From Parasynechococcus marenigrum WH 8102 (lineage in GTDB: Bacteria; Cyanobacteriota; Cyanobacteriia; PCC-6307; Cyanobiaceae), in assembly GCF_000195975.1 (NCBI RefSeq), contig NC_005070.1, positions 60,001 to 92,000 of the forward strand: a DNA stretch of 32,000 nucleotides. The letters are read 5' to 3'. How positions within the stretch are numbered: the first letter of the stretch is position 1; every line of letters starts with the position of its first letter. Below the pieces are notes generated by a model that saw only the letters and a list, made by a program, of their open reading frames with translations, had not been told where the DNA came from and searched no databases. Below are positions 1-32,000 of the stretch, piece after piece. Made by a program: the position numbers and the translations under genes.

Positions 1-195
1 CGCTGCCTTGCGGCTGCTGTCAGCTGCCTGGCCCCGATTGCCCTGGCTGTCCACCAGCTCTTCATCCAGGATCTCGTTGCAGAGATCGATGCACTCATCG
101 CAGATGTACACGCCCGGTCCGGCGATCAACTTGCGCACTTGGTCCTGGGACTTCCCGCAGAAGGAGCACTTCAGATGGGCATCAAACTTGGCCAT
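1..195 (-). CDS. clpX: ATP-dependent Clp protease ATP-binding subunit ClpX, N-terminal part only (gene runs off the left edge)
   Basis: Not in the ORF track because it is open to the window edge. My reverse-complement translation from the ATG at 195 gives [47 protein letters not shown]. This is the CxxC...CxxC zinc-binding N-domain of ClpX. It lies directly downstream of clpP, as in the canonical clpP-clpX pair. Confidence 0.9.
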
Positions 196-276
196 CGAAC
201 GCCGGGGACATCAAGAGAACAGGAAGCGACCGGGCGGTCTCCCTGGAACTCAGGATCGGGACAGGAGAGCGGCTTG

Positions 277-900
277 TCAGCCCTCCGTAACGATTCCTTC
301 GCCCCCGGAGCTGTCCACCACCCGATCGATCAGGCCGTATTGAACCGCTTCTGCCGGGGAAAGGAAGTAGTCGCGATCGGTGTCTTCAGCGATCTTGTCC
401 AGGGGCTGACCGGTGTGGTCGGCCATCAGACCATTGAGCGTTTCCTTGAGGAAGAGGATCTCCTTGGCCTGGATCTCGATATCAACGGCCTGGCCCTGGG
501 CGCCGCCAAGGGGTTGGTGGATCATGATCCGGGCGTTGGGCAGAGCCAGGCGCTTGCCTTTGCAGCCTCCAGACAGCAGGAAGGCACCCATGCTCGCTGC
601 CAGGCCGTAGCAGATGGTCACCACATCAGGGGCCACCTGCTGCATCGTGTCGTAGATGGCCAGGCCCGCCGTCACCGAACCCCCCGGGGAGTTGATGTAG
701 ATCTGAATGTCCTTCTCGGGGTCCTCGGCTTCGAGGAACAGCATCTGGGCCACAAGGGCATCGGCAACGGCGTCATCCACGCCGGTGCCGAGAAAGATGA
801 TCCGTTCCCTGAGCAGCCTTGAGTAGATGTCGAAGGCGCGGTCTCCACGACCGGACTGTTCCACCACGGTCGGCAACGGGCCTGGGGCAGAGATGGGCAT
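277..900 (-). CDS. clpP: ATP-dependent Clp protease proteolytic subunit ClpP
   Basis: ORF 277..951. ClpP hallmarks are present: [26 protein letters not shown], and the catalytic-Ser context [12 protein letters not shown] place the start at the internal Met (MPISAPG, nt 900). The 17 upstream codons look like non-conserved extension, so the start is uncertain between 900 and 951. Confidence 0.93.
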
Positions 901-994
901 CTCAGCCCGCCAGCGGTTCTGGATCGGGTGATGGCTGCGGGCGTCGATCACGCGCTTGCTGTCCTTTTGCGTGGGATCAATCTATGGGCCCTGT

Positions 995-2413
995 TCAAGC
1001 CTCGGCGTCCGTTTTGGACTTGGCGGGCGTTTTCTTCTTCGCGGCGGGCTTTTTCTTGGCAGCTGGCTTCTCGGCGTCGTCGGCATCATCCGCCGCCGGT
1101 GCCTGTTCGGTGAGCGTGCTGTTCTCCTCCAGCCAGCTCATCAGCTGCTCCTGAATCAAGTCATCCATCACCGCCTGGCGCAGGCGCTGCGGGTCGATCT
1201 TGGCGTCTGCAGCCAGCTCTTTTTTCACCTCTTTGATCTTGGCGTCCACGGCGTCGTCCTCCACCGAGATCCCTTCGGCTTCCGCCAGAGCGGTGAGGGC
1301 AAAGCTGCGGCGCAGACGCTCCTCGGCTTCGGGCCGTGAATTCTGCATCAGGTTGCGCACCAGGTCTGGGGTGAACAGCGATTTCACATCCATGCCCTGC
1401 TGGGCGAACTGTGCAGCGGTCTGCTCCAGCAGATTGCGGCTCTCCTGTTGGATCAGGGCCTCTGGCAGTTCCACTTCCAACTGCTCCACCAAGGCGCCAA
1501 TCAGGGCATCGCGGCGGTTGCTGGTCTGGCGACGTTCGGCGTCGTCCTTGAGCCGTTGTTCCAGCTCCTGACGCAGCTCCGCCAGGGTCTCCTGTTCGCT
1601 GGCCTGCTTGGCGAAGGCGTCATTCAGCTCCGGCAGCTCGCGGGTTTTGAGGTCCTTTAGCTCGATCTCGAAGGCCGCCTTGCGGCCGCGGGCATCCTCC
1701 TTGGGATAGTCATCCGGGAACTGGCAGTCGACGGTTTTGCTGTCGCCCACTGCCATGCCGATCACCCCTTCGATGAAGCCGGGGATCATCCGGCCATGCT
1801 CGAGGTCCACATCCATGGAGTCGGCGCTGCCGCCTTCGATCTCCGAGCCGTCATCGCTGTAGGTGCCCTTGAACCCGAGCACGGCGATGTCGCCCTGTTC
1901 GGCTGCGCGGCCCTCGACCGGCACCACCGTGGCCAGTTGCTTGCGGGAGTCCTCCAGCATTTCGTCCACTTTGGCGGCGTCGTAAGCCACCGGTTCAAAG
2001 CTGGCTTTCAGCCCTTTGGTGCTTTTGAGCTTGGGCGTAGGGGCAACATCCGCCTCGAGGGTGATCGTGACGGCTTCGCCGGGTGTGAAGGAATCCAGCA
2101 GACCTTCGAAGCCACCGCTGAGTTCCGGCTGGCTGATCGGTTCGAGGGATTCCTGCTGGATGGCATCGCGCCAGGCGCCATCCACCATGGTTTCCAGGGC
2201 AGAGGCCTTGATCCGTACGGCACCAAGCTGCTGAATCACCACCGTCCGCGGCACCTTGCCCTTGCGGAACCCCGGCAGGTTGATGCTGCGGCTGAGGCTG
2301 TTGATCGCGTCCTCGTAGCTGGTCTTGGTGCGCTCAGCCGGGACCGTCACGGTCACCGCCAGACGGCTGCCGGGGCGGCTTTCGGTGGTCACCTTCAAGG
2401 CGGCAGCGCTCAT
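995..2413 (-). CDS. tig: Trigger factor (ribosome-associated peptidyl-prolyl isomerase)
   Basis: ORF 995..2431. It carries the N-terminal ribosome-binding signature GFRKGKVP, a central FKBP-like region, and a Lys/Ala-rich C-terminal tail ([21 protein letters not shown]). The likely start is MSAAALKV at 2413. The tig-clpP-clpX order is classical. Confidence 0.92.
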
Positions 2414-2541
2414 GGCGGAATTCAGAAACAACAGGCCAGCCCAACAGTTTAAGAAACGGTTGGCGATTCACCCTTCCCGGTAAGGTGTGGCCACGGTTCC
2501 AATGTGAACGTCACGATCTCCACGGGTGACGCATATTCGAT

Positions 2542-3600
2542 TTGAGCCGGCAGCCTGCTGTCCCGTTCACCCCCCGCTTGTCCTCGTCTTTTCCAGCCCG
2601 TCCCCTCAACGTTGCTGTTCTCGGCGCCAGTGGTGCGGTCGGTCAGGAGTTGCTTCTACTCCTAGAGGAACGCAACTTTCCGGTAGCTGAATTGAAGCTG
2701 CTGGCTTCGGCACGCTCCGCCGGCAGCACGCAGCAGTGGAACGGCCGCACGATCACCCTCGAGGAGGTGAACGCTGCGGCGTTTGAGGGAGTGGATCTTG
2801 TGCTGGCCTCCGCTGGCGGGTCGGTGTCGCGGCAGTGGCGTGACGCGATCACCGCCGCGGGTGCAGTGATGGTGGATAACTCCAGTGCCTTCCGCATGGA
2901 AGAGGGTGTTCCTCTGGTGGTGCCGGAGGTCAATCCCGATGCAGCGTTGGCCCACAACGGGGTGATCGCCAACCCCAACTGCACCACGATCCTGCTCACC
3001 CTCGCCCTGGCGCCTCTGGCCGCTAGACGCCCGATGCGACGGGTTGTGGTGAGTACCTATCAGTCCGCCAGCGGTGCCGGCGCCCGGGCGATGGAGGAGC
3101 TCAAAACCCTGTCGCAGACCGTGCTCGATGGAGGCACCCCCCAAGGAGAGGTGCTGCCCTACTCACTGGCCTTCAATCTGTTCCTGCACAACTCTCCGCT
3201 GCAGGCCAACAGCTACTGCGAGGAGGAGATGAAGATGGTGAACGAGACCCGCAAGATCATGGATCTGCCGGATCTCCGTTTCACGGCCACCTGCGTGCGT
3301 GTTCCGGTGCTGCGGGCCCATTCCGAGGCCGTCAACATCGAATTTGAGCAGCCGTTCCCGGTGGAGGAGGCGCGTTCTCTGTTGAGCGCGGCCCCTGGCG
3401 TTGAGTTGATCGAGGATCCGGCCACCAACCGCTTCCCCATGCCCACCGATGTCACGGGCCGGGATCCGGTTGCTGTGGGGCGCATCCGTCAGGACATCAG
3501 CGATCCGAACGCTCTGGAGTTGTGGCTCTGCGGTGATCAGATCCGCAAGGGAGCGGCCCTGAATGCCGTTCAGCTCGCCGAACTGCTGCTGCCGTCATGA
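2542..3600 (+). CDS. asd: Aspartate-semialdehyde dehydrogenase
   Basis: NAD(P)-binding motif [12 protein letters not shown] and the active-site Cys context IANPNCTT. The track start is a TTG; the real start may be a few codons downstream. Confidence 0.92.
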
Positions 3601-4505
3601 CTTCCCCCGCTGCCCTGTCTCCCACACCCTTTGGCCGCGTTGTCACGGCGATGGTCACGCCGTTTGATGATTCGGGTGCGGTGGATCTTCCCCTGGCGGG
3701 ACGCTTGGCTCGTCATCTTGTGGAGCAGGGTTCCGATGGCCTGGTGGTGAGCGGTACCACCGGTGAATCTCCCACCCTGAGCTGGCAGGAGCAGTTGCAG
3801 TTGCTGCAGGCCGTGCGTGAGGCGGTGGGTTCGGATGCCCAGGTGCTGGCTGGCACCGGCAGCAACTGCACCGCTGAGGCGGTCGAGGCCACCCGGCAAG
3901 CTGCCGCCGCCGGTGCCGATGGCGCGCTGGTGGTGGTTCCGTATTACAACAAACCCCCTCAGGACGGCCTGGCTGCTCATTTCCGTGCCATCGCCGAGGC
4001 AGCACCAGAACTGCCACTGATGCTCTACAACATTCCTGGGCGGACGGGATGCAGCATGGCGCCGGAGACGGTGGCGCAGCTGATGGACTGCCCCAACGTC
4101 GTCAGTTTCAAGGCCGCCAGTGGCACCACCGAGGAGGTCACGGCCCTGCGGCTGGCCTGCAGTTCGAAGCTTGCGATCTACAGCGGTGACGACGGCCTCA
4201 CCCTGCCGATGATCTCCGTTGGAGCCGTGGGTGTGGTGAGTGTGGCCAGTCATGTGGTCGGCCCCCAGATCCGCGCCATGATTGATGCCTACATGCAGGG
4301 CGACGCAGCCGTCGCCCTTGCCCTTCACGAACAGCTGCAGCCTGTGTTCAAGGCCCTGTTCGCCACCACCAATCCGATTCCGGTCAAAGCCGCGCTTCAA
4401 CTCAACGGCTGGTCCGTCGGCGATCCCCGTCCACCCTTGTCTCCCTTACCTGACGACATGAGATCAACCCTTGCCCAAACCATGGCTGCCCTTCGTCAGA
4501 CCTGA
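3597..4505 (+). CDS. dapA: 4-hydroxy-tetrahydrodipicolinate synthase
   Basis: Motifs VTAMVTPF and SGTTGES, and YNIPGRTG. The start overlaps the asd stop in ATGA (3597-3600), which indicates translational coupling. Confidence 0.93.
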
Positions 4506-4555
4506 CGGTCCGGCTTAACGGCTTACGCAAACAGTTTTTTCAACAGGTTTCTTTC

Positions 4556-6592
4556 ATGGCAAACAACGCACGATCCGGGAAGGGGCAGGAGCCTTGCTTG
4601 CGGGTGATTCCCCTTGGGGGACTGCACGAAATCGGCAAGAACACCTGCGTGTTCGAGTACGGCGACGATCTGATGCTGGTGGATGCCGGCCTGGCGTTCC
4701 CCAGCGATGGCATGCACGGCGTGAACGTGGTGCTGCCGGACACCAGTTTTCTGCGGGAGAACCAGAAGCGGATCCGCGGCATGATCGTGACTCATGGTCA
4801 TGAAGACCACATCGGTGGCATCTCTCACCACCTCAAGCACTTCAACATCCCGGTGATCTACGGGCCCCGTCTGGCCCTGTCGATGCTCACTGGAAAGATG
4901 GAGGAGGCCGGCGTCTCCGACCGCACCACGCTGCAGACCGTCAGTCCCCGCGACGTGGTGAAGGTGGGCCAGCACTTCTCGGTGGAATTCATCCGCAACA
5001 CTCACTCCATGGCGGACAGCTACTCGCTGGCCATCAAAACCCCGGTGGGAACCATCATTTTCACCGGCGATTTCAAGTTCGATCACACCCCGGTCGATGG
5101 CGAGCATTTCGACATGGCCCGCCTCGCCCATCACGGTGAAGAGGGCGTGCTGTGCCTGTTCAGTGACTCCACCAATGCGGAAGTGCCGGGCTTCTGTCCC
5201 CCTGAGCGGTCGGTGTTCCCCAATCTCGATCGCCACATGGCCGCTGCCGAAGGCCGGGTGATCATCACCACCTTCGCCAGCTCGATCCACCGGGTGTCGA
5301 TGATCCTGGAGCTGGCCCTGAAGAATGGCCGCAAGGTGGGTCTGCTGGGTCGATCGATGCTCAACGTGATCGCCAAAGCCCGCGAACTGGGCTACATGCG
5401 CGCGCCAGATGAACTGTTTGTGCCGATCAAGCAGATCAACGATGTTCCTGATCGTGAAACCCTGCTGCTGATGACCGGCAGCCAGGGTGAACCCTTGGCA
5501 GCTTTGAGTCGAATTTCCAGGGGTGAGCACCCTCAGGTGCGGGTGAAGACCACGGACACGATCATCTTTTCGGCCAGCCCGATCCCCGGCAACACCATCT
5601 CCGTGGTGAACACGATCGACAAGCTGATGATGCTCGGTGCCAAGGTTGTCTACGGCAAGGGCGAGGGCATTCATGTGTCCGGCCATGGCTTCCAGGAAGA
5701 CCAGAAGCTGATGCTCGCCCTCACCAAGCCCAAGTTCTTCGTGCCCGTGCACGGTGAGCACCGGATGCTGGTGCAACACTCCAAGACCGGTCACGCCATG
5801 GGGGTGCCGGAGAACAACACCCTGATCATCGATAACGGTGATGTGGTGGAGCTGACGTCCGATTCGATCCGCAAGGGTGATCCGGTGAAGGCCGGCATTG
5901 AGCTGCTGGATCAATCCCGCAACGGCATTGTTGACGCCCGTGTGCTCAAGGAGCGTCAGCAGCTGGCGGAGGATGGCGTGGTGACGATCCTGGCGGCGAT
6001 CAGCACCGATGGCGCGATGGTGGCGCCGCCGCGGGTGAACCTGCGGGGGGTGGTGACCACCGCCGATGCCCGCAAGATGTCGCTCTGGACCGAGCGTGAA
6101 GTCACCTGGGTGCTGGAGAACAAGTGGAAGCAGCTCTGCCGCAACACCGGTGGCAAGGCACCGGAAGTGGATTGGATGGGTGTGCAGCGTGAGGTGGAGG
6201 TGGGCCTTGGCCGTCGCATGCGTCGCGAATTGCAGGTGGAGCCGTTGATCCTTTGTCTGGTGCAGCCCGCTCCCGGTGGCACGCCGGTGTACAAGGGTCG
6301 TGCCGATGCAGAACCCGATGACCGTCCGGCGCCTCGCGGTCGCCGTGGTGGTGGCGGACCCGGTCGCCGCAATGGCCACGGTGGTGCTGGTGGTGGCCAG
6401 GGTCGCAACACCCCAGCCCCCGTACGTACCAATGCTGCTCCTGCGGCAGCTGCGACGGCTGTGGTGGACAAGCCCGTTGTTCAAAAAGCTGTCGCGGCTC
6501 CAGCTGTCAGCCAGCCAGTGGCTTCGAAGGCTGAACCTGAACCGGAGATGCCGGCTGGTCGTACTCGCCGCCGCCGTTCGGCGGCCGCCTGA
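4556..6592 (+). CDS. rnj: Ribonuclease J (metallo-beta-lactamase/beta-CASP) with a ~109-aa low-complexity Arg/Gly/Pro/Ala C-terminal extension
   Basis: The N-terminus LRVIPLGGLHEIGKNTCVFEY, the HGHEDHIGG zinc motif, and the beta-CASP and C-terminal domains are all recognisable. The extra tail spans nt 6263-6592. Confidence 0.9.
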   Translation: MANNARSGKGQEPCLRVIPLGGLHEIGKNTCVFEYGDDLMLVDAGLAFPSDGMHGVNVVLPDTSFLRENQKRIRGMIVTHGHEDHIGGISHHLKHFNIPVIYGPRLALSMLTGKMEEAGVSDRTTLQTVSPRDVVKVGQHFSVEFIRNTHSMADSYSLAIKTPVGTIIFTGDFKFDHTPVDGEHFDMARLAHHGEEGVLCLFSDSTNAEVPGFCPPERSVFPNLDRHMAAAEGRVIITTFASSIHRVSMILELALKNGRKVGLLGRSMLNVIAKARELGYMRAPDELFVPIKQINDVPDRETLLLMTGSQGEPLAALSRISRGEHPQVRVKTTDTIIFSASPIPGNTISVVNTIDKLMMLGAKVVYGKGEGIHVSGHGFQEDQKLMLALTKPKFFVPVHGEHRMLVQHSKTGHAMGVPENNTLIIDNGDVVELTSDSIRKGDPVKAGIELLDQSRNGIVDARVLKERQQLAEDGVVTILAAISTDGAMVAPPRVNLRGVVTTADARKMSLWTEREVTWVLENKWKQLCRNTGGKAPEVDWMGVQREVEVGLGRRMRRELQVEPLILCLVQPAPGGTPVYKGRADAEPDDRPAPRGRRGGGGPGRRNGHGGAGGGQGRNTPAPVRTNAAPAAAATAVVDKPVVQKAVAAPAVSQPVASKAEPEPEMPAGRTRRRRSAAA

Positions 6593-7591
6593 TCAGCGGC
6601 GCCCGACCAGGGCCCGCAGCTGCTGGATCCATGACGGCCGCGGAGGTTCTTGTTGGACCTTCACTGCTGTCGGATCCGGCATGTTGATCTTGACTCGCAG
6701 AAGACTGCCGGCCAGGACCTCGAGGGGATCCTCCTCGGTGACCGCTGGTTCTGGTGTGGATTCCGGCACCAGCTCCGCTTCGAGGATGGGAATCTCTGTG
6801 GGTACGGGTGTTGGCTCCGGCGTGGGTTCAGGAGTTGGCTCCGGTGTGGGTTCAGGAGTTGGCTCAGGTGTGGCTTCAGGAGAGGGCTGAGGGGTCGGCT
6901 CTGGAGGAGCAGTTGGTTCGGGAGTTGTCGACTCCAGCCAGGGCATGGCTGTTGCTCTGGCAGTGGCTGTTGCTCTGGTGATCGAGGAGTTTGGAGCGCC
7001 CGAAGCGACGGGTTGATCCTTCAGAAACGGATCCCGCAGTATCTCCGGCAGTGGCTGTTGAGCCGTTGTCGCTTGGGATGGTTCCCCTGAAGACGCATCA
7101 GCTGGAGTTGGTTCTAGCTCTGAATGCGGCTCCGGCTGGCTGGTGACCGAGCTGCTCTGAAGACTGCGTTCCAGCCCTTGCTGCGCCAGTTCCGCCAGGG
7201 TCTCCTGGGGTTGGCTCACCAGCACCTGTCGGTAAAACACGACCGCTTGGGAGGGGTTGTTGTGCCCATAGAGCTCGATGTGGCCAAGCAACAGTGCCAC
7301 GAAAGCCCGCCAGCCCAGAACCGCAGCCTGAGCTTCTGGATCCTGCGGCTGATCCACCAGTTGTTCCAACAGCCCGCTGGCCAGGCGATGGGACTCGGCG
7401 TAGTCGCCCAGGCCGTAGGCCCTCTCGGCGTTCTGGTACTGCTGCTGGAAATCGCCGTCCACGCGCTGAGAGCGGTTGCTCCAGTTGTATCGCTGATCAG
7501 CTGTCGAGGGGGGAGGCACTGCCCTGAGCGGTGTGCTGCTCCTGGCCCCCCAAGCCGAAGCCGGCGTGAACGGCCTGCAGGGCTGCCACAC
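6593..7591 (-). CDS. Hypothetical protein: TPR-like N-terminal region plus (T/S)PEP proline-rich repeat linker
   Basis: ORF of 332 codons. The N-terminal part has helical TPR-like text (AERAYGLGDYAESHRLASGLLEQL...AVVFYRQVL). The middle is PEPTPQPSPEATPEPTPEPTPEPTPEPTPEPTPVPTE. The first 95 nt of the track ORF overlap the lysC 3' end, so the true start is probably an internal GTG (7519 or 7462). No family assignment is possible by eye. Confidence 0.6.
   Translation of the reverse strand: MWQPCRPFTPASAWGARSSTPLRAVPPPSTADQRYNWSNRSQRVDGDFQQQYQNAERAYGLGDYAESHRLASGLLEQLVDQPQDPEAQAAVLGWRAFVALLLGHIELYGHNNPSQAVVFYRQVLVSQPQETLAELAQQGLERSLQSSSVTSQPEPHSELEPTPADASSGEPSQATTAQQPLPEILRDPFLKDQPVASGAPNSSITRATATARATAMPWLESTTPEPTAPPEPTPQPSPEATPEPTPEPTPEPTPEPTPEPTPVPTEIPILEAELVPESTPEPAVTEEDPLEVLAGSLLRVKINMPDPTAVKVQQEPPRPSWIQQLRALVGRR
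6795..6914. repeat. In-frame 12-nt-period tandem repeat (about 10 units, GGNGTKGGYTCM) encoding (TPEP)n on the minus strand
   Basis: Read directly: ggtgttggctcc ggcgtgggttca ggagttggctcc ggtgtgggttca ggagttggctca ggtgtggcttca and so on. The two 24-nt blocks 6819-6842 and 6843-6866 differ at 2 positions. Confidence 0.85.
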
Positions 7592-9299
7592 CGTCCTGTT
7601 CGGCCACCACGCAGCTGGTGCGGATCTCGCTGGTGGCGATCAAGGCGATGTTGATGCCGGCATCGGCCAGGGCACGGAACATCCGGCCGGCTGTTCCCGG
7701 GGTGGCGGGCATGCCGGCGCCGACGGCGCTCACCCGGGCGATTGATTCGCCCTCTTCCAATGCCGCTCCGGGCCATTGCGCCAGCAGCGGTGCCAGGGCC
7801 ACATCAGCGCGGCTGCGGTCCTCCTTGCGCAGGATGAAACTGATGTCACGCGAGCCGTCCGTGTGTTGACGCTCCGATTGGACGATGGCATCGAGGCTGA
7901 TTCCCCGTTCCGCCAGGGCGGAACAAAGGGCAGCGGCGGTGCCGGGGCGGTCTGGTACGTGCCGGACAGATAGCTGGGCCTGGTCACGATCGAGGGCAAC
8001 CCCGCGCACTTCTGGCACGTCGCTAATGCTCAGATCGGGGTTGAGCTCCACCTGCGCGTCCGCCACATCGAAGGCCTCCTGCACCGCCTGAAGCGCCTTG
8101 CGGCCGGAGTCGGCATCGATCACGCAGCTCACCTTCACTTCGCTCGTGGCGATCAGGCGCAGGTTGATGCCCTGCTGTGAGAGGCAGTGGAATAAGCCGG
8201 CGGCGATGCCTGGGCGCCCCATGATTCCGGCGCCACTGATGCTCAGCTTGGTCATGCCGCCTTCAGCGGCCAGCTCGCCACCAAGGCTGTCCAGCACGGT
8301 CTGGCTGACGCTGCGGGCGGCCTCCAGATCAGCTTCCGCCACGGTGAAGGTGATGTCGTTGCTGCTGCCCTCGTGGGTGGACTGGATGATCAGATCCACG
8401 TTGATGCCAGCACCCGAGAGGGTTTCGAACAGGCGGGCGGCAATGCCGGGTTGATCGGGGATGTGCGACAGCGCGATCACCGCTTGATGGTCCATCTGCT
8501 CCACGCCATCGACAGGGCTGCCCAGTTCGAGCCCGGTCTGGTTGAGCGGCCGGCCGCGGCGGCTGGTGAGGCGGGTGCCGGGGGCTTCGCTCCAGCTGGA
8601 GCGCACCACCATCAGCACGCCGTAATTGCGGGCGATCTCCACCGCCCGGGGATGCAGCACAGAAGCACCGAGGCTGGCCAGCTCGAGCATTTCATCGCAG
8701 CTGATCTCATCCATCAGCTGGGCATCAGCCACCTTGCGGGGATCGGTGCTGAGCACCCCCGGCACATCGGTGTAGATCTCACAGGCATCGGCGTTCAAGG
8801 CTGCCGCCAGGGCGACGGCGGAGGTGTCGGAGCCGCCGCGGCCCAAGGTGGTGATCTCCGCCACACCGCCAATGCCGCTGCTGGTGCCCTGGAAGCCGGC
8901 CACCACCACCACACGGCCATCGGCCAAGTGGCCGCGGATGCGATCGGTGCGGATCTCGAGGATGCGGGCCCGGCCGTGAGTGGATTCGGTCACGATGCCC
9001 ACCTGGGGCCCTGTCATCGAGACAGCAGCAACCCCTTGTTGGTTCAGGGCCATGGCCAGCAGGGCAATGGACACCTGCTCGCCGCTGGCCAGCAGCATGT
9101 CCATCTCCCGTTGCTGTGGGGTGTCGGTGATGGCGGCCGCCAGTCCGGTGAGTTCATCGGTGGTGTGGCCCATGGCCGACACCACCACCACCACGTCGTG
9201 GCCCTCCTCGCGGCTGCGGCTGATCCGCTCGGCGACCGCCTGGATGCGCTCGACACTGCCGACGGAGGTGCCGCCGAACTTCTGCACCAGGAGGGCCAT
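7497..9299 (-). CDS. lysC: Aspartate kinase, long cyanobacterial form with duplicated ACT regulatory domains
   Basis: N-terminus MALLVQKFGGTSVGS (KFGGTS signature) and an amino-acid-kinase core. The 600-aa length reflects two tandem copies of the ACT-ACT regulatory module (ISGAGIMGRPGIAAGLF... and VSAVGAGMPATPGTAGRMF...). Confidence 0.93.
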   Translation of the reverse strand: MALLVQKFGGTSVGSVERIQAVAERISRSREEGHDVVVVVSAMGHTTDELTGLAAAITDTPQQREMDMLLASGEQVSIALLAMALNQQGVAAVSMTGPQVGIVTESTHGRARILEIRTDRIRGHLADGRVVVVAGFQGTSSGIGGVAEITTLGRGGSDTSAVALAAALNADACEIYTDVPGVLSTDPRKVADAQLMDEISCDEMLELASLGASVLHPRAVEIARNYGVLMVVRSSWSEAPGTRLTSRRGRPLNQTGLELGSPVDGVEQMDHQAVIALSHIPDQPGIAARLFETLSGAGINVDLIIQSTHEGSSNDITFTVAEADLEAARSVSQTVLDSLGGELAAEGGMTKLSISGAGIMGRPGIAAGLFHCLSQQGINLRLIATSEVKVSCVIDADSGRKALQAVQEAFDVADAQVELNPDLSISDVPEVRGVALDRDQAQLSVRHVPDRPGTAAALCSALAERGISLDAIVQSERQHTDGSRDISFILRKEDRSRADVALAPLLAQWPGAALEEGESIARVSAVGAGMPATPGTAGRMFRALADAGINIALIATSEIRTSCVVAEQDGVAALQAVHAGFGLGGQEQHTAQGSASPLDS

Positions 9300-9351
9300 T
9301 TATGCCGCTTCATATCGCTGGCGATTGTCTCACCGAGGCCGAGGCCTCCCG

Positions 9352-9798
9352 TCAGCGCAGGGGAGTGAGCTGCAGGCCTGCATTGCAGAAGCGCTCGAAA
9401 TCCCGGTCGAAGCTGAGCAGCCGCCAGCCACCTTGGATCGCCACGGCGGCCAGGTAGGCATCCATCCACAGTTTTGGGGCAGGACGCTGATGATCCGCCA
9501 GCTGCAGCCAGAGGTCGCTCACCTCTGCAGGCTCATCAGCCACCAGAATTCTGGGATGGGCTAACAGGATCTCCATTGAGGCTCGGGCATCGCGGTTGCT
9601 GAGCGCCGGGGAGCCATAAGCGCTATGCAGAGCTGGTGTTGCCATCAACCGCAGATAGCTCTGCTGGGTGGCGCGGCACCACAGCCAGTGATCGGAGCCT
9701 GGACTGTCTTGAAAGGCTTGGCGGGCCAGGGCATGGCCCGGATGGGCGTCGAAGCTGATTGCCAGCCACACATTCGTGTCAATCAGGGTGGCCGTCAT
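9352..9798 (-). CDS. vapC: PIN-domain ribonuclease toxin (VapC family)
   Basis: 148 aa. The N-terminal LIDTNVW supplies the first PIN acidic residue, and the C-terminal DAYLAAVA...LLSFDRDFERF supplies the distal acidic residues. It overlaps the upstream small antitoxin-like ORF by 20 nt. Confidence 0.8.
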   Translation of the reverse strand: MTATLIDTNVWLAISFDAHPGHALARQAFQDSPGSDHWLWCRATQQSYLRLMATPALHSAYGSPALSNRDARASMEILLAHPRILVADEPAEVSDLWLQLADHQRPAPKLWMDAYLAAVAIQGGWRLLSFDRDFERFCNAGLQLTPLR

Positions 9799-10087
9799 CC
9801 CAGGTGTGGTGATCGGTGAGCTCGTGGGTCTGGAGCAGGTCCTGCTCGAGCTGAAGCGCGTTCGGCACGGTGTGCACGGTCGGAGCGCTGGTGGATCGAA
9901 TCAGAGGGAGACCCGTCGCATCGGTTTCCACCAGGCTGGATGCAGCGGGCATGGCGCTGAGTGACGTGCCCTTCAGTCCCTGGCGGATGTAATCGGCAAT
10001 CAGATCCTTGAGGGTGCGCTTCTGCTGCAGGGCCCGTTGCTTGGCTTGCTGGATCAGGGCGTCGGGGAGATCGATGGTGGTTTTCAT
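9779..10087 (-). CDS. vapB: VapB-type antitoxin
   Basis: The N-terminus MKTTIDLPDALIQQAKQRALQQKRTLKDLIADYIRQGL is typical of VapB-family antitoxins. It sits immediately upstream of the PIN gene and overlaps it. Confidence 0.7.
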   Translation of the reverse strand: MKTTIDLPDALIQQAKQRALQQKRTLKDLIADYIRQGLKGTSLSAMPAASSLVETDATGLPLIRSTSAPTVHTVPNALQLEQDLLQTHELTDHHTWDDGHPD

Positions 10088-10141
10088 GGCGCAACAACCC
10101 CCGTCCTGTGGGCCAGGTTACTGGCTGGCCAGTTTGCTGGG

Positions 10142-11107
10142 TCACCCCAGCAGCCCATCACGGAAGGCATCACCGGGCTGGCTACCCCGTTTCAGCCGGG
10201 CTTCCACCTCCAGCAGCCGCCCCAGCAGGGAGAGGAAGCGCTGGGGTGGCCGGCCCTGCAGCTGCTTGCGCATCACATAGATCCGTTTGGGGTTGCCGAT
10301 GCCAGCGGCCTTGGCGATCACCGCCACATCCCGTTCGCCCTGCTGCTCCATCAGGCTCACCCAGAGCCAGCCGCGGATCTGCCCGCTGAGGGTGGCCACG
10401 ATGCGCAGGGCCGGTTCACCGGCTTCGATCAGGGCATCCCAGCGGGCGATGGCGTCGCCGGGGTTGCCCTCCAGCAGGGCATCCCCCACCTGCAGGGCAT
10501 TGGTGGCGAGACCCCCAACGAGCTCGGCCACCAGGTCGGCGCTGATGGTTATTGACCGCAGGGAAAGCTTGCGCAGTTCCGACTCCAGCCGGGCGCTGTC
10601 GGTACCGATGGCATCCACCAGGGCATCGATGGCGTCCGGTTCCAGGCGGAGGCCAAGGGCTTCGGCAGTGCGCTGCACCAGCTGCCGCTGGCCGGCGCCA
10701 TCCCACACGGCCGGTAACGGGAAACTCTGCTCCTGGTCCAGGCCGGCTTTGATGCGCTTCTGCAGTGCCTTGGTGGTGCGAAGGCGACCGTCGGGTTTGG
10801 AGGGATTGACCAGCACCAGATGGCTGCTGTCGGGGATCAGCGTCAGCGCGGCTTCGAAGCGATCCGCCAGCTCGGTGGGGCAGCCATTGCAGAAGGGACT
10901 GCGCTGCAGCAGCACCAGGCGTTCACCGCTCGCGAAGGGCGGCGTTCGGGCCTCATCGAGGGCCTGGGCCGCCTGACCGGCCTCGGCACCATCGAGGCGG
11001 CTGAGGTTGAGGCTGGCCCAGCTGGGATCCACCACTTTCTCGATTAGGCCGTTGATGGCCCGGTCCCGCGCGGCGGCGTCATCACCCCAGATCAGATGGA
11101 TCGGCAT
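10142..11107 (-). CDS. holA: DNA polymerase III delta subunit
   Basis: ORF 10142..11209. From the internal Met (MPIHLIWGDDAAARDRAI, nt 11107) the text is HolA-like: clamp-loader delta N-domain, then PDAIDALVDAIGTDSARLESELRKLSL. The upstream 34 codons overlap the cobH start region and are probably not translated. Confidence 0.8.
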   Translation of the reverse strand: MPIHLIWGDDAAARDRAINGLIEKVVDPSWASLNLSRLDGAEAGQAAQALDEARTPPFASGERLVLLQRSPFCNGCPTELADRFEAALTLIPDSSHLVLVNPSKPDGRLRTTKALQKRIKAGLDQEQSFPLPAVWDGAGQRQLVQRTAEALGLRLEPDAIDALVDAIGTDSARLESELRKLSLRSITISADLVAELVGGLATNALQVGDALLEGNPGDAIARWDALIEAGEPALRIVATLSGQIRGWLWVSLMEQQGERDVAVIAKAAGIGNPKRIYVMRKQLQGRPPQRFLSLLGRLLEVEARLKRGSQPGDAFRDGLLG

Positions 11108-11125
11108 GGGTCGATGATGGCGGCG

Positions 11126-11743
11126 ATGGCCCAGGACCACCCGATCTTCACTGAAAGCATCCGGCGGATCCGTGTGGCTCTGGGTCCTACGGATCTGGAG
11201 CTGTTGCAACAGCAGGTGCTGGAGCGGTTAGTGCACAGCAGCGGCGACCTGGCCCTGGGGGCCTTACTGCGGTTCAGCCCCGGCGCCTGTGAAGCGGGTC
11301 TGACGGCCCTGCAGCAGGGAGCTCCAATCCTCACGGACACGGCCATGGCTGCGGCGGCGGTGGCGCCGATGGCCAAGCGCACGTTGCAAACGACGGTGCG
11401 CACGGTGCTGGAGTGGGCCCCGGATCAAGCGCCGCTGGGGTCGACGCGTACGGCAGCGGGGATGGAGCAGGCCTGGAGGGAGCTGTCAGCGGTCGGTCCT
11501 GCACCGCTGGTGTTGATCGGTAGCGCCCCCACGGCCCTGGAGGTGCTGCTGGAGCAGGTGGCTGCTGGAGCGCTATCTCCCAGCCTGGTGATCGGCATGC
11601 CGGTGGGGTTTGTCGGGGTGGCTGAAAGCAAACGCCATCTGGCTGAGAGCGGCCTGGCTCAGATCCGTCTGGAGGGCAGCCGCGGTGGGGCGGGACTGGT
11701 GGCTGCGGCGGTCAATGCCCTGCTGCGGGCGGCTGCAGGCTGA
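11126..11743 (+). CDS. cobH: Precorrin-8X methylmutase
   Basis: ORF 11096..11743. CobH/CbiC text is present: HPIFTESIRRI, RLVHSSGD, APILTDTAM, LIGSAPTAL, VIGMPVGFVGVAESK. The start is chosen at MAQDHPIF and is ambiguous between 11096 and 11126. Confidence 0.85.
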   Translation: MAQDHPIFTESIRRIRVALGPTDLELLQQQVLERLVHSSGDLALGALLRFSPGACEAGLTALQQGAPILTDTAMAAAAVAPMAKRTLQTTVRTVLEWAPDQAPLGSTRTAAGMEQAWRELSAVGPAPLVLIGSAPTALEVLLEQVAAGALSPSLVIGMPVGFVGVAESKRHLAESGLAQIRLEGSRGGAGLVAAAVNALLRAAAG

Positions 11744-12761
11744 GGTTGTCCCCCTGCCATTGCAGCCTCCAGCCTCCGGGGAGATCGCAGCTGCCGCCCG
11801 CTGCACTGAGGGCCAGTCGGTCCGTGAGCTGCTCCAGCAGGGCGGCGTTGAGTGCAGTAACCCCCTGCTGCGCCAGCCAGATCACCAGCAGTTGGCGGCG
11901 GGTGGAGGGTTGCAGGGCCCCCAACCGGCGACGATCCAGGCCGGTGCTGGTGCGCAGCGGCTGGAGGGCCAGTTGGCTCAACTCCTGCTGGGTGTCCCGC
12001 AGCTGGGACGTTCGTTCCGCCAGGTTGGCCATCCGTTGGCTGCAGCCGGGGTGGAGCTGCTCCAGCACGGGCAGCACCTCAGCCCGGATCCTGTTGCGGG
12101 CGAAGGCTGGCGATTGGTTGCTGGGGTCATGCCAGATCGGAACCTGCAGATCTCGGCACACCGCGGCGGTGTCGGCGCGGCTGAAGCCCAGCAGGGGCCG
12201 CCGCAGCTGAGCACCGTCAGGGCTGTCGTTGAAGAGAGGCCGAACGGGGCGCAGGGCGCCGAGGCCGGCCAGGTCCGTGCCGCGGGCCAGTTGCAGCAGA
12301 AGTGTTTCCGCCCGGTCGCTGGCGGTGTGGCCCGTCACCACATCGGCCCCCAGCTCTTCGGCCCGCTGCTGGAGTTGGCTGTAGCGCCAATGGCGGGCGC
12401 TGGCTTCGCTGGCGGTGCTGCCCTGTGGTGCTTGATCCACCTGAATGGGTAGGTCCCGCTGTTGGCACCAGCTGCGCAGGTCAGCCGCGATCACCGCTGA
12501 CCCGGAATGCCAGCCGTGGTCGCCGTGCCAGATGTTCAGCGGCCAGTGATGCAGCCGCTGCAGCTCCTGCAGCAGCACCAGCAGGGCCATGGAGTCCTGG
12601 CCGCCGGACACCGCCAGCAGCAGCGGTTGCCGCTGCGGCAGCAGCTGCGGATGCTGATGCAGCCGCCGGTGCAGACGGTCGTGCCAGGGGCTCCAGGCCA
12701 AAGCGAGTGGGCGTTGTTCCCCCACGGTGTGAGAATCAAGGGATCGCTGTCCAGTCCCCAT
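11712..12761 (-). CDS. tilS: tRNA(Ile)-lysidine synthase
   Basis: The track ORF runs to 13046, but its upstream ~95 codons lie antisense to ycf23 and are low-complexity. The PP-loop motif LLLAVSGGQDSMAL sits about 50 codons after the Met at 12761. GTG 12725 is an alternative start. The 3' end overlaps the cobH 3' end by 32 nt (convergent). Confidence 0.85.
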   Translation of the reverse strand: MGTGQRSLDSHTVGEQRPLALAWSPWHDRLHRRLHQHPQLLPQRQPLLLAVSGGQDSMALLVLLQELQRLHHWPLNIWHGDHGWHSGSAVIAADLRSWCQQRDLPIQVDQAPQGSTASEASARHWRYSQLQQRAEELGADVVTGHTASDRAETLLLQLARGTDLAGLGALRPVRPLFNDSPDGAQLRRPLLGFSRADTAAVCRDLQVPIWHDPSNQSPAFARNRIRAEVLPVLEQLHPGCSQRMANLAERTSQLRDTQQELSQLALQPLRTSTGLDRRRLGALQPSTRRQLLVIWLAQQGVTALNAALLEQLTDRLALSAAGGSCDLPGGWRLQWQGDNLSLQPPAAGH

Positions 12762-13518
12762 GTCCCGTCTCCAGCAGCTGCCCGCCGCTCTGCAGCGCAG
12801 CCTCGAGCAGCGGTCCACCCTCAAGGTGATCGCCGGCCTGATGAATTTCGACGCCGCCAGCGTCGCCCGGGTGGCCCGTGCCGCGGGGCATGGCGGGGCG
12901 GATTTGATTGATGTGGCCTGCGACGCCGAATTGGTAAAGCTGGCAATCGAGGCCTCCGGTGGTGTGCCGGTGTGTGTTTCGGCGGTGGAGCCGGAACAGT
13001 TCCCCGCCGCTGTCGCTGCCGGCGCAGTGATGGTGGAGATCGGCAACTTCGATGCCTTTTATCCCCAGGGCAGGATCTTCGGTGCTGCGGAGGTGCTCGA
13101 GCTCACCCGCCGCACCCGGGAGCTGCTGCCGGAGGTGGTTCTGAGCGTCACCGTGCCCCACGTGTTAGCGATGGATCAGCAGGAACAGCTGGCGATTGAT
13201 CTGGTGGCCGCCGGTGCCGACCTGATCCAAACCGAAGGCGGCACCAGCGCCAAGCCCTTCAGCGCCGGCAGCCTCGGCCTGATCGAGAAGGCAGCCCCCA
13301 CCCTGGCGGCGGCCCACAGCATCAGCCGTGTGGCTGCAGCGCCGGTGCTGTGTGCCTCCGGCCTGTCGGCGGTCACCGTGCCGATGGCGATCGCCGCCGG
13401 TGCCGCCGGCGTTGGTGTTGGCTCGGCGGTGAACCGCCTCAACGACGAGCTGGCCATGGTGGCGGTGGTTCGGGGTCTGCGAGATGCCCTCAGCGCTGCA
13501 GTCACTGCCCGCGTCTGA
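12760..13518 (+). CDS. ycf23: Ycf23/DUF561 family protein (conserved cyanobacterial/plastid TIM-barrel-like protein)
   Basis: Text typical of the family as I remember it: LKVIAGLMNFD, GGADLIDVACD, AVMVEIGNFDAFY, LSVTVPH, GADLIQTEGG. Confidence 0.75.
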   Translation: MSRLQQLPAALQRSLEQRSTLKVIAGLMNFDAASVARVARAAGHGGADLIDVACDAELVKLAIEASGGVPVCVSAVEPEQFPAAVAAGAVMVEIGNFDAFYPQGRIFGAAEVLELTRRTRELLPEVVLSVTVPHVLAMDQQEQLAIDLVAAGADLIQTEGGTSAKPFSAGSLGLIEKAAPTLAAAHSISRVAAAPVLCASGLSAVTVPMAIAAGAAGVGVGSAVNRLNDELAMVAVVRGLRDALSAAVTARV

Positions 13519-13545
13519 ACACCGGAGCTGAACGGATCCACATAG

Positions 13546-13572
13546 GCTGAGCCACCGCCCGGTCGGCTCAGC
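13546..13572 (+). terminator. Hairpin between ycf23 and uvrB (possible intrinsic terminator or RNA stabiliser)
   Basis: An 8-bp perfect stem, gctgagcc (13546-13553) with ggctcagc (13565-13572), encloses an 11-nt loop. It is followed by tctttc and then the uvrB ATG at 13579. The T-tract is short and interrupted. Confidence 0.35.
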
Positions 13573-13578
13573 TCTTTC

Positions 13579-15612
13579 ATGCCTGCCTACGACCTAACTG
13601 CTCCATACACCCCCAAAGGTGATCAGCCGACGGCGATCAAGCAGCTGGTGCAGGGAGTCAATGGCGGCGAGCGCTACCAGACCCTGCTGGGGGCCACGGG
13701 CACAGGCAAGACGTTCACGATGGCGAACGTGATTGCCCAGACCGGACGGCCGGCCCTGGTGCTCGCCCATAACAAGACGTTGGCGGCGCAGCTCTGCAAT
13801 GAGCTTCGGGAGTTTTTCCCTGAGAACGCCGTTGAGTACTTCATCTCCTATTACGACTACTACCAGCCGGAGGCTTACGTTCCGGTCAGCGACACCTACA
13901 TCGCCAAAACAGCGTCGATCAACGAGGAGATCGACATGCTGCGTCATTCAGCGACGCGGTCGCTGTTCGAACGCCGGGACGTGATTGTGGTGGCGTCCAT
14001 CAGCTGCATCTACGGCCTGGGGATTCCGAGTGAATACCTCAAGGCAGCGGTGAAATTCGAGGTGGGAGAGACCCTCAACATCCGCAGCCAGCTGCGGGAG
14101 CTGGTGAACAATCAGTACAGCCGCAACGACACCGAAATCGCCCGTGGCCGTTTCCGCATGAAGGGGGATGTGCTGGAGATCGGCCCTGCCTACGAAGACC
14201 GGTTGGTGCGGATCGAGCTGTTCGGTGATGAGGTGGAGGCCATTCGTTATGTGGACCCCACCACCGGCGAGATCCTCCAGAGCCTGGAGACGGTGAACAT
14301 CTATCCGGCCAAACACTTCGTGACGCCCAAGGATCGTTTGGATTCAGCGATCGGCGAAATCCGCCAGGAACTGCGGGATCGGCTTGATTTCCTCAATGGC
14401 GAGGGCAAGTTGCTGGAGGCGCAGCGGCTGGAGCAGCGCACCAAGTACGACCTGGAGATGCTGGGGCAGGTGGGCTACTGCAACGGGGTGGAGAACTACG
14501 CCCGCCATCTGGCTGGCCGGGAGGAGGGCACCCCACCGGAATGCCTGATCGATTATTTCCCCAAGGACTGGCTGCTGATCGTGGATGAAAGCCACGTCAC
14601 CTGCTCGCAGCTGCAGGCGATGTACAACGGCGATCAGGCCCGCAAGAAGGTGCTGATTGAGCATGGCTTTCGTTTGCCCAGTGCGGCGGACAACCGGCCG
14701 TTGAAGGGTGAGGAGTTCTGGGAGAAGGCACATCAAACCGTGTTTGTGAGCGCCACGCCGGGGAACTGGGAGCTGGAGGTGAGTGGGGGTGAAGTAGCCC
14801 AGCAGGTGATCCGCCCCACGGGTGTGCTCGATCCGATCGTGGAGGTGCGGCCCACGACGGGGCAGGTGGACGACCTGCTGGGGGAGATCCGCGACCGGGC
14901 CAGCAAACAGCAGCGGGTGCTGGTGACCACTCTCACCAAGCGGATGGCGGAGGACCTCACCGATTATCTGGCCGAAAATGAGGTGCGGGTGCGTTACCTG
15001 CACTCGGAGATCCACTCGATTGAGCGGATCGAGATCATTCAGGACCTGCGCCTCGGCGAATACGACGTGCTGGTGGGCGTGAACCTGCTGCGGGAGGGTC
15101 TGGACCTGCCCGAGGTGAGCCTGGTGGCGATCCTGGATGCGGATAAGGAAGGGTTTCTGCGGGCTGAACGCTCATTGATTCAGACCATCGGCCGGGCCGC
15201 TCGCCATGTGGAGGGAGTGGCTCTGCTGTACGCCGACAACATGACTGAATCGATGGCCAAGGCCATCTCTGAAACGGAGCGCCGCCGCAAGATCCAGCAG
15301 ACTTACAACGAGAAGCACGGCATCGTGCCGACAGCGGCGGGCAAGAAGGCCAGCAACTCGATCCTCAGCTTCCTGGAGCTATCGCGGAAGCTCAAGCAGG
15401 ACGGCCCCGATGCTGATCTGGTGCAGGTGGCCGGCAAGGCCGCCCAGGCGCTGGAGGAGGACCCTGATGCCGGCCTGGCGCTAGAGGCGCTGCCGGAGCT
15501 GATTGATCAGCTGGAAGGGAAGATGAAGGAGGCGGCCAAAAAGCTGGACTTCGAAGATGCCGCCAACCTGCGGGACCGGATCAAGCAGCTGCGCCAGAAG
15601 ATGGCGGGCTAG
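13579..15612 (+). CDS. uvrB: Excinuclease ABC subunit B
   Basis: Walker [10 protein letters not shown], helicase motifs ([15 protein letters not shown]) and a C-terminal UVR domain ([15 protein letters not shown]). Confidence 0.96.
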
Positions 15613-18311
15613 GCCGCGGCCTCGATCTGATCCAGCACTTGCCGGGCCCGCTGCACGACGGGGGTGGGCACCCCGGCCAGGCGGGCCGCTTCAATGCCGT
15701 AGCTGCGGCTGGCACCGCCTTGGCTCACCCGGTGCAGGAAGAGGAGGTCGTCGCCGGTTTCCTCCACCAGCACCTGGAAGTTGGCCACGTTGGCGCGTTC
15801 GTTCGCCAGGTTGTTGAGCTCGTGGTAATGGGTGGCGAACACGGTGCGTGCCCGTAAATCGCCGGCCAGGTGTTCGCTCACCGCCCAGGCGATCGAGAGG
15901 CCGTCGAAGGTGGCGGTGCCCCGGCCGATCTCATCCAGCAGCACCAGGGAGAGTTCCGTGGCGTGGTGAAGGATGTTGGCGGTTTCGGCCATTTCCACCA
16001 TGAAGGTGGACTGGCCGGCGGCTAGGTCGTCCACGGCGCCAACGCGGGTGAAGATCCGATCAGCGATGCCGATGCGGGCCTTGGCCGCTGGTACCCAGCT
16101 GCCGATCTGGGCCAGCAGTTGAATCAGGCCGATCTGTCGCAGATAGCAGCTCTTGCCGCTGGCGTTGGGGCCGGTGAGCACCACCAGATCAGTGCCACTG
16201 CCGAGATGGACGTCGTTGGCGGTGAAGCGGGTCTCCACCAGCAGCTGCTCCACCACCGGGTGGCGGGCCTCGCTGAGGGATAACGCACGGCCCTCCACCA
16301 ACTCCGGTGCGCAGTAAGCCCCGCTGGCGGCCGTATCCGCAAGGCCGGTCAGGGCATCAAGGCCGGCAACGGCCCGGGCAGCGCGGCGGATCGATGCCGC
16401 CAGGGCACCCACCTGCTCCCGCAAGGTGCAGAACAGTTCGTATTCGCGTTGGCAGGCGCGGGCCCGCAGCTGGAAGATGCGCCCCTCCCGTTCTTTCAGG
16501 GCCGGGGTGATGAAGCGCTCTTCGTTGGCCAGGGTCTGGCGACGGATCCAGTGGTCAGGCACGGCGCTGGCCTTGGCTTTGCTCACCGCCAGGAAGTAGC
16601 CGAAGGTGCGGTGGTACTGCAGCCGCAGGTTGCTGTTGCCGGAACGCTGGCGCTCCTGTTTCTCCTGCTGACTGAGCCAGGCGTCCTGGTCATCCAGCTG
16701 GTTGCGCAGACCATCGAGCAGCGGGTCAACACCGTCGTGGATCAGTCCCCCTTCACTGAGCGACAGGGGTGGGCTCTCCAGCAGGGTGTGACGGATGCTG
16801 CTGGCAAGATCCTGCAGTGCTGGGTCGGGCTGCAGCAGGTCGTCGAGCCAGTCGGGACCTCTGATGATGGTGCCCTCCAGGCGGGCGGCCAGTTGCGGCA
16901 GTCGCTCCAGGCCGTCGGCAATGGCCACCAGGTCACGGGCGCCGGCATGGCCGGCGCCGGCCCGTCCCGCCAGCCGTTCCAGATCCCCCATCGGCCGCAG
17001 CAACCGCCGCAGCGCCTGGCGCAGGTTGCGTTGTTCCACCAGGGTGCTCACCAGCTGCTGGCGTTGACGGATGGCATCGAGATCCATCAGTGGTGCTTCG
17101 AGCCAGCGGCGCAGGCAGCGGCCCCCCATGGCGGTGAGGGTGCGGTCGATCGCCCAGAGCAGTGATCCCTGCAGGGACCCATCACGCTGGGTGGCGGTTA
17201 GTTCCAGGTTGCGGCGGGTCTGGGCATCGAGCACCAGGGCATCGCCCCGTTGCACGATCGCAGGCACCTCCAGCGGCACGCTGGCGTTCTCCTCCAGCGG
17301 CTGGGTGTCGCGCAGATAGGCCAGTAGACCCCCCATCGCCCGTAGGGCAAGGGGTAGCTCCGGCAGCCCCAGGCCATCCAGGTTGGCGAGTTTGTAGTGG
17401 CGCAGCAGGGCCGCTTCGGCTGCAGGGCGGCTGAAAGGGGTACTGGCGACTGAAGTCAGCCGCAGCTGGTCGGGGCACCAGGCGGGGTTGCTCTCGGGTG
17501 TGCTGCTGAGCAGTTCGGCAGCCCCTAGCTGAGCCAGTTGCTGGTGCAAGGCGTCGCTGTCCTGCCGCTGCATCACCTGCACCTCGCCGGTGCTCACATC
17601 AGCGCTGGCCAGGCCCCAGCGGAATGGCTCATCTCTGTGGGCTGGCTCGATCACCACCGCCGCCAGCCAGTTGTTGCGGCGGGAGCTGAGCATGCCCTCC
17701 TCCAGCACGGTGCCGGGGGTGAGCACCCGAGTGATGTCGCGCTTGAGCAGAGCCCCCTTTGCCGGGGTGGTTTCCAGCTGGTCGCAGAGGGCCACACTGA
17801 AGCCGCGGCGGATCAGCTCTCCGCAATAGCGCTCAGCGGCATGGTGGGGAATGCCGGCCATCGGTACACGACCAACGGCCTTGCCGCCCTCCTTGCCGGT
17901 GAGGGTGAGTTCCAGCAGCCGCGACAGGGTGATGGCGTCTTCAAAGAAGCACTCAAAGAAATCCCCCAGCCGGTAGAGCAGCACCCGTTCGGGATGGGCG
18001 GCCTTGAGCTCCACGTAGTGACGCAGCATGGGTGTGAGCTGCTGCGGATCAACCTGGCTGTGATGTGCCCAGGCCGGATCGTCGCTGTTATCGCTGCTCT
18101 CGTCGGTGTTGCTGTCGTGATCTGCAGCGTTGTGATCGGCTGGTGCACGCCGGCGCGGTCGGGATGCAGCGTCGGCGGTGAGCTCCATATCGCTGAATGC
18201 TTCACAGGCTGTCGAAGGCTCGACGCCGGTTGCGGAAACCGTTGGTTCAGCGTCTGAGAAAAGGTTGCCCTGAAGAGCGATCTCCGTTGGGTCGTCGGAG
18301 GGTCCAGGCAC
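15609..18311 (-). CDS. mutS: DNA mismatch repair protein MutS with ~90-aa acidic/Ser-rich N-terminal extension
   Basis: The canonical start of homology is [12 protein letters not shown]. Walker A is [14 protein letters not shown], and [14 protein letters not shown] is present. Its stop shares the palindrome CTAG (15609-15612) with the uvrB stop. Confidence 0.95.
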
Positions 18312-18347
18312 AGCCTCACTGGGATTGAATCGTGATCGTAAAGGTGA

Positions 18348-19061
18348 TCAGCTGCCGTCGCCCATTCGTTGCAAACGAGCCGGTTCATCTGGCGATGAAC
18401 ATGTCAGGGGGTAGCCAAAGGCATGGGCATCGCTGGCGTACAGCCAACGCACCTGTTGCTCCAGTGCTTGAAAGTCAGCCTCGGGGAGCTCGGGTAAGGG
18501 CCTGCGGGCTGGGTTGTCTTGCCCCAATCGAATCACCGGGTCGACGTGCTGTTGCAGCCAGTGTTCGAGTTTCTGCAGCTGCTCCTGGCGAAAAACGTGG
18601 ATTCGCCTGTCGGGTTGAGTGCCGCCTGGTTGGCTCACCAGGGTGTCCAGTTGCGGACGTAGGTGCGGATGGGGCAACCATCGAGCGATATCGATGTATT
18701 GCTCGAGGCTGAGTTGATGGAGATCGCCTTGGGTACGCCAGTGGTAGTACGCCACCAGATCGGGATCTGGATTGCGAAAGGATGAGAGCAACCGCCGCCA
18801 AGGATCCCTTACCACGCTGAACAACACCGCGTCCTTCACAACATCGGGAAACAACTTCTCGAGCTCCGTCAAGGTGAGGTGCTGCAGAAAGTTGCTGGAC
18901 AGGTTCTGCGCCAGCAGGTCGCGGCTCTGAATCAATCCAAAGCCGGTGTGCAGATTTTCCTGTTGCCAGGGTCCGAACAGGTTGAGGGCCTGCTCCACGG
19001 AGCTGCCGGCGGTTTTGGGAATGTGCAGAAAAACAAGCCGGCGTTGGCGATCAAAGGGCAT
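18348..19061 (-). CDS. Sulfotransferase, Sulfotransfer_2-like (carbohydrate sulfotransferase type)
   Basis: It has a 5'-PSB-like loop FLHIPKTAGSS near the N-terminus and a 3'-PB-like VVRDPWRRLLSS. It lies 36 nt upstream of mutS and 3 nt downstream of the GNAT gene, on the same strand. Confidence 0.7.
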   Translation of the reverse strand: MPFDRQRRLVFLHIPKTAGSSVEQALNLFGPWQQENLHTGFGLIQSRDLLAQNLSSNFLQHLTLTELEKLFPDVVKDAVLFSVVRDPWRRLLSSFRNPDPDLVAYYHWRTQGDLHQLSLEQYIDIARWLPHPHLRPQLDTLVSQPGGTQPDRRIHVFRQEQLQKLEHWLQQHVDPVIRLGQDNPARRPLPELPEADFQALEQQVRWLYASDAHAFGYPLTCSSPDEPARLQRMGDGS

Positions 19062-19064
19062 GGC

Positions 19065-19604
19065 TCAACGCTTCAGCACCAGGAGTTGCTGCGGGTCGGC
19101 ATCGCGGAACCCAAGTTGGCGATAGAACCCGGCGCTGTTGGTGGTCATCAGATAAATCCGTTCAACGCCAGCGACAGACGGGGTGTGCAGCAGCTCCTCC
19201 ACAATCCGTCGACCAAAGCCCCGACCCTGCAGGTCGCCGGCCACCACGATGTCCCACAGCACGGCGCGACTGAAGCCATCGGATGTGGCCCGCCCGAAGG
19301 CCACCAGGCGTTTGCCGCGCCAGAGGCTGACGACAGCAGTGCTGCCGGCCAGCAGCCGCCGCAGCTGATCAAAGCTGCGACCACGGGCCCAGGTTGCATG
19401 ACGGTCGAACAGACGTTGCAGCTTCAGCAGTGCCCTGCTGGGACGAAGATCTGGCCCCAGCCCCAGCCAACGCAGACCAGGGGCGCCGGGTGCGTGGCAA
19501 ACCAGCCGGATCGGGGTCACAGCCTGTAAACCGAATGGATGCATCCTGCCCGGCGATGGGCCAGTCCATGGGAGGATGCGCTCCAGCTTTGGTGGCCGGA
19601 CCAT
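19065..19604 (-). CDS. GNAT family N-acetyltransferase (ycf52-like)
   Basis: Acetyl-CoA-binding motif A text: VVAGDLQGRGFGRRIVEELL...YLMTTNSAGFYRQLGF. The likely start is the internal Met at 19544 (MHPFGLQ), because the longest ORF nearly abuts the psbZ ATG. Confidence 0.75.
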   Translation of the reverse strand: MVRPPKLERILPWTGPSPGRMHPFGLQAVTPIRLVCHAPGAPGLRWLGLGPDLRPSRALLKLQRLFDRHATWARGRSFDQLRRLLAGSTAVVSLWRGKRLVAFGRATSDGFSRAVLWDIVVAGDLQGRGFGRRIVEELLHTPSVAGVERIYLMTTNSAGFYRQLGFRDADPQQLLVLKR

Positions 19605-19607
19605 CCC

Positions 19608-19796
19608 ATGCAGTTCCTGAACACTCTCACCGTGCTGGCCCTGGTGGTGATGTCTTTTGCCTTGATCGTGGCTGTTCCGGTGCTTTATGCCTCCTCGGAA
19701 GATAGTGGTCGTTCCAATCGTCTGATTCTTTTGGGTAGTGCTGTGTGGGTCGCGCTGGTGCTGCTGAACTGGGGGGTCAGCTTCTTCGTGGTGTGA
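19608..19796 (+). CDS. psbZ: Photosystem II reaction centre protein Z
   Basis: The internal Met of ORF 19539..19796 gives a 62-aa two-helix protein: MQFLNTLTVLALVVMSFALIVAVPVLYASSEDSGRSNRLILLGSAVWVALVLLNWGVSFFVV. This is the PsbZ (Ycf9) size and text. Confidence 0.88.
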   Translation: MQFLNTLTVLALVVMSFALIVAVPVLYASSEDSGRSNRLILLGSAVWVALVLLNWGVSFFVV

Positions 19797-19797
19797 T

Positions 19798-19816
19798 GGC
19801 TCTTCTGTGAAGAGCC
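19798..19816 (+). terminator. Hairpin immediately after the psbZ stop
   Basis: ggctcttc-tgt-gaagagcc, an 8-bp perfect stem with a 3-nt loop, starts 2 nt after the TGA. No U-tract follows, so it may be a stabilising or processing hairpin rather than a classical terminator. Confidence 0.4.
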
Positions 19817-19852
19817 CCGAGTGCGAAGATCAGTCAATTCCGGCTGTGATCG

Positions 19853-20335
19853 ATGACGACGTTTGAAGGGCGGTTCACCGACACTGCGGATCTGCGCATC
19901 GCTGTTGTGGTGGCGCGATTCAACGATCTGGTGACGTCGAAGCTGCTCAGTGGATGTCTTGATTGTCTGTCAAGGCATGGCATTGATACAGCAGAGACCA
20001 GCTCTCAGCTGGATGTTGCTTGGGTTCCCGGTTCTTTTGAGTTACCCATCGTTGCTCAGAACCTTGCACAAAGTGGTCGTTATCAGGTGGTGATTACGCT
20101 TGGCGCTGTGATTCGTGGAGATACGCCTCACTTTGATGTTGTTGTTGCCGAAGCCAGTAAGGGGATCGCAACTGTGGCGCGCGAGTCGGGTGTTCCGGTG
20201 ATTTTTGGTGTGTTGACGACAGACACCATGCAGCAGGCTCTGGAGAGAGCAGGGATTAAAAGTAATTTGGGCTGGAGTTACGGCTTACAGGCTCTGGAAA
20301 TGGGAAGTTTGATGGCAGCACTGGCCCAGTCGTGA
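19853..20335 (+). CDS. ribH: 6,7-dimethyl-8-ribityllumazine synthase
   Basis: Motifs [42 protein letters not shown] and VIFGVLT. Confidence 0.93.
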
Positions 20336-21060
20336 GACTTCCAGACTTTCTCGGGATTGGCACCCAGAAAGGTGGAACCACGTTTGTGTACGAACTGCTG
20401 AAGCAGCATCCGCAGGTGTTTATGGCTGCTCCGAAAGAGCAGCATTTTTTTACGCTTCATTGGCAGCAAGGTGTTGACTGGTATCGAAATCAATTTGCAT
20501 TGGCAACAAGTGATCAGATGTGTGGAGAGGTAACTCCTTATTATTTATTTCATCCGGAAGCGCCACGGCGCATTCACTCTGTGATGCCGAGGACCAAGTT
20601 GATTGTCGTACTGCGGGATCCGGTTGAACGCGCCTTGTCTCAGTATTTCCACAGCAAGCGTTTGGGTCTGGAAGCATTGAGCTTGGAGGATGCTTTGGCT
20701 GCGGAGCCGCAGCGATTAGAGGATAGTGATGAGGTTTTAGCGACCGGCAAACCGCATCGAAGTCATCAGCAGCATAGTTATGTGAGTCGTGGACGGTATG
20801 AGCAACAAATCAGCCGTTTTAAGCAGTTTTTTTCTAACCAACAATTGCTGTTGATGCGCAGTGAGCAATTGTTTGCGCAGCCTGATGTTGCATGGAGACA
20901 AATTCTTGATTTTCTTGGCTTGAGTTTTGTTCAATGCCCTCAGCAAAAGCCTGTTTATGCTGGTGGTGGTGAGGCTGCCAATGTGTCCTCTGAAATTAAA
21001 AACCAATTGCGCCAACAGCTAAGTAGTACTTACCAATGGATGCAGGATAGTTTCGAATGA
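20332..21060 (+). CDS. Sulfotransferase, Sulfotransfer_1-like (heparan-sulfate sulfotransferase-like fold)
   Basis: PAPS 5'-PSB loop [14 protein letters not shown], then EQHFF, WYRNQF, GEVTPYY, and the 3'-PB text [19 protein letters not shown]. The GTG start overlaps the ribH stop (GTGA, 20332-20335). GC is low. Confidence 0.75.
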
Positions 21061-22268
21061 ACCTTCTTTTTATCCATGGTAACTTTCCGGGTCAGTTTAA
21101 GGATATTGCCCCTGCTCTTGCTTTGAATACCAACGGCAAGACATATTTTCTCAGTTTATCGGATAATCCCCAGAATATTGTTCTTCCGCGGGTTCAGTTT
21201 CGTCAATTTAAGCTGCATCGAGATGTCGGTTCTGAGACGCATGCCTATGTGCAATCGGCTGAGCTTGCTGTGCTCAAGGGACAAGCCGTGCTTCGTGCGC
21301 TTGATCAGTTGCATAAACAGGAAGGTTTTATGCCAGATGTTGTGATTTGCCACGGCGGCATGGGGTTTGGCCTTTTTGTGAAATCATTATTGCCTAATGT
21401 TCGCTTGATTTCCTACTTGGAGTGGTACTTTACGCCGTCAAATAGCCAAGAGTTGATTCTGAATCCCTCTATTAACGATTTTTGTCGTCTGGAATGTCGG
21501 AATATTCCTATTCTCCAGGAAGCAGCACAGGCTGATCAGCTGGTCTGTCCAACACGTTGGCAAAGGGATCAATTTCCAGCATTCATCAGGGATCGTATTC
21601 AGGTTGTTTTTGATGGCGTTGATCTTGATTTCTTCAGCCCCGGGCCTCCAGCTGATCCACTTGTTCTCAACGCCAATCGTGAATCACCACTGCAATTCAC
21701 ATCTGATCAGTTGTTGTTGACCTATGGAACGCGAGGGATGGAGCCACTCCGTGGTTTTCCTGAATTCATGCGGGCTGCTGCAGTTGCTCAACAGACGTTT
21801 CCTCAGTTACATGTCATTGTATTTGGAAAAGATCGTTCAGCTTATAGTTATCCAAGCCCTCACCCGAGTGGTAGTTGGAAACAATTCATGCTTGAACAGT
21901 TGGAAGGGCAGCTGGATCTAGAAAGGCTGCATTTTACAGGCTTACTCAATTACGGCGAGTTGGTTCAGTTGTTCCGTCGTAGCGATCTTCATTGTTATTT
22001 CACGCGTCCATATGTGGTGAGCTGGGGTGTTTTCCAAGCTGTTGCTTGCGGTGCTCGGTTGCTGGTGAATGACTTTGCAGGTATCGATGAAGTGTTTGAT
22101 GGAAAGCCCTTCTTCTCCCCGGTAGATCTCGACCATCAAGAGCAAATTAATGCCTCTGTTATTGAATGTCTGCGTGTTGAAAAGGAATCAAATGCTGTTA
22201 GTCTTCCCTCTTCGCTTTCACTGTCGTCATGCATTGCCCAATGGGTTGATTTAATCTTTTCTATGTAA
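21057..22268 (+). CDS. Glycosyltransferase, GT-B fold (GT4 / group-1-like)
   Basis: 403 aa. The N-terminal half is [14 protein letters not shown]...VICHGGMGFGLF. The C-terminal half resembles a Glycos_transf_1 donor-binding domain (LLTYGTRGMEPLRGF...FGKD...FTGLLNYGELVQLFRRSDLHCYFTRPYVVSWGVFQAVACGARLL). The ATG overlaps the upstream stop (ATGA, 21057-21060). This is the lowest-GC coding stretch in the window. Confidence 0.65.
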   Translation: MNLLFIHGNFPGQFKDIAPALALNTNGKTYFLSLSDNPQNIVLPRVQFRQFKLHRDVGSETHAYVQSAELAVLKGQAVLRALDQLHKQEGFMPDVVICHGGMGFGLFVKSLLPNVRLISYLEWYFTPSNSQELILNPSINDFCRLECRNIPILQEAAQADQLVCPTRWQRDQFPAFIRDRIQVVFDGVDLDFFSPGPPADPLVLNANRESPLQFTSDQLLLTYGTRGMEPLRGFPEFMRAAAVAQQTFPQLHVIVFGKDRSAYSYPSPHPSGSWKQFMLEQLEGQLDLERLHFTGLLNYGELVQLFRRSDLHCYFTRPYVVSWGVFQAVACGARLLVNDFAGIDEVFDGKPFFSPVDLDHQEQINASVIECLRVEKESNAVSLPSSLSLSSCIAQWVDLIFSM

Positions 22269-22478
22269 TCTTGTTCGTCAAAGGGTTTAGGTTTTTGCTT
22301 TGAATAAAGCGGTTGATTAAAGAGTATCTATCCCTCTTAGGGTTTTGTATGCTCTAAAAATTACTGACTGATGTTGCCCTTGAGGCCATATCATTAAATA
22401 TAGTATTTTTCTTTTGGATCTATGGGTGATTTTGGTTTTAATTTATTGGCGGTACTTTTCAGTTTGTTTGGTTGCCAA

Positions 22479-22506
22479 TAAAAAAGCCCCTCCTAAAGGA
22501 GGGGCT
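22479..22506 (-). terminator. Rho-independent terminator of the swmA-like gene (structurally bidirectional hairpin)
   Basis: A perfect 9-bp stem, agcccctcc (22485-22493) with ggaggggct (22498-22506), encloses a 4-nt loop. On the minus strand it is followed by TTTTTTATT. It lies 27 nt downstream of the stop at 22533. Confidence 0.85.
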
Positions 22507-22532
22507 GAATATTTGACTTGACGGTGATCAGA

Positions 22533-25100
22533 TCAAGCGAAAATCACAAGATCAGTTGAAGTCAATGTAGGCGCAGTAGCTCCGTTTAATAGAGTTGCAA
22601 CAGTAACTGCCGTGTTGTTAGTGCCAGTTCCGTCAGCGTCGAAGCTGAGGACACCGGTGTCTGTGTTGTACAGGAACTGTGCATAAGCCTGATCCACGAC
22701 TGCAGGGGCGGCTGTAGTACCAGACTTCAAGGCAGTTGCGTTGAAGGTGGATGCGTTGTCTCCAGATGGTGGAGTGTAGGAACCAACAATGGCTGAATTT
22801 GCATTTGATGAAATTGCAGCATCACTGAAGGCCAGAGCTTCACCGTTAAGAGAAATGGCCTCGTTCGAGAGAGCTGTGGTGTTTTGAGCATTAGCCGTAG
22901 CAGTGCTCTTTCCGTAATCGGTAATGGTATCTCCCCAGTTTGCAACTGTTGAGAAGTCGTAGAAATCAATTCCAAGACCACCAGTGATGCTGTCAACACC
23001 ACCGCCACCATTAAAGGTGTCAGCGCCAGCTGAACCTGTAATGGTGTCAGCGGAGGCACCGCCAGTGACATTCACTGAACCATCAGTTTCAGCGCTTGCG
23101 TTGAAGGTGAGCTTGCCTGTGAAGCTTGCATTGTTGGTCGTAACTGTCAGGCTCTTGCCGGATGCAATTGTTGTATCGAGGAGCGTGATGGATGCGTTGT
23201 CTTTTGCATTTTCCAGTTTGACGACTTCCACTTCAGACACTCTGTCGAGAATGTTGGTGGAGGCAGATTTGTGACTGAAAGCGATGGTATCAGTACCGTC
23301 ACCACCAGTGATGAGGTCGTCTTTAGAAAGGTCGGTGTTCAGATCGAGGTAGTCATCTCCATCACCACCAACAAGAATGTCGGTACCTTCAGTACCAGCA
23401 TCAATCGTGTCAGCTCCTTCACCACCGGTGAGGCTGTCACCACCGGATCCACCAGTGATTTGATCAGCGCCATCACCACCCAAAATGGTGTTGTCACCTT
23501 CAGTACCCTTCAGGATCATTCCCTGAGTGGCACCGTTACCTGCAGAGTTATCGATCAAGGAACCTGCAGTGGTTGCGCTTGCGGAGAGGTCAATACCAGC
23601 GATGTAGTCCTCTGCACTGCTGTCGAAGACGATTGATGAACCGGTGGTCACCGCATCTGTAGTGGCGATGATCAGACCTTCGGCCGCGATAGTACGCTTA
23701 CCATCTGTTCCAGCGCTCATCGTAACTCGATCGAACGAGTCAATATCGATGAAAGACAATGCCTCAGCGACATTTGCTTTTACGTAAGTGCCATCACCGA
23801 CAGTGATTGAGTCGACGACATCACCAGCGGTGAAGAATTCAGCGAAGGATGAATACTGAAGGCTAGTTGCGTATTTAGCATCTGTAGAACCTGCTGCGAC
23901 AATTGTGTCTACGCCAGCACCACCAATGACAGTGTGGAACTTTTCATCAGCAGCCGTAACTACAGTGTTGACGTTAATTGAGTCAGCACCTTCGCCGCCC
24001 GAAACCATGCTGGCTTCATTTGTGCCAATGCTGATGACGTCGTCGCCTTTGTCACCGTAGTACGTACGAGATCCATCGGCACTACTAATGATGGTGTCAT
24101 TACCTTGTCCACCGAAAATGGTTTCATCGGACTCAGAGGTAGCACCATCGATTTTGTCGTTGCCGGAATTACCCTTGGCTACTAATTCTGAACCAGCTCG
24201 GGCGGCAGTCAGGGAAAGTGTGTCAGCTCCATCGCCACCGAATACGCTTGCACCTGAAACAACACTAGCAATTTCAATTGTGTCGTTATCATTATCACCG
24301 TGAACAGCTACTGCAGCGGCTGTATCGATCTTGATTGAATCGTTGTCCTTGCCGCCGTAGAACCTGTTGCCAGTTCCCGCAAGAGTAAGATCGAGCGTAT
24401 CAGCACCCTCGCCACCCTTCGCGATCAGGTTGGAGTGAGAACCTGAGATAGATAGGTTGTCATTATCTCCACCAGCGTCAACTAAAGAATCCAGTGATTC
24501 AGCAACACTGATCGCGTCGCGGGCTGCACCGCCCCTAACGGTCACACTAGTGATCCGCTTGTTGAACGTGAGGGAGTCATCATCAGCACCACCGTCAACG
24601 ATGGTTCCACCACTCACCTTGTCGGTGAAAGTGATTGTGTCCTTATTGGTGTCTCCGTAGACAACTCCACCAACAACAGCTCGGTCGAAAGTGATGCTGT
24701 CAGCGGCCTTACCACCGTAAACCGAAGTGTTTGTGGTTGCACCCTTGATGGTGATGTAGTCAGCAGCTGCACCGCCTTTGATCATGGCGTCAGCAACGTC
24801 ACCCATTGCGGTGAGGGTGTCTGAGTCGCCTGCGCCATAGAGCTCAAAACCAGTTGAGGTCTCTTCGACAACGACCTCGTCGTTTCCTTCCTTGGCGTCA
24901 AGGAACCAATCCTTGAGCTCGGAAACTTCGATGTAGTCGGGATTGGAAGTACCGCCTGCGACGGTGGTGAGAGTTGCCACGGAAGGAATGTGGATAATGG
25001 CTTCCGACGAAGGGTATCGGCTTATTACACGGGATGTCAATCCATGTTCCGCTTCCGTGACTGGCGCGAATTCCAGCTGTGGCCATGCATTTGGCCTCAT
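22533..25100 (-). CDS. swmA: Cysteine-free RTX/beta-roll cell-surface (S-layer) protein, SwmA-like (non-flagellar swimming motility protein)
   Basis: 855 codons, rich in Gly/Asp/Thr/Ser/Ala with no Cys. Canonical GGxGxDxUx nonapeptide runs are present: LGGDGADQITGGSGGDSLTGGEGADTIDAG...VGGDGDDYL and TGGASADTITGSAGADTFNGGGGVDSITGGLGIDF. The N-terminal half carries degenerate ~18-20-aa Gly-Gly/Asp repeats. There is no N-terminal signal peptide. The C-terminus ends ...DTGVLSFDADGTGTNNTAVTVATLLNGATAPTLTSTDLVIFA, a type-I-secretion style acidic-then-hydrophobic end. The SwmA identification comes from my memory of the WH8102 protein (Ca-binding motifs, many N-x-S/T sequons) and is not verified. The start is ambiguous between ATG 25100 and in-frame TTG 25040. 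Confidence 0.8.
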   Translation of the reverse strand: MRPNAWPQLEFAPVTEAEHGLTSRVISRYPSSEAIIHIPSVATLTTVAGGTSNPDYIEVSELKDWFLDAKEGNDEVVVEETSTGFELYGAGDSDTLTAMGDVADAMIKGGAAADYITIKGATTNTSVYGGKAADSITFDRAVVGGVVYGDTNKDTITFTDKVSGGTIVDGGADDDSLTFNKRITSVTVRGGAARDAISVAESLDSLVDAGGDNDNLSISGSHSNLIAKGGEGADTLDLTLAGTGNRFYGGKDNDSIKIDTAAAVAVHGDNDNDTIEIASVVSGASVFGGDGADTLSLTAARAGSELVAKGNSGNDKIDGATSESDETIFGGQGNDTIISSADGSRTYYGDKGDDVISIGTNEASMVSGGEGADSINVNTVVTAADEKFHTVIGGAGVDTIVAAGSTDAKYATSLQYSSFAEFFTAGDVVDSITVGDGTYVKANVAEALSFIDIDSFDRVTMSAGTDGKRTIAAEGLIIATTDAVTTGSSIVFDSSAEDYIAGIDLSASATTAGSLIDNSAGNGATQGMILKGTEGDNTILGGDGADQITGGSGGDSLTGGEGADTIDAGTEGTDILVGGDGDDYLDLNTDLSKDDLITGGDGTDTIAFSHKSASTNILDRVSEVEVVKLENAKDNASITLLDTTIASGKSLTVTTNNASFTGKLTFNASAETDGSVNVTGGASADTITGSAGADTFNGGGGVDSITGGLGIDFYDFSTVANWGDTITDYGKSTATANAQNTTALSNEAISLNGEALAFSDAAISSNANSAIVGSYTPPSGDNASTFNATALKSGTTAAPAVVDQAYAQFLYNTDTGVLSFDADGTGTNNTAVTVATLLNGATAPTLTSTDLVIFA
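22953..23069 (-). repeat. Canonical RTX nonapeptide block 2
   Basis: aa 678-716: VTGGASADTITGSAGADTFNGGGGVDSITGGLGIDFYDF. Confidence 0.85.
23283..23489 (-). repeat. Canonical RTX nonapeptide block 1
   Basis: aa 538-606: TILGGDGADQITGGSGGDSLTGGEGADTIDAGTEGTDILVGGDGDDYLDLNTDLSKDDLITGGDGTDTI. Confidence 0.85.
23886..24848 (-). repeat. Degenerate beta-roll/beta-helix-like repeats in the N-terminal half of the swmA-like gene
   Basis: aa ~85-405 show recurring xYGGxxxDxIxF / GGxGADxLxL-type units, for example YGGKAADSITF, YGDTNKDTITF, DGGADDDSLTF, RGGAARDAISV, AGGDNDNLSI, KGGEGADTLDL, YGGKDNDSIKI, HGDNDNDTIEI, FGGDGADTLSL, FGGQGNDTII, YGDKGDDVISI, SGGEGADSINV and IGGAGVDTIV. Confidence 0.75.
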
Positions 25101-25192
25101 CCCCTAGCAGTGCAGGCCGTCCTGAGTCTTGACCAAGGGACCGTTGGTAGTCCATGATGCATTGGCCGACGGACGAGGTCTGCGGCAAATTT

Positions 25193-25264
25193 GCGGATGT
25201 AGCTCAGTGGTAGAGCATCTCCTTGCCAAGGAGAGGGTCGAGAGTTCGAATCTCTTCATCCGCT
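25193..25264 (+). tRNA. trnG-GCC: tRNA-Gly (anticodon GCC)
   Basis: Hand-folded cloverleaf of 72 nt. The acceptor is GCGGATG/CATCCGC. The D-arm is GCTC-AGTGGTA-GAGC. The anticodon arm is TCTCC-TTGCCAA-GGAGA (anticodon GCC). The variable loop is GGGTC. The T-arm is GAGAG-TTCGAAT-CTCTT, and the discriminator is T. CCA is not encoded. Confidence 0.93.
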
Positions 25265-25591
25265 TTGATGGTTTCACTAATCTATCGGAATATTCATTAA
25301 TGATGCTTTTGCATCAGCACTGCGAGGGTAGACGGGTGTGAGGCCTCGATTTTGCAACTGAAAATCGGAATAATTTGCTTTAAGTTGTTTAATGGGTCAT
25401 ATATCGATTTAAGTGAATTCAAATTTAAGGAGATATTGATCGAATAAGTCTTATTTTGCTTTCGTGTTCGACCGAATGTTTTTGGTTAACGTATTGTTCT
25501 GCGTGATATTTATGAGTTCATTTTAGTCGGTTTGAAATCCTCATGACCAAGTCCCGTTAGGCTCTCCAGATCAATGGATTCCGTCTAGGCC
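25265..25591. other. AT-rich non-coding spacer (tRNA-Gly to secA); presumably contains the secA promoter and 5'UTR and marks an island edge
   Basis: 327 nt with no ORF longer than a few codons. It is much more AT-rich than the flanks. It contains small hairpins at 25301-25316 (6-bp stem) and 25347-25367 (7-bp stem cgatttt/aaaatcg). I could not identify a recognisable promoter consensus with confidence. Confidence 0.4.
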
Positions 25592-28405
25592 ATGCTCAAG
25601 CTCCTGCTGGGTGACCCCAATGCCCGCAAGCTGAAGCGCTACCAGCCGATTGTGTCCGACATCAATCTGCTGGAGGAGGACATATTCCCTCTTTCGGATG
25701 ATGCCCTGCGGGACAAGACGGCAGCCTTCCAGGAGCAGCTGGCGAGTGCGGGCAGCCTCGAGAATCAGCGGCCGATCCTCGATGAGATCCTGCCGGAGGC
25801 CTTTGCAGTGGTGCGTGAGGCCGGTAAGCGTGTGCTCGGTATGCGCCACTTCGATGTTCAATTGATCGGCGGCATGGTGCTGCATGAGGGTCAGATCGCT
25901 GAAATGAAAACTGGGGAAGGCAAGACCCTGGTGGCCACGTTGCCCAGCTACCTCAACGCCCTCACTGGTCGTGGTGTGCATGTGGTCACCGTCAACGACT
26001 ACCTCGCCCGTCGTGATGCGGAATGGATGGGGCAGGTGCATCGCTTCCTCGGTCTCTCTGTGGGCTTGATCCAGCAGGACATGCGTCCTGAGGAAAGGCG
26101 CCGCAACTACAACTGCGACATCACCTACGCCACTAACTCCGAGTTGGGCTTCGACTACCTGCGGGACAACATGGCCGCAGACATCAGCGAAGTCGTTCAA
26201 CGGGAGTTTCAATACTGCGTGATCGACGAGGTTGACTCGATCCTGATCGATGAAGCCCGCACGCCGTTGATCATTTCCGGCCAGGTGCAGCGGCCCCAGG
26301 AGAAATACCAGCAGGCGGCCCAGGTTGCGCAGGCGCTCACTAGGGCTGCGGAGATGGGGAAAGACGGCATTGATCCGGAAGGCGACTACGAGGTCGACGA
26401 GAAGCAGCGCAGCTGCACCCTCACCGATGAGGGCTTCGCCAAGGCTGAGCAGATGCTGGGGGTGCAGGATCTGTTTGATCCCCAGGACCCCTGGGCCCAC
26501 TACATCACCAATGCCCTCAAGGCCAAGGATCTGTTCGTTAAGGACGTTAATTACATCGTTCGTGATGGCGAAGCCGTGATCGTTGATGAGTTCACCGGTC
26601 GTGTGATGCCCGGCCGTCGCTGGAGCGATGGCCAACACCAGGCGATTGAAGCCAAGGAAGCGCTGCCGATTCAGGCTGAAACCCAAACCCTTGCGTCCAT
26701 CACCTACCAGAATTTCTTCCTGCTCTACCCGCGCCTGGCAGGGATGACCGGCACGGCCAAAACGGAAGAGGTGGAGTTCGAGAAGACCTACAAGCTCGAA
26801 ACCACCATCGTCCCCACCAACCGGGTCCGCGCCCGCCAGGACTGGCCCGACCAGGTCTACAAAACAGAAACCGCCAAGTGGCGGGCTGTGGCCAACGAAA
26901 CCGTTGATATTCACAAGAACGGCAGGCCCGTGTTGGTGGGCACCACCTCCGTTGAAAAGAGCGAACTGCTTAGTGCCCTGCTGGCTGAGCAAGAGATTCC
27001 CCACAACCTGCTCAACGCCAAGCCGGAGAACGTTGAGCGGGAATCGGAAATCGTGGCTCAGGCCGGTCGCGCCGGGGCGGTCACCATCGCCACCAACATG
27101 GCGGGTCGTGGTACCGACATCATTCTTGGTGGCAACAGCGATTACATGGCTCGGCTCAAGCTGCGCGAGGTGTTGCTGGGTCGATTGGTGAAACCCGAGG
27201 AGAATCACAAACCACCCGTTCCCTTGCAGCGCAACGCCGCGGCAGGCTTTTCAGAGGCGCCAACCGCGTCGGCGACCCCCAGTCGCGACAGCCTCTACCC
27301 CTGTGTTCTCACGGACGACACCGATCAGACTCTGGCTCAGCTGGCTCGGGATCTGGTGAAGGCCTGGGGCGATCGGGCCTTGACCTTGATCGAGCTGGAG
27401 GAACGCATTGCCACGGCAGCCGAGAAGGCTCCCACCGATGACCCCAACATTCAGGCCCTGCGTGCGGCCACCGCTCGAGTTAAGGGTGAGTTCGATGCAG
27501 TGGTCAAGCAGGAAGAGCAGCGGGTTCGCGAAGCCGGTGGGTTGCATGTGATCGGCACCGAGCGGCACGAATCTCGCCGGGTCGACAACCAGTTGCGTGG
27601 CCGTGCCGGCCGCCAGGGTGATCCGGGCTCCACACGCTTTTTCCTCTCCCTCGGCGACAACCTGCTGCGGATCTTCGGGGGTGACCGGGTGGCCGGGTTG
27701 ATGAATGCCTTCCGGGTGGAAGAGGATATGCCGATCGAATCCGGCATGCTCACCCGTTCGTTGGAAGGCGCTCAGAAGAAGGTGGAAACCTATTACTACG
27801 ACATCCGTAAACAGGTGTTCGAATACGACGAGGTGATGAACAATCAGCGCCGCGCCGTGTATTCCGAACGCCGCCGTGTGTTGGATGGCCGTGCCCTTAA
27901 AAAACAGGTGATTGGTTACGGCGAACGCACGATGAATGAGATCGTGGAGGCCTATGTGAACCCCGATCTGCCGCCGGAGGAGTGGGATACGGCGCAGTTG
28001 GTCGCCAAGGTGAAGGAGTTTGTTTATCTCTTGGAGGATCTCACCCCCGAGCAGGTGCAGGGCCTAGGGATGGACGAACTCAAAGCATTCCTGCAGGAAC
28101 AGCTGCGCAATGCCTACGACATCAAGGAGGGTCAGGTGGAGCAGCAGCGCCCTGGTTTGATGCGAGAAGCGGAACGCTTTTTCATCCTTCAACAGATCGA
28201 TACCCTCTGGCGCGAACACCTCCAGGCCATGGATGCCCTCAGGGAATCCGTCGGTTTGCGTGGTTATGGTCAGAAGGATCCACTGATCGAATATAAAAAC
28301 GAGGGCTACGACATGTTCCTCGAAATGATGACGAACATGCGGCGGAATGTGATCTACTCCATGTTTATGTTCCAACCTGCCGCTCCTCAACAGAGTCAGG
28401 TCTGA
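25592..28405 (+). CDS. secA: Preprotein translocase ATPase SecA
   Basis: The N-terminus is [19 protein letters not shown]. Walker A context is [14 protein letters not shown], and the DEAD-like motif is [31 protein letters not shown] is also present. Confidence 0.97.
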
Positions 28406-28412
28406 AGGCGTC

Positions 28413-29363
28413 ATGTCTCCCTGGTCGTCACCCTTGCTACGTCGCCCTTGGTTCGGCCATCGACCTCTTCTTTCTGTGGTGGTGGTTTCTTACAACATGA
28501 CCCGGGAGCTCAAGCGCACCCTTTATTCGCTATCGCCGAAATTTCAAAGGGATGTGAAGGCTCAGGACTACGAGGTGATTGTGGTAGACAACGGCTCAAC
28601 CCTGCCGCCTGATCCGTCGGATTGGATTCAACGGCCAGGTTGGTCAGTCCGTGTGGTTTGCTGGCCAGCCTGGGATGTGTCGCCCTGTCGTGCCGTGAAT
28701 GCGGGTGTTGCTCAGGCCCGGGCACGTCATGTTTGTGTGATGGTTGATGGTGCTCGCATGGTGTCGCCTGGGTTGATCTCAGGAATGCTGAATATCCTGC
28801 GAGCTGACCCTGATGCCCTGGCCATTACCCTTGGCTTTCATCTGGGCATGCAGCCGCAAAATGTATCGATCACCCAGGGTTATAACCAAAGGGAGGAAGA
28901 TCGACTGTTGCGAAAGATTCGCTGGCGTAACAATGGATATCAGCTGTTTTCAGTTTCTTGTTTGGCGTTGTCATCAGCCGGGGGCTGGTTTGCCCCCATC
29001 ACCGAAAGTAATTGTTTTGCGTTGAAGCGCAAACGTTTTCAGGAGCTGGGTGGTTTTGACGAACGCTTTCAATCACCTGGTGGTGGCCTCGTGAACCTCG
29101 ATTTTTTCCGAACGGCTATCGCATCACCGCTGTTGCGTCCCTGGATGCTTCTCGGTGAAGGCAGTTTTCATCAGATCCACGGCGGTGTTGCAACCAATGT
29201 GCCGATGGAGAAGCATCCTGGCCTGCAATTCGCCCTGGAGTATGAACAGATCCGCGGCGAATCTTATGCACCACCGCGCTACGAACCTTCGTACTACGGA
29301 TCGCTGCCGGAGGTGACCCGGCGTTGGATTGACCCTTCAACGGCAGTGACCAATGCGTCATGA
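28413..29363 (+). CDS. Glycosyltransferase family 2 (GT-A fold)
   Basis: LSVVVVSYNMTRELKRTLYSL...YEVIVVDNGS followed by MVDGARM (a DxD-like position). It starts only 7 nt after the secA stop. Confidence 0.7.
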   Translation: MSPWSSPLLRRPWFGHRPLLSVVVVSYNMTRELKRTLYSLSPKFQRDVKAQDYEVIVVDNGSTLPPDPSDWIQRPGWSVRVVCWPAWDVSPCRAVNAGVAQARARHVCVMVDGARMVSPGLISGMLNILRADPDALAITLGFHLGMQPQNVSITQGYNQREEDRLLRKIRWRNNGYQLFSVSCLALSSAGGWFAPITESNCFALKRKRFQELGGFDERFQSPGGGLVNLDFFRTAIASPLLRPWMLLGEGSFHQIHGGVATNVPMEKHPGLQFALEYEQIRGESYAPPRYEPSYYGSLPEVTRRWIDPSTAVTNAS

Positions 29364-31012
29364 AATTGTTCATGACCCTGTTGGTGCGGGATGAGGCCGA
29401 CATTCTGGCCTTAAACCTCGAACACCATCTCGCCCAAGGTATTGATTTCTTCATCGTGACCGATAACGGTTCGGTGGATGCCACACCAGAGATTCTTCAA
29501 ACGTACGCCGATCGCGGTTTGCTGGAACTGATTCAGGAACCATCGGAAACTTATGCCCAGGCGGTGTGGGTCACGCGCATGGCCCAGCGGGCGGCAGCCC
29601 TTGGAGCTGATTGGGTGATTCACGCTGATGCCGATGAATTCTGGATCGCTGCGCAGCCGGGGCTGCGGGTGCGTCAGGTGGTTCGGCGACTTCCCAAGGA
29701 TCAATTGATCCTTGCCGTTCAGCGTTGGAACGCTGCCCTGTCGCGCCATGTTGAACGCCTTGATTGCGTTGAACCAACGACGATTCGCTGGTACGACAGC
29801 GATTCGCGCAATGCGGTTGGTCGCCCCTTGCCGCCCAAGGTGTTGCACCGCGGTTGCTCCGATGTGCAGATTGATCAGGGCAATCACAGCCTGACCTGGC
29901 CTGATGCTGCGGAACCGACCCACAGCTCTTCGGAGCTGCTGATCCTGCATCTGCCTCTGCGGGGGTATCGGCACTACGAACGCAAAATACGCCAGGGTGG
30001 TCGTTCCTATGCCTCCAACCCAGACCTGCCGGCCCGTCTGGGGGGAACCTGGCGTCAGGAGCATTTGATCTATCTCGCTGGAGATCTGCGTCGCCGTTGG
30101 CGCGAGCAGTTGCTCTCCATGTCTCAGCTGTTGCGTGGCCGCTTAACAGGTCGTTTTCGCCAGCCGCCCAACCCAATCACGCCGGCTCAACCCAGCCGTG
30201 GCGTGATCTGTCTGGCGGACGACAACTACTTCTTTGGTGTACGGCTGCTGTATCAGTCCCTAGCGGGGCAGGTTCCCCTCACCGTCTATGACCTTGGACT
30301 TGGTGATCGTGCTCGTCGTTGGGTGGACAGCCACAACGGCATCAGCATCCGGCCGATTCCACAGTCGCCACTGGTGCAGGCCGTGCGGGAGGCCTGCGGA
30401 GAGCGCAGCCTGGCCAAGGCCACCAAGCGTGAATGGCCGTTATGGATCTGCCCAGAGTTGCTGTTGGATGCTCCTTATCAGCAGGTCGCCTGGATTGATG
30501 CGGATGCGGTGGTGCTTCGCGGCCTGCCGAAGCTGTTCCAGCGCATCAATCGAGCCCCCTTCATCACACCGGAGAATCTGGCGCCGGAGCTAACCGCCAA
30601 TCCCTATGAGTTGTATGAGGCGCTCCCCCTGGCCCGTGGGCGCCCCTCAGCGCCGCCGATTCTCCTGAATGCTGGTGTCAGCGGTTGGGATCAGCAGCGT
30701 GATCGTCATCTTCTTGAGGCTTACAACCACCCCGTGCGTTGCATCTTTCAGGGGAAGTCTCTGAATCGTGAACTGGTGCGTTGGCATGACCAGGGTTGTT
30801 TGATCTGGGCTCTGCAAAACGCCGGATATGACGCTTCAATTCTTCAACATCGACGCTGGAATCTTTGTGTCCGTCACAGCGGACTGGCTGGTTTGAAGGT
30901 CGATCCATCCAGCTGTGATCTGGAGATTCAGGCCTGGTTGGACCATGCCCGTTCCTTAGAGCCAAAGGCCAACATTGTTCACTGGAATGGCCACACCGTC
31001 CCTTGGCTCTAA
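29360..31012 (+). CDS. Two-domain glycosyltransferase: N-terminal GT2-like (Glyco_tranf_2_4-like) plus C-terminal GT8-like nucleotide-diphospho-sugar transferase
   Basis: The N-domain reads LVRDEADILALNLEHHLAQGIDFFIVTDNGSVDAT...WVIHADADEFW. The C-domain reads VICLADDNYFFGVRLLYQSL...VAWIDADAVVLRGL...LNAGVSGW, a GT8-like DxD and fold text. The ATG overlaps the upstream stop (ATGA, 29360-29363). Confidence 0.65.
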   Translation: MKLFMTLLVRDEADILALNLEHHLAQGIDFFIVTDNGSVDATPEILQTYADRGLLELIQEPSETYAQAVWVTRMAQRAAALGADWVIHADADEFWIAAQPGLRVRQVVRRLPKDQLILAVQRWNAALSRHVERLDCVEPTTIRWYDSDSRNAVGRPLPPKVLHRGCSDVQIDQGNHSLTWPDAAEPTHSSSELLILHLPLRGYRHYERKIRQGGRSYASNPDLPARLGGTWRQEHLIYLAGDLRRRWREQLLSMSQLLRGRLTGRFRQPPNPITPAQPSRGVICLADDNYFFGVRLLYQSLAGQVPLTVYDLGLGDRARRWVDSHNGISIRPIPQSPLVQAVREACGERSLAKATKREWPLWICPELLLDAPYQQVAWIDADAVVLRGLPKLFQRINRAPFITPENLAPELTANPYELYEALPLARGRPSAPPILLNAGVSGWDQQRDRHLLEAYNHPVRCIFQGKSLNRELVRWHDQGCLIWALQNAGYDASILQHRRWNLCVRHSGLAGLKVDPSSCDLEIQAWLDHARSLEPKANIVHWNGHTVPWL

Positions 31013-31051
31013 CGACCGAAATCAACGCGCTCCATACAATCCTTTGATCGA

Positions 31052-31843
31052 TTGCTGGGGCTGGTGTTGATCCGGAGGATTTGGCCGTGGTACTCGCGAC
31101 CTCGCGGTCCGCAGCAGGTTCTAACGGTGCTGGGCATGCACCGCAGTGGCACCAGCCTGCTGACCGGAACTCTGCAGGAGGCCGGATTGGTGTTGGGGGA
31201 TGTTGTGACGGCCGCCCCACACAACCGCAAGGGCAACCGCGAATCATTGCCGATCCGTGCGTTGCACGACGACTTGATGCAGCGAGCCGGTGGCGACTGG
31301 GATCGGCCACCGCAACAGGTGAGCTGGCAGCCGGTGCACACAGCACTGCGGGATGCCGTGATTGATTCCCATCTCCATGACAGCTTCTGGGGGTTCAAGG
31401 ATCCCCGCACACTGTTCTGCCTCGAGGGTTGGCTCGATGTGCTGCCGAATCTGCAGATGGTGGCGATTGTTCGCCATCCCGAAGCTGTGGCTCGGTCTCT
31501 GCAGGCTCGCAATGGCATGGCCTTGGCGGATGGCCTGGAACTTTGGCGCCTTTACAACGCACGCCTCCTGGACTGGCTCGAGCGTCGGCCAGGGATGCCG
31601 CTCTTGCATTTCGACGACGATTTAGGTCGCTTCCGCGTCGATGTCGTCGCGTTAACGACAACCCTTGCGTTGCCCAGACGACTCAAGTCCGATGCGCTCC
31701 GTTTCCCGGATGCAGCGCTGCAACACCAGCGATCGGGCCAGGAACCCTTGCCTCCGGCGGTGGATGCCTTGTATCAGCAGCTGCTTGAGCGGCGCTTCAG
31801 CCTGTGTTTTCCCCCAGAAACTCCAAGATCTCTCGATCTTTAA
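31052..31843 (+). CDS. Sulfotransferase family protein (Sulfotransfer_3-like)
   Basis: P-loop-like 5'-PSB VLTVLGMHRSGTSLL, then FWGFKDPR, and 3'-PB-like VAIVRHPEAVARSL. The track start is a TTG; the true start could be up to ~20 codons downstream. Confidence 0.6.
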   Translation: MLGLVLIRRIWPWYSRPRGPQQVLTVLGMHRSGTSLLTGTLQEAGLVLGDVVTAAPHNRKGNRESLPIRALHDDLMQRAGGDWDRPPQQVSWQPVHTALRDAVIDSHLHDSFWGFKDPRTLFCLEGWLDVLPNLQMVAIVRHPEAVARSLQARNGMALADGLELWRLYNARLLDWLERRPGMPLLHFDDDLGRFRVDVVALTTTLALPRRLKSDALRFPDAALQHQRSGQEPLPPAVDALYQQLLERRFSLCFPPETPRSLDL

Positions 31844-32000
31844 GGCTTTGGGACTCGCCACGGCAGACGTCCCGCAGCTGACGCCCTTCTGCAACTTCCT
31901 TGAGACAGCGCTGCAGATTGCTCACCGTGCTCTCCAGTTCGTCGATCCGCTCCATCAGGTTGCGAATCACGTTGGCTTCCGCATCCGGTAGGGCGGAGTG
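31797..32000 (-). CDS. Possible C-terminal end of an unidentified protein (gene enters from the right edge)
   Basis: Not in the ORF track because it is open to the edge. My translation is ...PDAEANVIRNLMERIDELESTVSNLQRCLKEVAEGRQLRDVCRGESQSLKDREILEFLGENTG*, with a strong G/C bias at third codon positions. It overlaps the 3' end of the sulfotransferase ORF by 47 nt. I recognise no family. Confidence 0.4.
   Translation of the reverse strand, partial: HSALPDAEANVIRNLMERIDELESTVSNLQRCLKEVAEGRQLRDVCRGESQSLKDREILEFLGENTG

What the first reader, a model, noticed from the sequence alone, without database searches (positions are those of the whole stretch)
18348..31843. Candidate sulfated-glycan surface-decoration system around the swmA-like S-layer/swimming gene
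**Seen.** Within 13.5 kb there are three sulfotransferase-like ORFs from three different families. They are recognised by PAPS-loop text: FLHIPKTAGSS with RDPWRRLLS; GTQKGGTT with [10 protein letters not shown]; and GMHRSGTS with VRHPEAVARS. The same stretch holds three glycosyltransferase genes carrying four GT domains (GT4-like, GT2, and GT2-like plus GT8-like). All of these bracket one 855-aa RTX surface protein.

**Established.** SwmA of Synechococcus WH8102 is a glycosylated S-layer protein required for swimming without flagella. I also recall that glycosyltransferase genes near swmA were hit in motility transposon screens. All three sulfotransferase types are carbohydrate-sulfotransferase-like, the families that include animal glycosaminoglycan sulfotransferases.

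**Inference.** The locus may build a multiply sulfated glycan. That glycan would sit either on SwmA itself or in an associated surface layer, giving a highly anionic, Ca2+-interacting surface that could matter for thrust generation, grazer or phage evasion, or both. I am not aware that sulfation has been described for this motility apparatus.
Basis: partly seen in the sequence, partly recalled or inferred. Interest (0 to 1): 0.8.

Follow-up and report, generated by a model that had tools for sequence, protein, structure and literature searches.

The report
Sulfotransferase genes around Synechococcus swmA
This is the already-studied swmA swimming and S-layer locus of marine Synechococcus WH8102; it really does hold three intact sulfotransferase genes beside its glycosyltransferases, so a sulfated surface sugar is plausible though unproven, but the same enzyme pairs occur in relatives that have no swmA at this chromosomal site.

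Summary
Three ORFs pass Pfam thresholds for three sulfotransferase families, and their PAPS-binding motifs are conserved across homologues. Three glycosyltransferase genes carry four GT-A/GT-B domains, and together these genes flank an 855-aa RTX protein.

The window is the WH8102 genome itself. Seven proteins match WH8102 records exactly, so the RTX protein is SwmA (SYNW0085). The accessory genes are SYNW0079, 0083, 0084, 0087, 0088 and 0089. Gene order is identical in five other swmA-bearing genomes: four clade III isolates and one single-cell assembly.

Comparative genomics changes the interpretation. SYNW0088 is a two-domain enzyme whose model resembles bifunctional glycan co-polymerases such as heparosan and chondroitin synthases. 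In 8 of 8 independent contexts it is followed by a sulfotransferase. These include lineages with no swmA beside secA, and organisms with 35-71% GC. A second pair, ST2 plus a GT4_3 glycosyltransferase, recurs beside unrelated RTX-like proteins and type I secretion genes.

The enzymes therefore most likely build a sulfated surface glycan that is older than swmA. Clade III probably uses it to assemble or anchor the S-layer. Sulfation itself, and whether the glycan sits on SwmA, remain untested.

Interest is moderate. The locus is known; the testable new lead is the sulfation idea and the SYNW0079-SYNW0088 pairing.

The parts
18348..19061 (-). ST1 = SYNW0079 (CAE06594), a PF03567 'sulfotransferase family 2' protein of 237 aa. 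It is soluble.
   Evidence: Pfam 36.7 bits. Exact match to the WH8102 protein. Invariant H13/P15/K16/G19, R85/P87/S93 and H131/H133 in 38 homologues. AF2 model pLDDT 91; the top PDB fold hits are sulfotransferases but E>=0.14. It is 41-49% identical to the sulfotransferases that follow SYNW0088-type GTs elsewhere.
19065..19604 (-). GNAT acetyltransferase. This is a core picocyanobacterial gene, 3 bp upstream of ST1, and probably not part of the system.
   Evidence: PF00583. Present next to secA in Prochlorococcus and most relatives.
19853..20335 (+). ribH (lumazine synthase), a housekeeping gene whose stop codon overlaps the ST2 start by 4 bp.
   Evidence: TIGR00114, 169.7 bits. Coordinates.
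20332..21060 (+). ST2 = SYNW0083 (CAE06598), a sulfotransferase like heparan sulfate 3-O-/N-sulfotransferases, 242 aa. GC is low (47%).
   Evidence: PF00685, 66.9 bits. 1t8t at E=6e-23 with K13, E36, H38, R95 and S103 aligned. GC.
21057..22268 (+). GT4 = SYNW0084 (CAE06599), a GT-B glycosyltransferase with a Glyco_trans_4_3 N-domain. Its start overlaps the ST2 stop. GC is 46%.
   Evidence: PF12000, 148 bits. GT4_3 homologues lie next to RTX/beta-roll proteins in L003, L103, L104, L135, L136 and L002.
22485..22506 (-). Terminator-like hairpin (9-bp stem plus a T run), 27 bp after the swmA stop.
22533..25100 (-). swmA (SYNW0085). The 855-aa ORF encodes an acidic (pI 4.05) RTX/beta-roll S-layer protein.
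   Evidence: PF00353. 13 GGxGxD-type motifs. 72% identical to the A18-40 'cell surface protein required for swimming motility'. Its neighbours are exact WH8102 proteins.
25193..25264 (+). tRNA-Gly(GCC), the boundary of the low-GC ST2-GT4-swmA insertion.
   Evidence: In the ancestral order the tRNA directly follows ribH.
25592..28405 (+). secA, a housekeeping gene. GT2 starts 7 bp after its stop.
28413..29363 (+). GT2 = SYNW0087 (CAE06602), a family-2 glycosyltransferase. It is soluble.
   Evidence: PF00535, 34.7 bits. Exact WH8102 match. Found only in WH8102-type contexts and L176.
29360..31012 (+). SYNW0088 (CAE06603), a two-domain GT: an N-terminal GT2/GT92-like domain and a C-terminal GT8-like domain. 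Candidate bifunctional glycan co-polymerase.
   Evidence: PF13704 and PF01697. PF01501 is sub-threshold. DxD is invariant in both halves. Model pLDDT 91. Fold hits: WbbM, heparosan synthase 2, chondroitin polymerase, LARGE1, glycogenin and GalS1.
31052..31843 (+). ST3 = SYNW0089 (WP_148228837), a PF13469 sulfotransferase. Its true start is upstream of the annotated Met29.
   Evidence: PF13469, 31.1 bits. 16,619 representative homologues, with matches starting at residues 20-24. Invariant G28-S35, K116-R119, R141/P143/S149.

Best explanation
The six accessory genes (SYNW0079, 0083, 0084, 0087, 0088, 0089) encode soluble cytoplasmic enzymes. They use NDP-sugars and PAPS to make a sulfated cell-surface glycan.

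The core of the system is an old, widely conserved gene pair. One member is SYNW0088, a two-domain glycosyltransferase built like the bifunctional co-polymerases that make alternating-disaccharide polymers. The other is a sulfotransferase. In most lineages that partner belongs to the ST1 family. In the WH8102 lineage ST3 sits next to SYNW0088, and the ST1-family gene (SYNW0079) lies 10 kb away.

This glycan predates swmA and exists in non-motile picocyanobacteria. Clade III acquired a low-GC insertion between ribH and tRNA-Gly that carries ST2-GT4-swmA. In that clade the anionic glycan is needed to assemble or anchor the Ca2+-binding SwmA lattice on the outer membrane. The analogy is RsaA of Caulobacter, an RTX S-layer protein held on O-antigen.

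The ST2-GT4_3 pair travels with RTX-type secreted proteins. It probably decorates the protein or its immediate receptor.

Shown here: enzyme family assignments, motif conservation, synteny and the insertion site. Inferred: that the product is sulfated, that it is a polymer, and that it anchors SwmA.
For: Family assignments and intact cofactor motifs.

No transmembrane segment or signal peptide in any of the six enzymes.

The SYNW0088 model matches WbbM (2e-11), heparosan synthase 2 (5e-11), chondroitin polymerase K4CP (5e-10) and LARGE1. DxD is invariant in both domains.

A sulfotransferase follows the SYNW0088-family GT in 8 of 8 independent contexts, from 36% to 87% identity and 35-71% GC: L176, L091, L092, L095, L002, L093/94, L177/178 and the WH8102 type. 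In one freshwater-type context, Wza/Wzc-like export genes, HpsJ and an exosortase are neighbours.

ST2 plus GT4_3 plus an RTX protein, with or without HlyD/ABC genes, recurs in MIT S9507 and in contigs L103, L104, L105, L135 and L136.

The ancestral order is ribH-tRNA-Gly-GNAT-secA. The ST2-GT4-swmA block has 46-51% GC against about 60-67% for the flanks.

Gene order is identical in all six swmA-bearing genomes seen.

Literature: SwmA is EDTA-extractable, and its RTX repeats are assumed to bridge Ca2+ to the outer membrane (PMC3034196). Disruption of three glycosyltransferases abolishes swimming (PMC4293000 citing McCarren & Brahamsha 2009).

My recollection, not verifiable here: the transposon hits in cluster 1 were SYNW0079, 0087 and 0088.
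Against: - No chemistry: sulfate esters have never been reported on SwmA or on WH8102 surface glycans.
- The window holds no exporter, flippase, lipid-carrier primer or APS kinase.
- The full-length TM-scores of the SYNW0088 model to the co-polymerases are low (0.23-0.31). The resemblance lies in domain composition, not in a rigid superposition.
- ST1 fold matches are not statistically significant (E>=0.14).
- The module occurs in lineages without swmA at this site, so a role unrelated to the S-layer is possible.
- The identity of SYNW0079 as a motility-screen hit rests on memory.
Confidence: 0.5

Rival explanations
1. The sulfated glycan is attached covalently to SwmA itself. Cytoplasmic GTs and STs would modify the polypeptide before type I secretion, and the sulfated glycoprotein would form the S-layer.
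For: SwmA is PAS-positive and runs at 130 kDa against 86 kDa predicted. All the enzymes are cytoplasmic, as the substrate of a one-step secretion system would require. GT4_3 genes lie directly beside RTX/beta-roll proteins in at least six different islands.
Against: The SYNW0088-sulfotransferase pair occurs where no RTX protein is nearby (L095, L091) and next to Wza/Wzc-type polysaccharide export genes. A polymer-bearing polypeptide is hard to pass unfolded through a type I system (inference). Very acidic RTX proteins migrate anomalously, so the mass gap need not be glycan.
Confidence: 0.22
2. The genes belong to a generic, fast-evolving surface-polysaccharide/LPS island used for phage and grazer evasion. 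They sit near swmA only because the ribH-tRNA-Gly-secA site is an insertion hot spot.
For: Different low-GC glycan islands occupy the same site in CUG2137, MIT S9507, WH7803, L092 and L136. Prochlorococcus SB has a giant RTX-like ORF there. The insertion lies next to a tRNA gene. ST2 and GT4 have raised dS, and swmA alleles are only 65-72% identical between strains whose core genes are 99% identical.
Against: Disruption of glycosyltransferases near swmA abolishes swimming and alters SwmA production and localisation (title and citation). Gene order is strictly kept in every swmA-bearing genome seen. GT4_3 is repeatedly adjacent to RTX proteins.
Confidence: 0.18
3. One or more of the sulfotransferases act on a non-glycan substrate. 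Examples are tyrosine residues of a secreted protein (as RaxST does for RaxX before type I secretion), a lipid, or a small metabolite.
For: PF13469 and PF00685 both include non-carbohydrate sulfotransferases. ST3 and ST1 have no solved close relative. The MIT S9507 island couples an ST2 homologue with an RTX protein and HlyD/ABC genes, which resembles the raxST-raxA-raxB layout (recalled).
Against: ST2 is closest to carbohydrate (heparan sulfate) sulfotransferases. PF03567 is a carbohydrate sulfotransferase family. The sulfotransferases are consistently adjacent to GT genes.
Confidence: 0.08

Closest known systems
The swmA motility cluster 1 of Synechococcus sp. WH8102 (SYNW0079-SYNW0088; Brahamsha 1996; McCarren & Brahamsha 2005, 2009)
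   Same: It is this locus. Seven proteins are exact WH8102 sequences. SwmA is the S-layer glycoprotein required for thrust.
   Different: The published work, as far as I could read or recall it, treats the accessory genes as glycosyltransferases or hypothetical proteins. The sulfotransferase identity of SYNW0079, 0083 and 0089, and the SYNW0088-sulfotransferase pairing, are not discussed in any held paper.
Bifunctional glycan co-polymerases with partner sulfotransferases (heparosan synthase PmHS2, chondroitin polymerase K4CP, WbbM, LARGE1; animal HS 2-O/3-O/N-sulfotransferases)
   Same: Two GT-A domains lie in one chain, each with a DxD motif. ST2 aligns with HS 3-OST-3 at E=6e-23. ST1 is in the PF03567 family, which contains HS 2-O- and chondroitin sulfotransferases.
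   Different: Sequence identity to the polymerases is only 10-13% and the domain arrangement differs (TM 0.23-0.31). No polymer has been shown. Bacterial heparosan and chondroitin are not sulfated by their producers, so a bacterial polymerase with dedicated sulfotransferases would be unusual.
Synechan (xss) sulfated exopolysaccharide system of Synechocystis PCC 6803
   Same: It is a cyanobacterial gene cluster that combines GTs with sulfotransferases to make a sulfated extracellular polysaccharide (abstract, PMC13125312).
   Different: As I recall it, the xss cluster includes Wzx/Wzy-type polymerisation and export genes and regulators in one cluster. The window has none. Here the genes are split into three small operons headed by housekeeping genes and flank an S-layer gene.
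RsaA S-layer of Caulobacter crescentus anchored on LPS O-antigen
   Same: Both are RTX-type, Ca2+-dependent S-layer proteins exported by type I secretion. In Caulobacter, surface attachment depends on a separately made glycan, and glycan-synthesis mutants lose the layer (recalled knowledge). SwmA is released by EDTA.
   Different: The anchoring glycan of Caulobacter is not sulfated. Anchoring of SwmA to a glycan is an inference, not shown.

Membership tests
PAPS-dependent sulfotransferase superfamily (ST1, ST2, ST3) | Score above the curated Pfam threshold for a sulfotransferase family | tested here: met
   PF03567 36.7/22, PF00685 66.9/22, PF13469 31.1/27 bits. The ST1 match covers only residues 4-97.
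PAPS-dependent sulfotransferase superfamily (ST1, ST2, ST3) | 5'-phosphosulfate-binding loop (P-loop-like, K/R-x-G-T/S-T/S) and 3'-phosphate-binding R-x-P...S motif, both conserved | tested here: met
   ST1: H13 P15 K16 G19 and R85 P87 S93 invariant in 38 sequences. ST2: K13 G15 T16 T17 and R95 D96 P97 S103 invariant in 5. ST3: G28-S35 and R141 P143 S149 invariant in 40.
PAPS-dependent sulfotransferase superfamily (ST1, ST2, ST3) | Sulfotransferase fold | tested here: inconclusive
PAPS-dependent sulfotransferase superfamily (ST1, ST2, ST3) | Sulfate transfer from PAPS to an acceptor | not testable with these tools
   Needs enzyme assays. Presence of APS kinase (cysC) in the genome could not be checked from the window.
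SwmA, S-layer protein of swimming Synechococcus | Orthology to the WH8102 swmA gene (SYNW0085) | tested here: met
   The flanking proteins are exact WH8102 entries CAE06599 and CAE06602, which places the ORF at CAE06600/SYNW0085 (NP_896180 numbering). It is 72% identical to the A18-40 protein annotated as required for swimming motility, and 96-98% to A18-46.1 and RS9915.
SwmA, S-layer protein of swimming Synechococcus | RTX Ca2+-binding repeats | tested here: met
   PF00353, 50.4 bits. 13 GGxGxD-type motifs.
Glycosyltransferase family 8 (C-terminal half of SYNW0088) | Pfam PF01501 above threshold | tested here: not met
   13.3 bits against a 24.3 cut-off, E=0.063 on the isolated C-terminal half.
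Glycosyltransferase family 8 (C-terminal half of SYNW0088) | GT-A fold with DxD and a C-terminal H-x-x-G-x-x-x-P-W-type motif | tested here: met
   D380/D382, N437/G439, H541-W-N-G544 and P548/W549 are invariant or nearly so in 30 homologues. Glycogenin-1 E=1.3e-8 with TM(target) 0.55, and UGGT catalytic domain. The output does not state which half aligns, so this remains 'GT8-like'.
Bifunctional two-domain glycan co-polymerases (K4CP, PmHS2, WbbM, LARGE1) | Two catalytic GT-A domains in one polypeptide | tested here: met
   The model has two Rossmann-like halves, a DxD in each, and its best PDB matches are these enzymes.
Bifunctional two-domain glycan co-polymerases (K4CP, PmHS2, WbbM, LARGE1) | Processive synthesis of an alternating disaccharide polymer | not testable with these tools
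   Requires in vitro polymerisation with UDP-sugars.
Cyanobacterial sulfated-EPS cluster (synechan/xss type) | GTs and sulfotransferases clustered with polysaccharide polymerisation and export genes | tested here: not met
   No Wzx/Wzy, Wza/Wzc or ABC exporter in the window. Wza/Wzc-like genes are neighbours only in the distant L093-type context.

The most novel reading that the evidence does not exclude
Non-flagellar swimming in Synechococcus depends on a bacterial glycosaminoglycan-like polymer. SYNW0088 would be a bifunctional co-polymerase, and its product would be sulfated by SYNW0079, 0083 and 0089. This polyanion would hold the RTX S-layer protein SwmA on the outer membrane through Ca2+. 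That would be the first sulfated S-layer anchor or glycan in Bacteria, and a natively sulfated heparan-like polymer made by a bacterium. The same GT-sulfotransferase module would mark sulfated surface coats across picocyanobacteria.
Probability: 0.2. Interest if true: 0.75.

Novelty: new member of a known kind. Interest (0 to 1): 0.45.

Why it matters
How Synechococcus swims without flagella has been unexplained since 1985. The only structural parts identified are SwmA and SwmB.

If the enzymes flanking swmA make a sulfated polyanion that anchors or decorates the S-layer, that adds a concrete and easily tested component. The tests are 35S labelling, three knockouts and staining for sulfated polymers. 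It would also reinterpret an old motility-screen hit (SYNW0079, from my recollection) as a sulfotransferase.

More broadly, the conserved pairing of a two-domain GT with a sulfotransferase right after secA suggests that sulfated surface glycans are common in marine picocyanobacteria. That bears on phage adsorption, grazing, aggregation, and the marine pool of sulfated polysaccharide.

Tried and rejected
**Searches that fell short**
It returned no clade III genome, only other picocyanobacteria and distant cyanobacteria. It was still useful for the ancestral gene order.
- The natural test named by Dore et al. [quoted passage not shown] I could not fetch them: their PsbZ is not identical to the window's and no search returned a protein labelled with those strains.
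- The stored supplementary table of that paper is truncated. It shows only that two 'carbohydrate sulfotransferase 8-10 family' gene clusters meet the criterion of at least 80% of clade III strains and no others. Their identity with SYNW0079 is unproven.
- The McCarren & Brahamsha papers (2005, 2007, 2009) are not held. Searching for SYNW locus tags found nothing.
- PDB sequence searches for ST1 and ST3 were empty.
- The genomic context of the M16CYN homologue (P0260) was not on record.
- The promoter scan was no better than shuffled sequence.

**Ideas rejected**
- That the window comes from a high-GC estuarine subcluster 5.2 strain. That was my first guess from the GC content and the metagenome source. 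The exact protein matches show it is WH8102.
- That the GNAT gene belongs to the system. It is a core gene found next to secA even in Prochlorococcus.

Full report
**1. What is in the window**

The gene order from 15.6 kb to 32 kb is:
- mutS (-)
- ST1 (18348-19061, -; PF03567)
- GNAT (-)
- psbZ (19608-19796, +)
- ribH (+)
- ST2 (20332-21060, +; PF00685)
- GT4 (21057-22268, +; PF12000)
- the 855-aa RTX protein (22533-25100, -)
- tRNA-Gly(GCC) (25193-25264, +)
- secA (+)
- GT2 (28413-29363, +; PF00535)
- a 550-aa two-domain GT (29360-31012, +; PF13704/PF01697 in the N-terminal half)
- ST3 (31052-31843, +; PF13469)
- cysE, convergent with ST3 and running off the window end

All three sulfotransferase hits exceed the Pfam gathering thresholds.

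The accessory genes are arranged as three short co-directional runs headed by housekeeping genes. These are GNAT-ST1, ribH-ST2-GT4 and secA-GT2-GT-ST3. Within them, 4-bp start/stop overlaps or gaps of at most 7 bp join the genes, except for a 39-bp gap before ST3 (coordinates). The rest of the window (tig, asd, dapA, RNase J, aspartate kinase, a VapC pair, holA, cbiC, tilS, uvrB) is housekeeping.

**2. Where it comes from**

Exact-sequence look-up shows that ST1, ST2, GT4, GT2, the two-domain GT and ST3 are identical to proteins of Synechococcus (Parasynechococcus marenigrum) WH8102. The accessions are CAE06594, 06598, 06599, 06602, 06603 and WP_148228837, and the genome is 2,434,428 bp.

With swmA = SYNW0085 = NP_896180, the accession offsets make these SYNW0079, 0083, 0084, 0087, 0088 and 0089. 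The RTX protein is therefore SwmA itself.

The same sequence also sits on a 453-kb 'estuary metagenome' contig.

Five further genomes have the same order including all six accessory genes: A18-40, A18-46.1, RS9915, BOUM118 and a single-cell assembly.

**3. Are the enzymes intact?**

ST2 aligns over about 200 residues with human heparan sulfate 3-O-sulfotransferase-3 (E=6e-23). The PSB-loop Lys, the Glu and His of the E-x-H-F-F segment, and the R-D-P...S 3'-phosphate motif are all kept. From memory, that Glu is the catalytic base in 3-OSTs. These residues are invariant in five homologues.

The ST1 family (38 sequences, down to 33% identity) has invariant H13/P15/K16/G19, R85/P87/S93 and an H131-P-H133 pair. 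Its AlphaFold model is confident (pLDDT 91). Twelve of its thirteen best PDB matches are sulfotransferases, but at non-significant E-values of 0.14-1.2.

ST3 belongs to a very large family, with 16,619 representatives at E<=1e-3. G28-S35, K116-R119 and R141/P143/S149 are invariant.

dN/dS between WH8102 and A18-40 is 0.14-0.42 for all six genes.

None of the six has a hydrophobic segment or signal peptide. They therefore act in the cytoplasm, where PAPS and nucleotide sugars are found.

**4. The two-domain GT**

The C-terminal half misses the GT8 Pfam threshold. Thirty full-length homologues keep a DxD in each half, plus an H-W-N-G...P-W motif.

The model (pLDDT 91) is best matched by bifunctional two-domain polymerases:
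- WbbM (2e-11)
- heparosan synthase 2 (5e-11)
- chondroitin polymerase K4CP (5e-10)
- LARGE1

Single-domain matches include glycogenin (GT8), GalS1 (GT92) and SunS. Full-length TM-scores are low (0.23-0.31). The likeness is therefore in domain composition, not in rigid geometry.

**5. Comparative genomics: the decisive part**

*Ancestral arrangement.* In Prochlorococcus and several Synechococcus/Cyanobium genomes the order is uvrB-mutS-ribH-tRNA-Gly-GNAT-secA. In WH8102 a block with 46-51% GC (ST2-GT4-swmA) lies exactly between ribH and tRNA-Gly. The flanking genes have 59-67% GC.

*The SYNW0088-sulfotransferase pair.* SYNW0088 has full-length homologues at 87% down to 36% identity. In every context I could read, a sulfotransferase gene follows it within 0-460 bp.

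| Context | Identity to SYNW0088 | Following sulfotransferase | Other features |
|---|---|---|---|
| L176 | 87% | ST3-type | GT2 also present |
| L092 | 73% | ST1-family | directly after secA |
| L095 | 62% | ST1-family | directly after secA |
| L091 | about 61-65% | ST1-family | directly after secA |
| L002 | not scored full-length | ST1-family | pair inverted |
| L093/L094 | 51% | ST1-family | 70% GC; Wza/Wzc-like genes, HpsJ and exosortase nearby |
| L177/L178 | 36% | ST1-family | 35% GC; six sulfotransferases of several families, a GT92 and a 945-aa cadherin-like surface protein nearby |

The ST1-family sulfotransferases in these contexts are 41-49% identical to SYNW0079.

L092, L095 and L002 have other genes, not swmA, upstream of secA. 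So the GT-sulfotransferase pair is older and more widespread than swmA. In the WH8102 lineage the ancestral ST1-type partner appears to have moved next to mutS, and ST3 occupies its place.

*The ST2-GT4_3 pair.* ST2 orthologues (41-62% identity) sit at the ribH/GNAT/secA site in many marine metagenome contigs. Several abut secA with no room for swmA (L113, L116, L134).

ST2 also recurs with a GT4_3 glycosyltransferase and an RTX or beta-roll protein:
- In MIT S9507 the order is ST2, GT4_3, a 357-aa RTX protein, HlyD and an ABC exporter.
- L103, L104 and L105 show the same layout.
- In L135, L136 and L002, GT4_3 is adjacent to 469-562-aa repeat proteins that are weakly SwmA-like.

**6. Interpretation**

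The sulfotransferase and GT annotation is sound. The link to a surface glycan is well supported by conserved adjacency.

The link to SwmA has two supports. One is invariant synteny in swmA-bearing strains. [quoted passage not shown] I recall that cluster 1 of the 2005 transposon screen comprised SYNW0079, 0087 and 0088. If that is right, a sulfotransferase-family gene is already a motility gene. I could not verify this.

The system is not specific to swmA or to swimming. The most economical model has four parts:
- An ancient co-polymerase-plus-sulfotransferase module makes a sulfated surface glycan.
- A second ST2/GT4_3 module is associated with secreted RTX proteins.
- Clade III uses the glycan to assemble or anchor the Ca2+-binding, EDTA-releasable SwmA lattice.
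- This works like RsaA on O-antigen in Caulobacter (recalled).

Covalent sulfated glycans on SwmA remain possible. The evidence that SwmA is glycosylated is only SDS-PAGE plus PAS staining.

**7. Novelty**

The locus and its role in motility are known. Doré et al. list swmA with 'a specific beta-glycosyltransferase' as a clade III island. Public annotation already names the sulfotransferases.

No held paper connects sulfation with this apparatus. A review of bacterial S-layer glycans does not mention sulfate at all. Sulfated exopolysaccharide clusters are known in cyanobacteria (synechan).

I therefore file this as a new member of a known kind, with a testable and moderately interesting hypothesis.

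Noticed in passing
window 25193-25264 (+): A tRNA-Gly(GCC) gene lies in the 491-bp swmA-secA spacer. In relatives with the ancestral order it follows ribH directly, so the low-GC ST2-GT4-swmA block is an insertion between ribH and this tRNA.
   Followed up: yes
window 22533-25100 (-); L082 10001-12607; L087 12843-15452; L083 10001-12523: swmA is hypervariable. Alleles of strains whose secA and uvrB are 99% identical share only 65-72% identity, and the last 100 or so residues do not align between some pairs. WH8102, RS9915 and A18-46.1 share one allele (96-98%). ST2 and GT4 next to it also show raised dS (0.16-0.26 against 0.02-0.09 for most flanking genes). This suggests allele replacement or diversifying selection of the whole island.
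   Followed up: partly
window 31052-31843 (+): The public 235-aa model of ST3 starts at Met29 ('MHRSGTS'). That removes the beta-strand before the PAPS loop. Homologue alignments begin at residues 20-24, so the real start is upstream, for example the TTG at 31052.
   Followed up: partly
L001 12833-13945; L085 11549-12661; L088 4213-5325 (= window 21057-22268): Automatic gene calls on metagenome copies of this locus break the intact 403-aa GT4 ORF into fragments of 65-126 aa. This is probably because of its atypical 46% GC, and it is an annotation artefact rather than a pseudogene.
   Followed up: yes
L001 (ENA ERZ922660, estuary metagenome contig k127_102110, 453 kb): A 453-kb contig from an estuary metagenome encodes all 12 locus proteins compared, each 100% identical to the window (= WH8102). 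This is either a very close wild relative or laboratory-strain DNA in that data set.
   Followed up: no
L177 1-17756 (GCA_964535875.1, GC 35%): A distant SYNW0088 homologue (36%) sits among six sulfotransferase genes of several Pfam families, a GT92, a large GT2 and a divergently transcribed 945-aa cadherin/Big_9-repeat surface protein. It is a much richer version of the same theme in an unidentified low-GC organism.
   Followed up: partly
L136 6406-7839 (+); L002 6413-7822 (-): A sulfatase-family (PF00884) gene lies in the same low-GC islands as the ST2 homologue, TPR proteins and GT4_3. This hints at sulfate-ester turnover, or at a phospho-transferase of that superfamily.
   Followed up: partly
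L032 2-8815 (+) (Prochlorococcus marinus SB): An open reading frame of at least 2938 codons, with RTX-like repeats weakly similar to SwmA, occupies the same site upstream of GNAT-secA in a Prochlorococcus genome.
   Followed up: no
window 9352-10087 (-): A VapC (PIN) toxin gene and a small upstream partner (DUF6364) lie between aspartate kinase and holA. The pair is absent at that position in BOUM118 (L087).
   Followed up: partly
L097 9-1929: In one marine contig an ST1 homologue (72%) and an ST2 homologue (62%) are only about 770 bp apart and divergent. This is a third arrangement of these two sulfotransferases.
   Followed up: no

What the first reader, a model, noticed from the sequence alone, without database searches (positions are those of the whole stretch)
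22533..25100. SwmA-like protein has no signal peptide, a T1SS-type C-terminus and no exporter genes nearby
**Seen.**
- The protein has zero cysteines.
- About 13 degenerate Gly-Gly/Asp repeats fill the N-terminal half.
- Two canonical GGxGxDxUx blocks lie in the C-terminal half.
- A non-repetitive middle segment spans aa ~405-530.
- At least a dozen N-x-S/T sequons cluster toward the C-terminal third (for example NAS, NNAS, FNAS, NVT, DNAS, FNAT, NNT).
- The extreme C-terminus ends ...STDLVIFA.
- I can see no hydrophobic N-terminal signal.

**Established.** RTX proteins and cyanobacterial RTX-type S-layer proteins are exported by type I secretion through a C-terminal signal.

**Inference.** Export depends on an ABC/MFP/TolC system encoded outside this window, not on the adjacent SecA. 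The start codon is also ambiguous. ATG 25100 gives 855 aa and in-frame TTG 25040 gives 835 aa.
Basis: partly seen in the sequence, partly recalled or inferred. Interest (0 to 1): 0.65.

Follow-up and report, generated by a model that had tools for sequence, protein, structure and literature searches.

The report
Known swimming S-layer protein SwmA
This gene is swmA of the marine cyanobacterium Synechococcus WH8102, a calcium-binding surface-layer protein described in 1996; its signal-less, RTX-type build and remote exporter genes are already published, and the only correction is that it most likely starts at a third codon (GTG 24980, 815 aa).

Summary
It has no cysteine, 12 strict GGxGxDxUx motifs, the tail ...STDLVIFA and no signal peptide. 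It is not merely SwmA-like. Its 835-aa and 815-aa versions match exactly two proteins on a 2,434,428-bp contig, and the 835-aa mass (83,568 Da) equals that tabulated for SwmA NP_896180.1 (SYNW0085) of Synechococcus WH8102.

The window holds no ABC, MFP or TolC gene. A 2010 RTX survey already lists WH8102's HlyB-class ABC genes (SYNW0193, SYNW0411, SYNW0959) and one MFP gene (SYNW0410) elsewhere in the genome.

AlphaFold predicts Ca-type beta-rolls. The best fold match is RsaA, the Caulobacter S-layer protein.

Syntenic orthologues of 40-47% identity all begin at the GTG homologous to 24980, giving 815 aa. One of them has an in-frame stop 36 nt upstream. TTG 25040 is the first three bases of a conserved TTGACA -35 box.

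The sequons are not enriched over what the composition predicts (13 observed against 9.5 +/- 2.7 expected).

Verdict: already known, low interest.

The parts
22533..24980 (-). swmA coding sequence with the best-supported start. GTG 24980 gives 815 aa, and the stop codon is at 22533-22535.
   Evidence: The 815-aa translation equals P0128 and the 835-aa one equals P0126, both on a 2,434,428-bp contig. Orthologues P0004, P0005 and P0007 all start at the homologous GTG, reading V-A-T-(L/Q).
24981..25100 (-). In-frame upstream extension (the 855-aa and 835-aa annotations). It is most likely non-coding promoter and leader DNA.
   Evidence: ATG 25100 is absent from the three divergent orthologous loci. 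Frame-breaking indels lie upstream of the GTG. In-frame stops lie 36, 48 and 117 nt upstream in L005, L003 and L004.
25035..25040 (-). Conserved TTGACA, a putative -35 box of the swmA promoter. Its first three bases are the 'TTG 25040' start candidate.
   Evidence: Invariant in all five aligned loci (A3). Coordinates were read.
25011..25016 (-). TACCCT, a putative -10 box of TAnnnT form. It lies 18 nt after the TTGACA and 30 nt before the GTG.
   Evidence: TAnnnT sits at the same spacing in all lineages: TACCCT, TAGTGT, TAACGT, TACCAT. The generic promoter scan did not call it, because only 3 of 6 bases match TATAAT.
25045..25064 (-). Conserved element CCAGTCA(C/G)GGAAGCGGAACA just upstream of the -35 box. 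Its function is unknown; it could be an UP element or a regulator site.
   Evidence: Invariant, apart from the single C/G position, across lineages whose SwmA proteins are only 40-47% identical.
25193..25264 (+). tRNA-Gly(GCC), divergent from swmA. It lies between secA and swmA.
   Evidence: ARAGORN and Rfam RF00005 at 74 bits. The same tRNA lies 201-212 nt upstream of swmA in L001-L005.
22485..22506 (-). Intrinsic-terminator-like hairpin of 9 pairs (7 of them G-C) followed by a T-run. It lies 27 nt after the swmA stop.
23895..24935 (-). N-terminal beta-helix. It spans aa 16-362 of the 815-aa form and has about 17 turns built of 19-20-aa Gly/Asp repeats.
   Evidence: The repeat spacing is 19-21 aa. 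AlphaFold gives pLDDT 87-98 here, with strands every ~10 residues. Foldseek matches the 19-aa-repeat Ca-bound beta-helix 3P4G.
23541..23867 (-). Non-repetitive mixed alpha/beta middle domain (aa 372-480).
   Evidence: AlphaFold secondary structure. No Pfam family passes threshold.
23274..23516 (-). Canonical RTX nonapeptide beta-roll, block 1 (aa 489-569 of the 815-aa form).
   Evidence: Pfam PF00353. PDB sequence hits to the CyaA RTX domain (8e-21), to T1SS lipases and to AlgE6. Strands recur every 9 residues.
22953..23063 (-). Canonical RTX nonapeptide block 2 (aa 640-676): GSAGADTFN GGGGVDSIT GGLGIDFYD.
22692..22883 (-). Hypervariable, low-confidence linker (aa 700-763). It carries several of the sequons.
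   Evidence: pLDDT is below 50. Identity to every orthologue is 2-30%, with large indels.
22536..22685 (-). C-terminal tail, aa 766-815 (...FLYNTDTGVLSFDADGTGTNNTAVTVATLLNGATAPTLTSTDLVIFA). It is the presumed uncleaved type I secretion signal.
   Evidence: The same motif sits at the extreme C-terminus of about 20 unrelated RTX proteins among the search hits. It ends in an acidic residue followed by hydrophobic residues.
20332..22268 (+). Sulfotransferase (20332-21060) and GT4 glycosyltransferase (21057-22268), convergent with swmA. They are syntenic in all orthologous loci.
   Evidence: Pfam, synteny, no TM-like segment.
28413..31843 (+). Two GT2 glycosyltransferases (28413-29363 and 29360-31012) and a sulfotransferase (31052-31843), downstream of secA.
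   Evidence: Pfam, synteny in L001 and L002, no TM-like segment.
25592..28405 (+). secA (937 aa), a housekeeping neighbour. It is not part of the SwmA export route as far as the evidence goes.
   Evidence: ORF and translation. SecA Pfam domains in the syntenic genes of L001 and L002.

Best explanation
The ORF is swmA (SYNW0085) of Synechococcus sp. WH8102. SwmA is the abundant, glycosylated, Ca2+-dependent S-layer protein required for thrust in non-flagellar swimming.

Shown here:
- It is an acidic, cysteine-free protein without a signal peptide.
- It is predicted to form a long beta-helix of 19-20-aa Gly/Asp repeats, a small middle domain, two canonical RTX beta-rolls, a hypervariable disordered linker and a roughly 50-aa C-terminal tail of a type shared with other RTX proteins.
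- Translation most likely starts at GTG 24980, giving 815 aa. Transcription would come from a conserved TTGACA-N18-TAnnnT promoter that overlaps the mis-annotated upstream 'starts'.
- The gene ends at a strong terminator.

Inferred:
- The unfolded chain leaves the cytoplasm C-terminus-first through a type I system. That system would use one of the HlyB-class ABC transporters encoded far from the window (SYNW0193, SYNW0411 or SYNW0959), an MFP and an outer-membrane duct.
- The protein then folds on binding external Ca2+ and assembles on the outer membrane.
- SecA next door is only a housekeeping neighbour.
For: Identity:
- The window's 835-aa and 815-aa products are exact matches to proteins on a 2,434,428-bp contig.
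- The 835-aa mass computed here is 83,568.0 Da. The table in PMC3034196 gives 83,568.9 Da for SwmA NP_896180.1, 835 aa.

RTX build:
- PF00353 scores 2e-13 and there are 12 strict nonapeptides.
- PDB sequence hits go to the CyaA RTX domain and to T1SS lipases.
- The AlphaFold model has mean pLDDT 83.6 and is all beta-roll or beta-helix.
- The best Foldseek hits are RsaA (E 1.2e-5), CyaA RTX and the Ca-bound beta-helix 3P4G.

No signal peptide.

Tail: the motif is shared with about 20 other RTX proteins, always at the extreme C-terminus.

Exporters:
- None lies in the window.
- HlyB-class ABC genes SYNW0193, SYNW0411 and SYNW0959 and the MFP gene SYNW0410 are listed for WH8102 in Suppl. Table S2 of PMC3034196.

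Start codon.

Biology of SwmA: S-layer, 130 kDa, glycosylated, released by EDTA, needed for thrust (PMC3034196; PMC3342319).
Against: - Export was not tested here, and the cognate ABC/MFP/OMP set was not read from sequence. I rely on a published table.
- That table lists no TolC-type gene for WH8102.
- No curated T1SS-signal model hits the tail.
- The tail differs between SwmA orthologues. A18-40 has an unrelated one.
- The promoter is a comparative inference. The -10 box matches TATAAT in only 3 of 6 positions and the generic scan did not call it.
- There are no TSS or N-terminal peptide data available to me. The primary SwmA papers were not held in the library.
Confidence: 0.85

Rival explanations
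1. The 855-aa or 835-aa form is the real product. Its N-terminal 20-40 residues would act as a cleavable or unconventional signal, and export would use the adjacent SecA (Sec route).
For: The upstream frame is open from ATG 25100 in WH8102, A18-40 and the MAG. Several genome annotations use 855 or 835 aa. secA is the next gene.
Against: - The extension has no hydrophobic core and no basic n-region.
- Its conservation is at the DNA level and continues into the non-coding spacer.
- ATG 25100 is missing from the divergent orthologues, and in-frame stops lie upstream of their GTG.
- TTG 25040 sits in a conserved TTGACA.
- secA is a universally conserved housekeeping gene that is syntenic here whatever the swmA allele.
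Confidence: 0.04
2. SwmA reaches the surface by a route other than classical type I secretion. Examples are a dedicated uncharacterised transporter, or release with outer-membrane material. On this reading the RTX-like tail serves folding or anchoring, not secretion.
For: No TolC-type gene is listed for WH8102 in the RTX survey. The tail is not conserved among SwmA orthologues. No curated T1SS-signal model matches it.
Against: - Every sequence and fold relative with a known export route is a T1SS substrate: CyaA, lipases, alkaline protease, RsaA.
- The genome carries three HlyB-class ABC genes and an MFP gene.
- From memory, unverified here: transposon hits in multicomponent transporter genes abolish swimming and affect SwmA localisation (McCarren & Brahamsha 2005, 2009).
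Confidence: 0.08

Closest known systems
SwmA (SYNW0085, NP_896180.1) of Synechococcus sp. WH8102; Brahamsha 1996
   Same: It is the same protein. The sequence is identical from either annotated start, the 835-aa mass matches, and the neighbourhood matches other clade III strains.
   Different: Nothing biological differs. Only the start differs between annotations. The original WH8102 record uses 835 aa and other strains use 855 aa. The 815-aa form supported here also already exists on the same contig.
RsaA, the S-layer protein of Caulobacter crescentus (PDB 6P5T, 5N8P, 6Z7P)
   Same: It is the best structural match (E 1.2e-5, probability 1.0). By general knowledge it is a signal-less, Ca2+-dependent, beta-rich S-layer protein secreted by a type I system through an uncleaved C-terminal signal.
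   Different: Sequence identity is about 16% and TM-score about 0.18-0.24, so only the fold class is shared. By general knowledge RsaA is not glycosylated and has no role in motility. SwmA has a long 19-20-aa-repeat helix that RsaA lacks.
Region IV of the Marinomonas primoryensis antifreeze/ice-binding adhesin (PDB 3P4G)
   Same: It is a Ca2+-bound parallel beta-helix built of about 19-residue repeats, with one Gly/Asp loop per turn. It matches the N-terminal half (TM-score normalised to the target 0.33-0.39).
   Different: The function differs (ice binding). 3P4G is one domain of a giant adhesin. Sequence identity is 18-20%.
Canonical RTX T1SS substrates (CyaA RTX blocks, Pseudomonas lipases, alkaline protease AprA)
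   Same: They share the GGxGxDxUx beta-roll, an acidic pI, a lack of Cys, and a C-terminal end with an acidic residue followed by hydrophobic residues.
   Different: In those systems the ABC/MFP genes usually sit next to the substrate gene. Here they are more than 100 genes away by locus number (SYNW0085 against SYNW0193). SwmA is structural, not a toxin or an enzyme.
Cyanobacterial RTX surface proteins: Sll1951 (Synechocystis S-layer) and oscillin (Phormidium)
   Same: They are grouped with SwmA as RTX proteins of cyanobacteria tied to S-layers and motility. Oscillin is glycosylated (PMC3034196).
   Different: They did not appear among the listed sequence relatives. I made no direct comparison.

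Membership tests
SwmA (Synechococcus clade III swimming S-layer protein) | Sequence identity to the characterised WH8102 protein | tested here: met
   The 835-aa and 815-aa translations are exact members of the collection on a 2,434,428-bp contig. The computed mass of 83,568.0 Da compares with 83,568.9 Da published for NP_896180.1.
SwmA (Synechococcus clade III swimming S-layer protein) | Conserved genomic context: tRNA-Gly / secA on one side and GT4, sulfotransferase and ribH on the other | tested here: met
   The same order occurs in A18-40 (L001), a MAG (L002) and three metagenome contigs (L003-L005).
SwmA (Synechococcus clade III swimming S-layer protein) | Forms the S-layer and is required for swimming thrust | not testable with these tools
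   Literature only (PMC3034196; PMC3342319).
RTX protein family | Tandem GGxGxDxUx nonapeptide repeats | tested here: met
   PF00353 scores E 2e-13 at 50.4 bits against a cutoff of 23. There are 12 strict matches, and two runs of three consecutive units.
RTX protein family | Parallel beta-roll fold | tested here: met
   The AlphaFold model has pLDDT 83.6, with strands at a 9-residue period over aa 489-569. Foldseek matches CyaA RTX, lipases and alkaline protease. This is a prediction, not an experiment.
RTX protein family | Acidic pI, few or no Cys, no N-terminal signal peptide | tested here: met
   The pI is about 4.05 here and 3.71 in the published table. There are 0 Cys. The maximum 19-residue hydropathy is about 1.1.
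RTX protein family | Uncleaved C-terminal secretion signal | tested here: inconclusive
   The tail motif recurs at the extreme C-terminus of about 20 other RTX proteins and ends in D-L-V-I-F-A. No curated model matches it, and it is not conserved across SwmA orthologues. Function was not tested.
Type I secretion system substrate | Cognate ABC transporter, MFP and TolC-like duct in the genome | not testable with these tools
   Only the window and 10-kb flanks of related loci could be read, and none is present there. The published table lists the ABC genes SYNW0193, SYNW0411 and SYNW0959 and the MFP gene SYNW0410 for WH8102, and no OMP.
Sec or Tat substrate | N-terminal signal peptide (basic n-region with hydrophobic h-region, or a twin-arginine motif) | tested here: not met
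   None is present in the 815-, 835- or 855-aa N-termini. The upstream extension is probably not translated.

The most novel reading that the evidence does not exclude
SwmA may be glycosylated, possibly with sulfated sugars, in the cytoplasm. The enzymes would be the soluble glycosyltransferases and PAPS-type sulfotransferases that flank it in a low-GC island. SwmA would then pass through a type I secretion channel as a glycoprotein, a route for which I know no established precedent.

The evidence does not exclude this:
- All six flanking enzymes lack TM-like segments.
- A type I route bypasses the periplasm.
- SwmA is reported to be glycosylated.

The alternative is that these enzymes build a surface glycan or LPS to which SwmA anchors.
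Probability: 0.2. Interest if true: 0.55.

Novelty: already known. Interest (0 to 1): 0.12.

Why it matters
The practical value is annotation hygiene.
- Public records of the same gene carry three different starts (855, 835 and 815 aa).
- The comparative data here favour 815 aa and place the swmA promoter inside the spurious N-terminal extension. This matters for anyone making fusions, antibodies or N-terminal proteomics assignments for SwmA.

The unresolved biology cannot be advanced from this window alone. Open questions are how the swimming motor works, which of the three HlyB-class transporters exports SwmA, and where SwmA is glycosylated.

Tried and rejected
- **Primary SwmA papers.** I tried Brahamsha 1996 (PMC39053), McCarren et al. 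2005 (PMC538829 and PMC1151762), 2007 (PMC1797281) and 2009 (PMC2632085), plus Scanlan 2009 (PMC2698417). None is held. The N-terminal sequencing and transporter-mutant results therefore could not be checked and are cited only from memory.
- **Locus-tag search.** A full-text search for SYNW0085, SYNW0087, SYNW0088, SYNW0193, SYNW0194 and SYNW0195 found no paper. The tags were found only in the supplement of PMC3034196.
- **Reaching the WH8102 T1SS genes by sequence.**
  - The tools give at most 10-kb flanks of window-encoded or search-returned proteins, so the region around SYNW0193 could not be read.
  - I looked up one RTX hit on a 2.34-Mb contig (P0085) hoping for a picocyanobacterial RTX/T1SS locus to use as a query. 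It had only an oligopeptide ABC importer next to it.
  - I ran no further search on a generic HlyB query, because WH8102's copy would not rank among the 120 hits listed.
- **NCBIfam and Pfam on the tail, N-terminal half and middle domain.** No family passed threshold.
- **Double-glycine leader.** I considered one (MATLTTVAGG|T) because cyanobacterial HlyB-class ABC proteins carry C39-like domains. I rejected it because the GG is not conserved in the orthologues.
- **Generic sigma-70 scan.** It did not call the proposed promoter. That proposal rests on cross-lineage conservation.
- **Rfam.** It found only the tRNA.
Full report
**1. What is at the coordinates**

An 855-codon ORF runs on the minus strand from ATG 25100 to the stop at 22533-22535. 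My recount confirms most of the description.
- There is no Cys. G, A, T, D and S make up 58% of residues.
- There are 12 strict GGxGxDxUx motifs. Runs of consecutive nonapeptides lie at aa 541-567 and 689-715 in 855-aa numbering.
- The C-terminus is ...STDLVIFA, and there is no hydrophobic N-terminal stretch.
- Pfam recognises only HemolysinCabind (E 2e-13).
- The N-terminal half holds about 15-16 units with a 19-21-residue period. The Pfam RTX model does not recognise them at threshold (E 0.034).

The sequon statement is overstated. There are 13 N-x-S/T in all, 8 at aa 635-828 and 5 in the N-terminal half. Shuffles give 9.5 +/- 2.7 overall (P = 0.14). For the last 221 aa the figures are 8 observed against 5.05 +/- 1.85 (P = 0.09).

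**2. Identity**

The search of 5.8 billion proteins returned the window protein itself, then relatives at 71-72% identity. [quoted passage not shown] A18-40]'.

The cluster look-up gave the following.
- Members of the 90% cluster carry the same name in WH8103, A18-46.1 and RS9915.
- Two members of 835 aa (P0126) and 815 aa (P0128) are exact sub-sequences of the window ORF. Both sit on a contig of 2,434,428 bp.
- Their names are masked, which the tool does for window-encoded proteins.

The supplementary table of the RTX review by Linhartova et al. [quoted passage not shown] WH 8102. It gives 835 aa, 83,568.9 Da, pI 3.71 and 14 Ca sites. The mass I compute for P0126 is 83,568.0 Da. The window is therefore the swmA locus (SYNW0085) of WH8102. 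The protein is SwmA, not a SwmA-like protein.

**3. Neighbourhood**

Pfam scans of the long ORFs give this gene order:
- tig, asd, dapA, RNase J, aspartate kinase, a PIN protein, holA, tilS, uvrB, mutS;
- a sulfotransferase, a GNAT acetyltransferase and ribH;
- a sulfotransferase (20332-21060) and a GT4 glycosyltransferase (21057-22268);
- swmA, then tRNA-Gly(GCC) at 25193-25264, then secA (25592-28405);
- two GT2 glycosyltransferases (28413-29363 and 29360-31012) and another sulfotransferase (31052-31843).

There is no ABC exporter, MFP or TolC gene in the window. None lies in the additional flank seen in A18-40 and a related MAG. 'No exporter genes nearby' is therefore correct.

**4. Exporters elsewhere**

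I could not read the rest of the genome with these tools. Suppl. Table S2 of PMC3034196 lists the following for WH8102:
- nine RTX proteins, including SYNW0085;
- three HlyB-class ABC transporters: SYNW0193 (972 aa), SYNW0411 (956 aa) and SYNW0959 (1007 aa);
- one MFP, SYNW0410 (420 aa);
- no TolC-type protein.

From memory, not verifiable here: McCarren & Brahamsha (J Bacteriol 2005, 187:4457) isolated non-swimming transposon mutants in three gene clusters that include multicomponent transporters and glycosyltransferases. Their 2009 paper (191:1111) showed effects on SwmA production and localisation. The library confirms only the titles of these papers. It also holds one second-hand statement that disruption of three glycosyltransferases abolished swimming.

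**5. Structure**

An AlphaFold2 model of the 815-aa form was built with a 30-sequence alignment. It has mean pLDDT 83.6 and pTM 0.69. It predicts five regions.
- A regular beta-helix over aa 16-362, with two short strands per 19-20-aa repeat (block-mean pLDDT 87-98 over most of its length, one 10-residue block at 71).
- A mixed alpha/beta domain over aa 372-480.
- Beta-rolls with a 9-residue period over aa 489-569 and again around 640-697.
- A disordered stretch over aa 700-763 (pLDDT below 50).
- A small C-terminal beta unit over aa 768-814.

Foldseek against the PDB ranks the Caulobacter S-layer protein RsaA first (6P5T, E 1.2e-5, probability 1.0). Next come the CyaA RTX domain, the Ca2+-bound 19-residue-repeat beta-helix of the Marinomonas antifreeze adhesin (3P4G), T1SS lipases and alkaline protease. 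TM-scores are low (about 0.2), as expected for elongated multi-domain chains, so only the fold class is shared. Sequence search of the PDB hits CyaA RTX (8e-21), lipases and AlgE6 over aa 483-577.

**6. The C-terminus**

The last ~45 residues are FLYNTDTGVLSFDADGTGTNNTAVTVATLLNGATAPTLTSTDLVIFA.
- The same motif occurs at the extreme C-terminus of about 20 otherwise unrelated RTX proteins among the hits. They come from Nostoc, Oryzicola, Microvirga and many metagenomic proteins. The form is [FY]-x-Y-[DN]-x-x-T-G-x-L-x-[FYW]-D-x-D-G-x-G ... L-x-x-x-D-[FI]-x-[VI].
- Its position and its acidic-then-hydrophobic end are what is expected of a type I signal of the protease/lipase class (general knowledge).
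- No curated Pfam or NCBIfam model matches it.
- The last ~135 aa are the most variable part of SwmA in every comparison (2-30% identity up to aa ~760; 10-53% in the final ~55 aa). A18-40 carries an unrelated tail.

The secretion-signal assignment therefore remains an inference.

**7. Start codon**

Public annotations of this same gene use three starts: 855 aa (WH8103, A18-46.1, RS9915), and 835 aa and 815 aa (both on the WH8102-size contig). Several observations favour the third, GTG 24980.
- Three syntenic orthologues were recovered from metagenomes (P0004, P0005, P0007; 40-47% identity). Their loci carry the same tRNA-Gly 201-212 nt upstream. L003 and L004 also carry the GT4 gene downstream, and L003 has the sulfotransferase and ribH as well.
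- All three begin V-A-T-(L/Q) at a GTG homologous to 24980.
- In L005 an in-frame TAA lies 36 nt upstream, with no alternative start between. In L003 and L004 in-frame stops lie 48 and 117 nt upstream.
- ATG 25100 is not conserved in these loci. The alignment upstream of the GTG contains 1-, 2-, 4- and 5-nt indels.
- TTG 25040 is conserved only as the first three bases of an invariant TTGACA. Eighteen nt later comes TAnnnT in every lineage: TACCCT at 25016-25011 in the window, and TAGTGT, TAACGT and TACCAT elsewhere. The GTG follows 30 nt after that.

The generic scan did not call this promoter, because the -10 box matches TATAAT in only 3 of 6 positions. It remains a comparative inference.

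After the GTG, the first substitutions between WH8102 and A18-40 fall at third codon positions. The single substitution between 25100 and 24980 changes the amino acid.

A strong terminator-like hairpin lies at 22506-22485, 27 nt after the stop.

**8. Mechanism**

Shown:
- identity with SwmA;
- the RTX and beta-helix build;
- lack of a signal peptide;
- a tail of a type shared with other RTX proteins;
- absence of exporter genes in the window.

From the literature:
- SwmA forms the S-layer, runs at 130 kDa and is glycosylated.
- It is released by EDTA and is needed for thrust but not torque.
- The S-layer subunits appear elongated and tilted in electron micrographs, which fits the predicted rod-like beta-helix.

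Inferred:
- one-step export of the unfolded chain by one of the HlyB-class ABC transporters together with an MFP and an outer-membrane duct;
- Ca2+-driven folding outside the cell;
- no role for SecA in this route.

**9. Novelty and score**

The protein, its Ca-binding motifs, its potential N-glycosylation sites and its surface location were published in 1996 (my memory of the abstract; secondary confirmation). Its RTX classification and the WH8102 T1SS-type genes were tabulated in 2010. The finding is already known.

The small additions here are the argument for the 815-aa start and promoter, the fold prediction, and the recurrence of the tail motif.

The most novel reading not excluded concerns where SwmA is glycosylated. 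The flanking enzymes all look cytoplasmic, and a type I route bypasses the periplasm. SwmA may therefore be glycosylated before export. I give this about 0.2.

Noticed in passing
window 24981-25192 (-), with tRNA-Gly at 25193-25264 (+): The 212-nt spacer between the divergent tRNA-Gly(GCC) and swmA is almost invariant among clade III strains whose SwmA proteins are only 71-72% identical. Blocks of it persist in lineages with 40-47% identical SwmA: CCAGTCAsGGAAGCGGAACA, TTGACA, CCGATA and CTTCCGTG. It probably holds two back-to-back promoters. A TTGACC-N18-CATGAT match for the tRNA lies at 25129-25158 (+).
   Followed up: partly
window 18348-24980, compared with 1-18311: swmA (50.9% GC) and the adjacent sulfotransferase-to-GT4 block (52.6%) form a low-GC island beside housekeeping genes at 64.8% GC. 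Neighbour proteins also diverge unevenly between WH8102 and the L003 lineage: ribH 94%, GT4 71%, sulfotransferase 63%, SwmA 47% identity. The island therefore evolves much faster than its flanks.
   Followed up: partly
swmA alleles: window compared with L002 (MAG P0002) and L001 (A18-40 P0003): Divergence is mosaic. Compared with WH8102, P0002 is 98-100% identical over aa 1-120 (90% over 121-160), 50-70% over 200-440, 80-95% over 441-640 and 30% or less over 681-760. A18-40 carries an unrelated C-terminal ~135 aa. This suggests recombination or module exchange between S-layer alleles, including the presumed secretion tail.
   Followed up: partly
L003, L004, L005 (metagenome contigs): Syntenic swmA orthologues with only 40-47% identity exist in uncultured picocyanobacteria; all three keep the upstream tRNA-Gly, and L003 and L004 the downstream GT4. 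A 2020 comparative-genomics paper (PMC7522525) describes swmA as specific to clade III. I did not establish the lineage of these contigs.
   Followed up: no
window 18348-19061 (-), 20332-21060 (+), 31052-31843 (+); 21057-22268, 28413-29363, 29360-31012 (+): Three sulfotransferase genes and three glycosyltransferase genes surround swmA. None has a TM-like segment (maximum 19-residue hydropathy below 1.5). This hints at a cytoplasmically built, possibly sulfated glycan for SwmA or for its anchor.
   Followed up: partly
window 22536-22685 (-): The SwmA tail motif (Y-[DN]-x-x-T-G-x-L-x-F-D-x-D-G-x-G ... D-[FILV]-x-[VI]) recurs at the very end of about 20 unrelated RTX proteins. No Pfam or NCBIfam model in the libraries searched covers it.
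   Followed up: partly
window 9352-9798 (-), with small overlapping ORFs at 9779-10087 and 9795-10145 (-): A PIN-domain protein (E 8.6e-14) has a short ORF just upstream on the same strand. This is the layout of a VapBC-type toxin-antitoxin pair, lying between the aspartate kinase gene and holA.
   Followed up: no
window 6593-7591 (-): A 332-aa ORF between RNase J and aspartate kinase has no Pfam match. I did not assess whether it is a real gene.
   Followed up: no
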